Below are positions 1 to 64,000 of a stretch of 64,000 nucleotides of DNA, piece after piece. The position numbers were made by a program, and so were the translations under genes. Source of the DNA: a virus (lineage: Duplodnaviria > Heunggongvirae > Uroviricota > Caudoviricetes). The stretch lies in the IMG/VR virus record IMGVR_UViG_2675903278_000002; one strand, given 5' to 3'. The notes below the pieces were generated by a model, which made no database searches, was not told where the DNA came from, and saw only the letters and a list, made by a program, of their open reading frames with translations. Numbering within the stretch: the stretch's first letter is position 1; every line of letters begins with the position of its first letter.

Positions 1-150
1 TAAAGATGGTCAGCACAGCTTACCAAAATAAGACAACTAATTATCTTCGGTGATCTCAATATTTCCCCTGAACAAAGTTGACATGACGCCATAAACCCGT
101 TCTCTGTTTGATATAATTGATACAGATTTTATAAGTAGGAACCTATTAGA

Positions 151-582
151 GTGAACACTGATATTTTTTCTAAAATCATGGCCGATCTGGAGTTCGACCG
201 CGACAACCTTGAGGAAGTATGGCGTAAACAGCCACGGCTTTTAATGGAGTATGGGTCAAAACTAGCGCAGGCAGATCGAGATGTCGCAGAGGCAAAACTT
301 AACCTTGAAGCTGTTGAAGCAAAGCTATACGACACAGAGCGTAAGAACTTGAGTATGAACGGCATTAAGTTTAACGAGTCTGTACTGGACGCTAAGGTTA
401 AAACAAACCCACAGTATCTGTCTAAACGGCAGAAGTTGGATGAAGCACGGCACATCGCAGACATATACAAACATGCTGTCGCCGCCTTTTCGCATCGCCG
501 AGACATGATCGTTCAGGCGTCAAAGATGGCCATCGTTGAATTAGAGCGATTAGGCTCTGAACGCTTTATTACTCCCCGTTGA
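151..582 (+). CDS. hypothetical protein (small helical protein directly upstream of the SSB gene; possible recombination mediator by size and position only)
   Basis: 143-aa ORF, no diagnostic motif recognised; antisense ORF 129..506 judged spurious. Confidence 0.35.
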   Translation: MNTDIFSKIMADLEFDRDNLEEVWRKQPRLLMEYGSKLAQADRDVAEAKLNLEAVEAKLYDTERKNLSMNGIKFNESVLDAKVKTNPQYLSKRQKLDEARHIADIYKHAVAAFSHRRDMIVQASKMAIVELERLGSERFITPR

Positions 583-699
583 TTTTTGATAGATAATAAG
601 TAAGTACTGATCTATCATCTAACAGCTCGAAAGAGCCACGAATGAACGAAAGCCCAACGCGCATAGCGCCATCGGCCAAATCACAACAAGGAGAAACAC

Positions 700-1728
700 A
701 TGTCTAAGACATTACTTGATTTGCTTAACAAAACTCGTGAAGACATTGCCGCCAAACGTGGCAACAACGTTGATCTGACTCGCTTAAAAGACGGCGTCAA
801 CTATATCCGCATCTTCCCGAATAAAGACGACCCAAACGGTAAGTTCTTCCAGACTTTCGGTATGCACTACGTTAAGTATCAGAACGAGGAAGGTAAAGAA
901 GCAACCAACGCTTATATTTGTGAGCAACATACTCACGGTCGCGCTTGTCAGCTATGCGAAATGGTTATGGAAGGTCGCGCTCGTCACAAGGGTAACAAAG
1001 CAATGGAAGAACGCATCGGTCAAATGCGTGCCACTCCTCGCTACCTGGTCAACGGCATTCTTTCTGCTCGTGAGGATTTCGCAGATGCTGAGAAATGCCA
1101 GTTAATCGAGCTGCCGTCTACTGTATTCGATGATATCTGCAAAGCAATCACCGAAGACATCGCTGATGATATCGGCAATCCACTGAGCAAAGAGGAAGGC
1201 TACGCATTCCTGATTAAACGTACTGGCTCTGGTCGCGATACCAAATATGACGTCTCGCCTAAGCGTAAAGTCTACAAAGGCGATATCGAAGATAAATTCT
1301 GGAACACCCAGCATGATCTGATCGCATACGCAAATCAGGCTGATGAAACTCGTCTTCTGTCGACAGTTCGCACTATGGGTCGTCTGATTGGCATCGCTGC
1401 ACCAACTGCCGCAGCATCTGCACCAGCAATTTCCTCAACCGCGAAAACATCGGCTGCGGCACTACCTGGATTTGGCTCTGTCACTGGTCATACGGAGGGT
1501 GCGACTGCTGTAGCAACCGCTCACACCCCAGCTTCTGAACCAACCAGTCTGGTTGATGAAGAAATCCTCCGTGCCGTTGAAACTGAATTTAAACCAGAAG
1601 CAAGTTCCGCTGCCGTTGCCGTATCAGTCAAAGAGTCTGAAGCAGTCGCAGCGACATCTGTAGCAGCCGCATCTGCGACGGAAGACGAAGGTCTGGATGA
1701 CCTACTGAGAGAGCTGGACTCTCTGTAA
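700..1728 (+). CDS. single-stranded DNA-binding protein, T4 gp32-like
   Basis: gp32-like N-terminal core (IRIFPNKDD, Cys/His cluster CEQHTHGRACQLC), Ala/Ser-rich linker, acidic C-terminal tail DDLLRELDSL; start preceded by AAGGAGAAACACATG. Confidence 0.8.
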   Translation: MSKTLLDLLNKTREDIAAKRGNNVDLTRLKDGVNYIRIFPNKDDPNGKFFQTFGMHYVKYQNEEGKEATNAYICEQHTHGRACQLCEMVMEGRARHKGNKAMEERIGQMRATPRYLVNGILSAREDFADAEKCQLIELPSTVFDDICKAITEDIADDIGNPLSKEEGYAFLIKRTGSGRDTKYDVSPKRKVYKGDIEDKFWNTQHDLIAYANQADETRLLSTVRTMGRLIGIAAPTAAASAPAISSTAKTSAAALPGFGSVTGHTEGATAVATAHTPASEPTSLVDEEILRAVETEFKPEASSAAVAVSVKESEAVAATSVAAASATEDEGLDDLLRELDSL

Positions 1729-1744
1729 TCCCATTACGTGACCA

Positions 1745-1775
1745 GTAAGGCGTCTACGGACGCCTTACTTTTTGG
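1745..1775 (+). terminator. Rho-independent terminator after SSB gene
   Basis: perfect 10-bp stem GTAAGGCGTC/GACGCCTTAC, 4-nt loop, followed by TTTTT. Confidence 0.7.
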
Positions 1776-1788
1776 AAGGAATGTACCG

Positions 1789-2733
1789 GTGAATTATCTC
1801 TTCGTAGATGGCAATAGCCTGGGTTATTACCACCAACAATCTGACAAATTGCACAACGGCGAAATGGAAGTACAGGCTGCTTTCGGCTTTGTTAAGAACG
1901 TCCGTCGTTATGCCTCCATCCTCCATGCCCGACCTATGATTCTTTGGGATGGATTTAGTGACAAGCGTCGCGACTTTTACCCGGACTACAAAGCAAATCG
2001 CGACGACGATCCTGATATGAAAAAGATGAAGGAAGGCTTTGCTATCCAGAAGCCATACATCCTCAAAATGATGACCGCGCTTGGAGTTACCCAACTCATT
2101 GCAAAAGATGCAGAAGCGGATGATCTGGCCGGGCTGCTGGTATCCCGCATGGCACCGCAGCCAACCGTTGAACACATCTATCTGTTAACAGGCGATAGCG
2201 ACTGGCTTCAGTTAGTTCGTGAAAACGTAAGCTGGGTAAGCCTGCGTGAAGACGCCAAAAACAAGCAGGTTAATTTTGAGCAATTTGCGGAGCTGACAGG
2301 ATTCGCCACGCCTCGCGCATTTTTGGAAGCAAAAGCATTACAAGGCGATAACTCGGACAACATTAGCGGTGTTGGTGGCATTGGTGCTGGCGGTGCGAAA
2401 GAGCTGCTGCATGAATGGGGAAGTGTCGCAACGATGGTACGCGGCATCAACGACGGCTCAATCGTGGTTAATAAAGGGCGTCATAAGACCGCCTTCAACA
2501 AACTAGCGAAGAATGCCTTCAACGAGAAAACAGGCTGTCGAATGCTCGAAGCGTTCAAGAGAAACATCACGCTAATGAACCTGATTGAGACGAAGTTTCC
2601 GCCTACCGAAATCGAAACAATCAAAGGCAATCGTGACGTGAAAGCATTCGAGCAACTGTGCTACGAGCTGAATTTCCGTTCGTTCCTTGAAGACCTTGAA
2701 GTGTTTGTTCTTCCATTCGAAAGGTATTGCTAA
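1789..2733 (+). CDS. 5'-3' exonuclease / flap endonuclease (T4 RNase H-like, FEN family)
   Basis: FEN motifs (LTGDSDWLQL; H3TH region GDNSDNISGVGGIGAGGAKELL); start set at in-frame GTG 1789 downstream of the terminator hairpin (ORF track start 1738 lies upstream of the hairpin). Confidence 0.75.
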   Translation: MNYLFVDGNSLGYYHQQSDKLHNGEMEVQAAFGFVKNVRRYASILHARPMILWDGFSDKRRDFYPDYKANRDDDPDMKKMKEGFAIQKPYILKMMTALGVTQLIAKDAEADDLAGLLVSRMAPQPTVEHIYLLTGDSDWLQLVRENVSWVSLREDAKNKQVNFEQFAELTGFATPRAFLEAKALQGDNSDNISGVGGIGAGGAKELLHEWGSVATMVRGINDGSIVVNKGRHKTAFNKLAKNAFNEKTGCRMLEAFKRNITLMNLIETKFPPTEIETIKGNRDVKAFEQLCYELNFRSFLEDLEVFVLPFERYC

Positions 2734-2999
2734 TGCTTAAATCGATTATCAATGGCGCTACAACCACCCCTGCCCAACTGGCAAAAGAGATTGTCTTTTA
2801 TCACGGTGAGTACGCTGTCATCGCACTGCCGTCAATTCTAGGCGCTGCCGGAATGAAAGCGACAGATCGCGAGTTTGGATTAGTCAGCGAGCAGGTCGTA
2901 AAAATCCTCGCTCGTGTATCCAGACTCCTTAACCACGATGCGATTGTATTCGATGAATCCGCCGCTTTAAAACGAATCAACGAAACAAAAGGAGCCTGA
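2733..2999 (+). CDS. hypothetical protein
   Basis: ATG overlaps upstream stop (TAATG coupling); 88 aa. Confidence 0.45.
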   Translation: MLKSIINGATTTPAQLAKEIVFYHGEYAVIALPSILGAAGMKATDREFGLVSEQVVKILARVSRLLNHDAIVFDESAALKRINETKGA

Positions 3000-3001
3000 T
3001 C

Positions 3002-4075
3002 ATGGCAAAAGGAAAATCCGCACTGGCACTTGCTCTGAAAAAGAAAATCGGTAGCAACGACGAAATTCAGAAAGTAACTCATTGGATTGATACAGGCTTT
3101 CCACCGTTAAACAAAGCTATTTCTGGTCGTTACGATGGCGGCTTCCCATGTGGTCGTATCGTCGAAGTATTCGGTCCTCCAAGTGCAGGGAAAACGTTCC
3201 TTGCAACAGCAGCGATGATCTCCGCTCAAAAACAAGATGGTCTGGCGGTATTCCTCGATCATGAAAACAGTTTTGACGTTGGCCTGGCTGTAGCCAATGG
3301 CCTGAACGCAGATGAGGATGACGGTCAGTGGGTATACAAGCAGCCAGATACCTTCGAAGACTCTGTAGAGTTGATCGGCACAATACTTAAATTGGTTCGT
3401 GATGAAGAGCTTATCCCCGAATCAGCACCTATCTGTATCGTGGCTGACTCTCTTGCGTCTATGGTTCCGAACTCCAAAGCCGAGAAGTTCGAAAAGATGG
3501 CTGAAGGCACTGCCAAAGACAAAGATCAGCTAAACATGAACGACAATACGGCACTGGCTCGTGCGACGAGTGCGAACTTCCCTACTCTGGCTTTGTGGGC
3601 ACGCAAATACAACGCCTGCATCATCTTCTTGAATCAGGTTCGCACAAAAATCGGTGTAATGTTTGGCGACCCTACTACGTCGCCAGGTGGAGATTCACCG
3701 AAGTTCTACGCTTCTGTACGTATCCGTCTTGGTGCATCGGTGATGAAGGATGGTAAAGAGAAGATCGGCCAGGACGTAGGCGCAGAATGCATCAAAAACA
3801 AAGTTGCACCACCGTATGGCAAATGCACCTGGAAATTCTACTTCGATCCTACTCGTGGCCTCGACGTTATCGAATCGCTCGTCGAGTACATGCTGGAAGA
3901 AGGATACCTGCCAAAGAACGCCAGCGGGCGAGTTGAAATTGGTGACAAGAAATACACCAAATCGCAGATCGTTGAGATGTATCGGGAGAAGCCACTGGCT
4001 GAAATCATTGCGGCTTTGCAGGCAATCGACGACCGAAGAGCAAAAGACAACCCCACCGAGTCAGTAGAAGAGTAA
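3002..4075 (+). CDS. RecA/UvsX-like recombinase
   Basis: Walker A GPPSAGKTF, RecA-fold core, 357 aa, acidic C-terminus. Confidence 0.85.
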   Translation: MAKGKSALALALKKKIGSNDEIQKVTHWIDTGFPPLNKAISGRYDGGFPCGRIVEVFGPPSAGKTFLATAAMISAQKQDGLAVFLDHENSFDVGLAVANGLNADEDDGQWVYKQPDTFEDSVELIGTILKLVRDEELIPESAPICIVADSLASMVPNSKAEKFEKMAEGTAKDKDQLNMNDNTALARATSANFPTLALWARKYNACIIFLNQVRTKIGVMFGDPTTSPGGDSPKFYASVRIRLGASVMKDGKEKIGQDVGAECIKNKVAPPYGKCTWKFYFDPTRGLDVIESLVEYMLEEGYLPKNASGRVEIGDKKYTKSQIVEMYREKPLAEIIAALQAIDDRRAKDNPTESVEE

Positions 4076-4080
4076 ACACA

Positions 4081-4106
4081 AGGCGTCCACAGGACGCCTT
4101 TTTTAT
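4081..4106 (+). terminator. Rho-independent terminator after recombinase gene
   Basis: AGGCGTCC-ACAG-GGACGCCT hairpin followed by TTTTTT. Confidence 0.7.
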
Positions 4107-4167
4107 CTCTTGAAAATATATAAGTACTTACTTATTATTTTCGCATAACAACCACATAGGAAAACAC

Positions 4168-4368
4168 ATGATCAAAATCTATCTATTGGCAGTAACCACA
4201 GGCCTTTCAGTGGCTCTCATCTACGGTTTACTGGTTCCGTCGCTGATTTCTACCAAGAGTGATTTAGCCGTCATGTTTGGAGTTATCGTTGGTTTTGGTG
4301 CTCCTGTAATCGGTCTTATTGCTGGTCGTAAGTTTATCAACTCATTAATCAAAGCAAAGGGGAAATAA
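4168..4368 (+). CDS. small membrane protein (2 predicted TM helices)
   Basis: 66 aa, two hydrophobic segments; coupled to downstream SPFH gene (4-nt gap). Confidence 0.5.
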   Translation: MIKIYLLAVTTGLSVALIYGLLVPSLISTKSDLAVMFGVIVGFGAPVIGLIAGRKFINSLIKAKGK

Positions 4369-4371
4369 GTA

Positions 4372-5202
4372 ATGAAGAAAGGTTTACTTGCAGTTGCTCT
4401 GGCGGCTATTTGCACAATGGGTCTTACTGGCTGCGATCGCGTGGAGCCTGGATACGTTGGCATCAAAGTAAACAAATTAGGTGAAGACAAAGGGATTGGT
4501 GAAGTGGTTGGCGTTGGTCGCCAATGGACAGGTCTTAACACCGAACTTTACGTATTCCCGACCTTCAAACAAATGAAGACCTACGACGAGCCGTTCACAT
4601 TCCAGATGAGTGACGGTACTGCTATTGGTCACAAAATTGGCGTTGCGTATCTGGTTAATCGTGACAAGGTAACGACGGTGTTCCAGACCTATCGCAAAGG
4701 CGTAGACGATATCACCGAATCAGATCTGCGTCAGAAAATTGCCGACTCTCTAAACCGTTTGGCCAGCCGTATGACCACTGACTCATTTATCGACGGTGGT
4801 AAGGCACAATTGCTGGACAACGCACTGAAAGATATTCAGAAAGAGATGTCTCCGGTTGGTATTGAGGTACTGAGCCTGTCATGGGTTGGAAAGCCTGATT
4901 ACCCAAAAACTGTCATTGAATCTATTAACGCCAAAGTAACGGCTAACCAGCGTACTCTGCAACGTCAGCAGGAAGTTGAACAACGTAAAGCTGAGGCGAA
5001 TATGCTACGTGAACAGGCTAATGGTGAAGCTGATGCTATCCGTGCTCGTGCGCAAGCAGAAGCAGACGCCATTCGTCTGCGCGGTGAAGCTCTGCGTCAA
5101 AACCCGAACGTTATGGAACTGGAAGCCATCAATAAATGGAATGGCCAGTTACCGCAGTACATGACTCAAGGGGCTAACACTCCTTTCATTACAGTGAAAT
5201 AA
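4372..5202 (+). CDS. SPFH/band-7 (stomatin/prohibitin-like) lipoprotein
   Basis: signal peptide with lipobox (LTGC), SPFH-like core, Ala/Glu/Arg/Gln-rich coiled C-terminal region. Confidence 0.55.
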   Translation: MKKGLLAVALAAICTMGLTGCDRVEPGYVGIKVNKLGEDKGIGEVVGVGRQWTGLNTELYVFPTFKQMKTYDEPFTFQMSDGTAIGHKIGVAYLVNRDKVTTVFQTYRKGVDDITESDLRQKIADSLNRLASRMTTDSFIDGGKAQLLDNALKDIQKEMSPVGIEVLSLSWVGKPDYPKTVIESINAKVTANQRTLQRQQEVEQRKAEANMLREQANGEADAIRARAQAEADAIRLRGEALRQNPNVMELEAINKWNGQLPQYMTQGANTPFITVK

Positions 5203-5218
5203 CTCCCCTAAAAAGTTC

Positions 5219-5244
5219 AGGCGTCCAGTTGGACGCCTTTTTTA
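5219..5244 (+). terminator. Rho-independent terminator
   Basis: AGGCGTCC-AGTT-GGACGCCT hairpin plus T6. Confidence 0.7.
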
Positions 5245-5293
5245 TCGCAATTATCTTATTAAGAAAACAATTTGTTTAAAAGGATAAGAAAAC

Positions 5294-5719
5294 ATGACAG
5301 CTATTAAGAAACTCTACGATGCCGCAAACGTGGCTCTGGATGTTATTGATGATGAAGTAGCAAAAGGCTTTCCTGAACCTGATTGGGCGCATCAGCTACG
5401 AAACGCTATCGCAGAAATGACCCCACCAGATCCAACCCCCGACGAGACAGACTGGCAGCGATTCATCCGTATGTACGCTCAGGAAATAGGTCCAACGCCA
5501 ACGGCAGAGCAGGCAATGCTGCTGAAATACTTCAAAGAGGCGGGAGAGGATTTACCAATTGATGACTCAGCATATTGGTTCCACTGCGCATGGCGTAAGT
5601 ATGACGTGATATTCACACAAGGCATGGGAAGCAAAGATATGGTTGTGTGGCATCTACTCCATATAGACACAGCCGTTGACAGAGTTATTGAACAGTTTTT
5701 CCCTAAACAAGAAGATTGA
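5294..5719 (+). CDS. hypothetical protein
   Basis: 141-aa ORF preceded by AAGAAAACAATTTGTTT motif. Confidence 0.5.
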   Translation: MTAIKKLYDAANVALDVIDDEVAKGFPEPDWAHQLRNAIAEMTPPDPTPDETDWQRFIRMYAQEIGPTPTAEQAMLLKYFKEAGEDLPIDDSAYWFHCAWRKYDVIFTQGMGSKDMVVWHLLHIDTAVDRVIEQFFPKQED

Positions 5720-5774
5720 TCGCCTATTCATAACTAACAAAATAAGTAAACACTAACCACAAAAGGAAAAACAC

Positions 5775-6050
5775 ATGAGAGTTTTAGTTCGAATCGTTAC
5801 CAGCACTGTCTATGACGTGTTTCCGCTTTTTATGGTCAAAGCCGATGGCCTTAACGACGAAGAAACTGACGCGCTGATCCAGCGTATTCTCGTTGAATAT
5901 ACAGGTCATGACGCTGATTCAGTGATGGTTGATGATGATGGTGTTTGTTGGCATAACGGCAACTGTTGGTACGTAGAAGAGACTCAACAAATCAGTGATG
6001 AAGATGCCGAACATCTTGAGCGTATTTTAAGCATCAGCACTTTTGAGTGA
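5775..6050 (+). CDS. hypothetical protein
   Basis: 91-aa ORF preceded by conserved leader AAAGGAAAAACACATG. Confidence 0.5.
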   Translation: MRVLVRIVTSTVYDVFPLFMVKADGLNDEETDALIQRILVEYTGHDADSVMVDDDGVCWHNGNCWYVEETQQISDEDAEHLERILSISTFE

Positions 6051-6265
6051 GTTTACAGTAAAATTTATATAAGTTAGTATCTACCTATCATGAAGATTTT
6101 TATTGAATACTTGTTACTCATCGTTTCAATAGCTTTTGTCATCGACTGCATTTTCACTGGTGTCATTCGTAAAGTCTTTTCCCCGGTGCACGACGTAGTC
6201 ATAAACGCTTTGGCTATCGTGCTCGTATTTAATTCAGCATTTGATGTAATCAAAGAGGTGGCAGC

Positions 6266-6601
6266 ATGAAGGCCATCCCATTCGCGCTGTTGTTCCTTTC
6301 TTCGATCGTTGTGGCCGACACCACTGTTTATCAGTGTGAAATGTCTGTAGCCGACGTTAAGAATGGCGCTCTTACCGACGTCATAAAAGCACCATATGGA
6401 GCGATGGTCGTAGACAGCGGCGACCAGTTCTATGTTGTGCGTGACGATCGAGTGTTGTCATCCCCATATCTCACAAATCGTAATGGCAAATTAACCGGCG
6501 TCGGAGAAGACCACTTCGTATACAACAAATACAAGGGCTTCTATGGCGTTCACGCTTCTCAGCAAAGCTACCTTTTCGATGACTGCAAGGAGGTTGGATA
6601 A
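6266..6601 (+). CDS. hypothetical exported protein
   Basis: N-terminal signal peptide (MKAIPFALLFLSSIVVA), 111 aa. Confidence 0.45.
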   Translation: MKAIPFALLFLSSIVVADTTVYQCEMSVADVKNGALTDVIKAPYGAMVVDSGDQFYVVRDDRVLSSPYLTNRNGKLTGVGEDHFVYNKYKGFYGVHASQQSYLFDDCKEVG

Positions 6602-6813
6602 TGGCATTAACACTGGCAGGTCTGGAAATCGAGAAAACAAGCGGCTACTGGCGTGCTAAGGGTTTCAAGCAGCCTGGCATTCTTGAGCGTCTGGAACGTG
6701 AAGATGGGTATATCGTCCACCAGCGGCGTGAATGGCGTATGTACGATCCAGAAACAGGAAAACTGACTACAAAAGCCGGAACACTTTGGGGTCTGTTGAA
6801 GAAAATACACTAA
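6601..6813 (+). CDS. hypothetical protein
   Basis: 70-aa ORF, start overlaps upstream stop. Confidence 0.4.
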   Translation: MALTLAGLEIEKTSGYWRAKGFKQPGILERLEREDGYIVHQRREWRMYDPETGKLTTKAGTLWGLLKKIH

Positions 6814-6820
6814 TAGCACC

Positions 6821-7303
6821 AACCACTGCGGTGAGTAGTCTGCTCACCGCATTCGTATCCAGCTCATTATCCACTGTAGTCAGTAACAAAACCTTCCTAC
6901 ATATCTGCTAACCACTGTAGCGAGTAGACAGCCTTTCATTCGCATCAAACAACCACTATGGTGAGTATTGGAGTGAGATGTCCAGCGGGTATCCACTATG
7001 GTGAGTAAGCCTTTGCTGTTTTCAGTGGATATCCACTCGCCACAGTGGATACGCTCAAAGATGAGGGCGACAACAACCACTATAGACAGTAAATTTTCCA
7101 AGATACCCAGTGACCACTAACCTCGCAGCCCTTGTTTCATCAGTGTTAGTGATCACTAACATTTAATTCAGTATTTGCATTCTACTGCCTACAGTGGTTA
7201 TCAACAGATAACGATACTCACTATAGTGGATAGCGAATTACAGATATAAGTAAGGCTCACTACAGTGGATAGTGAGCCTTACTACTAACTACAGTGGTTG
7301 GGC
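6821..7303. repeat. iteron array downstream of repA (about 10 copies of a ~19-bp repeat, both orientations; incA-like)
   Basis: repeated (A/T)ACCACT(A/G)T(A/G)G(T/C)GAGTA units at ~6821, 6869, 6910, 6951, 6991, 7026-7053 (palindromic pair), 7075, and inverted copies at ~7217, 7257, 7287. Confidence 0.75.
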
Positions 7304-8358
7304 TATTTGCGAGTCTTTGCCTTGCGCAACTCTTCGAGAAGCGCCAGTTCTTCTTTACTCAACATGACCATTTTGCCTTCTTTTTCGTCAGGCACAACGT
7401 CGATAATGTCATCTTGATTCTCATCTGGGAGGCTATATTCCGTCTCATCATTATCGATTTTTGTTGATATTTGTGCCTGGCGTAACTTTGGCCGCCTATA
7501 GTGGATGACGAAGTAGACCGAGTTTCCGCGCTTAACTTCCGTGTAATCGAGATATCCTATCTCTCGCAGCTGTTCCATAGCCTTTCTTACCGTCGCATTC
7601 TGAGTAATAGTGCGACTTGTCAGATTAAGTCTGGCGCGTAAACGGGCTAGTGATATTGGTGCCGGATCAGGCGGCAAACTTTCAATAAAAGTATAAAGCG
7701 CCTGAGCGGATTCTTTTCTTGAGAGTTCGTTTATAGCCCGGAGTTGCAGAAGAACCTTTTTGTCGAACTGGTAGAGTTCGAAAATCTTGGGATCTGCTTT
7801 CAGTTCGACCGTATCGTGCTTGACACTATATTTTGCCGTTTGCACAAGATGCGTTACGTAAAACTCATCAGAGCCTTTGCTACGGAACGAGATGGTATTT
7901 GTGGCAATACGGCTTAGCGAACTGTCCAGGCGTTTGCGTAACTTCGCTGATGACCTGGCGGTCGGAATGCCACACAGCCTTACAAACTCAACGAACGGCA
8001 ACGTGACAGTATCGCCAACGACCTTGTGTTTGGCAAACGCGTGGATTATTCCCACCCACGTTTTAAAGTCGTTATCCATATCAAGCCGAAGGCCAGAGAT
8101 CCTTATGTCTTCGTACCCTTCGGCTTTTGCCAGAGACAGCTGTTTGAGTTCAGCAGAGGCATCCATAGAGACCATTTGCCCCTTTCTTCCTCTGGATGTC
8201 GATTTCAGCGTCGGAACGAAGAGGCCCAGACGCATCAAAGCAACAGGCTGAACAGTGTTATTAGTGTTAGGAACCAACGTAACAACTTCGCCTGTCTTTT
8301 TATCTGTTTCTGAAAATGCTTCAACGATCGCTATGTTTTTATTGCCGTTTTCGCTCAT
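7303..8358 (-). CDS. repA: plasmid replication initiator RepA (P1 RepA / RepFIB family)
   Basis: 351 aa; recalled similarity to P1 RepA ([30 protein letters not shown]); flanked by iteron arrays. Confidence 0.8.
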
Positions 8359-8403
8359 TCCAAATGTCTCTTGTTATTCGACGGCTTTGGTGGCCTTTGC
8401 TGA

Positions 8404-8528
8404 TTACAGTGGATAGTAGCACTCATCACAGCGGTTATCCTACCGTCTATAGTGGTTTTTCTCCTCTCTATAGTGGTTGCTTTGCTCCCTATAGTGGATT
8501 ATTCGCTCTCTATAGTGGATATCGATCA
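8404..8528. repeat. six direct ~21-bp iterons immediately upstream of repA (origin/incC-like)
   Basis: TC(T/C)CTATAGTGG(A/T)T units at ~8404, 8425, 8445, 8466, 8487, 8508. Confidence 0.8.
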
Positions 8529-8559
8529 TGTCTGAAGGCAGATGGCACAACGGTTTGAG

Positions 8560-8690
8560 GTGGGCGGGGATCTTATTGGGTCTTTATGGGTCTCTTTGGT
8601 TCTCTTTGTGATCTGAATTACTGGATCGGGCCTGTGGATAAAAATCAGAGGATTTCAAGAACAGGTAACTCTACTCTTCTGTGGATATTT
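8560..8690. promoter_or_regulatory. origin-proximal region with perfect DnaA box and GATC sites
   Basis: TGTGGATAA at 8633-8641 (reverse complement of TTATCCACA); second near-box at ~8679; GATC at 8569, 8610, 8624; TCTCTTT repeats. Confidence 0.6.
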
Positions 8691-8800
8691 AAGGACATAA
8701 GAATCATGACTAAGAGTAGAGTTTAAAATATATCTATGTATATCAGTATGTTAATGAAGAATTAAGTCATTAAGTTATCCATAAAAGACAATGTGCTCTA

Positions 8801-8908
8801 CTCTCTACAGTGGATATATACAGCTCTCCAGAGTGGTTGTTTTACTCTTCATAGCGGTTATTCAGCTCTCTACAGAGGTTTCTTTGCTCTCCATAGTGGA
8901 TGGCAACA
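8801..8908. repeat. second array of five direct ~21-bp iterons
   Basis: units at ~8801, 8824, 8846, 8867, 8888, preceded by an AT-rich stretch (8690-8790). Confidence 0.7.
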
Positions 8909-8944
8909 CCCTTTCAGACCAGTAACCGCAACGGCTAGAGGCGA

Positions 8945-9005
8945 TCGGGGATCTCTTTGGATCTTCTATTTGATCTTACTTGGGATCTCTTATTTGGATC
9001 TATCC
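8945..9005. promoter_or_regulatory. cluster of five GGATCT/TGATCT heptamers (Dam sites) at ~11-14 bp spacing plus DnaA-box-like site
   Basis: GGATCTC, GGATCTT, TGATCTT, GGATCTC, GGATCTA within ~55 bp; TTATCCACT-like box on opposite strand at ~8993. Confidence 0.6.
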
Positions 9006-9101
9006 AGTGGATAACTGGGATAAGTAAAACAGGCAAATGCAGATTAAGGTATGCCTAATGAGTTATCGTAGCATCGGCCAATAACTACTGAAAAAACGAT
9101 T

Positions 9102-9746
9102 ATGGATCTAAAACGCACGCGCTGGGTTCGTCGTCTTGAGGACGGCTCCTACACTATCGAATCAAATTCCAACCTGAATAAGCAGAAGTTACTTTGTGAT
9201 ATCTGCGGTATAGCGGCGAAGTGCCCGATCTACGAAACCAGAATTAAACTTGATAAGGCTGGTGTGAACTTTCATTTGAATAGTTGTATCAGGTACGTTC
9301 CATTGCTCGCATTTCGTAAACCGATCATCGGATTGGATGCGCCCTACTTCAACACACTCCGTTCAGGAGTAACGTGGCGAGATCGTTTATCACCAGACAA
9401 ACTGATTTGCCTTGTATCCGCAGATACAGGAAAAATCATTCGTTTTGGGAAAGTAGACAAGGTTTACTCAGGCCCAGTTGACGAGATGTTGCGGAAACAC
9501 AGCCGGTTTAATCACCTCTGCATGGGTGGTGAGAAAATCGAGAAGGTTGAAGAAGTGATCCGCAAATCCTACGGACACTTCCTGACCAAAGATAGCCTGC
9601 TCACTGCAATCTACATCAGACATGTAAAACGTGAGTTCGACCTTGAATACCATAGCGAAGAAGAACTGAACCTTGTCGATCCACGTCCTAAAGCTGGCGT
9701 CATAAGCATAAATGCAGCGCGTAAAAAGCCCACTGACGCGCTGTAA
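9102..9746 (+). CDS. hypothetical protein (Cys-containing, next to origin)
   Basis: 214-aa ORF; followed by hairpin at ~9769-9792. Confidence 0.5.
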   Translation: MDLKRTRWVRRLEDGSYTIESNSNLNKQKLLCDICGIAAKCPIYETRIKLDKAGVNFHLNSCIRYVPLLAFRKPIIGLDAPYFNTLRSGVTWRDRLSPDKLICLVSADTGKIIRFGKVDKVYSGPVDEMLRKHSRFNHLCMGGEKIEKVEEVIRKSYGHFLTKDSLLTAIYIRHVKREFDLEYHSEEELNLVDPRPKAGVISINAARKKPTDAL

Positions 9747-10000
9747 CCCTCCAGATCGTATATTGGCGTAGATAGAATCTACGCCCCCTCAAAATAGCTC
9801 TCATAGCGTTCTACAGTGATCCAGTCTTATTTTTAGTCATACAGACAAGCAAAGTTGCGCCACGATAAATAGGTATATACTTACTTATAAATTTTGTATA
9901 TTAAGGCGCTCGTTTCATTCCTAACATACCGTTATGCATAGTTGTTTACCTCCTCATTGCTCTTAGAATTTGTATCAAAATAACCACAAAGGAAAAACAC

Positions 10001-11086
10001 ATGACTTTGCCATACGGCGTCATTTCTGACTGCCACTACCACAAATGGGATGCGTTCTCCACGACGAACGCTGAGGGGCTTAACTCCAGACTTGAAATAC
10101 AGTTGGAAGCAACGAAAGAAGCAGCCATCGCCATGAAGAAGGCCGGTTGTAAGTACATGTTGGTTGCCGGTGATACATTTCACGTCCGAGGAACTGTGTC
10201 CCCTTCTGTTTTGCATTACGTAACTGAAACGTACAAGTGGATTATCAACGAGCTTGATCTGACAGTAGTAATGCTGGCCGGTAATCACGATCTTGAAACC
10301 AACGATTCAGTATATAGCGCCAACGCAGCAGCATCGCTGAGTTCTATCGGCGTGGTAATCGTATGTGGCAAGCGCCCACACTCAATAAAAATTGGTGATG
10401 TGACTGTCCACCTGATTAGCTGGCGTAACAATCATGCGGAGCTTATCAGCGATCTGAAAGCATTACGTAAGAGCGTAGAAGGTGATAATCATGACGTTGT
10501 TATCCATACATCCATTAACAAAGCCATTCCAACAATGCCTGACGTCGGTATCGATGCGCAGGAGTTAAAGGATATCGGCTTTCGTCTCGTGCTTAGTGGG
10601 CATTACCACAACCACAAAGAGGTCATTCCTGGAGTTATCAGTGTCGGTGCACTGACTCATCAAAATTGGGGAGATGTTGGATCTCTGGCTGGCTACATGA
10701 TCGTAAACCCGGACGGCAGTTTCAGTCACTACGAAACCAGTGCGCCTAAATTCATTAACCTGGAAGATGATGTTGCTGATGACCAAATTCGCGGCAACTA
10801 CGTGCGTTTCCGCGCCGTAATTGAGAACGATGAAGAAGGCATTAAGTACCAGAACATCCTCAAAACAATGGGTGCAAAAGGTGTCGTGTGCAACTTCATC
10901 CGTAAGTCATCAATGATGGAAGGTACAGCCAGCACAACTGAAACCAGCAAAATCGATAGCCTGGGAGAGTCGGTATCTGCTTATTGCAAGATTGTCCACG
11001 ATACTGACGGCGGATTTGATCTGAGCAAATTGGATATTTTGTGTCAGGAAATCCTCACCGAAGCGGAGAGTTCGGAGGCTGTGTGA
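10001..11086 (+). CDS. SbcD/Mre11-family nuclease (T4 gp47-like)
   Basis: calcineurin-like phosphoesterase motifs (DCHYH, GDTFH, GNHD, GHYHNH); conserved leader upstream. Confidence 0.85.
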   Translation: MTLPYGVISDCHYHKWDAFSTTNAEGLNSRLEIQLEATKEAAIAMKKAGCKYMLVAGDTFHVRGTVSPSVLHYVTETYKWIINELDLTVVMLAGNHDLETNDSVYSANAAASLSSIGVVIVCGKRPHSIKIGDVTVHLISWRNNHAELISDLKALRKSVEGDNHDVVIHTSINKAIPTMPDVGIDAQELKDIGFRLVLSGHYHNHKEVIPGVISVGALTHQNWGDVGSLAGYMIVNPDGSFSHYETSAPKFINLEDDVADDQIRGNYVRFRAVIENDEEGIKYQNILKTMGAKGVVCNFIRKSSMMEGTASTTETSKIDSLGESVSAYCKIVHDTDGGFDLSKLDILCQEILTEAESSEAV

Positions 11087-11315
11087 AGCAAAGTCGTTAT
11101 GGGAGCTTTCGAGACTTTGCCATCACGATGAAAAGACTTGAACGAGGCCAGACGGTGATGTTTCACAAGCCCTACCCGCCACAAGGAAATCCCGTAGCGT
11201 TTTATCTTGGAAGGTTAACAAGAAAAGGCGTATTGAGGCGCAGATCCTTCCCGGCGCATACGGAGTTCAGATTGAAAGAAGGCCAAAAGCTAACACGCGG
11301 TATCAGAGGTGTTAT

Positions 11316-13232
11316 ATGAAGTTTTTAAAGCTCCAGGTTGAGAATTTTATGGCTATCGCCAGCGCGGAGGTCGAGTTAGATCAGCGTGGTTTAGTGCTTA
11401 TTCAGGGTGTTAATAGTGATGATAGTTCCGCATCAAGTAATGGCTCTGGAAAGTCAACTCTAATGAATAGCCTGATGTGGTGTCTTTATGGCGAAACAGC
11501 TCATGGTGTGAAGGGTGACGATGTGTTGTCTACCGACCATGAAAAGAACTGTCGTGTTGCAGTAACCATCGAGGATGAAGGCAAGAGATACGCAATCATT
11601 CGTCACCGTAAACACAAAGAGTTCAAAAATCGTCTTATCGTTCGTGGTGAAGATGGCGATATGACGAAAGGCAAAGATGCGCTGACGCAGGAGTTCGTCG
11701 AGCGTCTGATCGGTGCATCTAAAGAGGTTTTCATGGCTTCCATCTATGCGAGCCAAGAAGCTATGCCAGATTTACCTGGAATGTCCGACAAAAACCTCAA
11801 AACCATCGTAGAAGAAGCCGCTGGCGTTGACAGACTGACACGCGCCTACGCTATTGCTCGTGAGCGAGCTAATGCAGCTGCCGCACGTATGGATGTGGTT
11901 AAAACCAAATTGGAGTCGACAATCTCGACCATTGAGGCAACACAGTCAGAAATTGAGTCAGCGAAAGCCTCCTCTGAATCATGGGAGCAAGAGCGTTCTA
12001 AACGTTATGACGATGCCCTGGCTGGGCTGGCCAGTGCCGAAGTTGAGTTAACGGAAGTTGAACTTGAGATCCGCACTCTTCCCGAACAGATACGTGATAC
12101 CGAGAAGGCAATCGAAAGTGAGCGCAAAAAGTTAGCCTCAAAAGAAGAACATGACGCCAAGTTGCTCAAAGTTCGTGGTGCGATAACTGATATTCGGGCA
12201 AGCATCAAAGCTACAGAAAATAGTCAGGCTGATGCAATGAACCGCGCGCGTAATTTTAAGACCAAAGCAGAAGAGGTTGGTACTAAAGTGGGATCACCAT
12301 GCCCTACTTGTGGCAAAGCCTACTGCGAAGAAGATCTATCAACGGTGAAGGAGAGTTTCATTGAACAAGCACGTCAGGAAATTGGTCAGGCGAAGACACT
12401 TGCAGAGGCAATGGCTAAACACAAAACGAATCTTGAGAAAGCGTTAAGCATTGAGTCTGCCCTTGTTAAAACGACACCTGATGTAACGGCTATCATTGCC
12501 CGGATTGAAGAGCTTACGAAACAACTCTCATCTTTGCGTCATCGTGAGAAGGAGGTTGTTGCTATTGAGTCTCTTGTGACTCGTGCTCGTACTGAGGTCG
12601 ATCGTATATCAAAAGAGATTAATCCGTTTATTGCTCTTATCGCCAGACACGAAGATAACTTGGTATCCAGTAAGTCTACCTTCAAGTCCTTAAAAGATGA
12701 GTCGAAGGCTATTCAGGAACAAACGTTGCTATTGGAAAAAGCTCGTCAGGTCTACTCTCCTGCCGGGGTGCGTTCTCATATTTTGACGTCTGTTACGCCT
12801 TTCCTGAATACACGCACTGCCGAGTATCTCAATACGTTGTCTGACGGGAATATTACTGCTGAGTGGTCGACGATGGATGTCACTAAAAAAGGTGAGTATC
12901 GCGACAAATTCAACATTAGTGTGCAGAAGAAAGGTTCAAGTAAGTCGTTCCAGACCCTCTCTGGTGGTGAGAAGCGGAAGGTTCGCATTGCGTGTTCTTT
13001 GGCATTGCAGGATCTGGTTAGTAACCGGGCGAGTAAAAACATCGATTTGTTTATCGGCGACGAAATTGACGATGCACTCGATACAGCCGGTCTTGAACGC
13101 CTCATGGGTATTCTGGAGTCCAAAGCTCGCGAGCGAGGTACTGTGCTGATTATCTCCCATAAAGAGATGAAGTCATGGTTCCGGGAAACTATTACGCTGG
13201 AAGTTAAAGAGGGGCGCAGCTATGTCGTTTAA
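11316..13232 (+). CDS. SbcC/Rad50-family ATPase (T4 gp46-like)
   Basis: Walker A GSGKST, long coiled coil with CPTCG zinc hook, ABC signature LSGGEKRK, Walker B LFIGDEID. Confidence 0.85.
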   Translation: MKFLKLQVENFMAIASAEVELDQRGLVLIQGVNSDDSSASSNGSGKSTLMNSLMWCLYGETAHGVKGDDVLSTDHEKNCRVAVTIEDEGKRYAIIRHRKHKEFKNRLIVRGEDGDMTKGKDALTQEFVERLIGASKEVFMASIYASQEAMPDLPGMSDKNLKTIVEEAAGVDRLTRAYAIARERANAAAARMDVVKTKLESTISTIEATQSEIESAKASSESWEQERSKRYDDALAGLASAEVELTEVELEIRTLPEQIRDTEKAIESERKKLASKEEHDAKLLKVRGAITDIRASIKATENSQADAMNRARNFKTKAEEVGTKVGSPCPTCGKAYCEEDLSTVKESFIEQARQEIGQAKTLAEAMAKHKTNLEKALSIESALVKTTPDVTAIIARIEELTKQLSSLRHREKEVVAIESLVTRARTEVDRISKEINPFIALIARHEDNLVSSKSTFKSLKDESKAIQEQTLLLEKARQVYSPAGVRSHILTSVTPFLNTRTAEYLNTLSDGNITAEWSTMDVTKKGEYRDKFNISVQKKGSSKSFQTLSGGEKRKVRIACSLALQDLVSNRASKNIDLFIGDEIDDALDTAGLERLMGILESKARERGTVLIISHKEMKSWFRETITLEVKEGRSYVV

Positions 13233-13965
13233 ATTAAGCCGCTCGCAGTTTTTGCAGGTATTTGCAGTGATGCAGTCGATAAAACTGATCAATGGGCATA
13301 CTTCCAATGGTGCGGCTCCACGTATTCTGTGGGGCAGCAACAATATTGACGGAGTACAATTCGCCGCGTTGCTTGGTCTAATATCCGAGACGCCATTGAT
13401 GCAAAGTTTGAAATCACTACCACCTGGATGTATTGCGCCGATCCTGATTAATCCTTTTGTTGAGGGGGGATATCTTCCCAACGTCGGGCCTGGGTTTATT
13501 GCATCCCATGAAACTGAAGATCTTAACATTAATAGCGAAGGGTTCTTTGGGGGAATGGGTGCGCATCACTGTATGGCTTTCACGAACCTTATTCGACTTG
13601 CCAATAAGCGGGTGGATAGTTTGGCATCGCCAGGTGATGCTTTTACTGGTTTCCTTATCCAAAGGAGGGATAAAAAGTACAGTGCGGACAAACTACAGTT
13701 TGTTGGTAAGTATGGAGAAATGGTAGAAATCGAACTTCAGCTCCCTCATGTTTTAGCAAACGATAGTGCAGACAGTCGGAGGCTATTGGGCATCATGCGT
13801 CATTTCATAGCAAGTGGTGTTAAACATGCCGCAGATAAACGTGTCACGCAGGAAAATGAGTATTCAGACTTTGCAAACTATCCCCAACCAACGTTGCAAA
13901 CGGCAATAGTAGCCAATTCGTTGGAGGCGAGATTATTGGAAAACCCTATATGGGGAACATGGTAA
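13222..13965 (+). CDS. hypothetical protein
   Basis: 247-aa ORF overlapping the SbcC-like stop by 11 nt. Confidence 0.5.
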   Translation: MSFKLSRSQFLQVFAVMQSIKLINGHTSNGAAPRILWGSNNIDGVQFAALLGLISETPLMQSLKSLPPGCIAPILINPFVEGGYLPNVGPGFIASHETEDLNINSEGFFGGMGAHHCMAFTNLIRLANKRVDSLASPGDAFTGFLIQRRDKKYSADKLQFVGKYGEMVEIELQLPHVLANDSADSRRLLGIMRHFIASGVKHAADKRVTQENEYSDFANYPQPTLQTAIVANSLEARLLENPIWGTW

Positions 13966-13974
13966 GGAGACTAT

Positions 13975-14544
13975 ATGAGTAAAAAAATCAGCGTAGTTGG
14001 TGTTGATCCCTCAATGAGCAACTTTGGGCTTGCTGTGGGCACTTTAGACCTTGAGACGGACGAACTTGAGATTCACGGCCTTACTCTTGTTGAGACTAAA
14101 GCGGGGAGTAACAAAAAGACCGTTCGTGTGAACAGTGACGATCTGCGCCGCGCCAGTGAAATATGGCGTGTTGCGAAGCCAATCATTGATAAGGCAAATA
14201 TGGTTTTTTGTGAGCTACCGGTTGGGAGCCAAAACTCTCGTTCGCAGACGTCTTACGGTATTTGTATCGGTGTACTTGCGTGTGTGGATAAGCCATTGAT
14301 CCAGGTTACTCCAAACGAAATCAAGCATTTTGTCGGCAATAAACTTACTACATCGAAAGAAGAGATTATCCAGTGGGCTACGAAAAAACACCCTAAAGCA
14401 CCGTGGCTGCGTCGTAAGCAATCTGGACAGGATGTTCTCGTGAACAAAAACGAACATTTGGCTGATGCGGTGGCTGCCATCCATACCGGTATGCAAACAG
14501 ATCAGTTCCGCCAGGTGCGCGATGTTCTTAAGTCTCTCATTTGA
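13975..14544 (+). CDS. RuvC-like Holliday junction resolvase
   Basis: N-terminal VVGVDPSMSNFGLAV and C-terminal EHLADAVAAIHTG typical of RuvC-fold resolvases. Confidence 0.65.
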   Translation: MSKKISVVGVDPSMSNFGLAVGTLDLETDELEIHGLTLVETKAGSNKKTVRVNSDDLRRASEIWRVAKPIIDKANMVFCELPVGSQNSRSQTSYGICIGVLACVDKPLIQVTPNEIKHFVGNKLTTSKEEIIQWATKKHPKAPWLRRKQSGQDVLVNKNEHLADAVAAIHTGMQTDQFRQVRDVLKSLI

Positions 14545-14578
14545 TTTCATTGATAGGTAAGTGCTTATCTATTAACAT

Positions 14579-14610
14579 GGGCCACTATATTTAGTGGCCC
14601 TCTTTATTTG
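14579..14610 (+). terminator. hairpin terminator upstream of nrdA
   Basis: GGGCCACT-ATATTT-AGTGGCCC followed by T-rich run. Confidence 0.55.
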
Positions 14611-14617
14611 GTGATAC

Positions 14618-16933
14618 ATGATAAGCATCGTAAAACGTAACGGCCAAACAGAGCCGTTATCCGAAGAAAAATACAACCGCGTCGTAATGTATGGCGTAGA
14701 AGGCATTCGTGGTGTAAGCGCATCCGCTGTAGCAATGGGAGCTGCGGCCAGCATTTTTGATGGGATTACCACCAGCCAGTTGCATGAGGCTTTGGTTAAA
14801 TCTGCCGCTGATTTGATCTCACCAGAAGCACCAAATTACTCACAGGTGGCTGCCCGCCTGAACATTTTTAAAATCCGCAAAGATGCCTTCGGTCGTTACG
14901 ACTATCCGAACTTCTACCAACACATTGTCAAGAACGTTAACAAGGGCGTTTATGACAAGGATTTGCTGACACATTATTCGTTTGAAGAGATCGAAGAACT
15001 CGGCAATTACATTAAGCCGAAACGTGACGATCTTTTTGGCTATGCAGCTACGGTGCAGTTGCAAAGCAAATACCTCGTTCAAAACCGTGTTACTGGTGAG
15101 ATTCATGAGGGGCCGCAACATATCTATATGCTGGTAGGCATGTGTCTGTTCCAGAATTGGGAAGACGACTGCGCTGGCAAAACACGTATGGAGATGGTCA
15201 AAGGTTTCTATGACGTTACAAGTACGTTCAAACTGTCTCTGCCCACACCAATCATGGCCGGCGTCCGTACTCCAACCCGTCAGTTCTCCAGTTGTGTGCT
15301 GATTGAGTCTGGCGATAGTCTGAAAGGGATTAGTGCAGCTTCAGCCGCAATTATCGACTACGTTTCACGTCGTGCTGGAATTGGTATTGGTTTTGGCCGT
15401 ATCCGTGCGCTGGGCAGCGAGATCCGCAATGGTGAAGCCACCCATACCGGAGTTATTCCATTCCTGAAGCATTTCCAGACGGCTGTTAAATCTTGTTCGC
15501 AAGGTGGTGTTCGTGGTGGCGCAGCAACAGCGTTTTACCCGATCTGGCATCTTGAAGTTGAAAGTCTGCTGGTGGTGAAAAATAACCGTGGTATTGATGA
15601 AAACCGCGTTCGCCATCTTGATTACGGCGTCATGAGTAACCGTCTAATGTACCGTCGACTCGTCAGAAGCGAGAACATCACTCTGTTCAGCCCGCATGAT
15701 GTGCCTGATATGTACGAAGCCTTCTTCACAGACCAGGAGCTGTTTGAAAAGCTGTACCATAAATACGAAGCCGATGATTCAATTCGCAAGAAGTCAGTAC
15801 CTGCCATTGAGCTGTTCTCATCTCTGATGCAGGAACGAGCGTCCACGGGCCGAATTTATATTGCGAACGTCGATCATATTAACGAGCATGGCGCTTTCAT
15901 TCCTGCTCTTGCACCTGTTCGCCAGTCAAACCTGTGCATGGAGATCACTCTACCCACTCGTCCACTGGCATTTACCGACGACCCGAACGGTGAGATCGCG
16001 CTATGCACTTTATCCGCTTTTAACCTCGGAGCCATCCGTTCACTGGAGTCTCTTAAAGAGGTGGCGTTCTATGCCGTTGCTGCACTGGATTCGTTACTGG
16101 ATTATCAAGACTATCCGATGGAGGCAGCCGAAGTGCCTGCCAAAGCTCGTCGTAGCTTGGGAATTGGTGTAACCAACTTTGCTTATTACCTGGCAAAGAA
16201 TGGCGTTCGTTATTCTGATACCGCTGGCAATAAACTGGTGCATGAAACGTTCGAAGCTATCCAGTATTACCTTCTTGATGCCAGCTGCCGACTTGCTGAA
16301 GCAAAAGGTGAGTGTGACTGGTTTGAGCAGACCAAGTACGCAATTGGTCAGTTGCCGATCGACCATTACCGTTCTTCATTAGACGAAAGTGGCGAAACCA
16401 ACTTTGAGTTAAAGATGCCGTGGGAAGAACTGCGTGAACGTATTGCAAAATACGGCCTTCGCAACTCCACACTGACGGCACAAATGCCATGCGAGACTTC
16501 CAGCCAGATCACTAATTCCACCAACGGCATCGAACCGCCTCGTGGACCGGTGTCGGTGAAATCTTCTAAGGACGGCATCGTTAAGATGGTCGTGCCTGAG
16601 TTTGAAAAACTGAAGGAACAGTATGAATACCTGTGGGATATGCCGGACAACCGCGGCTATCTGACAAAGGTGGCGATCATCCAGAAGTTCTTTGACCAGG
16701 CTATTTCAGCCAATACCAACTATGACCCTTCTCGCTTTGAAGGCGATAAAGTCCCAATGATGACGCTACTGTCAGATTTGCTTCTCGCCTACAAGATGGG
16801 AGTTAAAACGCTTTACTACCACAACACCAGAGATGGGGCAGGAAAGCGTGATGACGACGAACCGCAGAATCCACTGACGCAAGCTGTAGCCGTCGAGCCA
16901 GAAGATGAGTGCGACGGAGCCTGCAAAATCTGA
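14618..16933 (+). CDS. nrdA: ribonucleotide reductase class Ia alpha subunit
   Basis: 771 aa; catalytic-site region SNLCMEI; C-terminal Cys pair CDGACKI. Confidence 0.9.
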   Translation: MISIVKRNGQTEPLSEEKYNRVVMYGVEGIRGVSASAVAMGAAASIFDGITTSQLHEALVKSAADLISPEAPNYSQVAARLNIFKIRKDAFGRYDYPNFYQHIVKNVNKGVYDKDLLTHYSFEEIEELGNYIKPKRDDLFGYAATVQLQSKYLVQNRVTGEIHEGPQHIYMLVGMCLFQNWEDDCAGKTRMEMVKGFYDVTSTFKLSLPTPIMAGVRTPTRQFSSCVLIESGDSLKGISAASAAIIDYVSRRAGIGIGFGRIRALGSEIRNGEATHTGVIPFLKHFQTAVKSCSQGGVRGGAATAFYPIWHLEVESLLVVKNNRGIDENRVRHLDYGVMSNRLMYRRLVRSENITLFSPHDVPDMYEAFFTDQELFEKLYHKYEADDSIRKKSVPAIELFSSLMQERASTGRIYIANVDHINEHGAFIPALAPVRQSNLCMEITLPTRPLAFTDDPNGEIALCTLSAFNLGAIRSLESLKEVAFYAVAALDSLLDYQDYPMEAAEVPAKARRSLGIGVTNFAYYLAKNGVRYSDTAGNKLVHETFEAIQYYLLDASCRLAEAKGECDWFEQTKYAIGQLPIDHYRSSLDESGETNFELKMPWEELRERIAKYGLRNSTLTAQMPCETSSQITNSTNGIEPPRGPVSVKSSKDGIVKMVVPEFEKLKEQYEYLWDMPDNRGYLTKVAIIQKFFDQAISANTNYDPSRFEGDKVPMMTLLSDLLLAYKMGVKTLYYHNTRDGAGKRDDDEPQNPLTQAVAVEPEDECDGACKI

Positions 16934-16938
16934 CATAT

Positions 16939-16970
16939 GGTGGGGGATATCCCCACCTTCTCTTTGATTT
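16939..16970 (+). terminator. Rho-independent terminator after nrdA
   Basis: GGTGGGGG-ATAT-CCCCCACC hairpin then T-rich run. Confidence 0.65.
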
Positions 16971-17039
16971 GTAAGCCTTGTTTAAACACATAAGATAACA
17001 ACTTGTTTAAACGCACCAAAAAAGAAAAAGGAAAAACAC

Positions 17040-18182
17040 ATGTCATATTCAACGTTCCGTTTGGGTGCTAATGATGCAACCAAAGAGCCTATGTTCCTCG
17101 GACAATCTGTCAACGTGGCACGTTACGATCAGCAAAAATACCGTGATTTTGAAAAGTTGATTGAACGTCAATTGTCTTTCTTCTGGCGGCCGGAAGAAGT
17201 TGATATTTCGAGCGATCGTATCGACTTCAACACGAAGCTGCGGGACCACGAACGTCACATTTTTCTGAGCAATCTCCGTTATCAAACGTTACTCGATTCA
17301 GTTCAGGGACGTAGTCCAAATGCAACGCTGCTGCCGCTTATCTCTATTCCTGAACTGGAAACGTGGGTTGAAACGTGGTCTTTCTCTGAGACTATCCATA
17401 GCCGCAGCTACACCCACATTATTCGTGGCATGGTGGACGATCCGAGCATTGTTTTTGACGGTATTGTTACGGATGAAGAAATCATCAACCGAGCGATCAG
17501 TATCTCTGCTGAATATGACAGGCTTTATGGGATGACCTGCGAGCGCCAGTCGTTAGGTGAGAAGGAATTTGAGCGTCTGTACGTAAATGAATATGGCTGG
17601 GAGCCATACCCTTTGCACCGTCAGCTTTTCCGCACGTTGGTGTCCATTAATGCGCTTGAGGCGATCCGTTTCTATGTAAGTTTTGCATGTACGTTTGCCT
17701 TTGGCGAACGGAAGTTGCTTGAGGGTAACACCAAAATTATGCGCTTTATTGCCCGTGATGAAGCTCTGCATTGCGAAGGAACTGAACGCATGATCCGCTT
17801 CATGCGTACCGGTCGCGAAGGTTTATTGTGGAAAGAGATTGCTGCTGATGAAGAAAACGTCATTTACGACACCATGAAATCAGTCGCCGAACAAGAAATG
17901 AACTGGGCAGACTATCTCTTCAAAGACGGTTCGATGATTGGTTTAAACGCGGATATTCTCAAAACCTATGTAAAATACCGCACCAATCTGGCTATGAATC
18001 GTCTTGGCCTGAAGGCTTTATTTCCAGAGGTTACCACCGATCCGCTGGTCTGGATGAACAAGTGGTTGTTAACCGACACACTGCAAATTGCACCACAAGA
18101 GGCAGAGCAAAGCACATATCTGGTAGGTCAGATCGATTCTACCGTGGATAAGGCTTCTCTAAGCCAGTTTGCAGACCTGTAA
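17040..18182 (+). CDS. nrdB: ribonucleotide reductase class Ia beta subunit
   Basis: 380 aa, position after nrdA, di-iron ligand-like E/H pattern. Confidence 0.85.
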
Positions 18183-18259
18183 ACCGATACAAAGCATTAT
18201 GTGGCCTGGCAACGCTGGGCCACAATGGATCACAAGAATTAAGAAGGAACAAAACTAGC

Positions 18260-19129
18260 ATGAACTTTACCAAACTGACTGACCACCTGAAACTTGCCAC
18301 CGATCGACTCATTGGATTTAAGCCAGAACCATATGAGTTGCATGAAGGCCATGGTGTAGCCACTGAAAGTATTTACAAGATGGTCGATCAGTTTCATGAA
18401 CTCTTCCAGCATCCGAGACGCGTTATGCCGACACCAGAGCTGCTTCGTCTCCGTGCAAGCCTGATTCATGAAGAAGCTGTAGTGGAAGGTATTCCAGCCG
18501 CAATGAATGGGGATATTGAGCAACTGCTGGATGCAATGGCCGACTTTTTATACGTTGGTGTTGGTACGATGGTCGCCATCAAAGGTGGTATTTCTACCGG
18601 CATGACCTATTACACGCAGGAACAGAGCATTGATCGCTTTATGCAGACAATTTTTGTGCCCGGTAACACTGTTTTCGATGATATGGCAATGCCATTTCAG
18701 GAAGCTCGTGAGGCGTCATGTATGCTCGAAGAGCTGGCAGATAAACTTGAGAACAAGACTGTTAAGGATTCTGAGCTGATTCAGGAACTGCGCCGTGTCA
18801 TGAACAAAATCTATGTGGCGTGCATGATGACCTATCGACTGGCTGATTTCCTCGGTATCAATGTAGTCGAGCTGGTTGGCGAAATTCATCGGTCTAACAT
18901 GACAAAATTATGGCCTGCTGATGTTGAGGAACGTCGCCAGGCTGTGGCCAACTGCAAATACGACTCTTCAGATCTGGGATTCCGCCATGCTGATGGCACC
19001 GATAAGATGATCGGTTTTCGAATTTCCGATGGAAAGATTCTGAAGTCTCCAACCTATAGTGATGTCGATTTATCCTCCTTTGTTGAGCAAGCTAAAGCCT
19101 CAGCAATGTACGGAATGATCAAAAAATAA
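18260..19129 (+). CDS. putative MazG-like nucleoside triphosphate pyrophosphohydrolase
   Basis: helical segment with E..E...D..E spacing (RLRASLIHEEAVVEGIPAAMNGDIEQLLDAMADFLY); context of nucleotide-metabolism genes. Confidence 0.4.
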   Translation: MNFTKLTDHLKLATDRLIGFKPEPYELHEGHGVATESIYKMVDQFHELFQHPRRVMPTPELLRLRASLIHEEAVVEGIPAAMNGDIEQLLDAMADFLYVGVGTMVAIKGGISTGMTYYTQEQSIDRFMQTIFVPGNTVFDDMAMPFQEAREASCMLEELADKLENKTVKDSELIQELRRVMNKIYVACMMTYRLADFLGINVVELVGEIHRSNMTKLWPADVEERRQAVANCKYDSSDLGFRHADGTDKMIGFRISDGKILKSPTYSDVDLSSFVEQAKASAMYGMIKK

Positions 19130-19198
19130 TTGTAGGTAGTTATCTATCTGTGTATATTGCGTTGGCGCGTTAAATTTCTGAAACAACTATTCGTTTTT

Positions 19199-19224
19199 GG
19201 TGGCCTATGGCCACCATTTTTTTA
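19199..19224 (+). terminator. hairpin terminator upstream of thyA
   Basis: GGTGGCC-TAT-GGCCACC followed by T9. Confidence 0.6.
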
Positions 19225-19273
19225 TCTGTCTGGTCTTGTTCTCTCAATAAATGTAAACTCACGCAATGAATAA

Positions 19274-20404
19274 GTGGTTACTTATCTTTGTGAGGTTTTT
19301 GTGTCACTCCTTTTGAATCGTGAGCATACGAACGGTCAGGTAACAAACGCATCGTATGCAAAAGTTATTGAGACGGTGCTTAAAAGCGGCGTGCAGGCTG
19401 ATGATCGCACAGGCACTGGTACTTTAAGCACCTGCTACGTTCCCTCTTACTACATGCTTACTGGTGGGACTGTGCCGCTTATTTCTGGAAAGGCGGTAAA
19501 TCTTAAGCCACTGCTTGTCGAACTTGAGTGGTATCTGAAAGGCACGGGCAACATCCAATTTCTCAAGGATAACGGCGTTAAGATTTGGGATGCATGGGCC
19601 GATGAGAATGGCGATTTGGGGCCGGTTTACGGTAAGCAGTGGCGTCGATGGGAAGATACCCGCATCGTGAGCCATAGTGAATATCTGAGCAAGATCGCTA
19701 CTTTCCGTGAACGCGGGTACAAAGTCGAGGGATACCTGGGTATCAGTGAAGATCGCGTAGTGCTGTCCCGTGAAATCGATCAGCTACAGCGTATTGTCGA
19801 TACACTGCGCACGAACCCTACCGATCGTCGCATCATGCTTAACGCATGGAACGTAGGCGAGCTTGAGGATATGAAACTGCCACCTTGCCACTTTGTCTTC
19901 TCTTTGTGGAGTCGTGAGCTGGATTTTGAAACCCGTTTAACGATGGCAACTGACATTGGTCTTCAACACAGTCGCCTCGGTTATGAGTCTATCTACACCA
20001 AGATGCTATACGATCTGGAGATGGACGGCAGTGTTACTGAAACTGAACTGGATGAACTTGGAATCCCCAAACGCATCCTCAACTCCTGCCTCGTACAGCG
20101 TAGCGTAGACACTTTTGTTGGTATGCCATTCAATATTGCTGGCTATGGCATTCTCACTCATTTTCTCGCGAAGATTACGGGTCACATGGCCGGTGCATTT
20201 GTGCATTTTGGCTTTGACGTGCATTTATACAATAACCACATGGAAAGTGTGTGTGAGCTAATGAAACGACAGGCTCCAGAGCATTCAGATCCGGTCGTTA
20301 TTTTCCCTCATGAATGGTCTGAGCTGGATGATTTCAAATGGGACGATATTCTGATTCTTGGCTATGACCCTCTACCGTGGATCAAGGTTCCAGTGGCGGT
20401 GTGA
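19274..20404 (+). CDS. thyA: thymidylate synthase (ThyA family, with large insertions)
   Basis: DRTGTGT, WADENGDLGPVYGKQWRRW, catalytic LPPCH, PFNIAGY (Asn retained); start may be GTG at ~19301. Confidence 0.85.
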   Translation: MVTYLCEVFVSLLLNREHTNGQVTNASYAKVIETVLKSGVQADDRTGTGTLSTCYVPSYYMLTGGTVPLISGKAVNLKPLLVELEWYLKGTGNIQFLKDNGVKIWDAWADENGDLGPVYGKQWRRWEDTRIVSHSEYLSKIATFRERGYKVEGYLGISEDRVVLSREIDQLQRIVDTLRTNPTDRRIMLNAWNVGELEDMKLPPCHFVFSLWSRELDFETRLTMATDIGLQHSRLGYESIYTKMLYDLEMDGSVTETELDELGIPKRILNSCLVQRSVDTFVGMPFNIAGYGILTHFLAKITGHMAGAFVHFGFDVHLYNNHMESVCELMKRQAPEHSDPVVIFPHEWSELDDFKWDDILILGYDPLPWIKVPVAV

Positions 20405-20405
20405 T

Positions 20406-20819
20406 ATGGCAAGAGGTATGTATGTCTTATGCGAAATTGAAGGTGTGCTGGCAAATGCCAGCCATCGTAAATCAGTATCTGACGCGGATGCAGGCCAGCT
20501 CATTGCCGGTGATGAACTCATTTTCCCCACCAGCCGTATGTTGCGTGGTTTTGCTCGCTCAGGGGCTGAAGTGGTGCTTATCAGTAGCCGCTCTGAAACT
20601 CTTGAAGCGCCAACTAAACGATGGCTGAAAGATTTTGGCGTTGATTATGACTGGCTTCATCTCGTACCGAATGGCACCAGTTATGAGAAGCATATTAAGC
20701 GCACATTAGCGGAGCATAAAGGCGATCTGCTTATCGCTGCGCTGGTGCACGATCCTCGACTCCGTGCCGCTTTAGCCGACTCTCACCATCGACCGGTCAT
20801 CTATGAGGTGAGCAAATGA
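20406..20819 (+). CDS. hypothetical protein
   Basis: 137 aa; ATG 2 nt after thyA stop; no canonical motif recognised. Confidence 0.45.
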   Translation: MARGMYVLCEIEGVLANASHRKSVSDADAGQLIAGDELIFPTSRMLRGFARSGAEVVLISSRSETLEAPTKRWLKDFGVDYDWLHLVPNGTSYEKHIKRTLAEHKGDLLIAALVHDPRLRAALADSHHRPVIYEVSK

Positions 20820-28886: not shown

Positions 28887-29501
28887 ATGTTCGGGATGTC
28901 AATTACTCAATCAGATGGAAGTTTGTGGATGAGTCCAGAATTTACTCCGCAAAATCTGATTAATAAAGGGACAATGTCTACATCTAAAGGTTCTGTTTTT
29001 CAAACATCAATCCCATCAAACAAATCATGCTTTTTCTTCATAAAAAGCAGTAATAAGGCGAACATGATGTTTATTCATGAGCATAGTAACGGATACAATG
29101 CTCTCAGATTGCATCAGGTAAATGGTAGCCCCGGAACAATAACAGTTTATGCTTTTTCTGATATGGTGTTACCACATTCTGGCTATGGCATTGCCATGTA
29201 TAACAGCGCAGGCGCAATGGTGTATCACGGTGAGATGATGCCCCTTGATGCGAAACTTATCACTATTTCTGACCCTCAATTTACAATAGATATGGGGTAT
29301 CCATGTGCGGTAATGCCTGCTATGGTTGGGGTATATAACTATAGACGAACCGATTACGACAGACCTGTCTATGTAACAATGACAGGTGCAACTGGAAACC
29401 AAGTATATAACGGTCAATGGTATTCCGGTAATGTCACATGGGATATTAAGAAGATTTATACAAACAAAATTCTGGTGATAAATACCTCCAAGTATGATTA
29501 G
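28887..29501 (+). CDS. hypothetical protein (low-GC insert)
   Basis: 204 aa from in-frame ATG 2 nt after upstream stop; Tyr/Asn/Gly-rich. Confidence 0.45.
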   Translation: MFGMSITQSDGSLWMSPEFTPQNLINKGTMSTSKGSVFQTSIPSNKSCFFFIKSSNKANMMFIHEHSNGYNALRLHQVNGSPGTITVYAFSDMVLPHSGYGIAMYNSAGAMVYHGEMMPLDAKLITISDPQFTIDMGYPCAVMPAMVGVYNYRRTDYDRPVYVTMTGATGNQVYNGQWYSGNVTWDIKKIYTNKILVINTSKYD

Positions 29502-29604
29502 CCAATGCCTTTATTTGAAGGATTGCCTGTTTATTTCTATTTAGTACCTTTTCATTTTTGAAATAATTGCACCATTAAACAAATCACTTCTTAATGGTGC
29601 AATT

Positions 29605-31290
29605 ATGAATACAGCCCTTTCCATCATCGACGATGCCAACTCAAACACTGCTATCGACTATCGGCAGGAAATGAACGTCATCCACGAAATTGTGGCCGAG
29701 TGCGAGAAAGAGATCGCCTTCATGTATCAGGTACACGACTTCGTTTATGGCGACGAACGCCACAACATGATTAATCGCCTGCTGAGACTAAACCATCGAC
29801 CAGATGAAGATCGCTCGCGTTTAAATCGAGGTTGGTTGGATAAAGTCGATCTGGAATGGGTGAAACAGAATATTTGGGCCGAGTACTGGAGGAAGGTCAC
29901 GGACATGACTAACGTTTTGCTGATCATGCCAGCTTCCCGTCGAGATGAGTGGCGCGAGCAGTTTATAGAGGGCAAACAGGAAGTCATCAAAACTGACAGA
30001 ACCGGCTACCAGATGAAGGTTAAAGAGTTCGTTGGTGTACCGGAGTTCAAAGCAGAAACGGTCATACCCACGATGCTTAATTTGCTGAATGACAGGCACA
30101 AATATCTCTCTGAGCGCGTGTATGGCTTGTTTAAGGCGCTGAGTCCTGCGCACAAGACAAATAAGACAAACGGTTTCAGCGAACGTCTGATAATCGCTGA
30201 CTGCATTTCTGATTTCTGGCGGGACAGCGTTAGTGTGAACTATCGCAAAGAGGACTATATCGACGATCTGCGTGTCTTGCTTCATTTCTTCGCGCACAAA
30301 GAATTTATTACCATCAACCGCACTGCTGAGGTGCTATCAGCTGCGTATCGGGCAAACGACTGCCAGACCGGTGACTGGATGAACGTCGATGGAAATCTAA
30401 TGCGCGTGAAGATGTTCAAGAACGGCAACGTTCACTTTGAAATACATCCTGACGTGGCCTGGAAGTTGAATGAGGTGCTGGCTTACAGTATGCCTGCTGC
30501 AATCCCCGCGCCATGTCGCACCGCGCCAAAAACACGGGCACCAAAGCAGTTCGGGTTAATCCAGAAGACGATCTCCGTGCCGGTTCGCACTGCGCTTCGT
30601 GACGGGCGATTAAGCAAAGACAAAGGCGTATGGTACTTCTCTGATTCAGCTCTCCAGAAGTCGCAGGTGGAAGAGCTTGAGCGCACACTGAGCTTCATTG
30701 GCGGCGTGCAGGAGAAAAAGCACTGGCAGTTCCCGTATGAGATCGGCCATACGCTAAATACGATTGTGGCTACCGGATTAATACCGGATACAAAATCACA
30801 CCAGTTCTACCCTACCCCACGCTTGATTGCTGAGTACGTTGCCAGAGCCACTGAATTGAAGTCTGGTGAGAAGCTGCTGGAGCCTCAAGCCGGACGTGGG
30901 GATCTTCTGGCCTATATCAACGCCGATCTGGAAGATGTTACCTGCATAGAAATCGCACCTCTCTTCGCTGATATCCTGCGCGGAAAAGGGTATACGAACA
31001 CGATTTGCTGCGACTTCATAAAGTGGTCTGAGGACAACGTAGGTTATCAGTTCGACAAAATCGTTATGAACCCGCCGTACTCGCTTGGTCGTCATAGAGA
31101 GCACACGCTGGCTGCGCTGGGGCATCTGAAAGTCGGCGGGCGTCTTGTAGCAGTATTGCCGGGCACTGCGCCAATACTGGACTGGATGACGATGGATAAT
31201 TACGTTTATGCCAGAGGGAAGTCGTTTACCAACGAGTTTGAAGACACAGGGATCACAGTCAGCGTATACGTTTTCAAACGCGTTAAATGA
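29605..31290 (+). CDS. DNA methyltransferase with long N-terminal domain of unknown function
   Basis: C-terminal ~170 aa carry SAM motif I LLEPQAGRGDL and catalytic NPPYS; N-terminal ~390 aa without recognisable motifs. Confidence 0.6.
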   Translation: MNTALSIIDDANSNTAIDYRQEMNVIHEIVAECEKEIAFMYQVHDFVYGDERHNMINRLLRLNHRPDEDRSRLNRGWLDKVDLEWVKQNIWAEYWRKVTDMTNVLLIMPASRRDEWREQFIEGKQEVIKTDRTGYQMKVKEFVGVPEFKAETVIPTMLNLLNDRHKYLSERVYGLFKALSPAHKTNKTNGFSERLIIADCISDFWRDSVSVNYRKEDYIDDLRVLLHFFAHKEFITINRTAEVLSAAYRANDCQTGDWMNVDGNLMRVKMFKNGNVHFEIHPDVAWKLNEVLAYSMPAAIPAPCRTAPKTRAPKQFGLIQKTISVPVRTALRDGRLSKDKGVWYFSDSALQKSQVEELERTLSFIGGVQEKKHWQFPYEIGHTLNTIVATGLIPDTKSHQFYPTPRLIAEYVARATELKSGEKLLEPQAGRGDLLAYINADLEDVTCIEIAPLFADILRGKGYTNTICCDFIKWSEDNVGYQFDKIVMNPPYSLGRHREHTLAALGHLKVGGRLVAVLPGTAPILDWMTMDNYVYARGKSFTNEFEDTGITVSVYVFKRVK

Positions 31291-31351
31291 TAGGTAAATA
31301 CTTACCTAATTTGTGTAAGAATGTAGTTACTAAACGATAAGAGAAAAACAC

Positions 31352-32056
31352 ATGAACAACCTCCAGTTAGAGCATTTTAACGTCACAGGCCATTCTGATT
31401 TTCCTTTCAAGTTTACATTGAAAGGTTATGCAGAGGATGCGGTAGGCCAGATCATTATTGATAAAGGCATCGTTAAGTTTGAGGGGGATTTTGATGAATC
31501 CGCGAAAACATTCATAGACTTCGTTGCCAAACGTTGGAGCGAGCAATGGAAAAACCTGGAAAAGCGCGCCAATGAGTTTGATCGGTTCATGGATGCAATG
31601 GATACAGCAAAAGAGGCTCTTGATGCCGGGACTCCGTTAGATCTGGAGTCACTTTTCAACGGCGAAGTGGCCTCTGCGATGTTCGCCACCATGTTCGCGG
31701 GTGAGTTCGTCCGCAGCGGTGCCAAAAACTACCTTGAGCTGGATTACAACGTCCCTGCAATTGGCGATTTCGTCGTTACCATCCAACGCAAAGAAGGTAA
31801 GACGCCAGGTGAACGCGTCGCAGAACTTGAGGCTGTTGTGGATCAGCGTAACGGAGAGTGTGACCGTTTGATCAACGAGCTTCATGCACTTCGGGAAGAA
31901 AGAATATGCGCGGGTAGCAATACACGTAATGCAGCGGATATCTACTTCCAGTTAGTTGAGGAATGCCAGATTCCACCAGGCGGCTCTCTTGTCGATTACG
32001 TCAGACATTTAATGACGGAAGTTAACTCCAGCCATAAAGATGGTGAGGTGCGCTGA
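31352..32056 (+). CDS. hypothetical protein
   Basis: 234-aa ORF; leader AGAGAAAAACACATG. Confidence 0.5.
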   Translation: MNNLQLEHFNVTGHSDFPFKFTLKGYAEDAVGQIIIDKGIVKFEGDFDESAKTFIDFVAKRWSEQWKNLEKRANEFDRFMDAMDTAKEALDAGTPLDLESLFNGEVASAMFATMFAGEFVRSGAKNYLELDYNVPAIGDFVVTIQRKEGKTPGERVAELEAVVDQRNGECDRLINELHALREERICAGSNTRNAADIYFQLVEECQIPPGGSLVDYVRHLMTEVNSSHKDGEVR

Positions 32057-32436
32057 TGTTTGGCATTGACGCACAGCGTATAGCCGCTTTTGCAAAAAGC
32101 CCTCTTGATAATCCCTTGTCTCGTAGTGAGCAAATGGAGCTGGCAAGGCTTTTTCTTCACATTCAAAAACAGGCAGACGTTTTCAATAACATGCCTGATC
32201 AACCTATTCTGGATGGTCACATCCAGATGGTCATTAACAGTCATGAGAAAGGCTGGGCTGCAATCGTCCCCTGCACAATTACATACAAGTTGGCGAAAGA
32301 GGTTCAAGAGTTTCGAAAAGTCAGCGTCGAATCAGAGTCTACCAAAGCCGCAATAAACACTCTTATTCGCATGGGGTTCACATGGGACGGTGGAGCTTAC
32401 TGGCAAGCGCCTCAACCCATTTTATACGGCAATTAG
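32056..32436 (+). CDS. hypothetical protein
   Basis: 126-aa ORF, start overlaps upstream stop. Confidence 0.45.
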   Translation: MFGIDAQRIAAFAKSPLDNPLSRSEQMELARLFLHIQKQADVFNNMPDQPILDGHIQMVINSHEKGWAAIVPCTITYKLAKEVQEFRKVSVESESTKAAINTLIRMGFTWDGGAYWQAPQPILYGN

Positions 32437-32574
32437 GCGCTACAAATCCTTCTGCATGAATAAATAAAGGCCATAACTTATGGCCTTAAATAAATTGTTT
32501 TCTACATTTTCTTATTTGTGAAAATAAACCAGCACTTGGTAGTGCTTATGTAACAGCAAAGAAGAGAAAAACAC

Positions 32575-33030
32575 ATGAGTAACAAAATCGAAAATCCCGT
32601 AGTTCTCATTCACAAGCGCGAGAACCACGACTCCTATGCGGTGGCGATCACCAATGGGAGTCACGATTTTTACGATGGCCTGCTAATGGCCTCAGTGTCG
32701 CCTGATGAGGCAGACAACTCTTTTGCCGTCTTCGCTATGGTTGGTTACTACATGGCTGCTGAAATTGAGAAGTTGCGGGCGCAGAGAGACGCATTAGCGG
32801 CGGAGAATGCAGCCCTGAAAGAATCTGAGCGAGCATTCGATGCGATGTGTGCCGAGGAACACGGAGATAATTGGGTTAGCGAATTAACGGAGACTCCAGC
32901 CACCGATGCTTTTCTGGCTGAAGTACGTGCGCAGGGCGTGGAGATGTTTGCTGAGTGCGCATACACACTTGAACATCATGATCACGCAGTAGCTTTTGCC
33001 GCTGAGCTTCGTACAGGAAATAAACAGTGA
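32575..33030 (+). CDS. hypothetical protein
   Basis: 151-aa ORF; leader AGAGAAAAACACATG. Confidence 0.5.
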   Translation: MSNKIENPVVLIHKRENHDSYAVAITNGSHDFYDGLLMASVSPDEADNSFAVFAMVGYYMAAEIEKLRAQRDALAAENAALKESERAFDAMCAEEHGDNWVSELTETPATDAFLAEVRAQGVEMFAECAYTLEHHDHAVAFAAELRTGNKQ

Positions 33031-33593
33031 ATGAGATTTACTACCTGACGTTACGTGAACGTTATTCACCAAAACCAGCGCCTAAATGCTCTGTTTGTGG
33101 CGAGGAAATGTCAATACAGCGCATATCTGGAGCACATGTTGTTTATGCCTGTTCCGGTGAGAGTGATGACGGATATTTTAAGATAGGGCGTACTTTTGCA
33201 GATGAACATTATGAAAAATCACGCGTAACAGTAGTTGATGATAGTGATCCCGATGTGATTGCACTGCTGGACGAACTGGATAAAAGACAGCAACACATCC
33301 GACGTCTTGAGCAGGAGAACGTAGAGATGGCCCTAACGCTTGAGAAACTGCGTGTTGAGCTGGAGACCGTTAAACAGCGGGAAAAGGATCTGTTTATGGA
33401 AAATGTTCGACTTAAGTCAGGTATAGCAGGTCTGATACACCTCGGTATTCGATATGCGAATGTCGAAGTCATGAAAATAGCTGGAGATGCCCAGCTTTCT
33501 ACTCCCTGTACTGACAGCATCATAAACAGTATTGCATCAGGCGTTTTCACCAAAGAGGGTCAGCATTATGAGAACAGTAGAAGTTCGCGCTGA
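33027..33593 (+). CDS. hypothetical protein (CxxC-containing, coiled-coil)
   Basis: 188 aa, CSVCGEE motif. Confidence 0.45.
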   Translation: MNEIYYLTLRERYSPKPAPKCSVCGEEMSIQRISGAHVVYACSGESDDGYFKIGRTFADEHYEKSRVTVVDDSDPDVIALLDELDKRQQHIRRLEQENVEMALTLEKLRVELETVKQREKDLFMENVRLKSGIAGLIHLGIRYANVEVMKIAGDAQLSTPCTDSIINSIASGVFTKEGQHYENSRSSR

Positions 33594-33753
33594 AGATGTA
33601 ACCCCAGGTGATGTGGTCATAACATCTAAAGGCAAACGATGTGCGGTTAAATCTTTCTGGATGGAAGGTGACAAAGTGACTCTGTTCGGTACGGATGGTT
33701 CCGAAACGGATTATGACTACGACGAATTGCTTGTTGTTGAGAGAGCTGCCTAA
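33568..33753 (+). CDS. hypothetical small protein
   Basis: 61 aa from ATG 33568 (ORF track start 33532). Confidence 0.35.
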   Translation: MRTVEVRAEDVTPGDVVITSKGKRCAVKSFWMEGDKVTLFGTDGSETDYDYDELLVVERAA

Positions 33754-34511
33754 TGACCACCTTAACCAAAGAACAGTTAATCTCCCATGCACGCGAAAGC
33801 GTTAGTTATCTGGAAGACTTGAAAGGACGTGTTAGTAAAGAAGGTGCGGACTGCAAAGTTGTTATTGAGATGGTTGCACGAGATCTAAAACTGGCACGAA
33901 TTGCACTGGCCTCGCTTGAGGCAAAACCAATAGGTGCATTCCACATTGCAGAACAGCAAGTTGACGGCACAAGTGACTACCTCAAGGATGGAGAATGGCC
34001 TATTGATAATGGGACAATTGAAGTATACGCCGCCCCTCCAGTGCCAGTAGTACCGGAAGAAAAACCAATGCCTAACGCTCTAAGCATGCTTGAAAGAGAG
34101 ATCACACAACTGATTGGTGATGCGCAGGAAGCCACTGTTACTGGCTATGAGTTAATCGCTGAAGCTTGGCGTTTGATGGATGGACAAGACCCTAAAACCA
34201 GCGATTGGCATAGCAAGGCTTCGAAGTATTTAAATTCCAATATTGTAGAAAAAGTTGATGATGACCGTATTGAGGCTGTTAAGGCCGTTTTGCGTAGACT
34301 GGCTGGCAACCATCCGGATTTTCCGGATAGTTCCCAACAATCGCCCAAGAAAAGCGTAAAAACCACTCTGGAAAGAGGCTATCTTGAGGCCGCATTAAAG
34401 ATTAAGCCGGGCCATACGCTAGGCGTCATTGATGCCATGTTGGTTCATGAAATGGCGAAGGCTTTATTGCCGCTGGTGGCTGATAAAATTCCGAATAAGG
34501 CCGATATCTGA
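33753..34511 (+). CDS. hypothetical protein
   Basis: 252-aa ORF. Confidence 0.5.
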   Translation: MTTLTKEQLISHARESVSYLEDLKGRVSKEGADCKVVIEMVARDLKLARIALASLEAKPIGAFHIAEQQVDGTSDYLKDGEWPIDNGTIEVYAAPPVPVVPEEKPMPNALSMLEREITQLIGDAQEATVTGYELIAEAWRLMDGQDPKTSDWHSKASKYLNSNIVEKVDDDRIEAVKAVLRRLAGNHPDFPDSSQQSPKKSVKTTLERGYLEAALKIKPGHTLGVIDAMLVHEMAKALLPLVADKIPNKADI

Positions 34512-34556
34512 TCACCATGCTAAAATCCCCTCAATTCACAGAGGGGATTTTTGTAT

Positions 34557-34823
34557 ATGTTGCATAGAGTTTTATGGAAAAGCGTTATTGTCGGCGCGAT
34601 ACTGGCTATATCTGGGTGTGCAATGGTGCAATACAACGACGGTGAAAAGGTAAGCATACAGTCAGATGGTTGGTATGGCCTGGATAGCCTGCAAAAAACC
34701 GCAGATAAAGCCTGTCAGCAATATGGGAAGTCTAAAGCAGTATATCAGCATAGCGCGAACGCTAACCCTAATCTTGCGCCCGGTTCGGGTGTTCAGAATA
34801 CCATCTGGAAATGTGAGCCTTAA
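34557..34823 (+). CDS. small lipoprotein
   Basis: signal peptide with lipobox AISGC; 88 aa. Confidence 0.45.
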
Positions 34824-34825
34824 AT

Positions 34826-35077
34826 ATGAGCGACTGGAATATTGCAGCTAAAAGTCAGGAAGAACGGGATAAGGTTAACGTTGATCTGGCTGCCAGCGGT
34901 GTGGCGTACAAAGAGCGATTGAACATACCTGTCATAGCTGAACAGGTAGCCCGCGAGCAACCAGAGAACCTGCGCACCTATTTCATGGAACGGTTACGGC
35001 ACTACCGGCAGTTAAGCCTCCAGTTGCCAAAAGGAAGCCATCCGGTGTATCAGAACGAGGATGCACCAAGAAAATAA
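34826..35077 (+). CDS. hypothetical protein
   Basis: 83-aa ORF. Confidence 0.4.
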
Positions 35078-35453
35078 CGGCAAGATGGGGAAGACATTAA
35101 ACATGCTTAACTATCACGACAACACGCGTTCTATGCAGACAATCCGCACCAATACAGCGGTGGTCGATAGCTTTCCTGTACATACTCAAGGCCGTGAAGA
35201 TACCGTGGAAGTGCGACGCATGTTGTGTCGCCGGTCACCAGGCCACCAGCACTTCATCGTAACGTTTAAAAGCGATGTAGAGCGCGCCGAGAAAATCTCT
35301 AACTCCACATCTCTGGTTAGTCCGTTGGCGGAGGTTATTGTGCGCAACAATAAGGCGCGCTTTGTCCTTGAGGAGCATCATTCTGATTTTAATGAAAAAA
35401 TTGAGTCAAGCATTTTGCAATATATGAATGGCAAGTTCACGCCACCAATGTGA
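35061..35453 (+). CDS. hypothetical protein
   Basis: 130-aa ORF; start uncertain. Confidence 0.4.
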
Positions 35454-35514
35454 TTAGCCCCCAGCGTGGCGCGCCTGCAAACCCCGCTTTCACAAACTAT
35501 GCCTTTTCAATGTA

Positions 35515-35534
35515 TACTGTATGAATAAACAGTA
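35515..35534 (+). promoter_or_regulatory. LexA (SOS) box
   Basis: TACTGTATGAATAAACAGTA matches CTGT-N8-ACAG consensus; ~20 nt upstream of the UmuD-prime-like start. Confidence 0.75.
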
Positions 35535-35552
35535 TCATTGAGGTAAAACGCT

Positions 35553-35942
35553 ATGGGCTTCCCTTCTCCTGCGGCGGATTATGCAGAGAGCCGTATTTCT
35601 CTTGATCAGCAACTAATCAGACATCCTTCAGCGACCTACTTCATGCGGGCAGCTGATAGTCATCATCGTGAGGGAATATTACAGGGTGCATTGCTGGTGG
35701 TCGATTCCTCACTTACCCCGGTTGATGGTTCTCTGCTTGTATGCGCTCTGGATGGGGAATATCGCGTAAAAAGATACCGGAAGTACCCACGTCAGCATCT
35801 GGAGGATTTAAGAACCGGTAAGAAGGAAGCATTGCCAAAGGATGACGATGGATGCACGGGCAGCAATGCCGTGTTTGGTGTGATCACTCACATTATCAAC
35901 GACGCAAGAAGTGGCGAGTTTGATGATTGTCCCGTGATGTAG
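35553..35942 (+). CDS. UmuD-prime-like protein (S24 peptidase fold, begins at the position of processed UmuD)
   Basis: N-terminus MGFPSPAADYAE corresponds to UmuD residues just after the autocleavage site; QLIRHPSATYF, ADS and VK motifs retained. Confidence 0.8.
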   Translation: MGFPSPAADYAESRISLDQQLIRHPSATYFMRAADSHHREGILQGALLVVDSSLTPVDGSLLVCALDGEYRVKRYRKYPRQHLEDLRTGKKEALPKDDDGCTGSNAVFGVITHIINDARSGEFDDCPVM

Positions 35943-35953
35943 GAGAACTGATT

Positions 35954-35979
35954 AGGCGGTGCATTGCACCGCCTTTTTA
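35954..35979. terminator. bidirectional terminator between UmuD-prime-like gene and apbC
   Basis: AGGCGGTGC-ATT-GCACCGCCT hairpin flanked by A/T runs. Confidence 0.65.
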
Positions 35980-37080
35980 TCACACTGCGCGGAATGCGAT
36001 TTCGCCAGGTATTACTTCACCTTGCCAATACATTTGGGCAGCAACGCGATCTGCGAGGTCACGATAAATAGCCGTAAATTCGCTATCTGGACGACTAATA
36101 ACGGTTGGTGTTCCGTTATCCAGATCTTCACGAAGAGAGATATGAAGTGGCATTTGGCCTAACAACTGCGTGTTGTATTTCTCGGCCAGTTTCTGTGCGC
36201 CACCGGTGCCAAAAATTGGCTCGTGATGACCGCAGTTACTGCAAATATGCACACTCATGTTTTCGACGATACCCAGTACCGGCACTTCGACTTTTTCGAA
36301 CATCACAATGCCTTTCTTCGCATCGATCAGCGCGATGTCTTGCGGCGTAGTTACCACAACCGCACCAGTTACAGGAATGTTCTGCGCCAGCGTCAACTGA
36401 ATATCACCAGTGCCCGGCGGCATATCGAGAACGAGATAGTCCAGATCAGGCCATAGAGTTTCCTGCAACATCTGCATCAGCGCCTTGCTGGCCATCGGTC
36501 CACGCCACACCATTGCATTGTCGTCGGTGACCAGATAACCAATAGAGTTGGTTGCCAGGCCATGAGACATGATAGGTGCCATGTGAGTACCGTCCGGTGA
36601 GGTTGGACGTTGGTTTTCCGCGCCCAGCATGGTTGGAATTGATGGACCATAGATATCGGCATCCAAAATACCAACTTTCGCACCTTCAGCAGCCAACGCC
36701 AGTGCCAGATTTACCGCCGTGGAGGATTTACCTACGCCGCCCTTGCCTGAGCTGACGGCGATAATGTTCTTAACGCCATTAATGCCTGGTTGGTTTTTGA
36801 CGCGCTTAAGCGTGGCAATGTTGTACGACAGCTTCCAGTCAATAGCCTTTGCGCCAGTGATACGGAGCAGATCACCACTACATTGCTCTTTCAGGTCTTC
36901 AAAAGGCTTATTCCACACGAAAGGCATGATTAGTTCGACATGCAGTGTGTCATCCATCAACGCAACATGGTGTAACGCTTTAAGCGTAGTCAGGTTGTGT
37001 TTCAGGGTTGGGTGCTGAAAATTAGCCAGCGTACCGGCTACCATTGCTCTCAGGGCATCCGGCGATTTGGACTCGCTCAT
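35980..37080 (-). CDS. apbC: Fe-S cluster carrier ATPase ApbC/Mrp
   Basis: 366 aa; near-identical to enterobacterial Mrp as recalled (SGKGGVGKS P-loop, CSNCGH motif); divergent from metG as in E. coli. Confidence 0.9.
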   Translation of the reverse strand: MSESKSPDALRAMVAGTLANFQHPTLKHNLTTLKALHHVALMDDTLHVELIMPFVWNKPFEDLKEQCSGDLLRITGAKAIDWKLSYNIATLKRVKNQPGINGVKNIIAVSSGKGGVGKSSTAVNLALALAAEGAKVGILDADIYGPSIPTMLGAENQRPTSPDGTHMAPIMSHGLATNSIGYLVTDDNAMVWRGPMASKALMQMLQETLWPDLDYLVLDMPPGTGDIQLTLAQNIPVTGAVVVTTPQDIALIDAKKGIVMFEKVEVPVLGIVENMSVHICSNCGHHEPIFGTGGAQKLAEKYNTQLLGQMPLHISLREDLDNGTPTVISRPDSEFTAIYRDLADRVAAQMYWQGEVIPGEIAFRAV

Positions 37081-37236
37081 CCCGTCTCCTTTATTTTAAT
37101 TTGCGCAATTGTCGCCTTGTAGTGTACTCCAGCTACGACATTTAATCATTTATGAGAAATGCTGTTATCACATGGCAGACATAAGGCCATTTTGTTACTA
37201 TCAAGCCCCTTTTCACTACAAAGAAGTAATGCCTAC

Positions 37237-39271
37237 TATGACCCAAGTCGCGAAGAAAATTCTGGTGACGTGCGCGCTGCCGTACGCTAACGGCTCAATC
37301 CACCTCGGCCATATGCTGGAGCACATCCAGGCTGATGTCTGGGTTCGTTACCAGCGAATGCGCGGCCACGAGGTTAATTTCATCTGTGCCGACGATGCCC
37401 ACGGTACGCCGATCATGCTGAAAGCACAGCAGCTTGGTATCACACCGGAGCAGATGATTGGCGAAATGAGTCAGGAACACCAGACTGATTTCGCAGGCTT
37501 TAACATCAGCTATGACAACTATCACTCGACGCACAGCGAAGAGAACCGTCAGTTGTCTGAGCTTATCTATACTCGCCTGAAAGAGAACGGTTTTATTAAA
37601 AACCGCACTATCTCTCAGTTGTACGACCCGGAAAAAGGCATGTTCCTGCCGGATCGTTTTGTAAAAGGCACCTGCCCGAAATGTAAAGCGCCAGATCAAT
37701 ACGGCGATAACTGTGAAGTCTGCGGCGCAACATATAGCCCGACTGAATTGATCGAGCCGAAATCGGTGGTTTCTGGCGCTACCCCGGTAATGCGTGATTC
37801 CGAACACTTCTTCTTTGATCTGCCTTCTTTCAGCGAAATGTTGCAGGCATGGACCCGCAGCGGCGCGTTGCAGGAGCAGGTGGCGAACAAAATGCAGGAA
37901 TGGTTTGAATCCGGCCTGCAACAGTGGGATATCTCCCGAGATGCGCCTTACTTCGGTTTTGAAATTCCGAACGCGCCGGGCAAATATTTCTACGTCTGGC
38001 TGGACGCGCCGATTGGCTACATGGGTTCCTTCAAGAATCTGTGCGACAAGCGCGGCGATACCACCAGCTTCGATGAATACTGGAAGAAAGACTCCACCGC
38101 CGAGCTGTACCACTTCATCGGTAAAGATATTGTTTACTTCCACAGCCTGTTCTGGCCTGCCATGCTGGAAGGCAGCAACTTCCGCAAGCCGACCAACCTG
38201 TTTGTTCACGGCTATGTGACGGTGAACGGCGCGAAGATGTCCAAGTCTCGCGGCACCTTTATTAAAGCCAGCACCTGGCTGAATCATTTTGACGCCGACA
38301 GCCTGCGTTACTACTACACTGCGAAACTCTCTTCGCGCATTGATGATATCGATCTCAACCTGGAGGATTTCGTTCAGCGCGTGAATGCCGATATCGTGAA
38401 CAAAGTGGTTAACCTGGCCTCCCGTAATGCAGGCTTTATCAACAAGCGTTTTGACGGCGTGCTGGCAAGCGAACTGGCTGACCCGCAACTGTACAAAACC
38501 TTTACTGATGCCGCTGAAGTGATTGGCGAAGCATGGGAAAGCCGCGAATTTGGTAAAGCTATCCGTGAAATCATGGCATTGGCTGACCTGGCTAACCGCT
38601 ATGTCGATGAACAGGCTCCGTGGGTGGTGGCGAAGCAGGAAGGACGCGATGCCGATCTGCAGGCGATTTGCTCTATGGGCATTAACCTGTTCCGCGTGCT
38701 GATGACGTACCTGAAGCCGGTACTGCCGAAACTGACTGAACGTGCAGAAGCATTCCTGAATACAGAACTGACCTGGGATGGTATCCAGCAACCGCTGCTG
38801 GGCCATAAAGTAAATCCGTTCAAGGCACTGTATAACCGCATCGATATGAAGCAGGTTGAAGCACTGGTGGAAGCATCCAAAGAAGAAGTGAAAGCCACAG
38901 CCGCACCGGTAACTGGCCCACTGGCTGACGACCCGATTCAGGAAACTATCACCTTTGACGACTTCGCCAAAGTTGACCTGCGCGTGGCGCTGATTGAAAA
39001 CGCAGAGTTTGTAGAAGGTTCTGACAAACTGCTTCGCCTGACGCTGGATCTCGGTGGTGAAAAGCGTAATGTCTTCTCAGGCATCCGTTCCGCTTATCCA
39101 GATCCACAGGCACTGATTGGTCGTCACACCATTATGGTGGCTAACCTGGCACCACGTAAAATGCGCTTCGGTATCTCTGAAGGCATGGTGATGGCTGCTG
39201 GCCCCGGCGGGAAAGATATCTTCCTGTTAAGCCCGGATGCTGGTGCTAAACCTGGCCACCAGGTTAAGTAA
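37237..39271 (+). CDS. metG: methionyl-tRNA synthetase
   Basis: 677 aa from [10 protein letters not shown]; HIGH-type [12 protein letters not shown] and KMSKS motifs; near-identical to E. coli MetG as recalled; large antisense ORF 37295..38806 rejected. Confidence 0.95.
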
Positions 39272-39291
39272 TTAAACAACCTCTCTTCGCA

Positions 39292-39319
39292 ATGCCCGGC
39301 AACACGCCGGGCATTTTCA
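39292..39319 (+). terminator. Rho-independent terminator after metG
   Basis: ATGCCCGGC-AACACG-CCGGGCAT then TTTCAT. Confidence 0.65.
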
Positions 39320-39432
39320 TATAGACACAATCCCTTCTGATTTACACAGTACCTAAAACAATTTGTTTTCTGCCTTTTGTTGATGGAGATAATAAACCAC
39401 ATAAGAAAACAACTTGTTTTGGAGTGGTTGAA

Positions 39433-39732
39433 ATGTTGAACATTACCCAAGCCTACCAGGTGGCATTGATCAGCTCATCTCATACATCAGAGGAAGATGC
39501 TCGCCGATTCATGATCGCAAGCAATGAGCTGGATTGGGTTTCACAAATTGAGTACGGTTGCATTGTCCACGCCGGGTTACAGGACGATGACTGGAAAGAT
39601 GAGTTGCGTCGATATGGTATATCCGAGGGCGCGATTGCGAACATTCAGAAAGTACTTGATGTAGGCTTTGACTCTGTACATTTTGATTGTGGTGCACCGG
39701 TCGTTGAAGGGCTAGAGTGCTGGCAATGGTAA
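39433..39732 (+). CDS. hypothetical protein (accessory cassette)
   Basis: ATG 39433, two motif A copies upstream (39356-39370, 39403-39420). Confidence 0.5.
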   Translation: MLNITQAYQVALISSSHTSEEDARRFMIASNELDWVSQIEYGCIVHAGLQDDDWKDELRRYGISEGAIANIQKVLDVGFDSVHFDCGAPVVEGLECWQW

Positions 39733-39768
39733 TCCGGCAATCGCTTCATACTAGACAACGGAGAATTT

Positions 39769-39954
39769 ATGCTTAAAGAAGACTCATATCTACTAAAGGC
39801 GCTTGAAATGCGTGGCGTTGAACCTACAGTGAAAAACGCTCACGATATCTACCTTCAGTTTTCACCGGAGCTGAAACGGTTCATAAATCAATACGGGGTT
39901 AATGACTCAAGTGTTAAAGCAATGATAGATGATGAATTAGACCATCTCATCTAA
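39769..39954 (+). CDS. hypothetical small protein
   Basis: 61-aa ORF with RBS. Confidence 0.4.
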   Translation: MLKEDSYLLKALEMRGVEPTVKNAHDIYLQFSPELKRFINQYGVNDSSVKAMIDDELDHLI

Positions 39955-40106
39955 TCGTTTCCTATGATAATGGTTTTCACTTTGAGATTGTTATTTTTCA
40001 TAGCTAAAGCTGATGTTTGTGGAAGGTGGATTGATAAACGGATGCGTATTTAGGTTATACAAGTGAGAAAATTGATAATATATAAACGCGATTTTTATGT
40101 GATGGA

Positions 40107-40676
40107 ATGGATGTGATGGAAACCCAGAACCAACAAACAAAACCTCTGAATAACATTTATGCGTGGATTCTAGCGTTCATGCCTTTCTTCTTTGGAGTAT
40201 CGCCGGAAGAGTATACCAATTACGCTATTATAATTGGGGGTGTAACTACCATCGGTTTGTTAGTAGCTGACAGAATGGCTCTATCGGAGTCTGGCTGTGA
40301 ACCACCTTCAATTCTATGGGGGGTATTCCTCCTGCCTGTCTATCTCTGGAAGCGCGCGACTATTACAAAAGGCAGCAGAGTGCCATTTATCATAATCGTT
40401 GCGTCGCTGGCTTGGATTATCTTCATCGGCATCCCACACAAGGACGAGGTTGCTCTTGAAGAAGCAGCCTGCCCTCTCGTGACAACTATTCTGAAAGAGA
40501 ATAACGGTTCGACTGCACCAAAATGTATGAAGGTGACAATAGAGGACAAGGTGACGGATAAGTTCTATAGAGCAACGGCTACACTAGACAATGGTAATGA
40601 CATTAACATTACTCTGGAACTTACCGGCGACAGGAACTTCTACGTCCGTGTTCCAAATGTTTATCTGAACAACTAA
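40107..40676 (+). CDS. hypothetical integral membrane protein (about 4 TM)
   Basis: 189 aa, four hydrophobic helices. Confidence 0.5.
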   Translation: MDVMETQNQQTKPLNNIYAWILAFMPFFFGVSPEEYTNYAIIIGGVTTIGLLVADRMALSESGCEPPSILWGVFLLPVYLWKRATITKGSRVPFIIIVASLAWIIFIGIPHKDEVALEEAACPLVTTILKENNGSTAPKCMKVTIEDKVTDKFYRATATLDNGNDINITLELTGDRNFYVRVPNVYLNN

Positions 40677-40795
40677 CGGTTGCAACTTATTGATAATGGC
40701 GGTCACAATTTGATTCTTTTCTATAAGAACCCGTTGATCGCCACTACTCCCCTCCCATACCAGCAATCACATCATTAAATATCAATAGGTTATGG

Positions 40796-41560
40796 TTGTT
40801 TATACAAATAAGAAAACAACTAAATAACAGATCAACGAAACGTCAACGCTTTCACCCGATTTGGTCTAAAAAATTGACGTTTTCACACATCACTTCTTAT
40901 ACCCGTAACTCTACGCAGCAGACATCGCCACAGCGTCCAATTTTCACCACAGACGACCCAACACACTACCAACAAAAACACACGCTCAAAATCGCTCCCG
41001 TTGCGTTACACAACCATATAAACAACTTATTTTCAGGCATAACAAAACAACTAAATAACACACATGCCATTTCCAAAAACAACCAACCTCTTTATGGCAG
41101 GCTACCGAAAAGACCCACCTCTTCTCCCCAGGCTACCGGACAACCAACCTAACTTTCACAGGCAATCCGAAAACATTCATACGCGCGATACCCACGACAC
41201 GCCATTACCCAAACAGCGAAGAAACACCAGAATCACTGAACCCCCAACGAAGCCTGTAACCGCAAGGCTTCTCTCAATCCCAAAAGACACGAAACAGAAC
41301 AATCACGGGAAACGCCATTACCCAACACACGAATAACTACAAAAGCCCTTCACGCACTCCAGACAAACAACTCAAACACAATAACGAAAGGAATCGCCCA
41401 CCTGCCATTACTCCATACACGGAGAAGAACAATCACCAAAACGACGAGAACACCCCATAGAAGAACCACCGCAAAACGAACGAAACCACATACACCGACA
41501 GAGAGAACAACACACCCAATTCACCAACAGAATTAGTCGCCGTATAGAACGTTCTGGAAG
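40796..41560. other. ~750-bp strongly strand-asymmetric C/A-rich, G-poor non-coding tract
   Basis: top strand dominated by A and C with few G; only low-complexity ORFs; internal ~30-bp repeats CAGGC(T/A)ACCG... at ~41097, 41130, 41159. Confidence 0.6.
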
Positions 41561-41747
41561 GAGTGAGTGTTAACGTCCATAGAGAGGTTGAGACAGATAA
41601 AACACGAATAAAACACAACATGTATAGCGAAGAAGCCAGGTATGTATAAGTGGGGAGAGAAGGAGGGGTGTCGCCTCCTTTTTCGTATTTATTCAACTCC
41701 TGATTTTACCCCCCGTAACACCCCTACGGTCAGCCTTCGGTCCATAC

Positions 41748-41890
41748 AGGGAAAAGGCTGCATCCCGCTACAGAAACGGCTGGGTTGCCTTCGGGGAACG
41801 GCTGGAGGTTTTCAGGGAAACGGTCGAGTTGCCTGTGTGGATTTCGGGAAAAGGCTCGATGCCGGTTCAGGAACGGTGGCGTACCGGTAT
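41748..41890. repeat. six direct repeats GG(G)AAA(A)CGGCT at ~21-22 bp periodicity
   Basis: units at ~41750, 41772, 41794, 41815, 41846, 41869; related array at 45775-45890. Confidence 0.65.
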
Positions 41891-42259
41891 AGCGTGAGGG
41901 AGAGTTGCGGCTGTCCACCTGTAATGTGCGGGAAGAAGAGAGGCGCTCACGTGCAGGCGAACTTACTTACCGCTGGATTCCCTCTGAATGCCCAGCTACA
42001 GCGTAATTGTGCCAGACAGTCAGCGGGTCACAATCGATTTCAGTAGGTTTTCGGGGAGAAGAAAATTCTGCCCACCAGCCCTGCGGCGCGCGTAGAGCAG
42101 AATATCGTAAATACTGGTTCCGTGTCGTTCCCGGATACTCACTACCCAGCCTGGCTTTCCCGACATAAAATCCTTTTCCGCCTTTGTCTTATTGCGATAA
42201 TAACACCAACAAGTAAACAACATGTTTAGACGTTATATAAACGAAGTGAGGATGAAGAG

Positions 42260-42478
42260 ATGATTAAGATGCCTGTGACGGTTGAGGTGTGGGGCGTGGA
42301 TTCCCTGGCTGAGTGTCTGGATGCAGTGGGGCCGGAGTTGTACCGCAAGTTGTGGTCGTTCGTCCCGGCAGAAGGGGAATCGCCCAAAGGGAAGGATATC
42401 TGGCACCTGCTGAGTGAAGATGAAAAGCGGGAGCTGGTGGACGCGGTACACAGCGAGTTCCCGGGCGACGAAGATTAA
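42260..42478 (+). CDS. hypothetical small acidic protein (cassette)
   Basis: 72 aa; motif A at 42211-42228; terminator hairpin GGCCACCAGCACGGTGGC after stop. Confidence 0.5.
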   Translation: MIKMPVTVEVWGVDSLAECLDAVGPELYRKLWSFVPAEGESPKGKDIWHLLSEDEKRELVDAVHSEFPGDED

Positions 42479-42616
42479 GAGTGAGGCCACCAGCACGGTG
42501 GCTTTTGTCGCTATTAACCTCCGGGCAGCGCAGCACCGTAACGATATACTTTGTGGCCGTTTTCTTACTGGTATTGTTTACGCAATTCAGAAAACAACAT
42601 GTTTAAGGATTGCGTT

Positions 42617-42946
42617 ATGTTTGCAAATATCGACATCAACCAAATCAAGAAAATGACTCAAAAAGAGTTTGACCAGTTTTATGAGTTAGAAGGTTGGTCT
42701 TCCACTCTGATCAATTCGCGGTGGGTGCTTGAGCTGATGACTCGTGATGACGCACCTGCTTTGATGATTTGCGACATGGGTGAAGATGCTGACTTTATGG
42801 ATATGAGCGAATTTTGTGTGGACACATACAACCGCAGCCAGAAGTACTACTTCACATGCGATAGCGAAAATGACGTGATTTCTAAGGTCTATCTTCACCT
42901 CGTCCAGCATTGGGACGTTCAGGAGTTTCTTGAAGTATTCGAGTAA
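42617..42946 (+). CDS. hypothetical protein (cassette)
   Basis: 109 aa from ATG 42617; motif A at 42588-42606; hairpin after stop. Confidence 0.5.
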   Translation: MFANIDINQIKKMTQKEFDQFYELEGWSSTLINSRWVLELMTRDDAPALMICDMGEDADFMDMSEFCVDTYNRSQKYYFTCDSENDVISKVYLHLVQHWDVQEFLEVFE

Positions 42947-43099
42947 CCCCAACCAAAGCCAGCATTGCTGGCTTAATTTCTCTATAGCCGCAGGGAAGAA
43001 CCTGCATATCGCTCATGCACCTGATCAATATGCTTTGTAGCCGTTTTCTTACTGGTATTATTTACGCCATTGAGAAAACAAGTTGTTTACGGAGTTGTG

Positions 43100-43411
43100 A
43101 TGAAAAAATCATTGGTTCTTGGTCTGGACAAAGACCAGAAGAGAAAAGAGAAGCCTGCGCTGGTTGCTCAATTAACTTTGCTGGACATCGTTGCCAATGG
43201 AACCTCTATTCGTCTGTTCCGTGAAACAGCGGTGTCTTTCGATAAAAACACCTTTACTCGTTATGTAATGAATGTTCGTCGCCAGCGTGGAAAAGGCTGG
43301 GTGGCATTTCAAAGAATGTGGCCGGAACATCAGCTCGAACTGGCTTTGATGGAAGTTAACCGCGTGGCCCAGCAAGAGATTCAGAGAGCATCAGTGATGG
43401 CAATAGCCTGA
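43100..43411 (+). CDS. hypothetical protein (cassette)
   Basis: 103 aa from ATG 43100; motif A at 43072-43090; upstream ~65 bp homologous to the 42541-42606 region. Confidence 0.5.
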   Translation: MKKSLVLGLDKDQKRKEKPALVAQLTLLDIVANGTSIRLFRETAVSFDKNTFTRYVMNVRRQRGKGWVAFQRMWPEHQLELALMEVNRVAQQEIQRASVMAIA

Positions 43412-43445
43412 TAATGTGCAAGTGGTAATTAGTCGACAGTACGAC

Positions 43446-43474
43446 AGCCCCGCCATCCTTACGGGGCTTTTTTG
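43446..43474 (+). terminator. Rho-independent terminator
   Basis: AGCCCCG-CCATCCTTA-CGGGGCT then TTTTT. Confidence 0.65.
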
Positions 43475-43537
43475 TATTGTAAGTACATACTTATGATCAT
43501 AGAATATAAAAATAACCAAAACACTACGGAGAGTGAA

Positions 43538-43933
43538 ATGACCGTTAAACGCGAAAAACTGACAGTTGATGTTTACTATGCCTCTGAAACCGCCGAAGGT
43601 AAGAATGTGGCAAAAATCACCGTTGTTACGTACAACACCGAAACTGGTGCCGAAGTCCAGGCCAGTACGATCGTGCGTAAAGGTGATGCCTCCGACGGCG
43701 AGTACGCGACTCAATACCAGTCCATTCTCGATGCAACTGACCCGCTGCTGCTGAAAATCGAGAACTACTTCCGCCAGGTTGATGAAGAGGTGTTTGAAAC
43801 CATGATGAATATGGTTAACACCGTATTCGCCTCCAACCTGAATACCAACACTACCTGGATTGGTCAGTACGGCCTGCGCATTACCTCTGGCATTCCTGCC
43901 GACACCTTAATCCCTGAAAGCGTATTCGCTTAA
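43538..43933 (+). CDS. hypothetical protein (cassette)
   Basis: 131 aa from ATG 43538; hairpin AAATGGCGCG-TAAA-CCGCGCCATTT after stop. Confidence 0.5.
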   Translation: MTVKREKLTVDVYYASETAEGKNVAKITVVTYNTETGAEVQASTIVRKGDASDGEYATQYQSILDATDPLLLKIENYFRQVDEEVFETMMNMVNTVFASNLNTNTTWIGQYGLRITSGIPADTLIPESVFA

Positions 43934-44050
43934 TCCTCTTTAAATGGCGCGTAAACCGCGCCATTTTCTTATGCCCGATAACAATTTGTTTTCTGCCTTA
44001 TCTGATTTGTGAAAATGATTTCACTGAAGCAACTTAATAAGGAAACCATC

Positions 44051-44425
44051 ATGGGACTTGATATCTATATCGAGACACAGCCTAAAAACGATCTGAATAA
44101 CGAGGCATCCAGAAAGCAGGTTGCTTACTTCCGTAAGTTCAATGCGCTCGTTGGGTGGATGGAGCGCAACGTAGGTGAAGTCGAAAATTGTGAGCTTTTA
44201 GAATTAACGATGAATGACATTTGTTTTCTGAAGGCTCATTTGATGCACATAAACGAAAGTAATTGCGAAGAGTACTTGCCTACCCGGGAAGGTTTTTTCT
44301 TCGGCAGTCAGGAGTACGATGAAGGTTACTGGCATGATGTGGGGCAGTTGAAAGAGCTTGTGGAAGATCTGATTAAGAACCACGACTTTCACAATAACAG
44401 ACTGACCTTCTGCGCCTGGTGGTAA
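44051..44425 (+). CDS. hypothetical protein (cassette)
   Basis: 124 aa from ATG 44051; motif A variant at ~43981-43993. Confidence 0.5.
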   Translation: MGLDIYIETQPKNDLNNEASRKQVAYFRKFNALVGWMERNVGEVENCELLELTMNDICFLKAHLMHINESNCEEYLPTREGFFFGSQEYDEGYWHDVGQLKELVEDLIKNHDFHNNRLTFCAWW

Positions 44426-44427
44426 AT

Positions 44428-44571
44428 ATGGGCGATTTCAAGAAACGCCTGAAGGAAAGAGCCGAGATGGTCAGAAAGCAAAACGCCTCTTCTGTCATCA
44501 GATACGCAAGGCAGTTTAGTCGCAACAACAAATCAGTTGAGGAAAAGATCCTTAGCGTAATCGGTCGATAA
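44428..44571 (+). CDS. hypothetical small basic protein (47 aa)
   Basis: not in ORF track (below 60 aa); ATG 2 nt after upstream stop; followed by conserved terminator hairpin at ~44577-44610. Confidence 0.35.
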   Translation: MGDFKKRLKERAEMVRKQNASSVIRYARQFSRNNKSVEEKILSVIGR

Positions 44572-44760
44572 TTATTAAGGCCACCAGCATTGGTGGTCTT
44601 AAATGACTTTTAATAACCGAAGGTTAGTTTGAAACCTGGCTATCAACTTCCAGAACCTTTCTTGTGTATTCAGCCTGTATTAACTTCTTTTATGCCTTAT
44701 CTACACTGCGATAATTACACCAACAAGAAAACAACATGTTTACGCAGTGAGGATATGCTC

Positions 44761-45042
44761 ATGACTGATTTCACCATTACCCCTAAAGCACAAAATGTAT
44801 TTCTTGAATCATGGCTGGACTTGCCGGAAACAGAACAGCAAGAAATGGATCATGTGGATTATGACGAGCAGGTAAGCACGCGATTCTTCCACTTTGAGGG
44901 ATGCGTTTACGACATTGCTGACTTCATGCGAGATGACCGCTTCCCTGAATGGCACGCCAGTTATCCACTAAACGCCTTTGCCATGCTGATGATCCGTGTG
45001 GATGATTCAGGGGATACCATCGACATCGGTCTGCTCCACTAA
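44761..45042 (+). CDS. hypothetical acidic protein (cassette)
   Basis: 93 aa from ATG 44761 (RBS GAGGA); motif A at 44726-44743; hairpin GGCCACCAATGCTGGTGGCC after stop. Confidence 0.5.
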   Translation: MTDFTITPKAQNVFLESWLDLPETEQQEMDHVDYDEQVSTRFFHFEGCVYDIADFMRDDRFPEWHASYPLNAFAMLMIRVDDSGDTIDIGLLH

Positions 45043-45079
45043 AGATTAAGGCCACCAATGCTGGTGGCCTTAAATGACC

Positions 45080-45180
45080 ATCCTGTTTCCCGCAGGCTAA
45101 AAACACCAACCTCTTACCTCCAGGCAACCGACAAACCCACCTGTTCCCGTCCGGCTACCGCAACTTTCCACTTTGACGCC
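45080..45180. repeat. C/A-rich tract with three ~30-bp CAGGC(T/A)A(C/A)CG repeats (short copy of the 40796-41560 tract)
   Basis: units at ~45093, 45121, 45152 resembling those at 41097-41170. Confidence 0.55.
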
Positions 45181-45246
45181 TTATTCGTACAACGATAATT
45201 AACACCAACAAGAAAACAATTTGTTATTTACGATAAGGAATTAATC

Positions 45247-45729
45247 ATGAATTTTATCGCTACTGTAAACGCACCCGCACATGGCAATATCGCTGTAACG
45301 TTCTCTGACATTGAAAAACGAGTACTTGGTGCATGGCGCGACAATGAGACGGTAGAACTGTCAGCACAAGAAAAATGCATTATTGCACGCGACATCATTG
45401 GCAATCGTCGTTACTCGCGGGTATTTGAGAAAGCGTATGTGGTAAATTCTGGGTTCGGAACGTTCGTCTTTCCGGTGCGCTCCGGGCGATTCTGCCAGTC
45501 CAAGCTGATTGAGTTCGCTACGCAGATTTCTGTCTGGATTAAAACTCAATCGTCGTTCAAATTTTCCGACGATGAAGCAGTATCGCAGGGGATGCGGATC
45601 GCCAACAATGCGATTAAATGCAAAAACATTACGTATACCGCTGGCGTTGATACATGGAAACTGTTTTGCGCTAACTTTATGCTGAATGTATACGCAAGCA
45701 ACCGCATCCACATCCTTGATGGCGTGTAA
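45247..45729 (+). CDS. hypothetical protein
   Basis: 160-aa ORF; motif A at 45210-45227; terminator hairpin ~45735-45757. Confidence 0.5.
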   Translation: MNFIATVNAPAHGNIAVTFSDIEKRVLGAWRDNETVELSAQEKCIIARDIIGNRRYSRVFEKAYVVNSGFGTFVFPVRSGRFCQSKLIEFATQISVWIKTQSSFKFSDDEAVSQGMRIANNAIKCKNITYTAGVDTWKLFCANFMLNVYASNRIHILDGV

Positions 45730-45774
45730 CTGAGAAGAGGGCCAGAAACGGCCCTTTCTCTATAGCCACCAGCT

Positions 45775-45890
45775 GCCGCAGGGAAATTTTCAGAAACGGC
45801 GAGGAACGTATTCATAAGCCGACGGGAAACGGCCAGGATTTTTTCGGGAAACGGCTGCATTCGCCTTTATGTAGAAAAAAACATCGGGAA
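45775..45890. repeat. second array of GGGAAACGGC-type direct repeats
   Basis: units at ~45778, 45791, 45822, 45845, 45884, same family as 41748-41890. Confidence 0.6.
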
Positions 45891-46346
45891 GCTGGTGGAA
45901 TCCAACCAGCGGTTGTCGGACAGGCGAGCGGGGAAAATTATGATGACTTTCGTCGCCTGAGACATCCAGATTTCTTTCGTAGCATAATCACATACGTGAT
46001 TAAGTGGTGTGATTATGTGAAAAATCACGCGCACATAATACGCGAGCGGATACGGAACAAAACAAAATGCCGATCCGCGCCGACAAATAAACGCGGATCA
46101 CATAGCAAGAATAAAAGCCAATGATTAGCCATACGTTATAGCGCAATATAACGCATTTTAAGCGCGTTAATGTGCTAAGTAATGGGTATGTACTGGTAAG
46201 GATATAAAAGCGCGTCTATGGCGTTATTTTGGCGCTTATTTTTATGTTGTTGGAGTGAGTTAAAGACAATAAAAAACGCGCCATCATTGGCGCGCTATGG
46301 TGGGAGTATTGGAAACGAAAAAAGCGCCCATAGTGGGCGCTCGATT

Positions 46347-46577
46347 TTATTTGTGTAAACTGATTTTAAATCCCATTTCTACAAACGCTTTTAACATTAA
46401 AAATATATCAGCGTCGTTGATTCCAATATCCGAACGCTCAATATCATTTAATAAATCAATTTTACGCGTTGTTTCATCGATAAACTCGACTGAGCGCCCA
46501 GCGTAACCAGCGATCCCAGCGATGCGATTAACAAAATATTCATTGCGCACGTTAACGCCAGCGATAAGAACAAACAT
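46347..46577 (-). CDS. hypothetical protein (low-GC island)
   Basis: 76 aa; strong RBS AAGGAG; AT-rich codon usage. Confidence 0.45.
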   Translation of the reverse strand: MFVLIAGVNVRNEYFVNRIAGIAGYAGRSVEFIDETTRKIDLLNDIERSDIGINDADIFLMLKAFVEMGFKISLHK

Positions 46578-46598
46578 GATAAAGCTCCTTAAAAAAAA

Positions 46599-46802
46599 TT
46601 AAATAGAATTTTGAAGTTTTCCGATTAATGCGCTTAAACGTAAGTATTCACGTTTGCGCTTGCAATCTCGCTTGCTGTTGAGCAAATCAGAAAACGTAAA
46701 ATTTAATTGGTCGCGTTGCGCGATCAAATCATCGATTAATTCCAGTTTATAAGCGCGATACTTTGCGCGATATTCCGCGCGGATCTTGTCATAGCTGACC
46801 AT
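46599..46802 (-). CDS. hypothetical small basic protein (low-GC island)
   Basis: 67 aa from ATG at 46802 with RBS AAGGAG (ORF track start 46847). Confidence 0.4.
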   Translation of the reverse strand: MVSYDKIRAEYRAKYRAYKLELIDDLIAQRDQLNFTFSDLLNSKRDCKRKREYLRLSALIGKLQNSI

Positions 46803-46850
46803 TTTTAAAGCTCCTTTAAAGCGCCCACTATGGGCGCTTGATTCCATTAA

Positions 46851-47501
46851 TTACGCTTTGAAAGCATCAGCTAAATAATTGTAGAAATCATTTTTAATGA
46901 AGCGATATTGCTGAGTACCAGCTTTCGCGCTCCCAGCTCCTTTGACTTTTTCAACAAGTCCAAGACGTTCGCAAAGATTGATCAACTGGTTGGCTTGAGT
47001 ATAGCCAGCGTCCAATTTAATTTCGCACGCTTTTTTCGCTTCATTCATTAAATCGAAAACAGCGCCATTGGTGAACGTGTCGATCTCGTCGTTAATCATA
47101 TCGATTAATGCGAATACACGAGATCCGGACATATCAGCGACGGAATAAACACACTTTCCAGCTTTAATGGATTTAACCAGATAAACCAGTTTTTCCAGAG
47201 AATAACTATTAGTCATTGCATCACGGAAAAATACTTCTGGCGCTTGTTTGCTTGCTTTGATCGCATAGTAGAAAACAGAGCACAATTTTTCGTCTTCTAC
47301 AGCGTTTACAACGTTGTTGATGAAGTAAGCAAGTTTAGTGGTTGCAGCTTGCATATTTGCTTTGTCTGCTTTGGTGTGCGTGCCATTTTTATAATGTTCG
47401 TTATATGTTTGAGTTGCCAGATCTGCTTTTTCGCGCAGTTCATCGGATACAATGGAAGCAGCTTCAATGATGGATTTTTTAGAAATGATAATGTTAGCCA
47501 T
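46851..47501 (-). CDS. hypothetical protein (low-GC island)
   Basis: 216 aa; RBS AAGGAAAAATTATCATG; possible helix-turn-helix-like C-terminal segment. Confidence 0.5.
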   Translation of the reverse strand: MANIIISKKSIIEAASIVSDELREKADLATQTYNEHYKNGTHTKADKANMQAATTKLAYFINNVVNAVEDEKLCSVFYYAIKASKQAPEVFFRDAMTNSYSLEKLVYLVKSIKAGKCVYSVADMSGSRVFALIDMINDEIDTFTNGAVFDLMNEAKKACEIKLDAGYTQANQLINLCERLGLVEKVKGAGSAKAGTQQYRFIKNDFYNYLADAFKA

Positions 47502-47784
47502 GATAATTTTTCCTTATGTAAATTTAAAATTTATTGTCGTTAGCGTCTTCGCTTTCGACGAGTTCAATTATCGATATGCGAAAAAAGATTGCAAGTGTTT
47601 TTTTTAAATTTTTTGCAGGGATGAAAGTCCTAGAAATAAAAGCGAGATCGTCGAAGGTGTTCCCTAAATAAATAATTGATTGCGGCTTTAGACCTTATAT
47701 ATATTTAGGTTATTTGATTTGTAGATATAAAGAAGTGATGTGAAAAATAATAACCGGACTTAGCCGGTTATTAACCTTATAGAT

Positions 47785-48093
47785 TTATTGAACAGACTCT
47801 ACAGCCTTACGATTGGTGTCAAATAGCGCATCAACGAACTGTGCCGATGACTCGCTAGATTCGCAATCCAACATTGCCCGTTCTTCATTTGCCACTTTCT
47901 TACACAGTTCCACATTCTCACCTATCGCTTTTCCTGCTTTTACGGCTGCCGAAAATTGATACATGCAAACTGATACATTCTGAGACGTTGAGCACACGTC
48001 ATTCATCAGCGACTGAATGACAGGCTTATAGTCCATTGCATTTGCCGCAACTGAGCAAAGTAAAAATAATGGTGGTAACAATATCGATTTCAT
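47785..48093 (-). CDS. hypothetical exported Cys-containing protein
   Basis: signal peptide MKSILLPPLFLLCSVAANA; 102 aa. Confidence 0.5.
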   Translation of the reverse strand: MKSILLPPLFLLCSVAANAMDYKPVIQSLMNDVCSTSQNVSVCMYQFSAAVKAGKAIGENVELCKKVANEERAMLDCESSESSAQFVDALFDTNRKAVESVQ

Positions 48094-48096
48094 AAC

Positions 48097-48621
48097 TCAA
48101 AAAGGCAAAATTCGTTCAACCCAATCGAACAAAACAACTATTTTTCTACCGTTCTCGACACGTAGTGTAACCTGACAAGCATCTGCGCCTGCTGACACCC
48201 CCTCAATTTCACGGCCATCCGCCATGTACACCCTTATAGATTTGTTTGCTTTGTAGGCTTGGTTGCAAATTGCAAAAAAATCGCGGCGTGATGGCCGATT
48301 ATCGACATAATCAGGGTGAACTGTTAGTCGACCTTTGAAATCGTGAGCGATACTGTCAACCACACCTGATTCAATTGTACTAATGCGTTCAAGTGGGAGC
48401 CTTATACGATTTTCTTTGTCAAAAGGGGCTGGGCAAAGGTCAACTTTGTTACGAGATGGCATGAGGCCATAAACGTACATGCAAAACGCCTGGCCATCTT
48501 CGAGAGTGACCCTTACAGGAATTTGTTCTCTGCGCCAGAACATCAGTAGTTTTTCAACGTTAGTGTAATCTCGCGGCCAGAGTTCAGCTTGGATACCGTA
48601 GGTAATATCTTTGGTTGTCAT
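48097..48621 (-). CDS. hypothetical protein
   Basis: 174 aa from internal Met chosen to avoid overlap with upstream lipoprotein gene; start uncertain. Confidence 0.4.
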   Translation of the reverse strand: MTTKDITYGIQAELWPRDYTNVEKLLMFWRREQIPVRVTLEDGQAFCMYVYGLMPSRNKVDLCPAPFDKENRIRLPLERISTIESGVVDSIAHDFKGRLTVHPDYVDNRPSRRDFFAICNQAYKANKSIRVYMADGREIEGVSAGADACQVTLRVENGRKIVVLFDWVERILPF

Positions 48622-48625
48622 ATCA

Positions 48626-49048
48626 TCACAGAGTTGTTGGCAGAATGTCGATGTCACCAGAATTGCTGGTAAACACCCTGAACGCTTTTGTGTCTCCATT
48701 CTTCAGAGTCGTTTCTCGCTCTTGACGAGCGGGGTTTAGAGCACATAAACCTGCACCTTCAAGAGATGCACCCACAATTAATTCTCCGGCATTTAAATGG
48801 AAAGTCGCTTTTTCGCCTGTAGCCAGTTTTGCGACAGTTTCGCCGTTGATGAAAATGGAAGCATCACATCCAGCTCCTACAAAACCTGTGTCTCTCATTA
48901 CCACCAACGTAGCTGGCGCTGCGCTTTGATACTTGAACACTTTGGCCTGCGGTGCTGGTTTGGCGTCATGGATTGATATTGGGTGTGATTGGCACGCGGC
49001 AAGCATCAACACTGGTAACGTTAGTAGAGGGAGAAGCGAGTATTTCAT
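48626..49048 (-). CDS. hypothetical lipoprotein
   Basis: signal peptide with lipobox (LMLAAC) from Met at 49048; 140 aa. Confidence 0.5.
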   Translation of the reverse strand: MKYSLLPLLTLPVLMLAACQSHPISIHDAKPAPQAKVFKYQSAAPATLVVMRDTGFVGAGCDASIFINGETVAKLATGEKATFHLNAGELIVGASLEGAGLCALNPARQERETTLKNGDTKAFRVFTSNSGDIDILPTTL

Positions 49049-49116
49049 GATAGTTTTAGAACAGAAAGTGAACAGTATGGGAGACTTCATCTTTGTCTCC
49101 CTAATTGATAGCGTGA

Positions 49117-49395
49117 TTATTTTAATCTGCTTAATAGCGTTTCGAGATCTTCCTTTGTCATATTAGAGTTCTCATAGATACGCATGATTTTCTCACGAGT
49201 CTTAGCGGAAGCCCCGACAGAAGATATAACCTTGTCAAAGTCGGCCATTGTCAATTGTTCCAGAATGGTATTTATGACTTCAGCCTTAGACATTTTGATA
49301 TTTTTTTCTTTTAGTTTCACTTGAAACTTTCCAAGTTTGTCATTGGCCTTATCAGACAATGCTACCTGACAGTAAGTTGTTTTCTTTTCACTCAT
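49117..49395 (-). CDS. hypothetical protein
   Basis: 92-aa ORF directly downstream of the helicase gene on the minus strand. Confidence 0.45.
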   Translation of the reverse strand: MSEKKTTYCQVALSDKANDKLGKFQVKLKEKNIKMSKAEVINTILEQLTMADFDKVISSVGASAKTREKIMRIYENSNMTKEDLETLLSRLK

Positions 49396-49397
49396 AA

Positions 49398-50957
49398 CTA
49401 ATCTCGTTTCAGAACTCCAAAATCGAATGCTCCATCAATAGGCAATACACCTTCTGCAAAGCCAGGTGTGGTGTCGATGATGTGTTTTCGCTCATAAGAG
49501 TGAGACAACAGGTATTTGTTGCTAATGTCAATGAAATCAGTGATAAAACACACGTTTGCCTGATTTTTTTTGGCTCGTAAGCCACGACCGACACGCTGCC
49601 TCATTTCAACTTCTGCTTTTCCACCACCAGCCAGAATGACCGCACCAACGCTTGGCACATCAACACCGACATCCAGAATAGTCGAGCCTATTAAAACATC
49701 TATTTCGCCAGACGCTAAACTGTTCAGCTTTGCTTGCCTTGTCGCCTGGTTCGATTCCCCATAGATGAAGTCAACTTTAAGACCTGACTCCTTCATCATC
49801 TCCATCAGGATTTGCCCGTGGCGTTTAAGACGAACCAGAGTCATGCAATTGAGAGAATGTTGCTTATAGAGCAATGCTTCGCGCACAATGGCCTCGTTAC
49901 GTCCCAAATTATACACGATCCCCAACTGATAAGCCTTTTGGTAGGCTGTGCTCATACCTACTCTAAAATTAAGGTGTTTGTTGGCAAGTTCCGCCTTGAT
50001 TCTGACCTCGTCTGGCTTGTAAGCAACTTTATGATAAAGGAAGTACGGTTTTGCCAGAATGCCTCGATCAATCAGGTACTTTTCTGTGACTTTAATTTCA
50101 ATTCGACCGGCCACAGCCATCAGACGCATGTTGGCTTCTGTAGAATCCTTCATGAACGGCGTGGCCGTAAGCGCCAGACGATAGTCTGCGTTCACACATA
50201 ATCTGGCAATGTCATAGAAATTAGAGCCTGAAGACTCATGCGCTTCTTCCAGAATAAGCAGAGACACACTTGAAAGGAAGCGTTTCACCAACTCCCGACG
50301 TTTGAGGTGGTAGCTTTTCTTATCTGGTGTTGCATCGCGTGGTGGTTCTTCGAGGAAACTTGCAAGAGTTTGAACTGTAGCGACGTTGATATGTCGTGAT
50401 ACCTGGAACTCACCCGAGCCAATGACTCCAACCTTTTGGTCTTTTAACCACGGTTCGCCATTTTCGGCGCGGTAGTCGATGGATCTCTGGAAGTTTTCGG
50501 CCATTTGAAACATCAGAACAGAGCGGGTTGTTAAAAATAATGTCATTCGACCGATACGTGCAGCTGCTTTGCAGGCAACGTTAGATTTCCCGCCACCAGT
50601 AGCGATCTGCGCAATCATCATTCCCTCTCGAACCAGTGTTTCCACAGTCTGATCCTGATACGCATAATCAGGATTGTATGGGAATGGGTTAACCGCCGGA
50701 TTTGGTTTACCAAGCGCCGGGGCTTTGTCTTTGCGGATATGAACACATTTGATGCCCGCCTTGTTCAAGTTCGCCGCTACAGGCTTGGCAAAGCCAGCAG
50801 GGAACGAGTTTTTACTCCAGTTGAACATCGTGCTTGTGCCCTTCCAGTCGCCAGTCTCGACTTCGTAGCTCAACATTTGCTGCACCAGTTGCTTTACCTT
50901 GTCATCTGCGCCAGAAATAAGCGCATTTACTGCGTTAGATACAATCCGAACAGTCAT
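49398..50957 (-). CDS. superfamily 2 DNA helicase (UvsW-like by context)
   Basis: Walker A ATGGGKS, DEAH-type box LILEEAH, helicase C motif QRVGRGLR; 519 aa. Confidence 0.7.
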   Translation of the reverse strand: MTVRIVSNAVNALISGADDKVKQLVQQMLSYEVETGDWKGTSTMFNWSKNSFPAGFAKPVAANLNKAGIKCVHIRKDKAPALGKPNPAVNPFPYNPDYAYQDQTVETLVREGMMIAQIATGGGKSNVACKAAARIGRMTLFLTTRSVLMFQMAENFQRSIDYRAENGEPWLKDQKVGVIGSGEFQVSRHINVATVQTLASFLEEPPRDATPDKKSYHLKRRELVKRFLSSVSLLILEEAHESSGSNFYDIARLCVNADYRLALTATPFMKDSTEANMRLMAVAGRIEIKVTEKYLIDRGILAKPYFLYHKVAYKPDEVRIKAELANKHLNFRVGMSTAYQKAYQLGIVYNLGRNEAIVREALLYKQHSLNCMTLVRLKRHGQILMEMMKESGLKVDFIYGESNQATRQAKLNSLASGEIDVLIGSTILDVGVDVPSVGAVILAGGGKAEVEMRQRVGRGLRAKKNQANVCFITDFIDISNKYLLSHSYERKHIIDTTPGFAEGVLPIDGAFDFGVLKRD

Positions 50958-51039
50958 AAACCTCTTTCCTTAGTGCCTTTTGTATGTTATTTGGCTATTA
51001 TAATAAGTAAGTGATTACTTAGTGGATTGTAGCAATAAA

Positions 51040-51720
51040 ATGGATGTAAAAATCACGATTTTGCAGGTTGATGTTGCCAACCTTCGCCCGAATACCTGGA
51101 ACACCAATTCGGTTGGTGCGCAGAATTTTGAAAAACTGAAAGGTTCTATCGAAAAATTGGGCTTTTTTAAGCCAATTTTGGCTCGTGAACTTGAAGATGG
51201 ATTTTTTGAAATCCTCGGCGGTGAACATCGCTGGCGTGCTGCTATTGAGCAAGGAATTTCAACGGTTCCGGTGCTTTCTGTGGGCAAAATTAGCGATGTC
51301 GTAGCTAAACAGATGTCACTGGTGGACAACGAGCGATACGGTGAAGACGACCAAATCGCATTGCAACGCTTCATTGAAGAAATTCAGTCAGAACTTGACT
51401 ATCAACTGTCTGAAATCGCCCCGTATGACGACGAAATCTCGATGGTTTTAGCAAAAGAGGCGGCAATCGACCTTGAAGCACTGGAGGCGTTGTCTCGTGG
51501 TAGTGATGAGCCTGTCGATACCGACAAACGAGAGAAAACCGAACGTGTGGGTGCGGAACATCAGACCATGCGCTTCAAAGTAACTTTCGATGCGTCAGAT
51601 CGTGTTGCAGAAACCATAAAAAACATCATCAAAGAGCAGGCTATTAACACCGGTAATGAAATGGAGAACGCTGGTGAGGCTCTGGTGTGGCTGGTCGACT
51701 ACTACAAGGAGCGTATGTAA
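51040..51720 (+). CDS. ParB/Srx N-terminal-domain protein 1
   Basis: ParB-box-like ILGGEHRWRAA; acidic C-terminus; ORF track start 51022 overlaps a palindromic motif, ATG 51040 preferred. Confidence 0.65.
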   Translation: MDVKITILQVDVANLRPNTWNTNSVGAQNFEKLKGSIEKLGFFKPILARELEDGFFEILGGEHRWRAAIEQGISTVPVLSVGKISDVVAKQMSLVDNERYGEDDQIALQRFIEEIQSELDYQLSEIAPYDDEISMVLAKEAAIDLEALEALSRGSDEPVDTDKREKTERVGAEHQTMRFKVTFDASDRVAETIKNIIKEQAINTGNEMENAGEALVWLVDYYKERM

Positions 51721-52388
51721 TGACCAAAAAGTTTGAAATCGTATATCGCGACCCGGCAGATCTTATTCCCTATGAGATGAATGCCAAAAAGCATGATGAA
51801 CAGCAGATCAGAGATTTGGCCGCAGCCATTAAAAAGCGCGGATTTGACCAGCCAATTACGGTCGATAAGAACGACGTAATTATTACTGGCCACGGCCGCC
51901 GTGAGGCTGCAATTTTTGCTGGACTTGAGCGCGTACCGGTTATTGTTCGTGATGATCTGAGTGATGACGAGGTTCGTGCGAAGCGCCTTGAAGATAACCG
52001 ACTTGCCAGCATTGATTACGATGCAATTAAGCTACAGAAAGAGCTTGAGTCGCTTGTTCTGGACGATATTGAGGTTTTCGGCTTTGAAGAGCGTGAGTTG
52101 AATGTTCTCGTTGGCAGTATGACAGAAGAAATGGACACCGACTCGCTAGTTATCGATCTTGGCGAAGAAACTAAACGACAGAAGGATGAACACACCGAGA
52201 TCAGTCGTGAAGTTGCAGCGGAAGAAGTACGTGTTGTCGACGTATTGGGCTTTAAAACGCTCCCTGCTGGCTCTGCCATTGTTGTTGGTGATTTGCTTGC
52301 CCATATGGAAGAAATGACGGGAGAAAGCGGGGTAGACGCATTTGTGGCATATGCGGAGAAGATCTCTTCCGGGGAGATGGCTGCATGA
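51720..52388 (+). CDS. ParB/Srx N-terminal-domain protein 2
   Basis: ITGHGRREAA motif; ATG overlaps upstream stop (TAATG). Confidence 0.65.
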   Translation: MTKKFEIVYRDPADLIPYEMNAKKHDEQQIRDLAAAIKKRGFDQPITVDKNDVIITGHGRREAAIFAGLERVPVIVRDDLSDDEVRAKRLEDNRLASIDYDAIKLQKELESLVLDDIEVFGFEERELNVLVGSMTEEMDTDSLVIDLGEETKRQKDEHTEISREVAAEEVRVVDVLGFKTLPAGSAIVVGDLLAHMEEMTGESGVDAFVAYAEKISSGEMAA

Positions 52389-53050
52389 GCAAATACATCA
52401 TCAACGTATCGTTTCAGACACGCGTAAATAAAACCACGCGCACGTTGGAAATCGCTGAGTCGTTCGGGCTTGGCCTGGACGAAAAAGAGTGGACGCTTTA
52501 CGACAATCTGGAGCTGGAAGTGAAGCAGGGCGATGTGGTGTACATCACCGGCCAATCCGGTTCCGGCAAATCCGTTGTGCTGCGCGAGTTGCAACGACAG
52601 ATGAAGGATGAAGGGCTGTCTGTAGCCTCCATCGATGATTTTACCTTCGATAATGAGGTTAACGTCATCGATCAGTTGGGCAAAACGACCAGTGATGCGC
52701 TTGGGTTGTTATCTATGGCTGGTCTGAACGATGCATATCTGTTTGTTCGCAAGCCTTCTGAAATGTCAGACGGCCAGAAATATCGTCTCAAGATTGCCAA
52801 ACTGATTGAGTCAGGCGCTAAAGTATGGGCTGCTGACGAGTTCGGCGCTGTTCTCGACCGTGTAACCGCTCAGGTTGTGGCGTCTAACCTCCAGCGTGCC
52901 GCTCGAAAGGTTGGTGCGACGGTAATGGTGGCGACGACTCACGAAGACCTGAAGAACGCGCTGCGCCCTGATATGCAGATCACCAAGCACTACAAAGAAC
53001 GCGTGAAGGTGGAATATCACAATGGTAGTCATGATGAGGTCCATTCATGA
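52385..53050 (+). CDS. standalone ABC-type ATPase
   Basis: Walker A GQSGSGKS, ABC signature-like LSDGQKYRL, Walker B VWAADEFG, H-loop ATTHE; 221 aa, no transmembrane partner nearby. Confidence 0.55.
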   Translation: MSKYIINVSFQTRVNKTTRTLEIAESFGLGLDEKEWTLYDNLELEVKQGDVVYITGQSGSGKSVVLRELQRQMKDEGLSVASIDDFTFDNEVNVIDQLGKTTSDALGLLSMAGLNDAYLFVRKPSEMSDGQKYRLKIAKLIESGAKVWAADEFGAVLDRVTAQVVASNLQRAARKVGATVMVATTHEDLKNALRPDMQITKHYKERVKVEYHNGSHDEVHS

Positions 53051-53937
53051 CGGACATCATCATTAAACGCTACCGCCCTGAAGAGTTTCCGCGTCATCTG
53101 GACTTTCTGGAGCGAATGACTGTTACAAAGGGAACTGTAGAGGACTGGCACGCTCTTAAGTCGCTTCACTACAAAACAGACGGCAAACCTTTCGCGCCAA
53201 CTTACTATCGCTGCGAACTTGATGACCGTCTGGTGGGCGTCGTGGTTATGGCTTACCCGAAACTACTGTTGGCACCTCGCCACCGCATGTTTCCTAAGTT
53301 GAAACCAACCACTAATACCACCGTGGCTAACCAGTACTGGGGTCGGTACGTGAATAACAACTTTGCGGTGATCAGTCGCTCAGTTGTGGATACTCAGTAT
53401 CGTGGCGTAGGCGTCTCTTATAGAATGATTAACCTGGTTAGCAGGATGCATGACCGGCCAATCATTGAGATCCAGTCCTCGATGAGCAAATACAATCCCT
53501 TCGCCATGAAAGCAGGGTTTAAGTTCATCCGCCCTGAGCGACCGAAGAGCTATGAAAGTGCACTGCGTGTGTTCCAGCGCCATTTCCGCTCCGACCCGGG
53601 TGATAACGAGGCGATCGTCAAAGAGTTGTTCGCTATGAGCGAGTCTCGTCGTCGCCGTGCGCTGCGCGATTTGGTGGCGGACTACCATAAGAACAGTTCC
53701 CTGGCAAAAGCTGGGCGGAATCGTGGCACGACGATTCAGGACATTGCCGACAGTCTGGTGGACGAGGCCAGCATTGTGAAGCTGCTCAAGGACATTCACA
53801 ACCTGAGCTTTACGTCTCCGTTGTATGGTGTGTACCGAAACCCTGACTTTGGCCGTCGACTGCCTGACACGCTGCCACTGCTGGCATTCGACAAACAACC
53901 TTTGGATAAACCGTTAGAAATTGCTTTACCGGCATAA
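53047..53937 (+). CDS. hypothetical protein with GNAT acetyltransferase-like core
   Basis: GNAT motif-A-like QYRGVGVSYRMI; 296 aa. Confidence 0.35.
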   Translation: MTDIIIKRYRPEEFPRHLDFLERMTVTKGTVEDWHALKSLHYKTDGKPFAPTYYRCELDDRLVGVVVMAYPKLLLAPRHRMFPKLKPTTNTTVANQYWGRYVNNNFAVISRSVVDTQYRGVGVSYRMINLVSRMHDRPIIEIQSSMSKYNPFAMKAGFKFIRPERPKSYESALRVFQRHFRSDPGDNEAIVKELFAMSESRRRRALRDLVADYHKNSSLAKAGRNRGTTIQDIADSLVDEASIVKLLKDIHNLSFTSPLYGVYRNPDFGRRLPDTLPLLAFDKQPLDKPLEIALPA

Positions 53938-53946
53938 GGATTTGCC

Positions 53947-54213
53947 ATGACGTTAACCGACAAACAAAAGGACATCATCAAAACGCTCAATCTCGGTTAT
54001 GAGCGAGGTCATCTACTTGACCTGGACGAATTGCTTGAAGTTTTGCCGTACAAGACAACCAAGCAAAGTATCCAGTTCTCAATTCGCGCTCTGATAAAAA
54101 AGGGGCTGGTGGAGAAAGGGCATACGCGCCAACGCAGTGACAATCGCTATCACCGCCGGACTCTTGGGTTAACCACTTTAGGTCGAGCCAAAGCGAAGTT
54201 ACTGGTGATGTAA
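53947..54213 (+). CDS. small putative winged-helix DNA-binding protein
   Basis: 88 aa, basic, helix-turn-helix-like central segment. Confidence 0.35.
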   Translation: MTLTDKQKDIIKTLNLGYERGHLLDLDELLEVLPYKTTKQSIQFSIRALIKKGLVEKGHTRQRSDNRYHRRTLGLTTLGRAKAKLLVM

Positions 54214-54228
54214 TCGGTCTGGGAGCTT

Positions 54229-54300
54229 ATTTAAAGACCTGCATCTGTATATATAAATAATAAGTAACTTATTAAATATATACGGAAGCAGGCTTCGTAA
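54229..54300. promoter_or_regulatory. GC-clamped hairpin element with TATAAATA core (copy of the 24751-24809 element)
   Basis: CTGTATATATAAATAATAAGTAACTTATTAAATATATACGGAAGCAGGC; followed by two motif A copies (54328-54344, 54353-54370) upstream of TerS. Confidence 0.45.
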
Positions 54301-54408
54301 GACATGCCAGACCTAATTAAACACCCCAGAAAACAAGTTGGTTAGCAGATGCAGTAAACAAGTTGTTTTAGAGCGCATGGACGCGCTCTGTGTGTTTTAG
54401 AGGGATCT

Positions 54409-55041
54409 ATGACGGTCGAAAAAGACGAGGTAAAAACTCGCCTGACACCAGCGGAGTGGGCCGAAGCTGAAGCCAAATGGACGTCAGGCGAATATACACT
54501 CTCAAAGCTGGAGGAAGAGTACGGCATTCGTCGTGAAACACTCTCCAGACATTTCAAAAAGCGAGGATTAGAGAAAGGCGCGGACTCTGTTGGGAAGATG
54601 GTTCGTGAGTCTCTTAAATCTGACGCAGAGCTTCGCGCTAAAGCCCGTGCGGAAAAGATAGAAGAACGTCGTACACGTTATGACGGCTGGGCGTATGCGT
54701 TGGGGCAGATGGTGATGGTCGAAGTCACTACGGCCAAACGTGAGGGTAAGCCTTTAGGGGCGATTGAGGATTCTCTCAAGAGCTTACAGAGAGCCAGTAA
54801 TACCCTTGCAAAATGCTTTGAAGTTTCGTCCAAAGCATTGGGCATGGATCATGCGGAAAATGACGAGGAAGAAATTCCGAACCTGGTATTTGGTGAGCTT
54901 ACGCCTTCCCAGGTGGCGAAATTACGTCAGGAAGACGACGAGCCTGAAATCATCGATGACGAATTGCTTGAGACGTTGGAAGAAGAAGCTCTAAGCGAAT
55001 TTGATGCGACAGATGATGGAAGTGAAGGGGAGGACGAATAA
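54409..55041 (+). CDS. terminase small subunit (putative)
   Basis: 210 aa, N-terminal HTH-like region, acidic C-terminal tail, directly upstream of TerL. Confidence 0.55.
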   Translation: MTVEKDEVKTRLTPAEWAEAEAKWTSGEYTLSKLEEEYGIRRETLSRHFKKRGLEKGADSVGKMVRESLKSDAELRAKARAEKIEERRTRYDGWAYALGQMVMVEVTTAKREGKPLGAIEDSLKSLQRASNTLAKCFEVSSKALGMDHAENDEEEIPNLVFGELTPSQVAKLRQEDDEPEIIDDELLETLEEEALSEFDATDDGSEGEDE

Positions 55042-56297
55042 TGGCAATCCCGTCCTCGCTCAGTCTTGTGCAACTGCATTCTGGACAGATGAAAGTCTTC
55101 CAGTCTCCGCATCGATTTAAAGTTGTTTGTGCTGGTCGACGCTGGGGAAAATCCCGGTTGTCGATCTCCACTATTATTCGTGCGGCGGCAAAGGAAAAAA
55201 AGCAAAGAGTCTGGTATGTCGCTCCTACTTACCAGATGGCTCGCCAGATTTTGTGGGACGATCTACAGGAAGTTCTGCCTCGTAAGTGGGTTAGGAAAAA
55301 GAACGACACCACGATGACAATCGTGTTGAAGAACGGTTCGGAGATCGCCCTCAAAGGTGCTGATAAGCCTGACACTCTGCGCGGCGTAGCGTTGCATTTT
55401 GTAGTGCTTGATGAATTTCAGGATATGAAGGCTGACACCTGGTACAAGGTGTTACGACCTACTCTTTCATCGACACGCGGCGGTGCACTGATCATTGGTA
55501 CGCCAAAAGGCTTCTCGGAATTTCACAAACTGTGGACTATAGGCCAGAACGTAGAGCTGCAAACAAAGGGACAGTGGAAGAGCTGGCAGTTTGTAACTGC
55601 CGATTCTCCGTTTGTACCTACGGCGGAAATTGAAGCTGCTAAGAACGATATGGACCCGAAATCGTTCGCTCAGGAGTACCTGGCGAGCTTTGAGAACATG
55701 TCCGGGCGCGTTTACTACCCGTTCGATCGTAACGTGCATGTAAAACCGCTTCAGTTCAACCCTCGGTTGCCTATATGGGTAGGGCAGGACTTCAACATTG
55801 ACCCGATGTCTTCAGTAATTTTGCAACCTCAGCCAAATGGTGAGCTATGGGCAATTGATGAATTGGTGCTCTTTTCCTCTAACACGGCAGAGGTTTGTGA
55901 TGAGCTTGAGAGACGCTTCTGGCGCTGGAAATCACAGATAACGGTATTTCCAGATCCGGCAGGTGCTTATCGCCAACATGCTCGCGGGGAGTCTGACGTC
56001 GACATATTCAAAGAGAAGGGATTCTTACGTGTCGATTATTCGAAAAAGCACCCGCCAATTGCGGATCGTGTTAATGCTGTTAACCGAATGCTGATGACCG
56101 CATCTGGAGATATCCGGCTGTATATCGATCCGAAGTGCAAGCATTTGATTGATTCACTGGAAAAAGTCATCTACAAGCCTGGAACACGAGATATGGATAA
56201 GACAGGTGGCATTGAGCATAGTGCAGACGCATTGGGCTATCCAGTACATCGTAGGTATCCAGTCAAAAACCGTGTTATTCTTGGTGGTTCTCGATAG
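55041..56297 (+). CDS. terminase large subunit
   Basis: Walker A VVCAGRRWGKS, Walker B-like VVLDEFQD, C-terminal nuclease-type region; 418 aa. Confidence 0.8.
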   Translation: MAIPSSLSLVQLHSGQMKVFQSPHRFKVVCAGRRWGKSRLSISTIIRAAAKEKKQRVWYVAPTYQMARQILWDDLQEVLPRKWVRKKNDTTMTIVLKNGSEIALKGADKPDTLRGVALHFVVLDEFQDMKADTWYKVLRPTLSSTRGGALIIGTPKGFSEFHKLWTIGQNVELQTKGQWKSWQFVTADSPFVPTAEIEAAKNDMDPKSFAQEYLASFENMSGRVYYPFDRNVHVKPLQFNPRLPIWVGQDFNIDPMSSVILQPQPNGELWAIDELVLFSSNTAEVCDELERRFWRWKSQITVFPDPAGAYRQHARGESDVDIFKEKGFLRVDYSKKHPPIADRVNAVNRMLMTASGDIRLYIDPKCKHLIDSLEKVIYKPGTRDMDKTGGIEHSADALGYPVHRRYPVKNRVILGGSR

Positions 56298-56323
56298 GTA
56301 AGTAATTATCTAAGGTTATTCAA

Positions 56324-57898
56324 ATGGAATTGAACGACAAACAAATTAAGGATCTGGTGGCGCGACGCCACCCGGAATACGAAAAGAAAAAAGAACATTG
56401 GGACTTCCTCGCCAGCACTTACGCTGGCGGGCGTGGTTGGTTTACAGACAATATCTTTCGTTACTTTAAAGAGGGAGATCAGGAGTTTAAGGAGCGAGTT
56501 GAACGTGCTTATCGCTTCAACCACACTCGTGAGGTGGTAAACCTCATCAACAAATATCTCTTTAAAGAAGACATTCATAGAAATATCGAAGAGGCACCAG
56601 AGCAGATCCGCAATTTCTGGAAACGTGCGACTCGCCAGAATGCCTCTATTGACTCATTTATGGCCGCTATTGATTTGCAGTCGTCTATTTACGGTCGCAT
56701 ATGGGTTGTTGTCGATAGCACGATGAGTGGTGATGTTGAGTCAGTAGCTGACGAGAAAAAGAAAGATGCTCGCGCCTACGCCTACTGGATTTCACCTCAG
56801 CAAATGCTGGATGTGGCATGGGACGACGACGGGAATATGTTGTGGGCGTTAATTGTGGAAGTCGCTCGTGATGACGCAGATCCTTTTACTTCTACAGGTC
56901 AGGAATACCAACGTTATCGTCTGTGGACACAAAACGAGTGGTATCTGTTCCGTGAGGAAGTGAAGAAGGGCGCTGGTGGAGCAGGTCGCCGTCAGGCAAA
57001 AGTTATTTTAGAGGATAGCGGTGAGCATAATCTCGGCGTAGTTCCTGTGTTTCCTGTTGATTGTATTGGAGAAAGTGAATCACCGTATTTCAGCCCATCG
57101 TTGATCGATGATATCGCTTATCTTGATCGTGCGGTTGCAAACTATCTGTCAAACCTTGATGCCATTATTCAGGATCAGACATTTAGCCAGTTGGCTATAC
57201 CGGTACAGTCGCTTTTACCTGGTGATGAAAACCACACTAAAGTGCTTGAAATGGGCACAAAGCGAGTATTCACCTACGATTCTGAAGGTGGAAACCAGCC
57301 GTTTTATCTGTCACCAGACCCGAAACAAGCTCAGATGATCATCACTACGATTAAGACGGTGATTAACGAAATCTACCATTCAGTTGGTGTAGCTGGTGAG
57401 CGAACGAAGCAGGACAACGCACAGGGAATCGATAATTCATCTGGTGCCGCAAAAATGTATGACTTCCAGCGTGTAAATAGCTTGCTTGTCACAAAAGCAG
57501 AGCGTCTGGAAAGGGCTGAACGCCAAATCATGCTACTGGTTGCGAAATGGATGGGGGTAGATCTGGACGAAGACCACTCTTTAATTGCGTATCCAGAAAG
57601 TTTCGATATTCGTGGCCTTACTGATGAATTTTCTGTTGCCGAGAAACTGTCATTACTTCAGGCACCGGACTCTGTACGTCGTCACCAGATGGAAATGCTT
57701 ATTGAGAAGATTTTCCCGAACATTACTGAGGCGATGAAAAAGGAATTTGATAAAGATCTCTTGAATTTTCCTCCAAAAAATGATCTAAATACCCTTGAAA
57801 ATAAGTCAGTACTTACTTATGATCGTGGTGCAGCCCAAGAAAGCGGGCAAGATCAACCCCGAGGGAATGGGGACTCATCTACTCAAGAGAACGAGTGA
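56324..57898 (+). CDS. portal protein (putative)
   Basis: 524 aa, position between TerL and scaffold/capsid genes. Confidence 0.6.
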   Translation: MELNDKQIKDLVARRHPEYEKKKEHWDFLASTYAGGRGWFTDNIFRYFKEGDQEFKERVERAYRFNHTREVVNLINKYLFKEDIHRNIEEAPEQIRNFWKRATRQNASIDSFMAAIDLQSSIYGRIWVVVDSTMSGDVESVADEKKKDARAYAYWISPQQMLDVAWDDDGNMLWALIVEVARDDADPFTSTGQEYQRYRLWTQNEWYLFREEVKKGAGGAGRRQAKVILEDSGEHNLGVVPVFPVDCIGESESPYFSPSLIDDIAYLDRAVANYLSNLDAIIQDQTFSQLAIPVQSLLPGDENHTKVLEMGTKRVFTYDSEGGNQPFYLSPDPKQAQMIITTIKTVINEIYHSVGVAGERTKQDNAQGIDNSSGAAKMYDFQRVNSLLVTKAERLERAERQIMLLVAKWMGVDLDEDHSLIAYPESFDIRGLTDEFSVAEKLSLLQAPDSVRRHQMEMLIEKIFPNITEAMKKEFDKDLLNFPPKNDLNTLENKSVLTYDRGAAQESGQDQPRGNGDSSTQENE

Positions 57899-57919
57899 TA
57901 AGTAACAAAAGGAATTTTT

Positions 57920-58807
57920 ATGAATCTGTGGCAAATGCTTTTGGCCCGTCGTGGTCTGATGGATGTCGCTGAAGCGCATGAGCGTGGAGGCGCTGGCGGT
58001 GTAGCTGCTGATAATGAGCAGAGTACACAAGATCCTGACAAACAGGGTGAACAAAAAGAGCAGCCGAAGGGCGATGACGAATACGCTGGCATGACTCAGG
58101 AAGAGTTACTGGCCGAACTTCGTAAAACCAAGAAAGCTGGTGCTGAACTGCTGAAGGAGAACATGAAGCGCAAAGAGAAAGAGCGCACATTGGCCGATCA
58201 GCTTGCTCAGTACGGTGATATCGATCCGGCTCGTGCTCGCCAGCTTTTAGAAGCTGAACAGGCCGCAGAAAACGCACGTCGTGAGGCGGAGCAAGCTGAA
58301 CTGGAGCGTCGTGGTGAGTTCGATGCTGTTAAAAAACAGATGATCGAAGCACACCAGGCAGAGCTGGCACAGCGTGACGAACGTTATGCAGCACTGGAAA
58401 GTGAAAACGCATCACTGAAATCTCAATTAGTCGAGATGACCGTGGGCGCTTCCTTCAGTAACTCTCTCTTCCTACGTGACAAAGTTCTGATGACCCCGGC
58501 AAAAGCCCGCGTGATCTACGGTTCTCATTTTGAAGTGGGTGAAGACGGTAGCGTAGTGGGTTATGACAAACCGGCAGGTCACAAAGAACGAGCTGTTCTG
58601 GTTGACGGTGAAGGTAAGCCGTTGCCGTTTGAATCCGCGATTGAACGCATTGTGCGGGCAGATCCGGAAGCTGACGCATTGATGCGTAGCGAAGCCAAGC
58701 AGGGTGTAGGCTCACATTCCAAATCGACCTACACAATATCCCAACCGAAGAACAAGTCGACTATGGATAAGTTGGCCTCCGGTCTGGGGAAAATTGGACT
58801 TAAGTAA
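57920..58807 (+). CDS. scaffolding protein (putative)
   Basis: 295 aa, central Ala/Glu/Arg/Gln-rich coiled coil, directly upstream of capsid gene. Confidence 0.55.
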   Translation: MNLWQMLLARRGLMDVAEAHERGGAGGVAADNEQSTQDPDKQGEQKEQPKGDDEYAGMTQEELLAELRKTKKAGAELLKENMKRKEKERTLADQLAQYGDIDPARARQLLEAEQAAENARREAEQAELERRGEFDAVKKQMIEAHQAELAQRDERYAALESENASLKSQLVEMTVGASFSNSLFLRDKVLMTPAKARVIYGSHFEVGEDGSVVGYDKPAGHKERAVLVDGEGKPLPFESAIERIVRADPEADALMRSEAKQGVGSHSKSTYTISQPKNKSTMDKLASGLGKIGLK

Positions 58808-58832
58808 CATCTAAATCAAAGGGAATTGATAG

Positions 58833-59708
58833 ATGCCATTACTGCGTGAAGAAGCTGAAAAGCTGTCTAACAACGAACTTGAACAGGGTGTGATCGAAAC
58901 TATCATCGATCGCGATGACCTGTTTGCCATCCTGCCTTTTATGAAAATTAATTCAAAGGCATATCTGTACAACCGTGAAAAAACGCTGAGTGAAGCTACC
59001 TTCATCGACGTTAACGACACCATCCCTGAAGGTGCAGCAACCTTCGAAGAATGCGTTGCGAAACTGCGTATTCTGGCTGGTGACGTAGACGTTGATAAAT
59101 TCCTGGCGACCACTATGGCCGACACCAACAACCAGTTGGCTATTCAGGTTCGTCAGAAAGTTAAAGGTCTGGCTCGTGCGTTCCGTCGCAACCTGATTTT
59201 GGGTGACTCCAGCTCCAACAACAAGGCGTTTGACGGCATTCCACGCCTGATGCACGCAGATCAGAAGATCGATATCGCCGGTGCATCTATGACTTTCTCT
59301 ATGTTCGACGAACTGGTCGATGCGGTGAAAGATCTTGGTGCTGACTGCATCATGATGCGTTCAGAGCACCTGCGTGCTTACCGTGCGCTGCTGCGTACAG
59401 TAAACGTAGGTCCGTCTGAAATCATGATGGAGAACTTCGGTCGTCCGATGCTGTGTCATAACGGCGTTCCGTTCATCATCAACGACTTCATCCCGACCGA
59501 TTCTGGCAAAGCAAGCATCTACTGCCTGCATCTGTCAGAAGAGAACGGCGTTACTGGTCTGTATGGCGGCGACAACGCAGGTATCGTTGTTGAAAACATT
59601 GGTACTGTACAGAACAAAGACGCAGTACGTACCCGTGTGAAGTGGTACTGCTCTCTGGCGAATAAGCACGATAAGGCTATCGCTGCACTGACCAATGTAA
59701 AAATTTAA
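58833..59708 (+). CDS. major capsid protein (putative)
   Basis: 291 aa, position after scaffold; followed by strong terminator hairpin at ~59741-59770. Confidence 0.6.
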   Translation: MPLLREEAEKLSNNELEQGVIETIIDRDDLFAILPFMKINSKAYLYNREKTLSEATFIDVNDTIPEGAATFEECVAKLRILAGDVDVDKFLATTMADTNNQLAIQVRQKVKGLARAFRRNLILGDSSSNNKAFDGIPRLMHADQKIDIAGASMTFSMFDELVDAVKDLGADCIMMRSEHLRAYRALLRTVNVGPSEIMMENFGRPMLCHNGVPFIINDFIPTDSGKASIYCLHLSEENGVTGLYGGDNAGIVVENIGTVQNKDAVRTRVKWYCSLANKHDKAIAALTNVKI

Positions 59709-59781
59709 TCAGTGTAGTAGATAAGTAGTTATCTATGTTAAAGGGTGGGCTATACGCCCACCCTTTTTGTAGGAGCGAGAA

Positions 59782-60702
59782 ATGCCAGAACAAAAGATGA
59801 AGATTACGGAAGAGGCATTTTCGGATTTTACGGGGCATATGTGCCGTGCCGGATTTACCAATTCTATCTCCGATCAACCTTTAACTGAGCGGCAACAAAG
59901 TCAGCTATCTGCTTGTTTGCAGGCGGTTCCCCTCTCCCAATCCGTAAACATAACCCCGGCTTCACCGTCAGTTTTGGTTGGGAAAACTGTTCAACTTAGT
60001 GCAGGTATTAGTATGGGTAAGAGTGCCAGTTCATTCACCTGGAAGTCAGCCAATGACCAAATTGCAACCGTTAACGGCACTGGATTAGTAACTGGCGTAG
60101 CACCAGGCAAAGTAAAAATTACTGCAACTGATCAGGAAACCCAGCTTTCCGCTTCAGTGGAAGTCACCGTAAATCCGGTAGCCGTTCAATCCGTAACGGT
60201 AACGCCAGAATCAACGTCTGTTGAGAAAGGGAAATCAGTCAGTCTGAAAGCGAATGTTCAGCCGTCAAATGCGACGAATAAGGCTGTTACCTGGTCTTCC
60301 AAAAATGAAGATAAGGCAACGGTAGACCAGAGCGGGAACGTTACTGGTGTAGAAGTTGGCACTGCGACGATTGAGATCGTTTCCCAAGATGGCAGCAAAA
60401 AGGCAACTGCAACGGTGGAAGTAACTGCGCCTGTTGTGGCTGTTACCGGCGTCGAAATCGACCCAAATAGCACAACCGTTGAGGCAAACAAAACTGTTCA
60501 GCTGACCGCAAATGTCGAGCCGGCAGGAGCAACAAATAAAACCGTTACTTGGGAATCCAAAAATACCGAGTTTGCAACGGTGGATAGCGAAACCGGTGTT
60601 GTAACTGGCGTTGCGGCTGGTACTGCCACAATCGAGGTTACTACCCAAGATGGTAGCCACAAAGCGACAGCGACCGTAGAAGTCACTGCTGCACAGGAAT
60701 AA
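59782..60702 (+). CDS. Ig-like (Big_2-type) repeat protein, possible capsid decoration protein
   Basis: three tandem ~85-aa Ig-like repeats (VTVTPESTSVEKGKSVSL, ATVDQSGNVTGV, TATIEV). Confidence 0.5.
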   Translation: MPEQKMKITEEAFSDFTGHMCRAGFTNSISDQPLTERQQSQLSACLQAVPLSQSVNITPASPSVLVGKTVQLSAGISMGKSASSFTWKSANDQIATVNGTGLVTGVAPGKVKITATDQETQLSASVEVTVNPVAVQSVTVTPESTSVEKGKSVSLKANVQPSNATNKAVTWSSKNEDKATVDQSGNVTGVEVGTATIEIVSQDGSKKATATVEVTAPVVAVTGVEIDPNSTTVEANKTVQLTANVEPAGATNKTVTWESKNTEFATVDSETGVVTGVAAGTATIEVTTQDGSHKATATVEVTAAQE

Positions 60703-60746
60703 TCAATATTGGGCGGCGAAAGCCGCCCATGTAGAGAGAATGCGTT

Positions 60747-61181
60747 ATGAAACCAGCAAAAATTGTTTTATTAGAACCGCAATTTTCCGGTTATTCGGGA
60801 ATGTTGTGCGGCGTTCAGTTCGAGAACGGGGTGTCCGTAGCGGAGTTGCCTTTTATCGATCAGCAAAGGATTTGTGCCTCAATGCGAGCATCAACAGTCG
60901 AGGGCAAAAATGTTTCTCCGTCTGCCGCATACAGTGATCGTGGCGAGTTGACCGCAGACCTGATTACCGAGCCAGCAGCACCTGACATTGTGCCAATGAA
61001 ACGTGGGACACCAGATGAACCGGCCAAACAGATCCAGACTTTCACACGAGAAGAGTTGGAGTCAATTGCAGACAATGAAGGCATTGCCGGTCTACGTGTG
61101 ATTGGTAATCAGGTTGGTGTCAAAGCGAAAGGAATTGTCGAGATGATTGAAGGCATCCTGAAAGCACAAGGCGGTGAGTAA
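60747..61181 (+). CDS. hypothetical structural-module protein
   Basis: 144-aa ORF in head-tail joining region. Confidence 0.45.
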   Translation: MKPAKIVLLEPQFSGYSGMLCGVQFENGVSVAELPFIDQQRICASMRASTVEGKNVSPSAAYSDRGELTADLITEPAAPDIVPMKRGTPDEPAKQIQTFTREELESIADNEGIAGLRVIGNQVGVKAKGIVEMIEGILKAQGGE

Positions 61182-62014
61182 TGGCGCAGATCGACTCGTA
61201 TCGTAGCGGTGAAGCTGTTTCCCTTTCATTTGCCTTCAACGTGCTGGATATCGAATCTGCTACCTACACAGTAAAGGACAGCACCGGGGCTATTCTCGTT
61301 GATGGCGAGCCGCTAGAAATTACCAGCGGTCAAATGTCGATTCCGGTTGTCGTGTCGGCTGAATATAACCAGCTCTCTGAGAAAGAACGCGATCTGCGGT
61401 ACGTCATTGTGAAGGCTGTTGCATCGGGTCTGACGCATGAAGAGCGGCAAATGTATGTTCTGCTGAATAGTTTTGAACTGTCGATACCAGAACAGTCGTT
61501 TGCAACTGTCGCTGATGCTCAAATGCAAGCGATCGATATGCTGAATGGGGACACTTTGCTGTCGGATGGTGAAGGCTTAATGCGCAAGCGTCTCATTGAG
61601 GCTACCAGACGAATTAAAACTTTACCGTTCTCAATCCGCAAAATTCTACGTATCGACTTTGACCGATACGATCGCCCTCAAAATATGCTGAATGTGTATG
61701 ACATTCCGTGGGGAGCAGATGGAGCGTACCGGCATGATTTAGTCGATTGGGAAAAGATGACGCAGGAGAAGTTTGAAGAGTTCCCTGACTACTTCAAAGA
61801 AGCGTTGATGCTTGCCGTTGTCAACGAAGCGTGTGAGATCGCAAATGGCAATGATGTTGCCGCAGCACGAGAGGATGGCATTTTGTCAGAGTCAATCGGT
61901 GAAACAACCAACATGTACCGTACCGGTAAAGCTGCAAACGTGCATGTGGCTCGCAGTACCTGGCGCTTGCTGGTCAGTTACATCAACAACCGTATGATTG
62001 TTCGCCGTGCGTAA
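61181..62014 (+). CDS. hypothetical structural-module protein
   Basis: 277-aa ORF, start overlaps upstream stop. Confidence 0.5.
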   Translation: MAQIDSYRSGEAVSLSFAFNVLDIESATYTVKDSTGAILVDGEPLEITSGQMSIPVVVSAEYNQLSEKERDLRYVIVKAVASGLTHEERQMYVLLNSFELSIPEQSFATVADAQMQAIDMLNGDTLLSDGEGLMRKRLIEATRRIKTLPFSIRKILRIDFDRYDRPQNMLNVYDIPWGADGAYRHDLVDWEKMTQEKFEEFPDYFKEALMLAVVNEACEIANGNDVAAAREDGILSESIGETTNMYRTGKAANVHVARSTWRLLVSYINNRMIVRRA

Positions 62015-62438
62015 CGCCAGTCGCATTATTTACTTTTGGTCGAAAGGGTTTTTGGCCAGTAATGAGAGCGACCGACAACAACAGAGAGAGAGCATGAATA
62101 TTTCGTGGCAAACAGAAATTGCGATCTACCGCTTTGGCGCAAAGAACGTTTACGGCGAGGCGCAATTACAATTCGTCAGGAAGACGAATGTCGGCGTGGT
62201 TAAGTTCGAACAGAGTAATGAGAAATCGTCAGTTCGTGCTGATAGCTCTGGTAGTCGTGGTAAGGCGAGTCTGGAGCTGTTTGATGCTGTGTTAGTTGTC
62301 CCTTTAGAAGCGGCTGTACAACTTGATGATGTGCTGATCCTTGAAGGTCAAAAATTAAAGGTGTCCAGTGTTCATCGCCGCTGGGGGCTACGAGGAAGAC
62401 CTGGGCATCTTGAAGTAGGGGCGAATATATGGGTCTGA
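61998..62438 (+). CDS. hypothetical structural-module protein (head-tail connector candidate)
   Basis: 146-aa ORF. Confidence 0.4.
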   Translation: MFAVRNASRIIYFWSKGFLASNESDRQQQRESMNISWQTEIAIYRFGAKNVYGEAQLQFVRKTNVGVVKFEQSNEKSSVRADSSGSRGKASLELFDAVLVVPLEAAVQLDDVLILEGQKLKVSSVHRRWGLRGRPGHLEVGANIWV

Positions 62439-62902
62439 AATACGATGCGCATCAGTTCAAACGTGCGGGGAATCGACTCAACAACAGCCAGAAAGCATTT
62501 AAGCGATATCTTATCCGGGACATGGAAAAGCTGGCGCGTTTGGTTGAGCGTCTCAGCCGTGCAATGGCCCCGCTGGAAACCGGATCTCTGGAGACAGCCA
62601 TCTTTGCCAGGGTGATTAAAGAAGGTTATTCAGGGCTGCGTATTGAGCTTTCTGTGTCTGGAGCAAAACCACGTCAGGGGCATCCGGGCGTAGAAGTAGG
62701 TGACTATGCTAAGTACATGGAGCTGGGTAAATACCGACTCGGTTATCTTTCTCGAATGAAGAACGTGACAAACCCACCAATTGCCGGTGTTAAACCCCGT
62801 GTTGGGCCACACTTTCTGGAAAGAGCGGTGGAAATTAGCGAGAAGCAGTTCTCAGAAGCGATTCTTGAGGCTGCCAGAAAAGCCGGATTTACGAGAGGTT
62901 AA
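62429..62902 (+). CDS. hypothetical structural-module protein
   Basis: 157-aa ORF. Confidence 0.45.
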   Translation: MGLKYDAHQFKRAGNRLNNSQKAFKRYLIRDMEKLARLVERLSRAMAPLETGSLETAIFARVIKEGYSGLRIELSVSGAKPRQGHPGVEVGDYAKYMELGKYRLGYLSRMKNVTNPPIAGVKPRVGPHFLERAVEISEKQFSEAILEAARKAGFTRG

Positions 62903-62903
62903 T

Positions 62904-63287
62904 GTGTTTATTGAAGCGTTTGCAAGTTTGATGCAGAAGGCAAAGATTGGCACGGTCGGGACTGACATTTTCTGTCACTACTTGCCTGCCAATGTGAAAT
63001 CTGGCGTCCTGCTTATTAACCCAAATACCGGCATCAGCATCGATCATGAGCTACAGGGCTTTTATCACGAATCATTCACAATCATTGTGCGTGGTTCGTC
63101 AATTACTACGACGGTTGAGAAAGCCCATAAAATCATTGAGATGTTTCCAGTAGAGGAAACGGAATCTGGTGGTGTTTATTTTCGACTTGTACGACCGATG
63201 GCGATGCCAATCATTTATCCCAAAAATGATGGGGCATTAATAGAAGCAGGCATTCCTGTTGAATTTGCTGGCTATTTATTGAATTAA
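62904..63287 (+). CDS. hypothetical structural-module protein (tail completion candidate)
   Basis: 127 aa from GTG 62904 (RBS GAGAGG), 1 nt after upstream stop. Confidence 0.4.
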   Translation: MFIEAFASLMQKAKIGTVGTDIFCHYLPANVKSGVLLINPNTGISIDHELQGFYHESFTIIVRGSSITTTVEKAHKIIEMFPVEETESGGVYFRLVRPMAMPIIYPKNDGALIEAGIPVEFAGYLLN

Positions 63288-63361
63288 CTCAATTGGTAAG
63301 TATATACTTACTATTAGCGCAATGAATGCGTAGAATTAACGGAAAAAGGAGTTTTCCATCA

Positions 63362-64000
63362 ATGTCTAATACCCATGTAAAAAACATCAAACTTGGTGCC
63401 TGTAAGGTGTCGTTTGGTGGTGTGGATTTGGGTTACACCAAAGGTGGTGTTCAGGTTGAAGTAGCCACTGAAACGCTGAAAGTCACCGTCGATCAGTTGG
63501 GGCAGACCGTAATTTCCGAATTAGTTCAGGGGCGCAACATTACCATCACCGCGCCTCTGGCTGAGTCTGTACTCCAAAACATGGTTGACCTGATGCCTGG
63601 TTCTACTCTGAGCGAAGATGACAACTCTGTCACGATCACATCTGCACAGGGCGTTAACCTGATTGATGTGGCGAAGGAGCTGGTTCTGACTCCGCAGGAC
63701 ACCACCGACTATGTGTTGACCATCCCGAAAGCGGCAACCGCGGGCAACTTCACTATGACCTACCAGTCTGATGATGTTCGTGTGTTCTCTGTTCAGTTCA
63801 GCGCATACCCGGATGATGAAGGCGTTCTGGGCAAAATGAGCGGTCCTAAACCGGTAAAAACTGTGTCGATCTCACCGGAATCTCCAACCGTAAAAGCTGG
63901 AGAAACTGTGCAACTGACAGCCGAAATCACTCCAGCTGATGCCGCAGACAAAACCGGTGTTTGGGAATCCGAAGACCAGGAAAAGGCCACGGTAGATCAA
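63362..64000 (+). CDS. major tail protein with C-terminal Ig-like domain (3' end beyond window)
   Basis: RBS AAAAAGGAG; N-terminus typical of siphovirus tube proteins (KLGACKVSFGGVDLGYTKGGVQVEV); Big_2-like repeat starting ~aa 165; no stop within window. Confidence 0.65.
   Translation, partial: MSNTHVKNIKLGACKVSFGGVDLGYTKGGVQVEVATETLKVTVDQLGQTVISELVQGRNITITAPLAESVLQNMVDLMPGSTLSEDDNSVTITSAQGVNLIDVAKELVLTPQDTTDYVLTIPKAATAGNFTMTYQSDDVRVFSVQFSAYPDDEGVLGKMSGPKPVKTVSISPESPTVKAGETVQLTAEITPADAADKTGVWESEDQEKATVDQ

Follow-up and report, generated by a model that had tools for sequence, protein, structure and literature searches.

An apbC-metG cassette in an SSU5-like phage-plasmid of Escherichia coli, probably captured anciently and kept by selection

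The divergent apbC-metG block described here lies in a 64,000-nucleotide stretch of virus DNA (IMG/VR record IMGVR_UViG_2675903278_000002; the whole stretch is referred to as the window) and is probably an auxiliary gene cassette that was captured long ago and has since been maintained by selection, with metG providing a backup methionyl-tRNA synthetase (MetRS) and being re-patched from the host copy. As an earlier note on this DNA had proposed, a host-derived segment of about 3.3 kb is embedded in a phage-plasmid: chromosome homology spans only positions ~35984 to ~39272, i.e., the two coding regions and the intergenic region between them, and ends at both stop codons, beyond which the DNA is plasmid backbone. 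Both genes are full length at the place given in that note and match equivalog models end to end, and the two bounding hairpins that it described exist. The features of the region are as follows.

35553 to 35942, plus strand: humD-like (UmuD/S24 peptidase) gene (NF051876 HumD equivalog, 220 bits)
35954 to 35974, plus strand: GC-rich hairpin with a T-run, abutting the apbC stop codon (-18.6 kcal/mol, z = -4.6)
35980 to 37080, minus strand: apbC (mrp), Fe-S cluster carrier ATPase, 366 amino acids, intact (NF008669)
37081 to 37237, no strand assigned: divergent intergenic (promoter) region, from alignments with chromosomal loci
37238 to 39271, plus strand: metG, methionine--tRNA ligase, 677 amino acids, intact (open reading frame 37109 to 39271, true start at 37238)
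39291 to 39315, plus strand: hairpin downstream of metG with a weak T tract (-19.1 kcal/mol, z = -5.8)
39355 to 39420, no strand assigned: two copies of AAAACAAYTTGTTT, where backbone DNA resumes

ApbC matches NF008669 over residues 2 to 366 (759.3 bits; cutoff, 348), and its translation contains the deviant Walker A motif GKGGVGKS and the CxxC cluster-binding motif CSNC. MetG, a class I aminoacyl-tRNA synthetase of the enterobacterial dimeric type, matches NF001100 over residues 4 to 677 of 677 (1019.8 bits; cutoff, 587) and TIGR00398 (698.7 bits), with the HLGH (HIGH) and KMSKS motifs, the CxxC...CxxC zinc knuckle, and the C-terminal tRNA-binding/dimerization domain (TIGR00399, 163 bits) all present. 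The near-full identity to the host proteins claimed in the earlier note holds for MetG, in which 669 of 677 residues are identical to those of K-12 (98.8%; DNA, 94.1%), and is looser for ApbC, which is 93.8% identical to its K-12 counterpart (DNA, 81.7%) and three residues shorter at the N terminus. Selection on both genes is strongly purifying (dN/dS of ~0.02). Compared with K-12, metG has a dS of 0.29 and a dN/dS of 0.021, and apbC has a dS of 1.59 and a dN/dS of 0.022, dS values above 1 being near saturation; the dS of apbC, which exceeds 1 to every chromosome, speaks against the recent capture that the note had entertained. Purifying selection at the protein level means that more than homology is being selected. 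The MetG of the window has no private amino acid changes.

Element DNA is present on both flanks, as had been supposed. The humD-like gene directly to the left of the block belongs to the phage-plasmid backbone, is annotated as an S24 peptidase in plasmid pSCU-306-2, and is homologous to humD of P1/D6. The hairpin at 35954 to 35974 has its T-run on the plus strand and is therefore mainly the terminator of this upstream gene; no counterpart was found in the chromosomal loci of the 80 species examined. The hairpin at 39291 to 39315 is likely the terminator of metG, although it shows no homology to the terminator of the chromosomal metG and has no match in the species loci. The palindromic motif AAAACAAYTTGTTT has 17 matches in the window (0.15 expected), which lie on both sides of the block with none inside, and the palindromes at 31289 and 50994 have GTAAGTNNTTAC in common (three sites; 0.1 expected); the dispersal of the former and the relatedness of the latter agree with the earlier description. 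The same is true of the T4-like genes, which encode a gp32-like SSB, a RecA/UvsX-like recombinase, an Mre11/Rad50-like pair, a 5'-3' exonuclease, NrdA/B, thymidylate synthase, and DHFR. Alongside nrdA and nrdB, there is an open reading frame of the dUTPase family PF01503 at 18260 to 19129.

On sequence grounds, the window is part of a pSLy3-group, SSU5-like phage-plasmid of E. coli of ~110 kb. The best match is the circular plasmid pSCU-306-2, which covers the whole of the 13.4 kb around the block at 99.5% identity and is collinear with window positions 15963 to 58431. The window encodes terminase, portal, ParB-like genes, and a Rep3 initiator, as expected for this phage-plasmid group, and relatives (Cyrano, PhiR41_1, and CMS-2020a) have been deposited as phages; by analogy with these relatives, the formation of infectious particles and stable plasmid maintenance are putative properties of the element. 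The block occurs at one and the same locus in ~197 PLSDB plasmids with 94.7 to 100% identity, carried solely by E. coli, Shigella, E. albertii, and E. marmotae, and at 224 plasmid places among 5,426 complete E. coli genomes. The backbone marker (terminase-portal) at an identity of at least 95% is found in 185 PLSDB records and 214 E. coli records (216 at an identity of at least 90%), counts about equal to those of block-bearing plasmids; the block is thus present in essentially every member of the pSLy3-type clade, i.e., fixed. The terminase-portal region is at least 99% identical in 156 PLSDB plasmids and 80 to 84% identical to those of pHCM2, pMT1, and the Klebsiella relatives. The block is absent from the Klebsiella, Enterobacter, Salmonella, and Yersinia relatives with this 80 to 84% backbone identity and from SSU5 itself. 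A composite query of left flank plus right flank found no plasmid in which the flanks are adjacent, i.e., no empty site. In the 5,426 genomes, the backbone marker has 245 plasmid places and no chromosomal place, and plasmid backbone lies on both sides of the block, in agreement with the view that the window is not a prophage-chromosome junction. The slot neighboring the cassette sometimes gains further essential translation genes, e.g., der in three plasmids.

The two genes differ in apparent age. The plasmid apbC is 78 to 83% identical in nucleotide sequence to that of every genus, and the Escherichia species are 89 to 96% identical to each other; a relative-rate check indicated an acceleration of only ~2.4 points. 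No ApbC more than 95% identical was found among 100,044 species-representative genomes (best match, 95% in amino acids and 83% in nucleotides), and, as no close donor is present in this set, E. coli, Citrobacter, and Salmonella were rejected as sources of a recent capture. The GC3 of apbC is 0.52, compared with 0.60 to 0.62 in Escherichia. Among themselves, the plasmid apbC alleles have a dN of 0 to 0.004 and a dS of 0.06 to 0.22, and an identical protein (WP_000004356.1) is encoded by five of the six sister plasmids compared. Judging from this divergence, apbC is ancient in the plasmid lineage. Its retention could partly reflect hitchhiking with the shared promoter region.

The plasmid metG, on the other hand, nests inside Escherichia (92.9 to 94.3% identity). 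A home-made homoplasy (PHI-type) test on only 7 plasmid and ~9 chromosomal alleles gave p <= 0.001 for plasmid metG versus 0.05 for apbC. The metG of the S. sonnei plasmid shares an exact run of 344 nt with K-12, that of pTUM18530 a run of 245 nt with E. coli E69, and that of pAVS0747 a run of 533 nt with the E. coli 82.0312 chromosome, the last lying in a 1.2-kb tract that is 99 to 100% identical per 200-bp window. Since the allele family is mosaic and the sister plasmids contain tracts 99.5 to 100% identical to host chromosomes, metG has been repeatedly re-patched by homologous recombination. E. coli 82.0312 shares long tracts with plasmid metG alleles other than that of the window, and transfer may have occurred in either direction. 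The longest exact run between the metG allele of the window and any chromosome tested is at most 153 nt. A transfer of the 3' half of this allele from plasmid to chromosome was considered and rejected: the best E. coli chromosome is 94.8% identical, and none reaches 95%. A lead toward addiction, namely the frameshifted chromosomal metG of E. coli HN68, was also dropped; the HN68 assembly is full of frameshifted genes, and the metG frameshift is therefore most likely a sequencing error.

Within the intergenic region, the ~50 nt next to metG show conservation with all of the enterobacterial chromosomes compared; this part includes TGTTACTAT at 37193 to 37201, a candidate extended -10 element. 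This conservation suggests that the plasmid metG uses its retained native promoter. The apbC-proximal part resembles that of Citrobacter, not E. coli, with the best match to Citrobacter spp. (78% over 135 nt).

Expression, complementation, and the antimicrobial-survival phenotype are taken from the literature. In a CRISPRi screen, the chromosomal metG was dispensable in avian pathogenic E. coli (APEC) O1 because a plasmid carries a metG copy (Rousset et al., bioRxiv 10.1101/2020.05.25.114553). The same study described an "unreported plasmid" of APEC O1 and TA447 that has nrdAB homologues, along with a PF01503 dUTPase situated next to genes of nucleotide biosynthesis. By analogy with APEC O1, the plasmid metG would be functional as a MetRS, and of the three uses offered in the earlier note, MetRS supply during carriage is the best supported. 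In S. sonnei, the metG of phage-plasmid pWPMR2 (Tam et al. 2024, medRxiv 10.1101/2024.10.27.24316207, as relayed in PMC12452169 and bioRxiv 10.1101/2025.09.12.675607) reportedly gives rise to a surviving subpopulation and to antimicrobial survival. Papers on pECOH89 and the phage-plasmid groups (Pfeifer et al. 2021, PMC7969092) make no mention of metG. Phage-plasmid-borne metG is already known and studied, and the block is annotated in hundreds of records, so the unusualness attributed to it earlier does not stand; the age discordance and the retention of apbC are modest additions. The preprint of Tam et al. on pWPMR2 is said to find the phenotype strongest for "mutated" metG, and if the phenotype needs such a mutated gene, the S. 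sonnei result may apply only weakly to the copy in the window.

The course of events that we consider probable is as follows. The ancestor of the Escherichia-specific pSLy3/pLF82/pWPMR2 clade of SSU5-like phage-plasmids would have captured the syntenic apbC-metG pair, cut almost exactly to the two stop codons, into the accessory region; the donor may have been an enterobacterium placed either close to the root of the Escherichia radiation as it exists today or outside that radiation. Purifying selection would have kept both proteins intact since then. In the plasmid state, metG would be expressed from its native promoter and give the host a second, fully functional MetRS, which may back up or perturb the essential chromosomal enzyme, consistent with the published link to survival under antibiotics. 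We propose that such a survival benefit favors vertical maintenance of the element. The plasmid metG would still recombine with the host copy because metG evolves slowly and stays similar, and we propose that the plasmid alleles are as a result continually re-patched, mosaic, and variable; the RecA-like and Mre11/Rad50-like proteins of the element might assist in this process. The apbC gene would be too diverged to recombine and would form an old, nearly invariant, AT-ameliorated lineage.

It is unlikely that the cassette serves mainly lytic growth, i.e., that it supplies MetRS for the charging of initiator and elongator Met-tRNA together with Fe-S maturation as host expression falls. The cassette does lie inside a block of T4-like replication and nucleotide-metabolism genes, the relatives deposited as phages make real particles, and the same role has been proposed for giant-phage aminoacyl-tRNA synthetases. 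However, metG retains a chromosomal-type promoter region, apbC is oriented against the surrounding plus-strand phage genes, and plasmid metG complements in uninduced cultures (bioRxiv 10.1101/2020.05.25.114553); furthermore, other SSU5-supergroup clades of the same lifestyle are without the cassette, and no tRNA genes were found in the window. A link of the cassette to tRNAs of the element or to known RNA elements was considered and rejected, as the window has no Rfam match either. Less probable still is the suggestion of a homology patch, in which metG identity is selected for reversible Hfr-like cointegration, chromosome mobilization, or transduction. Homologous exchange does occur, as the tracts common to sister-plasmid and chromosomal metG attest; cointegrates formed by a single crossover and then resolved at another site would yield such patches, and the element has recombination proteins of its own. 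This part of the suggestion stands, but no stable cointegrate was seen in the 5,426 genomes, in which the backbone is confined to plasmids. Moreover, the low dN/dS and intact catalytic motifs are unnecessary for mere homology, apbC is the more strictly conserved gene although its 82% identity makes it of no use for homology, and the metG of the window lacks long exact runs to the chromosomes tested.

That the block is a recent accident or an artefact, whether a fresh scar of illegitimate recombination, an assembly chimera, or chromosome with a one-sided prophage, is barely credible. All that favors it is that housekeeping genes are, a priori, odd cargo for a phage-plasmid; against it, the block has the same position in ~200 circular plasmids that come from four species and were assembled independently of each other, the best chromosome over the block is 90.3% identical (83% for apbC), and the fixation of the block, the lack of an empty site, the element DNA on both sides, the nearly saturated synonymous divergence of apbC, and the dN/dS of ~0.02 all tell against a fresh scar.

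A bolder extension of the ancient-capture reading is conceivable, though we hold it only tentatively: the apbC capture may predate the radiation of today's Escherichia species, with apbC domesticated for a role in the element and metG still serving as the point at which element and host chromosome recombine. If so, transient metG cointegrates would form, possibly through the RecA-like/Mre11-Rad50-like machinery of the element, and phage-plasmids would shuttle metG alleles between Escherichia/Shigella lineages, giving rise to those "highly variable" copies of metG that have been linked with survival under antibiotics. In any case, a mobile element found in 237 of 5,426 complete E. coli genomes (~4%) provides its host with a second, working gene for an enzyme essential to translation and alters the essentiality of a host gene; according to the sources relayed above, it also helps epidemic Shigella to survive antibiotics. 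The element is a natural model for studying how captured core genes are retained on mobile elements and renewed through recombination with the host. In genome scans, the block should be read as a normal, diagnostic feature of pSLy3/pWPMR2-type phage-plasmids and not as an anomaly or misassembly.

Among known systems, pLF82/phage Cyrano, pECOH89, and pSCU-306-2 of the pSLy3 group are likewise non-mobilizable circular phage-plasmids (~105 to 115 kb), with 99% identity in terminase-portal and 96.8 to 100% identity in the block, and differ from the window by alleles only, mostly in metG. The pWPMR2-related phage-plasmids of S. sonnei belong to the same backbone clade and carry the same block at the same locus (97.6 to 98.5% identical) with an identical ApbC; the MetG of the S. 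sonnei plasmid examined has G134C, A410T, and D565E, and its metG has a K-12-like conversion patch, whereas the window has neither these substitutions nor such a patch. The APEC O1/TA447 plasmid, likened here by gene content alone, has a metG copy, nrdAB, and a PF01503 dUTPase in common with the window and probably belongs to the same family. The chromosomal apbC(mrp)-metG locus of Enterobacteriaceae has the same divergent pair, protein lengths (apart from the three residues that ApbC lacks here), motifs, and metG-proximal promoter/5' untranslated region, but the window lacks its flanks (yehE to the left and a DUF4132 gene to the right) and its terminators, and in the window apbC is 17 to 18% diverged with a lower GC3 and the intergenic region is Citrobacter-like. 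Jumbo and giant phages and giant viruses also encode aminoacyl-tRNA synthetases, i.e., virus-borne translation enzymes. The metG of the window differs from giant-virus synthetase genes in being a host orthologue in near-native form, with a promoter of its own, on a temperate phage-plasmid of 110 kb; plasmid metG recombines with the host copy and has, in the literature, a documented action in carriage.

The hairpin-bounded apbC(mrp) and metG pair described in an earlier note was confirmed: both genes are full-length, and a hairpin lies just beyond each stop codon.

Features of the apbC-metG block (window coordinates)
35954-35974, hairpin beyond the apbC stop codon, T-run on the + strand, -18.6 kcal/mol, z -4.6
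35980-37080, - strand, apbC, ORF of 366 codons
37109-39271, + strand, ORF containing metG (start at 37238, 677 codons)
39291-39315, hairpin beyond the metG stop codon, -19.1 kcal/mol, z -5.8

ApbC and MetG match the NCBIfam equivalogs NF008669 and NF001100 (methionine--tRNA ligase) end to end with 759 and 1020 bits, respectively (cut-offs of 348 and 587), and their signatures are complete (GKGGVGKS and CSNC in ApbC; HLGH, KMSKS, the zinc knuckle, and the C-terminal tRNA-binding domain in MetG). ApbC is 93.8% identical to that of E. coli K-12, with an N-terminus 3 residues shorter. MetG shares 669 of 677 residues with the K-12 enzyme, and since all 8 differences are also found in other chromosomal MetRS sequences, it looks like a normal, unimpaired enzyme. 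The T-run of the hairpin at 35954-35974 is on the + strand; this hairpin is thus chiefly the terminator of the upstream humD-like gene. An antisense ORF of 503 codons (37295-38806) is a by-product of metG codon usage.

A chromosomal match to the block is present in all 5,426 complete E. coli genomes, at only 88.6-90.3% identity, and covers window ~35984-39272, which takes in both coding regions along with the spacer. Aligned globally, the window and the K-12 locus show no similarity past either stop codon; the terminators and neighboring genes of the chromosome (yehE and a DUF4132 gene) are missing, and the sequence beyond both stops has no match among 80 enterobacterial species loci. A 13.4-kb stretch centered on the block matches pSCU-306-2, a circular 112-kb E. 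coli plasmid, at 99.5% identity from end to end, and this plasmid is collinear with window 15963-58431. A palindromic motif, AAAACAAYTTGTTT, has 17 matches at no more than 1 mismatch in the window (0.15 expected) at ~13 sites, mostly on the + strand; it is found to the left and right of the block but nowhere inside it, which identifies both flanks as element DNA. This result and the collinearity bear out the view of the earlier note that a host segment was captured and that the block is not an integration junction.

Features of the surrounding element (window coordinates)
700-13232, recombination toolkit (gp32-like SSB, RecA/UvsX-like recombinase, Mre11/Rad50-like pair)
3002-4075, RecA/UvsX-like recombinase
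7303-8358, - strand, Rep3 initiator
10001-13232, Mre11/Rad50-like pair
18260-19129, + strand, PF01503 (PRA-PH/MazG-like) ORF of 289 aa, between nrdB and the thymidylate synthase gene
5264, 16995, 27217, 27946, 32488, 39355, 39406, 42591, 43075, 43978, 44728, 45213, 54356, sites of AAAACAAYTTGTTT

At least three AAAACAAYTTGTTT sites (27946, 39355, and 39406) are intergenic and just upstream of + strand ORFs, and the motif may serve the phage-plasmid as an operator or as part of its early promoters. A second palindromic motif, GTAAGTNNTTAC, has 3 sites (26324, 31294, and 51007; 0.1 expected), which match the palindromes previously noticed at 31289 and 50994. Window 46594-49142 is unaligned with, or only ~91% identical to, the otherwise 99%-identical pSCU-306-2 and is a variable accessory segment. 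Within a ~1.6-kb gap that is unannotated across related plasmids, ~800 nt at ~40800-41560 (up to ~42260) are strongly A/C-rich and G/T-poor (AT skew +0.31), followed by a G-rich repeat-like segment; the A/C-rich stretch contains no credible ORF, Rfam match, or tRNA match and might encode a non-coding RNA or have a role connected with replication or ssDNA.

The element carries T4-like genes both for replication (those of the toolkit and a 5'-3' exonuclease) and for nucleotide metabolism (NrdA/NrdB, a PF01503 pyrophosphohydrolase, thymidylate synthase, and DHFR). Its plasmid side is represented by a Rep3-type initiator and ParB-like proteins, and its phage side by terminase and portal genes for packaging. 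Close relatives are deposited as plasmids (pLF82 and pECOH89) and as phages (Cyrano, PhiR41_1, and CMS-2020a), and the element belongs to the pSLy3 group of the SSU5 supergroup of phage-plasmids.

The block was found in ~197 PLSDB plasmids at 94.7-100% identity, always in the same position; the hosts are only E. coli, Shigella, E. albertii, and E. marmotae, and nearly all of these plasmids are non-mobilizable and ~105-115 kb. Complete E. coli genomes carry it at 224 plasmid places. The terminase-portal backbone marker is at least 95% identical in 185 PLSDB and 214 E. coli records (216 at ≥90%), counts essentially equal to those of block-bearing plasmids. The block is absent from hundreds of Klebsiella, Enterobacter, Salmonella (pHCM2), Yersinia (pMT1), and Citrobacter relatives (80-84% backbone identity) and from SSU5 itself. 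An empty site with adjacent left and right flanks was found in no plasmid, and the backbone was chromosomal at 0 of 245 places in complete E. coli genomes. This distribution makes the cassette a fixed trait of the family's Escherichia clade and rules out a sporadic insertion, an integration junction, and a chimera, as well as the one-sided prophage that the earlier note had named as a possible refutation.

The two genes differ in age. Relative to K-12, metG is 94.1% identical in nucleotides (dS 0.29, dN 0.006, dN/dS 0.021), and apbC is only 81.7% identical (dN 0.035, dN/dS 0.022), with a dS of 1.59, values above 1 being near saturation. No ApbC protein more than 95% identical was found in 100,044 species represented by one genome each. 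In DNA, plasmid apbC shares 78-83% identity with each genus, against 89-96% between Escherichia species; a relative-rate check gives plasmid apbC a branch that exceeds those of Escherichia by only ~2.4 points, and its GC3 is down to 0.52 (0.60-0.62 in Escherichia). Plasmid metG falls within the Escherichia cluster (92.9-94.3%; 86-88% to other genera), with an unchanged GC3 of 0.61. The apbC-proximal half of the intergenic region is Citrobacter-like (78% over 135 nt), not E. coli-like, and ~50 nt upstream of metG are conserved across all genera. The divergence of apbC and the spacer, the GC3, and the relative rate together indicate that apbC and the spacer were captured before the sampled Escherichia species radiated; the metG part has been renewed since then.

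Among seven plasmid copies, the apbC alleles cluster closely (dS 0.06-0.22, dN about 0), and six encode an identical protein; the metG alleles reach a dS of 0.37, as divergent as Escherichia species, and have differing protein accessions. A site-compatibility permutation test (our own implementation of a simplified PHI statistic, on a small allele sample) gave p≤0.001 for metG and 0.05 for apbC. Over 37638-38037, the S. sonnei plasmid metG and that of K-12 agree at 99.5% and share an exact run of 344 nt; the metG of pAVS0747 shares 533 nt exactly with the E. coli 82.0312 chromosome, inside a 1.2-kb tract of 99-100% identity per 200-bp window, and that of pTUM18530 shares an exact run of 245 nt with E. 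coli E69. The window metG has no comparable fresh patch (longest exact run, 153 nt), and its 3' 834 bp are at most 94.8% identical to every E. coli chromosome. The element's own recombination toolkit may be relevant to such exchange. Chromosomal metG is itself unusually diverse in E. coli (K-12 is 95.9% identical to 82.0312 and 94.8% to E69), and that of 82.0312 (L090, its chromosome, 1401-3434) matches several plasmid alleles at 98.5-100% along much of the gene, a hint that alleles have been exchanged one way or both ways.

We consider it likely that the block is an old, selectively kept auxiliary cassette. It would supply a second functional MetRS during plasmid carriage (expression and phenotype being drawn from the literature, partly second-hand) and also ApbC, while its metG would stay recombination-competent with the host copy and be overwritten from it again and again. 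A primarily lytic-cycle role is rather unlikely. The homology patch proposed in the earlier note agrees with the metG tracts common to plasmids and chromosomes, and transient cointegrates are a plausible intermediate behind them; as the selected function it is improbable, given the protein-level constraint on both genes, an apbC too diverged to serve as homology, and the absence of cointegrates from the complete E. coli genomes. A recent illegitimate-recombination scar or an artefact is refuted by the fixation in the clade, the apbC dS, and dN/dS values of ~0.02.

Three phage-plasmids (NZ_CP072690.1, NZ_CP146383.1, and NZ_CP148383.1) have, besides apbC and metG, another essential housekeeping gene: der, which encodes the ribosome-biogenesis GTPase EngA. 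On NZ_CP072690.1 (L083), from E. marmotae YF8, der (2279-3751) adjoins apbC in the slot held by humD in the window; plasmid der is ~91.5% identical to chromosomal der of E. coli. This suggests that the slot repeatedly takes up host translation-related genes. Chromosomal metG of E. coli HN68 (L091, 1401-3421) is annotated as frameshifted; decay in the presence of a plasmid backup is disfavored, since many genes across the same assembly are frameshifted and a sequencing error is probable.

The cassette is already known and annotated, and the original observation and its structural interpretation were correct; the modest new details are that apbC and metG are discordant in age, that ApbC is strictly conserved, and that rare variants bear der. 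PMC12452169 summarizes Tam et al. (medRxiv 2024), in which the metG of an S. sonnei phage-plasmid is reported to give rise to a sub-population of survivors. A 2025 survey names that element pWPMR2 and assigns it to an SSU5 clade that is frequent in S. sonnei and also found in E. coli CC131, CC23, and CC73. The pECOH89 paper and the phage-plasmid-groups paper (PMC7969092) do not discuss metG. Using CRISPRi, Rousset et al. (bioRxiv 10.1101/2020.05.25.114553) found metG essential in every E. coli tested except APEC O1, a strain with a plasmid copy of metG, so the rescue of a metG-deficient host, proposed in the earlier note, has in effect already been carried out. That plasmid also bears nrdAB homologues and a PF01503 dUTPase beside nucleotide-biosynthesis genes. 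The PF01503 ORF at 18260-19129 is probably the counterpart of the non-homologous dUTPase that, encoded on a plasmid, allows E. coli TA447 and APEC O1 to do without dut, and the window, likened to that plasmid by gene content, has the same set of genes (nrdAB and PF01503).

What the first reader, a model, noticed from the sequence alone, without database searches (positions are those of the whole stretch)
39350..45765. Array of small accessory gene cassettes sharing promoter motif and terminator hairpins
Between metG and the minus-strand block lie at least eleven small ORFs (47-189 aa), most preceded by motif A and followed by their own hairpin. Several terminators are near-identical (GGCCACCAGCA..TGGTGGCC at ~42487, ~44579, ~45049, each followed by TTAAATGAC), and ~65-bp upstream regions at 42541-42606 and 43027-43092 are homologous. 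This promoter-ORF-terminator unit repeated in series resembles phage early or moron arrays where anti-defense and host-takeover genes accumulate. None of the proteins carries a motif I recognise, so the array is the most likely place for undescribed functions, and the shared flanks suggest cassette shuffling.
Basis: partly seen in the sequence, partly recalled or inferred. Interest (0 to 1): 0.6.

Follow-up and report, generated by a model that had tools for sequence, protein, structure and literature searches.

The report
Swappable small-gene hotspot in a phage-plasmid
This stretch of an SSU5/pHCM2-type E. coli phage-plasmid is a very plastic hotspot of eleven small genes of unknown function, each unit with its own promoter, shared control site and hairpin, and relatives show that whole genes are gained and lost exactly at those shared sequences.

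Summary
The window is an SSU5/pHCM2-type phage-plasmid of E. coli.

"Motif A" is a 13-15 bp dyad, AAAACAA-N-TTGTTT. It sits about 10 nt after a -10 hexamer. It is not specific to the cassettes: a complete 112-kb relative has 19 sites, 9 of them in this array.

Among 60 related loci there are 37 different gene orders. Deletion junctions fall exactly inside motif A (loss of P4, or of P4+P5) or inside the near-identical hairpin (loss of P10). Those hairpins carry Chi octamers.

P4, P6, P7, P10 and P11 are conserved across most of the family; the other genes are variable.

No protein has a known function. P7 and P11 give confident structure models with no known structural relative. Published RNA-seq of a relative shows most array genes near-silent in the lysogen.

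Anti-defence or host-takeover roles remain plausible but untested. A full-length FljA homologue 2.4 kb away is a candidate regulator.

I classify this as a new variant of a known kind (phage moron or accessory-gene hotspot).

The parts
39352..39420 (+). P1 promoter module. Two inverted copies of the dyad (39355-39371 and 39404-39420) flank a -10 hexamer GATAAT (39388-39393).
   Evidence: (I9: 17 nt, 94% complementary).
39433..39732 (+). P1, 99 aa, acidic. Carries a DUF5983 C-terminal domain (the YeeW-like family found downstream of cbtA in CP4-44-type islands). Its alleles vary among relatives (31-100% identity).
   Evidence: Pfam 7.5e-13.
39769..39954 (+). P2, 61 aa, second gene of the P1 unit; present in only some relatives.
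   Evidence: The T7 gp5.9 hit is below the Pfam cut-off (16.9 vs 24.5 bits).
40107..40676 (+). P3, 189 aa, with hydrophobic stretches suggesting a membrane protein. It has no motif A upstream and is variable among relatives.
   Evidence: Membrane topology is read from the sequence, not computed.
40677..42195 (.). Conserved non-coding block. It contains a hairpin at 40697-40743, a promoter-like TTGACG-18-TATACC at about 40873-40902, a 640-nt A+C-rich tract at 40900-41540 (A 40%, C 34%), three ~30-nt repeats at 41076-41172, the left copy of a ~110-nt repeat with GGGAAACGG motifs at about 41733-41850, and a Chi(-) site at 42072.
   Evidence: Not annotated in RefSeq. About 77% identical to SSU5, with indels that are not multiples of 3. 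70-85% identical across the family. Composition; repeats. Rfam finds nothing.
42165..42228 (+). P4 promoter module: GATAAT at 42196-42201, dyad at 42212-42227.
   Evidence: (D4). In P4-less relatives this module is fused at the dyad to the P5 or P6 leader.
42260..42478 (+). P4, 72 aa, acidic. Conserved in most of the family, but deleted in many close E. coli relatives.
42486..42502 (+). Hairpin after P4 with a U tract. Its left arm holds a Chi octamer on the minus strand (42487-42494).
42533..42609 (+). P5 promoter module (dyad at 42589-42604), 84% identical to the P6 module.
   Evidence: D7.
42617..42946 (+). P5, 109 aa, very acidic (pI 4.2), found only in the E. coli clade. Followed by a hairpin at 42956-42974.
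   Evidence: The multicystatin hit was rejected.
43017..43093 (+). P6 promoter module (dyad at 43073-43088).
43100..43411 (+). P6, 103 aa, basic (pI 10.5), family-wide. Followed by a canonical terminator at 43446-43474.
43477..43505 (+). Sigma-70-like promoter of P7 (TTGTAA-17-TAGAAT), without the dyad.
43538..43933 (+). P7, 131 aa, acidic, family-wide but divergent (36-98% identity). Followed by a hairpin at 43942-43966.
43976..44016 (+). P8 promoter, a second promoter class: an inverted dyad at the -35 position plus TGTGAAAAT. It is homologous to the promoter at 32490-32530.
   Evidence: In relatives the same upstream half belongs to the P10 promoter.
44051..44425 (+). P8, 124 aa, acidic. 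Found in the E. coli clade and some Klebsiella elements. Homologues at about 31% identity occur on Gram-positive plasmids.
44428..44571 (+). P9, 47 aa, basic (pI 11), not annotated in RefSeq. Its Cyrano homologue CYRAN_109 is about 10-fold more expressed than P8 in the lysogen.
   Evidence: PMC9928086 S1 table.
44575..44602 (+). Hairpin after P9, without a proper U tract. It carries Chi(-) at 44581-44588 and is the left partner of the 39-nt repeat that brackets the P10 cassette.
   Evidence: (D10, I1).
44679..44742 (+). P10 promoter module: GATAAT at 44710-44715, dyad at 44726-44741.
44761..45042 (+). P10, 93 aa, very acidic (pI 4.1). Family-wide, including Yersinia pMT1, but precisely deleted in about 20 close E. 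coli relatives.
45046..45073 (+). Hairpin after P10, carrying Chi(+) at 45060-45067. It is the right partner of the repeat.
45071..45164 (+). Three ~30-nt repeats (ACCnACCT..CAGGCTACCG), paralogous to those at 41076-41172.
   Evidence: D2. Conserved at 72-81% in all relatives, including pMT1.
45171..45226 (+). P11 promoter module: TTGACG at 45173-45178, GATAAT at 45194-45199, dyad at 45211-45226.
45247..45729 (+). P11, 160 aa, basic. It was the search anchor and is present in all 83 related loci retrieved with it. Followed by a hairpin at 45732-45761.
45764..45870 (+). Right copy of the ~110-nt GGGAAACGG repeat element, with Chi(-) at 45766-45773. Together with the left copy it brackets P4-P11.
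   Evidence: (D11).
48097..48621 (-). Full-length FljA homologue. It lies outside the finding's coordinates and is a candidate regulator acting on the dyad motif.
   Evidence: Pfam PF03614 2.5e-84, plus a weak Hfq-like hit. 36% identical to Salmonella FljA. Present in 82 of 88 loci.

Best explanation
**What it is.** The region is the small-gene hotspot of an SSU5/pHCM2-type phage-plasmid. It holds nine independent transcription units that encode 11 small, mostly acidic proteins without known relatives. A conserved 1.5-kb non-coding block interrupts them.

**Anatomy of a unit.**
- Each unit starts with a -10 hexamer (GATAAT or TATTAT).
- About 10 nt downstream lies a 13-15 bp dyad, AAAACAA-N-TTGTTT. 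In a second promoter class the dyad sits at the -35 position instead.
- Next come a short leader with a Shine-Dalgarno site and one or two genes.
- The unit ends in a G+C-rich hairpin.

**Regulation.**
- The dyad also precedes replication, nucleotide-metabolism, partition and terminase operons of the element.
- The array therefore looks like part of one element-wide regulon (inferred).
- The most likely controller is a factor encoded by the element itself. The FljA homologue 2.4 kb away is the leading but unproven candidate.
- In the plasmid-prophage state most of these genes are nearly silent (shown for the relative Cyrano).
- They would then be expressed on induction, on infection or under particular conditions (inferred).

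**Cassette exchange.**
- The promoter/operator modules (16-77 bp) and the hairpins (28-39 bp, several holding Chi octamers) are repeated in direct orientation.
- Recombination between them removes, adds or replaces whole genes in register and always leaves a complete promoter-leader or a complete hairpin.
- Junction sequences in relatives show this directly.
- Host RecBCD acting at Chi, or the element's own recombination proteins (annotated UvsY recombination mediator, RecA and T4 gp32-like SSB in Cyrano), could drive it (inferred).

**Protein function.** What the proteins do is not shown. The best guess is that they act on the host early in infection or induction (host takeover, counter-defence, exclusion). 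The family-wide genes P4, P6, P7, P10 and P11 would be a fixed core, and the rest a changing periphery.
For: **Identity of the element**
- 245 E. coli plasmids of about 100-115 kb match the region and no chromosome does.
- Phages Cyrano, CMS-2020a, PhiR41_1, Klebsiella pJN2-26 and SSU5 also match.

**Genes**
- All 11 ORFs show a third-position substitution excess.
- Each of the ten scanned (all but the 47-aa P9) falls in a PHROG of unknown function.

**Motif**
- 25 hits against 1.05 expected.
- Among 307 unique instances in 88 loci the pattern is AGAAAACAA-N-TTGTTT, with a free centre base. Position 11 is T in 259 of 307 although it was not part of the search pattern.
- The dyad lies 10-11 nt after the -10 hexamer in all six array promoters, whereas its distance to the ATG varies from 11 to 32 nt.
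- A complete 112-kb relative has 19 sites. Nine are in the array and none lies in the tail/capsid block.

**Plasticity**
- Presence/absence matrix and spacing.
- 37 architectures in 60 loci.
- Hybrid hairpin at the P10 deletion.
- Promoter fusions at the dyad where P4, or P4+P5, are lost.
- P8-P9 inserted at GCCTTATCT inside the ancestral P10 promoter, and other ORFs inserted between the dyad and P10.
- Of 20 alternative cassette ORFs, only 4 have Pfam hits.

**Chi**
- 19 in the window against 1.47 expected.
- 7 of them fall within 3.8 kb of the array (binomial P = 7e-5).
- The clustering is also seen in distant relatives.

**Expression**
- Cyrano S1 table in PMC9928086.
Against: - No transcription start or end has been mapped.
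- The consensus promoter scan found no sigma-70 site at any dyad-bearing module, and fewer sites overall than chance (7 against 11.4). The -35 elements are weak.
- The P9 and P10 hairpins lack U tracts, so they may not terminate transcription.
- In Cyrano, P9 is about 10-fold more expressed than P8, which does not fit a simple two-gene operon.
- The parA operon carries the dyad yet is expressed in the lysogen. The dyad alone therefore does not dictate silence.
- The dyad is absent from the intergenic region next to the annotated master repressor CYRAN_45, and the protein that binds it is unknown.
- No protein gave any hit to a known anti-defence, defence or host-takeover family.
- Five of the 11 genes are family core rather than accessory.
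Confidence: 0.7

Rival explanations
1. The dyad works in RNA rather than DNA. It would be a 5'-leader operator bound by the element's FljA homologue. That protein would repress translation (and destabilise the mRNA) of about 19 units, as Salmonella FljA does with fliC mRNA.
For: - A full-length FljA homologue lies at 48097-48621(-): Pfam 2.5e-84, with a weak Hfq/Sm-like hit in its C-terminal part. It is 36% identical to Salmonella FljA over its full length and is present in 82 of 88 loci.
[quoted passage not shown] S1; bioRxiv 10.1101/2025.10.27.684867).
- The Salmonella fliC leader contains CAAGTTGT, identical to the dyad core, ending 19 nt before the ATG and just upstream of the Shine-Dalgarno site. 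The chance of such a match in a 62-nt leader is about 0.003.
- With the -10 hexamer 10 nt upstream, the dyad would lie at about +3 to +20 of the mRNA.
- About 15 of 19 sites have the asymmetric AG flank on the sense strand.
Against: - The dyad symmetry runs right up to a single free centre base (A9 and T11 are conserved). That fits a dimer on double-stranded DNA and cannot all pair in an RNA hairpin.
- Copies sit at -35, outside the predicted transcript, for P1, P8 and the gene at 32575.
- The spacing is fixed relative to the -10 hexamer, not to the ribosome-binding site.
- The E. coli K-12 fliC leader lacks the core.
- The flanks of the fliC site differ from the motif.
- No binding data exist.
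Confidence: 0.35
2. The array is mainly a set of conserved core early genes needed for the element's own lytic or plasmid cycle, not an accessory or counter-defence collection. On this view the variability is peripheral noise.
For: - P6, P7, P10, P11 and P4 keep their order and length in the Salmonella, Klebsiella, Kluyvera and Buttiauxella relatives; only P10 and P11 persist in the Yersinia pMT1-type loci.
- They share the dyad with replication and nucleotide-metabolism operons.
- P7 and P11 fold confidently.
- The flanking non-coding elements are conserved too.
Against: - P10 and P4 are cleanly deleted in many otherwise near-identical E. coli elements, so they are dispensable for maintenance.
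- pMT1 lacks P4-P7.
- P5, P8, P9, P2 and P3 are restricted to a clade.
- More than 20 alternative genes occupy the same slots.
Confidence: 0.25
3. The units are lysogenic-conversion morons. They would be expressed from the resident plasmid-prophage to benefit or protect the host, for example by superinfection exclusion through the membrane protein P3.
For: - Promoter-gene-terminator units are inserted between conserved genes.
- CYRAN_109 (P9) and CYRAN_102 (an alternative cassette in the P2/P3 slot) are listed as morons, 6-fold above local background in the LF82 lysogen (PMC9928086).
- P3 has hydrophobic stretches suggesting a membrane protein, and several alternative cassettes begin with signal-peptide or lipoprotein-like sequences (read from the translations).
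Against: - In the same data set P1, P5, P6, P7, P8 and P10 sit at or near the detection floor in the lysogen (5.7-17 normalised counts), and P11 is only moderate at 25.
- Only P2 (GC 0.39) and P4 (GC 0.58) deviate from the local G+C of about 0.46.
Confidence: 0.15
4. The cassettes move by a dedicated site-specific system, as in integrons, with the hairpins serving as attC-like sites for a tyrosine recombinase.
For: - Cassette boundaries fall in imperfect palindromes.
- The element encodes a tyrosine recombinase elsewhere.
Against: - Every unit has its own promoter, whereas integron cassettes are promoterless.
- Half of the junctions lie in the promoter dyad, not in hairpins.
- Only two hairpins resemble each other.
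- The integrase is more than 50 kb away, next to the putative repressor.
- Junctions are consistent with plain recombination between 16-39 bp direct repeats, and the hairpins contain Chi.
Confidence: 0.03

Closest known systems
Morons of lambdoid phages (HK97/HK022 concept of Juhala, Hendrix and colleagues; cited from my own knowledge)
   Same: - Extra genes form autonomous promoter-gene-terminator units between conserved genes.
- They are present in some relatives and absent from others.
- Most have unknown function.
   Different: - Most units here are near-silent in the lysogen.
- They share one operator with the element's replication and packaging operons.
- Nine units are stacked in series.
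- Boundaries coincide with repeated regulatory sequences, so exchange happens in register.
- Only two genes deviate in G+C.
P1 C1 regulon: a phage-plasmid with many dispersed operators (from my own knowledge)
   Same: - Both are phage-plasmids in which one short operator sequence is scattered over the genome at or just after many promoters, tying dispersed operons to one regulator.
   Different: - The P1 operator is an asymmetric 17-mer and is bound by the lysogeny repressor.
- Here the site is a perfect dyad and is absent next to the annotated repressor gene.
- At least the parA operon with the site is expressed in the lysogen.
- The regulator here is unknown.
Anti-defence islands: plasmid leading regions, the P1 dar operon, T-even and T5 early regions (from my own knowledge)
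   Same: - Clusters of small, often acidic, fast-turning-over genes of unknown function in a mobile element.
- The SSU5 group has few recognisable anti-defence systems (bioRxiv 10.1101/2025.09.12.675607), so its counter-defence genes are still to be found.
   Different: - No member here matches a known anti-defence family.
- There are no ssDNA promoters and no ssb/psiB/ardA neighbours.
- Neither expression timing nor function has been tested.
Integron cassette arrays
   Same: - A serial array of small genes, mostly without known relatives, with palindromic sequences at cassette ends and high turnover.
   Different: - No adjacent integrase, attI or attC architecture.
- Each unit has its own promoter.
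- Junctions also fall in promoter dyads.
- Exchange is consistent with homologous recombination or slippage.
Salmonella FljA and the fliC leader
   Same: - The element encodes a full-length FljA homologue.
- The 8-nt core of the dyad (CAAGTTGT) occurs in the Salmonella fliC leader at a similar distance from the ribosome-binding site.
   Different: - FljA has one known target, an mRNA.
- Here there are about 19 sites with extended dyad symmetry, and some lie outside transcripts.
- The link rests on sequence only.

Membership tests
Phage moron (Hendrix/Juhala sense) | Autonomous unit with its own promoter and terminator | tested here: inconclusive
   - -10 hexamers and stable hairpins flank 8 of the 9 units.
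- The promoter consensus scan does not pick these sites.
- Two hairpins lack U tracts.
- No start or end mapping exists.
Phage moron (Hendrix/Juhala sense) | Present in some close relatives and absent from others, between conserved genes | tested here: met
   - P2, P3, P4, P5, P8, P9 and P10 vary among relatives.
- 37 architectures in 60 loci.
Phage moron (Hendrix/Juhala sense) | Expressed from the repressed prophage | tested here: not met
   - In the Cyrano lysogen RNA-seq only the P9 homologue and CYRAN_102 exceed the authors' moron cut-off.
- P1, P5-P8 and P10 are near the floor (PMC9928086).
- The data come from a relative, not from this element.
Phage moron (Hendrix/Juhala sense) | Base composition different from neighbouring genes | tested here: not met
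   - The genes have G+C of 0.43-0.49, like the window (about 0.46).
- Exceptions are P2 (0.39) and P4 (0.58).
Integron cassette array | IntI integrase with attI and the Pc promoter next to the array | tested here: not met
   - No recombinase is annotated between apbC/metG and the helicase.
- The element's tyrosine recombinase is more than 50 kb away.
Integron cassette array | Promoterless cassettes, each ending in an attC site | tested here: not met
   - Units carry their own -10 hexamer and dyad modules.
- Only two hairpins are alike.
- Junctions also fall in promoter dyads.
Known anti-defence protein families | Significant sequence or fold similarity to a characterised anti-defence protein | tested here: not met
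   - Pfam, NCBIfam, PADLOC and PHROGs give no significant functional hit.
- The T7 gp5.9 hit for P2 is below the cut-off.
- The CARF hint for P7 is lost with a profile.
- No dedicated anti-defence HMM library was available.
Dispersed-operator regulon (P1 C1 type) | The same operator at many promoters across the element | tested here: met
   - 19 sites in a complete 112-kb relative against 0.4 hits in shuffles.
- 25 hits against 1.05 expected in the window.
Dispersed-operator regulon (P1 C1 type) | Cognate repressor identified and shown to bind | not testable with these tools
   - The only candidate is the FljA homologue.
- The dyad is absent next to the annotated repressor CYRAN_45.
FljA-controlled target | FljA family protein encoded by the element | tested here: met
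   - PF03614 at 2.5e-84.
- 36% identity to Salmonella FljA over its full length.
FljA-controlled target | Target site like the one in the fliC leader | tested here: inconclusive
   - The core CAAGTTGT is shared with the Salmonella fliC leader, 19 nt before the ATG.
- The flanks differ.
- The E. coli K-12 leader lacks it.
- I did not have the published FljA footprint.
Chi recombination hotspot | Exact GCTGGTGG, over-represented | tested here: met
   - 19 against 1.47 expected in the window.
- 7 within 42072-45898, P = 7e-5.
- 4 lie in or next to cassette hairpins.
- The clustering is conserved in relatives.
Chi recombination hotspot | RecBCD-dependent stimulation of recombination at these sites | not testable with these tools
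   Needs genetics (recB, recD and Chi-mutant constructs).

The most novel reading that the evidence does not exclude
SSU5-type phage-plasmids may run a home-made cassette system. A regulatory dyad at the 5' end of each unit and Chi-bearing hairpins at the 3' end would double as portable recombination sites. New small genes could then be swapped in register under the control of one FljA-type regulator. The cargo, including the fold-orphans P7 and P11, would be previously undescribed counter-defence or host-takeover proteins. The conserved A+C-rich non-coding block and the paired GGGAAACGG repeats that bracket P4-P11 would be functional parts of the same module.
Probability: 0.2. Interest if true: 0.8.

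Novelty: new variant of a known kind. Interest (0 to 1): 0.55.

Why it matters
- SSU5/pHCM2-type phage-plasmids are common in E. coli, Shigella, Klebsiella, S. Typhi and Y. pestis (pMT1). They carry resistance genes, yet almost no known anti-defence genes are found in them (bioRxiv 10.1101/2025.09.12.675607).
- This locus is the obvious place to look. It offers about 30 small gene families with natural presence/absence variants that can be compared directly.
- The junction data show a simple way in which regulatory sequences and Chi-containing hairpins can act as the seams of gene exchange, so that every new arrival is automatically wired into the element's regulon.
- If the FljA link holds, a protein known for a single target in flagellar phase variation would turn out to be the regulator of a mobile-element-wide programme.
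- The conserved 1.5-kb non-coding block is an unexplained element shared by most of the family (it is missing from the pMT1-type loci).

Tried and rejected
- **P2 as a T7 gp5.9-like RecBCD inhibitor.** 16.9 bits against a cut-off of 24.5, over 17 residues only. Not accepted.
- **P5 as a cystatin.** The whole-sequence E of 1e-4 to multicystatin is the sum of three repeat hits of 5-9 bits each. Rejected.
- **P10 in other phage types.** Only SSU5-type records match.
- **The non-coding repeats as RepA iterons or the plasmid origin.** repA is at 7303-8358 and its iterons are CTATAGTGGAT-type, which are unrelated.
- **The dyad as the operator of the annotated lysogeny repressor.** It is absent from the CYRAN_45/46 intergenic region, which has GGTAAGnnCTTACC instead.
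- **Known RNA families.** None reaches gathering score. At E<=1 only chance-level hits appear.
- **tRNA genes as integration targets.** None in the window.
- **E. coli K-12 fliC leader as a second FljA-type site.** The core is not present.
- **Literature.** The J. Bacteriol. 2006 FljA paper was not held. No paper in the library links FljA with SSU5-type elements. A 2026 preprint on phage-plasmid copy number concerns another family.
- **AFDB Foldseek.** The library was unavailable.
- **First codon-position count.** It was mis-registered and was redone correctly.

Full report
**What the window is**

The finding region matches 245 E. coli plasmids of about 100-115 kb and no chromosome. It also matches phages Cyrano, CMS-2020a and PhiR41_1 and, more distantly, Klebsiella pJN2-26 and Salmonella SSU5. 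Annotated relatives show the context.
- The element is a phage-plasmid with repA plus iterons, nrdAB, thyA, dfrA51, rnhA, a theta subunit, apbC and metG.
- The array of hypothetical proteins follows metG.
- After the array comes a minus-strand block that ends in a DEAD-box helicase, then two ParB-like genes, terminase, portal and tail genes.

The region is therefore part of an SSU5/pHCM2-type phage-plasmid, not an island integrated next to a chromosomal metG.

**Check of the observation**

Eleven + strand ORFs of 47-189 aa are present. RefSeq annotates ten of them; the 47-aa P9 is missing there but is annotated in Cyrano. Among related loci, all eleven show 52-72% of their substitutions at third codon positions. 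They behave as protein-coding genes.

The motif AGAAAACAAnnTGTTT occurs 25 times in the window against 1.05 expected.
- It lies directly upstream of P1, P4, P5, P6, P10 and P11.
- An inverted copy sits in the -35 area of P1 and P8.
- P2 and P9 are second genes of two-gene units.
- P3 and P7 have other promoter-like sequences.

Hairpins of -13 to -21 kcal/mol follow P3, P4, P5, P6, P7, P9, P10 and P11. The upstream regions of P5 and P6 are 84% identical over 77 nt.

Two details of the finding are inexact.
- Only the P9 and P10 hairpins are near-identical and followed by TTAAATGAC. They lack a U tract, so they may not be terminators.
- 40677-42195 is not gene array but a conserved non-coding block.

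**What motif A is**

From 307 unique instances in 88 loci the pattern is AGAAAACAA-N-TTGTTT(a/t). This is a 13-15 bp perfect dyad with a free centre base. Position 11 is T in 259 of 307 instances although it was not part of the search pattern.

In the six array promoters the dyad starts 10-11 nt after a -10 hexamer (GATAAT or TATTAT). Its distance to the ATG varies from 11 to 32 nt. That places it at about +3 to +20 of the predicted transcripts.

A second promoter class puts an inverted copy at -35, followed by TGTGAAAAT. It is seen at P8 and at the gene at 32575.

The motif is not a cassette feature.
- It precedes nrdB, the TerB gene, the terminase operon and others in the window.
- It precedes parA, the replicative helicase and cobT in Cyrano.
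- A reconstructed complete relative of 112 kb has 19 sites. Nine are in the array and none lies in the tail/capsid block.
- It is absent next to the annotated lysogeny repressor CYRAN_45, where a different palindrome is found.

The symmetry through the centre, the fixed spacing to the -10 hexamer and the copies at -35 favour an operator on double-stranded DNA. Against this, about 15 of 19 sites carry the asymmetric AG flank on the sense strand, which points to a link with transcription direction or with the RNA.

**A candidate regulator**

A gene 2.4 kb beyond the array (48097-48621, minus strand) encodes a full-length member of the FljA family.
- It matches PF03614 at 2.5e-84, with a weak Hfq-like hit in its C-terminal part.
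- The family is small, with 26 cluster representatives in 1.84 billion proteins. It includes Salmonella FljA at 36% identity.
- The gene is present in 82 of 88 related loci.

[quoted passage not shown] I recovered the Salmonella fliC leader from metagenome contigs. It contains CAAGTTGT, identical to the core of the dyad, ending 19 nt before the ATG. The E. coli K-12 leader does not contain it.

This is a lead, not a demonstration. No paper in the library connects FljA with these elements.

**Comparative anatomy**

Using P11 as anchor I fetched 83 related loci.
- P6, P7, P10, P11 and usually P4 are found in the Salmonella, Klebsiella, Kluyvera and Buttiauxella elements.
- Yersinia pMT1 keeps only P10 and P11.
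- P5, P8, P9 and metG are confined to the E. coli clade. P8 also occurs in some Klebsiella elements.
- P1, P2 and P3 come and go, and P1 exists as alleles of 31-100% identity.
- Sixty loci that span the array show 37 different architectures.

The junctions are informative.
- About 20 close relatives lack P10. There the P9-P11 spacing equals the P10-P11 spacing, and the junction is one hybrid hairpin. This is the outcome expected from recombination between the two 39-nt hairpin repeats 471 bp apart.
- Relatives without P4, or without P4 and P5, have the P4-type promoter joined exactly at the dyad to the P5 or P6 leader.
- In the ancestral arrangement the P7 terminator is followed by a two-operator promoter driving P10. 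In this window P8-P9 sit inside that promoter, with GCCTTATCT at both edges.
- Other relatives have different small ORFs between the dyad and P10, or a longer ORF (at least 232 aa) in place of P10.

A survey of unassigned ORFs in the array across loci found more than 20 plausible alternative cassettes. Of 20 scanned, only four hit Pfam: GIY-YIG, DUF7706, beta-flower and an HD domain.

**Chi**

The near-identical hairpins contain the Chi octamer.
- The window has 19 Chi sites against 1.47 expected.
- Seven lie within 42072-45898 (binomial P = 7e-5).
- Four of those are in or next to cassette hairpins.
- The local excess is also seen in distant relatives.

Chi in the seams could stimulate RecBCD-dependent exchange there, or protect the DNA. 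Either role is inference.

**The proteins**

Each of the ten proteins scanned (all but the 47-aa P9) falls in a PHROG of unknown function.
- P1 carries the DUF5983 C-terminal domain. This is the YeeW-like family found downstream of cbtA in CP4-44-type islands, of unknown function.
- Nothing significant appears in NCBIfam or PADLOC.
- Eight of the eleven proteins are acidic (pI 4.1-5.0); P6, P9 and P11 are basic.
- Sequence searches of P1, P3, P5, P6, P8 and P10 against PDB gave nothing credible.
- P8 has 31% homologues on Gram-positive plasmids. P3 and P10 stay within this element family.

**Expression in a relative**

In E. coli LF82 carrying Cyrano, overnight LB cultures give these normalised counts:

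| Gene or region | Count |
|---|---|
| P1 | 7.5 |
| P5 | 12.8 |
| P6 | 12.2 |
| P7 | 17.0 |
| P8 | 5.7 |
| P10 | 6.7 |
| P11 | 25.5 |
| P9 | 57.9 |
| Alternative cassette CYRAN_102 | 56.9 |
| ORF called inside the A+C-rich block (CYRAN_103) | about 5 (detection floor) |

Most array genes rise by 2-4 log2 units in other conditions of that study (PMC9928086 S1 table). Cyrano is induced by ciprofloxacin. So most of the array is not classic lysogenic-conversion cargo.

**The non-coding block**

Positions 40677-42195 have no annotated gene in RefSeq.
- The block aligns with SSU5 at about 77% identity, with indels that are not multiples of three.
- It is 70-85% identical across the family, except in pMT1, which lacks it.
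- It holds a 640-nt tract with 74% A+C.
- It holds three ~30-nt repeats that recur between P10 and P11.
- It holds a ~110-nt element with GGGAAACGG motifs. A second copy lies just after P11, so the two copies bracket P4-P11.
- These motifs are not the RepA iterons, and no Rfam family matches.

Its role is unexplained. Possibilities are a lytic origin, a protein-binding platform, or an RNA made only after induction.

**Verdict**

Three points need change:
- The motif is an element-wide operator.
- About half of the genes are family core.
- The moron and anti-defence labels are unproven.

The locus is a new variant of a known kind of feature, a phage accessory-gene hotspot. It stands out for its seams (a regulatory dyad and Chi hairpins), its density of proteins without known relatives, and a possible FljA-type regulator.

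Noticed in passing
window 48097-48621 (-): Full-length FljA (repressor of phase-1 flagellin) homologue in the minus-strand block, conserved in 82 of 88 related loci. The Salmonella fliC leader carries the 8-nt core of the dyad motif. Such elements (for example pHCM2 in S. Typhi) might therefore also affect host flagellin expression.
   Followed up: partly
whole window; 42072-45898 in particular: Chi (GCTGGTGG) occurs 19 times against 1.47 expected in the window, in both orientations, with a roughly six-fold local peak in the array. Several copies are embedded in hairpin stems.
   Followed up: partly
window 40677-42195: A conserved 1.5-kb non-coding block with a 640-nt tract of 74% A+C. It is not transcribed detectably in the Cyrano lysogen. 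It is lost in Yersinia pMT1 together with P4-P7. Its function is unknown.
   Followed up: partly
window 41733-41850 and 45764-45870; 41076-41172 and 45071-45164: Two pairs of paralogous non-coding elements in direct orientation: a ~110-nt element with GGGAAACGG motifs, and triplets of ~30-nt repeats. Both pairs are conserved in SSU5, and the first pair brackets P4-P11.
   Followed up: partly
window 44428-44571 (P9) versus 44051-44425 (P8): In published Cyrano RNA-seq the 47-aa P9 homologue is about 10-fold more abundant than the upstream P8 in the lysogen. This suggests an internal promoter or a stable 3' fragment ending at the Chi hairpin.
   Followed up: no
window 6818-7299 and 8396-8922, flanking repA (7303-8358, -): Two arrays of RepA-type iterons (CTATAGTGGAT core, some at 21-bp spacing). 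This is presumably the plasmid origin and its control locus.
   Followed up: no
window 32490-32530 and 43976-44016: A second promoter class shared by P8 and the gene at 32575: an inverted dyad half, about 10 nt, then TTTGTGAAAAT, placed directly after a terminator hairpin.
   Followed up: partly
window 35980-39271 and upstream: The element carries its own copies of housekeeping genes: apbC, metG (E. coli clade only), nrdAB, thyA, dfrA51, rnhA, a theta subunit and an S24 peptidase. In close relatives, but not in this window, a type I restriction-modification system is inserted upstream of the theta-subunit gene.
   Followed up: no
window 46268-46334 (+): Weak Rfam hit to the Hfq-regulated sRNA Hrs1 (28.3 bits against a gathering score of 56.4, E 0.024), just upstream of and slightly overlapping the minus-strand ORF at 46297-46506. 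Probably chance.
   Followed up: no
L082:3421-4485, L045:4907-5614, L059:3803-4108 (-), L086:8025-8213 (-): Relatives carry other cargo in the same hotspot: a GIY-YIG endonuclease-domain ORF, an HD-domain (HD_4) protein between metG and P1, a beta-flower protein and a DUF7706 protein.
   Followed up: partly
L009 and L011 (Yersinia pestis NCTC5923, one 108-kb contig): P10-P11 homologues appear at both ends of the same pMT1 contig. This suggests a duplication or an assembly overlap of the circular plasmid.
   Followed up: no

Follow-up and report, generated by a model that had tools for sequence, protein, structure and literature searches.

A conserved C/A-rich, non-coding tract at the cargo boundary of SSU5/pLF82-type phage-plasmids and its possible role as a Rho-dependent transcription barrier

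Introduction

The closest described counterparts of the locus discussed here are the rut regions of Rho-dependent terminators, such as lambda tR1 and the long untranslated leaders that are attenuated by Rho. These are C-rich, G-poor, unstructured and untranslated on the transcribed strand, and about 80 nt suffice for an ordinary rut site. A non-coding tract at positions 40796-41560 of an Escherichia coli phage-plasmid sequence shares these properties on its + strand. In LF82 lysogens, transcript signal is lost from it without an intrinsic terminator, through termination or perhaps through RNA decay, and a hairpin lying downstream could cap trimmed 3′ ends. It differs from the usual rut region in being about ten times longer, and in having conserved motifs, a promoter-like element of its own and a putative operator. 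By this analogy, the tract looks like a rut region of great length, and would be a putative member of that class.

C/A-rich, single-stranded RNAs are also encoded at other mobile or regulatory loci, including the CA-motif Hfq sponges CrcZ and CrcY of Pseudomonas and the prophage anti-sRNA AgvB, a GcvB mimic. Unlike CrcZ and CrcY, the tract is not enriched in ARN or AAnAAnAA motifs, is silent in lysogens and is much longer; unlike AgvB, its predicted pairing with GcvB merely reflects composition. A CsrA sponge of the CsrB/RsmZ type was rejected, as GGA is unenriched, Rfam gives no match and the GGGAAA boxes nearby are without conserved hairpins.

The surroundings of the tract recall the iteron origins and control arrays of P1 (oriR/incA), P4 (ori/crr) and lambda (ori). 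Phased direct repeats of about 22 bp likewise adjoin the tract, a second array lies 4 kb off and repressor-type operators are found nearby. Unlike in iteron origins, the repeats are located outside the tract, and the locus has no DnaA-box enrichment, AT-rich unwinding element, GATC or initiator gene. A 15-bp palindrome, present at about 15 places before early and late operons and including the tract, is scattered like the C1-operator network of P1; it differs from the C1 operators in sequence, and its binding by a repressor is putative.

SSU5-type phage-plasmids are common in clinical Enterobacteriaceae, where they carry resistance and defence cargo; how they are regulated has received almost no study. 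No description of the tract or of the operator was found in the literature on SSU5, pHCM2, Cyrano and phage-plasmids. Under any of the readings weighed below, the tract offers a concrete and easily deleted target for investigating the plasmid-versus-phage decision.

Genomic setting

The 64-kb stretch of DNA analysed here (the window) is colinear with the 101-kb plasmid NZ_CP029421.1 at 99.7% identity. The 1-kb region around the tract occurs at 251 places in complete E. coli genomes (243 of 5,426 genomes), all of them on plasmids and none chromosomal, and further matches are found in Escherichia phage Cyrano (pLF82), PhiR41_1, Salmonella phage SSU5 and SSU5-like phages of Klebsiella. Judged by these matches, the window is an E. 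coli phage-plasmid of the SSU5/pLF82 type. An independent 450-bp module in large Klebsiella plasmids was considered and rejected, the copies being fragments of this element, truncated by IS and carried in cointegrates.

The tract lies in a gene-free gap of about 1.6 kb (40677-42259), 26 kb from repA. The preliminary description had given 40796-41560 as its extent, which is right for the skewed tract itself; the gap around it is larger than was stated. The genes flanking the tract are on the + strand. On one side lies cargo, comprising a type I restriction-modification system, apbC-metG and small hypothetical genes; this upstream cargo is variable and mostly co-oriented with the tract. The other side is occupied by a row of small + strand genes, of which the first spans 42260-42478, then by a block of - strand genes, among them a repressor (phrog_1444) and a helicase, by ParB-like genes, and by terminase at 55 kb. 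A packaging site, one of the functions originally proposed for the tract, is unlikely because terminase is 13.5 kb away. The neighbours of the tract belong to PHROGs of unknown function, and there is no initiator gene beside it. The phage-plasmid carries its own rnhA, 5′-3′ exonuclease, dnaE and helicase.

Composition and coding potential

The + strand of the tract consists of A.393, C.318, G.128 and T.161. Among 750-nt windows, A+C is highest at position 40801 (0.72, z 7.4; the mean over the 64 kb is 0.498, sd 0.030), and the 500-nt extremes of the 64 kb for lowest G, lowest T, highest A and highest C all fall within the tract region. C/G exceeds 1.5 in 683 consecutive 80-nt windows from 40799, spanning about 760 nt; the next-longest run on either strand comprises 144 windows. 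The C/A-rich, G-poor stretch of about 750 bp that was first reported is thus confirmed, with a composition unique in the 64 kb, and so is a shorter copy at 45080-45180, which has a GC skew of -0.29 to -0.39 and three 30-bp repeats. The A+C skew is kept at variable alignment columns (.60-.73) and also in lineage-specific insertions, that is, segments absent from the window (.71-.75). CC and AA dinucleotides in the tract show a weak periodicity of 10.5-11 bp. No GC skew switch was seen at the tract, and GATC is absent from a stretch of 1.9 kb.

T and G are rare, hence stop codons are rare too, and long open stretches run through all three + frames. The ORFs over the tract (40796-41152, 41064-41336, 41433-41696 on the - strand, and 41642-42046) are driven by composition only, and none of the four has a Pfam match. 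When stop-free frames were compared in 14 relatives, the open stretches differed from relative to relative. The longest, of 227 codons (pHCM2, E. fergusonii and Citrobacter plasmids), is without Met; it is interrupted in SSU5 and several Enterobacter plasmids (broken in SSU5, L011, L012 and L016) and has no counterpart in Klebsiella plasmids. Indel lengths between lineages are not multiples of three, and period-3 power is 3.1 in the tract against 22.4 in metG and 12.9 in another real gene. A protein-coding gene was rejected on the lack of a conserved frame, of 3-base periodicity and of a Pfam match. A pseudogene of a neighbouring gene was rejected by a tblastn search in which eight flanking proteins were compared with 46 tract variants; it found nothing inside the tract and only real gene starts at its edges. 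The preliminary description had seen only low-complexity, spurious ORFs here, and this view stands: a coding frame with homologues in relatives, the finding that it had named beforehand as refuting, was sought in the 14 relatives and is absent.

Annotation of the gap is inconsistent between sources. It is left empty by PGAP, and other annotators place ORFs on either strand; spurious ORFs annotated over the tract include CYRAN_103, CYRAN_104 and SSU5_108.

Distribution and conservation

The gap element is syntenic in 839 PLSDB plasmids, nearly all of them non-mobilizable, from Escherichia, Klebsiella, Enterobacter, Salmonella (pHCM2 of S. Typhi), Citrobacter, Cronobacter and others; the example carriers that were fetched are IncFIB plasmids of 105-120 kb. 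The downstream gene, present in 746 plasmids, has a distribution that mirrors that of the gap element. The window, SSU5 and one Klebsiella phage were compared with one another: identity is 0.51-0.85 in blocks of the tract, as against 0.30-0.57 at the third codon positions of three flanking genes. For the window versus SSU5 or versus the Klebsiella phage, the third positions are 0.36-0.48 identical, to be compared with 0.55-0.84 in the tract. Block 41401-41560 is 84% identical to SSU5. By this sequence comparison, the tract is under purifying selection and evolves more slowly than the synonymous sites of its neighbouring genes. The original suggestion that it is non-coding and unlikely to be neutral is therefore upheld, with conservation above that of synonymous sites across genera and a skew that is maintained.

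In distant family members, in which the downstream protein is 34-56% identical, the tract is not easily alignable; its position is still occupied by 650-900 nt with an A+C of 0.6-0.75, and the landmarks recur there. In 44 sequences, 749-863 nt (median 797) separate the -10-like hexamer from the box that follows the 3′ hairpin. A conservation profile over 23 lineages (sliding 12-column mean) locates the best-conserved parts in specific motifs and in a 77-nt control block (at least 0.88), beyond composition alone.

Modular organisation of the gap element

The conserved element has a sharp left boundary in the alignments, at 40688-40742 on the + strand (TTGATA/TTGACA..GGCGGTCAC..TTTCTATAAGA..CGTTGATCGCC), and the genes upstream of it differ from lineage to lineage. 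A XerCD/cer-like site was considered for this boundary and set aside, the resemblance by eye being weak. The best-conserved, nearly invariant 77-nt block (40807-40883) contains an operator half-site (ATAAGAAAACAA), TCAACG/GTCAACG repeats, GATTTGGTCTAAAAA and a -35-like hexamer; the distant lineage L066 has a full palindromic operator at the site equivalent to the half-site. The hexamer TTGACG (40874-40879) is followed, after an 18-nt spacer, by TATACC (40898-40903). Together these form a promoter-like element (40874-40903) in which hexamers and spacing are conserved and the spacer sequence varies, a promoter-type pattern of conservation. The -10-like TATACC is without the usual final T, and a consensus promoter scanner made no call at 40874-40903.

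Within the tract, an operator-like palindrome, TAAACAACTTATTTT, lies at 41019-41033 and is followed by a half-site at 41040-41051. It is a near-perfect copy of a 15-bp consensus, AAAACAA-N-TTGTTTT, which occurs 15 times in the 64-kb window against 0.31 expected, and in 21 of the 23 lineages the tract copy is found at a fixed +146/147 from the -35 hexamer. Elsewhere, the palindrome opens the promoter-like module that precedes each small gene, and so it is probably the operator of a master repressor, for which the phrog_1444 protein is a candidate.

Three tandem repeats of about 30 bp (ACCnACCTCTT..CAGGCTACCG, family D2) follow on the + strand at 41076-41172, with an identity of 0.78 between the window and SSU5. 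A second + strand triplet (45071-45164) is bordered on one side by a terminator hairpin (45046-45073) and on the other by the promoter-operator of the phrog_1641 gene. The repeats noticed in the preliminary description thus form a family of six, three at each place. The position of the second triplet between terminator and promoter argues for a DNA-level role of at least that motif, and the 30-bp repeats look like DNA sites. Tandem repeats of 34-36 nt are co-transcribed with a downstream ToxN-family gene in type III toxin-antitoxin systems. A ToxI-like antitoxin was rejected, since a promoter-operator separates the 45071-45164 repeats from the gene; the 160-aa protein encoded downstream of them has no Pfam match. 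Another motif, GCCATTAC(C/T)C, occurs three times in the same orientation at 41201-41413 (starting at 41201, 41314 and 41404). GCCATTAC is present in every lineage in 3-6 copies of one orientation and variable spacing, and the remaining 63 kb hold a single exact copy.

The CA-rich tract gives way to a purine-rich (G+A) block at 41556-41656, whose composition is conserved and whose sequence is poorly so. A conserved, intrinsic-terminator-like hairpin (41657-41684) and a conserved box, CGTATTTATTCAA, extend to 41696. At 41747-41890, 190 bp downstream of the tract and outside it, lies an iteron-like + strand array of about six GGGAAAMGG boxes, spaced by 23/21/22/31/22-23 bp in SSU5, pHCM2 and L008. 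The promoter-operator module of the first downstream small gene occupies 42160-42228 (+ strand; families D4 and D6). A second array, of GGGAAACGG-type boxes (family D14), is found at 45781-45940 on the + strand, downstream of the phrog_1641 gene. Two sets of phased boxes, about 4 kb apart, are suggestive of a nucleoprotein site, a lytic origin for instance. The order of 30-bp repeats, hairpin and boxes is likewise found twice, once around a real gene, and pieces of the tract resemble the promoter-operator modules of neighbouring genes (families D3, D7 and D12). Kinship with RepA iterons was rejected, as the repeats around repA (13.2-16 kb) include no tract motifs.

RNA structure and expression

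The + strand RNA of 40906-41560 (655 nt) is predicted to be almost unstructured, at -78.5 kcal/mol or -0.12 kcal/mol/nt; the predicted fold of the - strand RNA of the same segment is -170 kcal/mol. A consensus fold over the 23 lineages, which are below 96% identity, gives -3.8 and -0.4 kcal/mol; for the tract and for the box array alike it is essentially zero, with no conserved RNA structure in either. Rfam searches returned nothing meaningful, at gathering thresholds for the whole window and at E <= 10 for 40500-42400.

The sole conserved structure is the hairpin at the 3′ end. Read on the + strand, 217 of 230 pair cells are paired, many of them as G.U, against 145 of 230 on the - strand. Pairing that is kept on the + strand only indicates RNA-level selection on a + strand transcript, which would reach 41690. 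An intrinsic terminator is called from hairpin and U-run both in the window and in Cyrano. SSU5 and Klebsiella lineages keep the hairpin, but their U-run is poor.

Expression was taken from re-analysed RNA-seq data of LF82 lysogens, given as log2(FPKM+5) with 2.32 equal to zero (PMC9928086 S1 Table). CYRAN_102, the Cyrano cargo gene directly upstream, reaches 5.6-9.2, or an FPKM of about 45-590 (PMC9928086). CYRAN_103, which corresponds to 40796-41152, stands at 2.32 in both LB replicates and at no more than 4.27 elsewhere, in libraries whose strand-specificity is unstated (PMC9928086). The first downstream gene, CYRAN_105, rises to 7.8 in macrophages (PMC9928086, Misson et al.). In LF82 lysogens, the tract is therefore silent, with expressed genes on both sides. 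Between the upstream stop codon and the tract, no intrinsic (hairpin-U) terminator is found in either Cyrano or the window.

A Rho-dependent barrier between cargo and early genes

The tract lies exactly where variable cargo and silenced early genes meet. Our preferred but tentative reading, to which we give a probability of roughly 35%, is that it serves there as an untranslated, rut-like, Rho-dependent transcription barrier or attenuator. Among the three functions first suggested for the tract, Rho loading with polarity fits best. C exceeds G in a G-poor stretch far longer than the 80 nt expected of a rut region (C.32 and G.13 over 765 nt), and the RNA is predicted to be unstructured and appears untranslated. 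It is on these features, together with the co-orientation of the tract with its flanking genes, the loss of RNA-seq signal and the 3′ hairpin, that the Rho reading was adopted. An insulator also fits the position of the tract between a variable, expressed cargo hotspot and operator-controlled early genes.

The tract would form the body of a + strand transcription zone of about 0.8 kb, which is non-coding and sits at the junction of variable cargo and repressor-controlled early genes. Its nearly unfoldable, C-rich and G-poor RNA would be a loading substrate for Rho, so that transcription would terminate inside the tract. Read-through from co-oriented cargo genes that are expressed in lysogeny would end there, and transcripts from the weak, operator-flanked promoter-like element of the tract itself would probably be terminated too. 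The conserved 3′ hairpin could act as a back-stop terminator and 3′-end cap. The net effect would be an orientation-specific insulator or attenuator, which, during plasmid life, shields the early genes and the box array from unregulated transcription. What we infer here is the involvement of Rho, the activity of the promoter-like element and selection for insulation. Such an insulator would explain how cargo is expressed in lysogeny without waking the phage, and also why cargo builds up at this spot.

Several observations sit uneasily with a Rho-dependent barrier. Rapid decay of an unprotected RNA, and not termination, may be the cause of the missing RNA-seq signal. The length of 750 nt, about tenfold in excess of a usual rut site, is left unexplained, and a single intrinsic terminator would be cheaper insulation. 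Neither the promoter-like element nor the internal operator is accounted for; against a promoter of its own, the -10 lacks the canonical final T and the scanner is silent. Conservation is highest in specific motifs and the 77-nt block, and the place of the second 30-bp triplet suggests that at least this motif acts at the level of DNA. GCCATTAC and the 30-bp repeats fall outside the Rho model and probably bind a further factor.

Alternative explanations

Control of lytic replication is a rather doubtful alternative, according to which a derepressed transcript running through the tract into the purine block and the GGGAAAMGG boxes activates or primes an origin, in the manner of transcriptional activation in lambda or R-loop priming in ColE1 and T4. 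The second box array, 4 kb off, would then act like P4 crr. The phasing of some six boxes at 21-23 bp without a conserved RNA fold agrees with an origin, as do the second array at 45781-45940, the fixed position of the operator-like palindrome in a tract that is silent in lysogens, and the rnhA, 5′-3′ exonuclease, dnaE and helicase that the element brings along. For 41568-41969, the hybrid-minus-duplex energy ranks among the lowest 0.5% of values in the window, but about 24 other places are equally low. A special R-loop propensity was rejected on these energies, computed with nearest-neighbour hybrid and duplex parameters: the tract ranks no lower than the 10-20th percentile, and the purine block does not stand alone. 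DnaA boxes and IHF sites are at background density, AT-rich windows occur only at 40774-40835, so that no AT-rich unwinding stretch lies by the boxes, and the lack of GATC in 1.9 kb, of a GC skew switch and of an adjoining initiator gene also speaks against an origin, which moreover gives no reason for the CA-richness. Slightly more doubtful is a protein-binding array at the DNA level, in which a phage-plasmid protein would assemble on the 30-bp repeats, GCCATTAC and the TTGAC/TCAACG cluster into a regulation, silencing or segregation complex, with the skew as a by-product of repeats in the same orientation. Such an array would accommodate the 3-6 copies of GCCATTAC in one orientation and at variable spacing in every lineage, the recurrence of the 30-bp triplet between a terminator and a -35 at 45071-45164, the conservation of the 77-nt control block beyond the needs of a promoter, and the weak 10.5-11 bp periodicity of CC and AA. 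Recognisable motifs, however, make up about a quarter of the tract, and the skew is equally strong in variable columns and insertions, where repeats do not explain it; the hairpin shows selection at the level of + strand RNA, and no candidate binding protein was identified.

It is unlikely that the tract instead specifies a repressor-gated, structure-free, C/A-rich RNA of about 0.8 kb that is made at lytic onset and acts in trans or as an origin transcript; either would represent a phage regulatory RNA of a new type. In one version, the RNA would soak up host Rho or another single-strand RNA binder, such that phage transcription escapes termination, as an RNA counterpart of protein Rho inhibitors, of which Psu of P4 is one. 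In the other, a lytic origin marked by the GGGAAAMGG boxes would be activated or primed by this transcript. Taken by itself, a trans-acting long non-coding RNA, expressed early after induction as a decoy for Rho, Hfq or a GU-rich sRNA such as GcvB, is distinctly improbable. It would agree with a discrete unit that runs from promoter-like element to 3′ hairpin at conserved length, and that is structure-free with conserved blocks such as 41401-41560. Against it, (ARN)4 is observed 0 times with 1.0 expected, AAnAAnAA 3 times with 2.1 expected and GGA 5 times with 5.4 expected, no Rfam family is matched, and the RNA is undetectable in LF82 lysogens. The Hfq or ARN sponge proposed in the preliminary description is accordingly not borne out, given the absence of (ARN)4, the unenriched AAnAAnAA and GGA, and about 0 FPKM in lysogens. 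A GcvB sponge was rejected as well: the duplex energy with GcvB R1 is -17.6 against -16.6 ± 0.6 kcal/mol and is explained by composition. Least credible, and very improbable, is decayed, functionless DNA left by a gene or by duplicated promoter-operator modules. The resemblance of tract pieces to the promoter-operator modules of the neighbours (D3, D7 and D12) and the twofold order of repeats, hairpin and boxes, once around a real gene, could be read in this way. The neighbouring proteins, in turn, have no tblastn matches in the tract, and across at least six genera its conservation exceeds the synonymous level, its length is kept and its skew is maintained.

Operator-like palindromes and other repeated elements

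The 15-bp palindrome AAAACAA-N-TTGTTTT occurs 15 times in the window, against 0.31 copies expected. One copy lies within the non-coding CA-rich tract, at 41019-41033; others are found at 5262, 16993, 27215, 27944, 39404, 42212, 42589, 43073, 44726 and 54328 (listed with no strand sign), and at 32487, 39355 and 54355 (minus strand). Copies are located just 3′ of hexamers resembling -35 and -10 elements, ahead of each small early gene and of the terminase operon. The palindromes look like a genome-wide operator set for one uncharacterised master repressor, and the phrog_1444 protein encoded downstream of the tract, at 48097-48696 on the minus strand, is a candidate for this repressor.

GATC sites are entirely missing from 1.9 kb (40830-42709), compared with a window mean of one per 227 bp; the G- and T-poor composition accounts for only part of this absence.

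GGGAAAMGG boxes form two arrays in one shared orientation, at 41747-41890 and 45781-45940, separated by about 4 kb. The boxes are phased at 21-23 bp in the SSU5/pHCM2 lineages, and the arrays are iteron-like. No conserved RNA fold was found for the box arrays. In addition, a near-identical pair of terminator hairpins (AAGGCCACCA..TGGTGGCCTT) is present at the 3′ ends of consecutive small genes (44575-44602 and 45046-45073), the latter directly 5′ of the second triplet of 30-bp repeats.

Variation between lineages

The gap around the tract holds, in its right-hand portion, an additional 243-nt minus-strand CDS in the SSU5 and pHCM2 lineages and in several from Enterobacter (7402-7644, SSU5_110, in the SSU5 sequence L002; 2914-3162 in the related sequences L012, L013 and L016). 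This CDS is absent from the window and from the Klebsiella lineages. Truncated tract copies exist in L007 (6001-6745), L006 (6001-6468) and L088 (1465-1950). Two of them, in large Klebsiella cointegrate plasmids, are cut off by IS elements, and one metagenomic contig has two genes in place of the distal half. Loss of the distal half is therefore possible, if perhaps only where the element is recombinant or not autonomous.

Other annotated genes

According to the annotation of the near-identical plasmid NZ_CP029421.1, the phage-plasmid carries host-like housekeeping genes, namely a divergent apbC(mrp)-metG pair (35980-39271), dnaE (961-4479), rnhA (23609-24202) and a Pol III theta homologue (35204-35455). 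Annotation in the matching RefSeq record also places a LAGLIDADG homing endonuclease, a single ORF, at 8384-10723, and a type I restriction-modification locus, with its S gene split by IS1, at 28018-34845.

Follow-up and report, generated by a model that had tools for sequence, protein, structure and literature searches.

In the phage-plasmid P4, the type I iterons of ori and crr are reportedly bound by the alpha primase-helicase; both loci must be present in cis, and the binder is able to link the two. Theta-plasmid iterons classically recur at a spacing of 22 bp, as in F, R6K and RK2. Among partition systems, the centromeres of types Ib and II normally flank the par operon, and the phage-plasmid N15 has dispersed centromeres far from its par genes. 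Further, LytTR-type operators, such as those of AgrA, ComE and YpdB, consist of 9-10-bp direct repeats with 12-13-bp spacers.

The window analyzed here (64,000 nucleotides) belongs to an E. coli SSU5/pHCM2-like phage-plasmid with a full element size of about 112 kb. It holds two arrays of an asymmetric 10-bp core word, GGGAAACGGC, lying 4.03 kb apart (Table 1), in agreement with the ~4 kb given in an earlier note. The six repeats claimed for array 1 were all located, on one strand, with copy-to-copy spacings of 22, 22, 22, 31 and 22. The 'five related repeats' of array 2 hold only loosely: three are good copies (spaced 33 and 22) and the other two are degenerate. With up to one mismatch, the word has eight matches in the window against 3.2 expected, six of them inside the two arrays. 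A 13-nt weight matrix at a threshold of at least 11 bits finds 15 matches against ~6 expected in shuffles; ten of these fall at the two sites on one strand: array 1 has six and array 2 three, and the tenth is in a terminator loop located 48 nt before array 2. The leave-one-out scores of nine copies range from 8.7 to 18.9 bits. No further cluster of the word was found in the remainder of the close relative NZ_AP027572, scanned except for record positions 50001-53308 (~3.3 kb). Tandem Repeats Finder reported neither array because their spacers are unrelated in sequence. It did report the repA iterons, whose unit is unlike the array word, bearing out the view that the arrays are distinct from them. 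We found no published account of these arrays in the literature searched.

Table 1. Positions of the arrays and of the features discussed with them (window coordinates unless stated otherwise).
Feature	Position	Strand	Remarks
Array 1 copies (41749-41877)	41749 GGGAAAAGGC; 41771 CAGAAACGGC; 41793 GGGGAACGGC; 41815 GGGAAACGGT; 41846 GGGAAAAGGC; 41868 CAGGAACGGT	+	
Array 2 strong copies (array, 45781-45894)	45791 CAGAAACGGC; 45824 GGGAAACGGC; 45846 GGGAAACGGC	+	
Array 2 degenerate flanking copies	45781 GGGAAATTTT; 45885 CGGGAAGCTG	+	
C/A tract	40790-41530		~750 nt; precedes array 1
Intrinsic terminator closing the C/A-rich region	41657-41684	+	terminator scan: 10-bp stem, T run; 65 nt upstream of array 1
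ORF across array 1	41642-42046		134 aa; CYRAN_104 of phage Cyrano
Variable cluster of 7-8 small genes	42180-45729	+	bracketed by both arrays
Short C/A stretch	45090-45200		~580 nt upstream of array 2
Terminator-like hairpin GGGCC-AGAAAC-GGCCC + TTTCTCT	45739-45761	+	read from sequence; not in the terminator scan; 30 nt upstream of array 2
Inverted Chi pair bracketing array 2	45766 CCACCAGC; 45891 GCTGGTGG (45766-45898)		kept in relatives
AT-richer stretch adjoining array 2	45961-46270		GC 0.40; ATCAC/GTGAT heptads and TATAACGC repeats
216-aa protein, predicted C-terminal winged-helix domain	46851-47501	-	candidate array binder
FljA-family protein	48097-48699		PF03614, E 2.5e-84
ParB-like proteins	51022-52388		
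terS-like gene	54409-55041		
repA iterons	8446-8522; 8794-8899		unit TCTATAGTGGTTATTCTGCTC
ParA-like ATPase (222 aa) and RHH partner (117 aa)	NZ_AP027572 34514-35541		CYRAN_28/29; outside the window

Both arrays are non-coding and share a place 30-65 nt downstream of an intrinsic-terminator-like hairpin. The one before array 2 comes after a 160-aa gene, has a loop and 3' arm that fortuitously resemble the word, and is matched in relatives by an equivalent hairpin, GGGGCTGGAAACGCCCC-TTTCTTTT. Array 2 itself is placed between convergent operons, with three to four minus-strand terminators on its far side. The earlier note had each array follow a C/A-rich tract and took tract plus repeats to be a duplicated module. 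This is true of array 1 only, where the terminator lies between tract and array; upstream of array 2 there is just a short C/A stretch, with the 160-aa gene in between, and duplication of a composite module finds no support. The AT-richer stretch is possibly part of the same cis-acting locus as array 2, whereas array 1 is without an AT-rich neighbor (GC of its surroundings 0.55-0.58). No DnaA-box consensus was found near either array, each region having a single one-mismatch match, and Pfam revealed no Rep-family gene between or beside them.

A coding origin was considered for array 1, as one annotation calls a 134-aa ORF across it. However, none of the plasmid records read has a PGAP gene at this place, the ORF passes through a terminator and has no Pfam or PHROG match, relatives carry 1-, 9- and 10-nt indels, and the word is conserved while the remainder is not. 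With clustering also far beyond chance, we reject both a degenerate coding remnant and a chance cluster.

Both arrays are kept at the identical two places in hundreds of SSU5/pHCM2/pMT1-type phage-plasmids, and in all the lineages examined, which range from E. coli to Pectobacterium, the word occupies the same pair of syntenic positions. Array 1 is retained in Salmonella, Enterobacter, Citrobacter, Cronobacter, Klebsiella and Buttiauxella, as well as in a divergent Klebsiella lineage, a JGI contig and Pectobacterium; array 2 is retained in the same lineages and also in Yersinia pestis pMT1, from which array 1 is absent. Proteins neighboring the arrays drop to about 30-50% identity between lineages, and blastn around the arrays in divergent lineages detected no homology. 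Column conservation is higher in the word than in the spacers (0.83 versus 0.64; 0.95 versus 0.82). The spacers vary in sequence, with lengths of ~22, 31-34 or 44 bp, near two, three or four helical turns: across 58 IMG/VR loci the spacing is 22 in 150 instances, 21 or 23 in 12, 31 in 19, 33/34 in 56 and 44 in one. In Klebsiella, a 9-nt deletion shortens the 31 spacing to 22; the two lineages that diverge most, L099/L104 (27-28, 7, 28, 34-37) and Pectobacterium, have irregular spacing.

A constant word with variable spacers of fixed lengths fits arrayed DNA sites for one protein. Hence, the arrays are very likely cis-acting sites for a single sequence-specific DNA-binding protein that reads GGGAAACGGC and is loaded side by side. 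Several copies of this protein would occupy more or less the same helical face at each of the two places that bracket the variable accessory-gene cluster. The earlier proposal of arrayed protein-binding sites thus gains support from the constant word, the changing spacers, the terminator-insulated non-coding place and the lack of RNA structure. The geometry, a directly repeated 10-bp word with a 12-bp spacer, is identical to that of LytTR operators; however, these are promoter pairs, whereas here arrays of three to six copies occupy terminator-flanked gaps, and none of the scanned proteins matched a LytTR domain.

It is improbable that the arrays act in RNA, with transcribed GGGAAAC words binding CsrA (via GGA) or an FljA-like protein as a sponge or processing signal. 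On this reading, read-through or lytic-cycle transcription would cover the arrays. The copies are co-oriented with upstream plus-strand transcription; GGA is present in all but the two CAGAAACGGC variants; the gene for a genuine FljA-family protein lies at a distance of 2.2 kb; and a 10-nt identity, AGCCGACGGG, links array 2 with the fliC 5' UTR. However, 14 of 500 shuffles do as well in the case of array 2, the positions involved are not the same in other lineages, and array 1 shows no such resemblance. The stretch from terminator to array is without a promoter, and the array 1 interval has only 14 normalized reads in the LF82 lysogen transcriptome, ~1.5 times the background of 9.8. The RNA fold z-scores of the arrays (-1.7 to +0.4) indicate no significant or conserved fold, and Rfam has no match in them. 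Further, copy-to-copy distances close to multiples of ~11 are characteristic of duplex DNA, and conservation covers ACGGC, which CsrA does not need.

The protein docking at the arrays probably serves replication or segregation of the element. The replicon types differ between lineages (IncFIB, rep_cluster_763, 2469 and 973), and RepA is only 50% identical between lineages, while the arrays stay the same, which points to the phage core rather than to a plasmid module. Our main reading, at a probability of roughly 0.35, is that the arrays serve as iteron-like sites for a phage-core function of the lytic phase, the likeliest being a lytic origin; we favor this over a partition centromere. The element encodes a helicase, a primase, Pol III alpha, a ligase and RNase HI, and the annotated genes of the records read include neither a lytic initiator nor an origin. 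As in theta-plasmid systems (F incB/incC, P1 oriR/incA, R6K, RK2), there are ~22-bp direct repeats in two arrays flanking a gene block, and the candidate binder resembles Rep proteins in its predicted winged helix. Unlike in those systems, just 10 of 22 bp are conserved, there is no adjoining Rep-family gene and no DnaA box, and the actual RepA iterons of the element lie elsewhere with a different sequence.

The partition alternative, which we hold possible at lower odds, is that the arrays are the missing centromere of a type Ib system, coated by RHH dimers while ParA segregates the plasmid prophage. They recall pB171 parC1/parC2 and R1 parC as two short direct-repeat arrays; like these and other type Ib/II centromeres (TP228 parH, the omega sites of pSM19035), they are non-coding, and the element has a ParA and small RHH pair that the lysogen expresses (values of 50 and 89, compared with 133 for RepA and a background of 9.8). 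Both are core genes of the family (~725-736 PLSDB records at 80% identity or more) and share the distribution of array 1 across genera, and no repeat array lies beside them. The RHH partner is 90-94% identical across genera, and even where overall identity is 50%, its basic tail RPQGRPT and its beta-strand SRTMS do not vary. pMT1 lacks both this pair and array 1, but it keeps array 2. Moreover, the arrays are ~38-42 kb from the par operon, their unit is longer than most RHH sites, and the par promoter has another conserved site, the palindrome AAAACAAGTTGTTT, which recurs at 13 places in the window and is a more obvious operator or omega-like site for the RHH protein.

The location of the arrays, one right at each end of a variable cluster whose interval measures 1.5-4.2 kb in relatives with gene content varying by lineage, could also suggest boundary or regulatory sites. 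One regulator at both would loop out the cluster, or act as a roadblock that insulates or silences it. The winged-helix protein, the 92-aa RHH protein CYRAN_117, strongly expressed in the lysogen, or another protein could serve; winged-helix and RHH proteins are usually regulators. A terminator precedes each array, and the 750-nt C-rich, G-poor tract further upstream would suit Rho loading. We nevertheless regard this as unlikely, as no recognizable promoter overlaps either array, the next promoter is ~310 nt from the end of array 1, and array 2 lies in a convergent gap. Each cluster gene has its own promoter, 13-nt palindrome and terminator, the operator being different from the array word, and a roadblock would not need three to six phased copies retained across distant genera.

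Small terminases commonly bind short-repeat arrays (lambda cosB, SPP1 pacL/pacR), and a pac or cos site is typically found within terS or next to it. Of all the element's proteins, TerL is the best conserved (91% between lineages), and the inverted Chi pair around array 2 would suit a RecBCD-exposed region. Recognition by TerS or an accessory packaging protein is still the least probable of the functional alternatives: 8.5-12.7 kb separate the arrays from the terS-like gene downstream, TerS is conserved only at 58%, and array 2 is retained in pMT1, which we take to be no longer a functional phage.

The ParB-like proteins, earlier put forward as binders, match ParB/Spo0J in the N-terminal domain only; past about residue 106 the alignment is acidic and no HTH is recognizable. 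Their genes are silent in the published LF82/Cyrano lysogen transcriptome, with readings at the floor of detection or at background (CYRAN_119, 4.99; CYRAN_120, 9.5; background 9.8), and the proposal is not upheld. The winged-helix protein and the ParA/RHH pair are better candidates. The former, encoded 1 kb from array 2, has an AF2 model (pLDDT 85) with an alpha-beta-alpha-alpha-beta-beta C-terminal domain, which Foldseek pairs best with the Orc1/Cdc6 origin-binding winged helix, with MukE and with the replication terminator protein, at probabilities of 0.9-0.99 but with E of at least 0.04. Its putative recognition helix, YTQANQL, is invariant in nine of nine aligned sequences with overall identity down to 47%; the Pectobacterium homolog has FTQTNQA. 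Across genera, including Yersinia, the presence of the gene tracks that of array 2; a Serratia contig has the gene without arrays in the 16 kb covered. The silence of the gene in the lysogen is what a lytic function would predict; the gene shares an operon with lysogeny-expressed accessory genes rather than neighboring the replisome genes.

The word is invariant despite candidate proteins that are 39-50% identical, which a conserved host factor would explain at least as well.

If the arrays are lytic replication sites, the origin region would comprise array 2 and the adjoining AT-richer, repeat-rich 300 bp, with array 1 as its distal partner. The winged-helix protein may nucleate on array 2 and then bridge to array 1, an arrangement resembling P4 ori/crr or SPP1 oriL/oriR. 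As in P4, a phage-plasmid would carry two clusters of one short asymmetric word several kilobases apart. The P4 word, TGTTCACC, occurs in both orientations and its binder is a primase-helicase fusion, whereas here primase and helicase are separate genes at least 40 kb away with no sign of a DNA-reading domain; both clusters are needed in P4, while a replication role is proposed for those here. The Bacillus phage SPP1, with its replisome organizer G38P, likewise has two separate direct-repeat arrays near AT-richer DNA and one phage-encoded reader, as proposed here, but one of its origins lies inside the organizer gene, and no homology to the G38P or lambda O families was detected in our element. 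The phage core of these phage-plasmids may thus possess its own iteron-like lytic origin, with one protein acting at both ends of the accessory-gene cluster.

Two clusters of a short asymmetric word with the core GGGAAACGGC are placed in non-coding DNA of this phage-plasmid, and every copy, whether read or found by scanning, lies on the + strand. The earlier note had counted six repeats in the first cluster (array 1), which is confirmed, and five in the second (array 2), which instead comprises three good and two degenerate copies. Direct repeats at least three in number, at ~20-23 bp with one longer step, are present at each site. The decamer, at no more than one mismatch, matches the 64 kb eight times against 3.2 expected, with six of the eight matches inside the arrays. 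A weight matrix detected no third cluster in the window, nor in what was covered of the rest of the closely related plasmid NZ_AP027572 (all but ~3.3 kb). Tandem Repeats Finder reports neither array because the 12-nt spacers are mutually unrelated. Each array lies 30-65 nt downstream of an intrinsic-terminator-like hairpin. The repA iterons, as the earlier note stated, are built from a different unit and are distinct from the arrays.

Coordinates of the arrays, their surroundings and the genes discussed
Feature	Position	Strand	Remarks
Array 1	41749, 41771, 41793, 41815, 41846, 41868	+	six copies; spacing 22, 22, 22, 31, 22
Array 2, good copies	45791, 45824, 45846	+	three copies; spacing 33, 22
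Array 2, degenerate copies	45781, 45885	+	two copies
Terminator-like hairpin before array 1	41657-41684		terminator scan
Terminator-like hairpin before array 2	45739-45761		read from sequence
Minus-strand terminator hairpins past array 2	46342-46322, 46296-46275, 46100-46071, 46044-46028	-	
C/A-rich, G/T-poor tract	40790-41530	+	~750 nt; A.40, C.32, G.12, T.16
13-nt palindrome AAACAAGTTGTTT / AAACAACATGTTT	5265, 16996, 27218, 27947, 39356, 39407, 41020, 42215, 42592, 43076, 44729, 54331, 54356		
repA iterons	8446-8899		21-bp unit
ORF over array 1 (CYRAN_104)	41642-42046		134 aa
Cluster of small genes between the arrays	42180-45760		7-8 genes
Convergent gap past array 2	45980-46346		
Binder candidate (a), putative winged-helix protein	46851-47501	-	216 aa; 1 kb from array 2
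Binder candidate (b), type Ib ParA-like ATPase and RHH partner	NZ_AP027572 34514-35541		outside window; partner 117 or 119 aa
ParB-like proteins	51022-52388		
Block upstream of the terminase genes	51022-54213	+	
FljA-family protein	48097-48699	-	full-length
CYRAN_117	49117-49395	-	92 aa

Over the 4.8 kb around the arrays, identity is 97% with Escherichia phage Cyrano (the pLF82 phage-plasmid) and reaches 99.5% with ~110-kb non-mobilisable IncFIB E. coli plasmids, with weaker matches in Klebsiella, Enterobacter, Salmonella (pHCM2), Citrobacter, Cronobacter and Yersinia (pMT1), in all 755 plasmid records; the window is therefore an SSU5/pHCM2-type phage-plasmid. Its unusual cargo for such an element, at 35000-38000, includes a full-length methionyl-tRNA synthetase gene and an ApbC/Mrp-like P-loop ATPase (MinD in the Cyrano annotation) beside an S24 LexA-like peptidase. 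BLAST searches with the single arrays recovered 713 records for array 1 and 769 for array 2, and the genus profiles of the two sets are identical except for 55 Yersinia pMT1 records with array 2 only. When eight or nine lineages are aligned, conservation is higher within the word than within the spacers (0.83 versus 0.64, and 0.95 versus 0.82 by column). Four lineages, namely a divergent Klebsiella (L099, NZ_AP024176), a JGI contig (L226), Buttiauxella (L101) and the Pectobacterium plasmid Drgb1 (L227), lie beyond blastn detection around the arrays, with neighbouring proteins only 30-66% identical; in all four the word is multi-copy, in one orientation, and at both syntenic positions. Among 2.9 million viral contigs, pairs of copies separated by 12-14 nt occur only in SSU5-like elements, apart from a few chance or coding repeats; the matches listed from a scan of genome contigs belong to unrelated GC-rich genomes and carry no information on host sites. 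The array is specific to the SSU5-like phage-plasmid family.

The distances between copies are likewise constrained. Across 58 IMG/VR loci, whose counts represent non-independent events, the centre-to-centre distances are 22 (150 times), 21/23 (12), 31 (19), 33/34 (56) and 44 (once), each approximating two, three or four turns of the helix. Independent events can be named in three cases: 31 has become 22 through loss of 9 nt in Klebsiella and Cronobacter, 33 and 34 differ by 1 nt, and one copy has been lost (44). Spacing is irregular in the two most divergent lineages, and so phasing is favoured but not obligatory. The conserved asymmetric word, the free spacer sequence of constrained length, the single orientation and the insulated non-coding position together argue that the arrays are arrayed binding sites for one DNA-binding protein (probability about 0.85), a reading that bears out the protein-site proposal of the earlier note. 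Phased direct-repeat protein sites are well known as a kind, and the variant here is new: a 10-bp word with free spacers, in paired arrays that bracket a variable cassette cluster away from the rep and par genes, and invariant across the whole phage-plasmid family. The word and arrays are not described in the literature covered by full-text searches on the word and on SSU5 origins or iterons.

We rejected as a gene the ORF that the Cyrano annotation calls over array 1: PGAP annotates nothing there in every plasmid record read, it spans the terminator, it has no Pfam or PHROG match, and relatives differ from the window across it by non-triplet indels of 1, 9 and 10 nt. That the arrays act at the RNA level is highly improbable, and a packaging role is rated about as low. 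No Rfam family matches over the arrays at E up to 1 (an irrelevant weak Hrs1 match lies at 46268), and neither strand of either array folds better than shuffles (z -1.7 to +0.4). In the LF82 lysogen, the array 1 interval has 14 normalised reads against a prophage background of 9.8, or ~1.5x (PMC9928086, supplementary table). A CsrB-like sponge or structured RNA is at odds with this ~1.5x background RNA (array 1), with the lack of a promoter past the terminators and with the lack of an Rfam match. Mimicry of the FljA target in the E. coli fliC 5' UTR was also discarded, as 14 of 500 shuffles reach its 10-nt identity with array 2, and it is absent from array 1 and not kept in relatives. Separately, the element encodes an FljA-family protein (PF03614, E 2.5e-84), conserved in all relatives, FljA being the repressor of phase-1 flagellin; with it, a phage-plasmid might silence translation of the host's flagellin.

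The two arrays differ in their surroundings. The C/A-rich tract that the earlier note saw before each array precedes array 1 and not array 2. This tract is without a credible gene and ends in a G-rich stretch and the terminator directly before array 1, an architecture kept in the divergent relatives L099 (1240-2090) and L104 (5470-6310) and even in Pectobacterium (L227, 11250-10640). Such a tract would be ideally suited to Rho loading, as a rut region, or to serve as a non-coding RNA without structure; in the LF82 lysogen its RNA does not exceed the detection floor (PMC9928086). The operons on either side of array 2 converge on it; a terminator precedes the array, three or four minus-strand terminator hairpins follow it, and the adjoining 310 bp has a GC content of 0.40 against 0.46 for the window, whereas array 1 has no such region (GC 0.55). 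The convergent gap contains clustered ATCAC/GTGAT heptads and TATAACGC repeats; its successive minus-strand terminators may mark small minus-strand RNAs, and at the same position L099 has ten tandem 8-nt CTAAAYNG units.

As for the protein that would bind the word, the ParB-like proteins put forward earlier do not hold up. Their ParB/Spo0J/Noc match is limited to the N-terminal domain; past residue ~106 the alignment is acidic, gapped and without a helix-turn-helix, and box II reads GGEHRWRAA. In the lysogen, CYRAN_119 is at the floor (4.99) and CYRAN_120 at 9.5, like the late genes that follow them, and RepA is expressed. Silent and with no helix-turn-helix, the two cannot be counted as plasmid-partition proteins, and they show no sign of reading a sequence. 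Moreover, the word is asymmetric, unlike the palindromic ~16-bp parS, and its upstream half (TTTC) is weakly conserved (0.2-0.4 bits per position). These two ParB_N-only proteins belong to a conserved block that immediately precedes the terminase genes and is not expressed in the lysogen. Its other products are an ABC/SMC-like ATPase and two basic proteins, one of 296 aa with a GNAT-like motif and one of 88 aa that by eye resembles a winged-helix protein; their conservation between lineages is 87%, 80% and 78%, respectively. The block may be a module associated with packaging or with the late genes.

Two better candidates emerge. The first is a putative winged-helix protein, unassigned to a family, whose fold matches Orc1/Cdc6 and RTP weakly (E at least 0.04). 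Its putative recognition helix, YTQANQL, is invariant in nine of nine aligned sequences down to 47% overall identity, and the Pectobacterium homologue has FTQTNQA there. Its gene shares the distribution of array 2, also in pMT1, and is not expressed in the LF82 lysogen; a Serratia contig carries it with no arrays in the 16 kb seen. The second is a type Ib ParA-like ATPase with its partner CYRAN_29, which is annotated in Cyrano as a 'RelE/ParE putative toxin' and, from its basic RPQGRPTRGK tail, SRTMSLEDE strand and two helices, looks like an RHH centromere-binding protein. Both genes belong to the core, and from genus to genus the partner keeps 90-94% identity and an invariant beta-strand. A conserved host factor is also a possible binder. 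Since the word is the same in every lineage, none pairs a changed word with a diverged candidate, and co-variation singles out no protein. The 160-aa protein next to array 2 was set aside: its model is confident (pLDDT 85), with no fold match at E below 0.1 and no DNA-binding topology. The geometry of the arrays matches that of LytTR operators, in which direct repeats of 9-10 bp are separated by 12-13 bp; none of the ~37 proteins scanned, a subset of those of the element, showed a LytTR domain, and the array neighbours showed no Rep, lambda O or DnaD-type domain. Another small basic protein, CYRAN_117, with a ribbon-helix-helix-like N-terminus, ranks in the lysogen with the most strongly expressed genes of Cyrano (114, over a background of 9.8) and may be an unrecognised regulator.

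The function served by such binding is a more tentative matter. We lean, at less than even odds, towards an iteron-like role in the lytic phase, in which array 2 and the adjoining AT-richer, repeat-rich 310 bp would form the lytic origin region and array 1 would be its distal partner. This proposed arrangement of an origin region plus a partner array would resemble P4 ori/crr or SPP1 oriL/oriR. Such a role is suggested by the retention of the arrays in the conserved phage core while the plasmid replicon type varies among lineages, by records with replisome genes but no annotated lytic initiator or origin, by the silence of the nearest DNA-binding candidate in the lysogen, and by the 22-bp spacing, which is that of classical iterons. 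However, no DnaA-box consensus lies near either array (one 1-mismatch match per region), there is no AT-rich DNA near array 1, the fold evidence for the winged-helix candidate is weak, and the Serratia contig has the winged-helix gene without arrays in the 16 kb seen. The GC-skew profile tracks gene orientation alone and gives no origin signal.

The main rival, that the arrays are a partition centromere, is a possibility that we consider rather unlikely. It draws on the ParA/RHH pair, whose distribution equals that of array 1, both being absent from pMT1, and which is expressed in the lysogen (CYRAN_28, the ParA, at 50 and CYRAN_29 at 89, against 9.8). The par operon lies ~38-42 kb from the arrays on the circle rather than beside them, no repeat array is present in the 3 kb searched around it, and the conserved site in its promoter is a palindrome different from the array word. 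Neither the centromere of this ParA/RHH system nor the lytic origin of SSU5-type elements is described in the annotations and literature searched.

Less probable again is a boundary or regulatory role, which concerns what lies between the arrays. The cluster there consists of small genes of unknown function (PHROGs 6757, 7645, 5125, 2473, 7971, 1845 and 1641), each with its own promoter, palindrome and terminator; because its content varies between lineages, from 4 to 10 genes, it is a cassette-like hotspot. Chi sites are locally dense, with 7 of the window's 19 within 3.9 kb (42072-45898), and an inverted Chi pair that flanks array 2 is kept in relatives. Several of these Chi sites are built into terminator stems (GGCCACCAGCATTGGTGG), and the terminators at 44575 and 45046 are near-identical, mutually inverted copies, so that their Chi orientations are opposite. 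A specific and quite improbable form of the boundary reading would have the arrays paired by one protein, element-encoded or a host factor, as the boundary of a looped, insulated domain whose accessory genes are swapped by Chi-stimulated homologous recombination. The arrays coincide with the two ends of the only hypervariable block and both are backed by terminators, with Chi concentrated there and the inverted pair framing array 2; the individually promoted accessory genes inside the loop would possibly be anti-defence. To our knowledge, no such chromatin-like insulator and gene-exchange device has been described for phages.

The palindrome of these cassettes extends well beyond them, with 13 sites in the window against 0.8 expected. 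Its usual place is ahead of small genes, with a promoter-like extended -10 on one side and the ribosome-binding site on the other, and it is also found upstream of the terS-like gene; a conserved form, AAAACAAGTTGTTT, is in the promoter of the parA-like operon, outside the window, besides the 13 places within it. The palindrome has the look of an operator serving the whole element, as the dispersed C1 operators do in P1.

Phage-plasmids of the SSU5/pHCM2/pMT1 type are among the commonest large extrachromosomal elements in clinical Enterobacterales, and the literature reports that they also spread resistance genes. More than 700 PLSDB records carry the arrays, including S. Typhi pHCM2, and Y. 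pestis pMT1 holds array 2. If the binder were a host factor, it would constitute a dependency common to the whole family. The arrays offer a precise target for EMSA or ChIP, incompatibility-based curing and replication mapping after induction, and this deeply conserved, element-specific pair is the best sequence-level candidate so far for a missing cis function of these elements.
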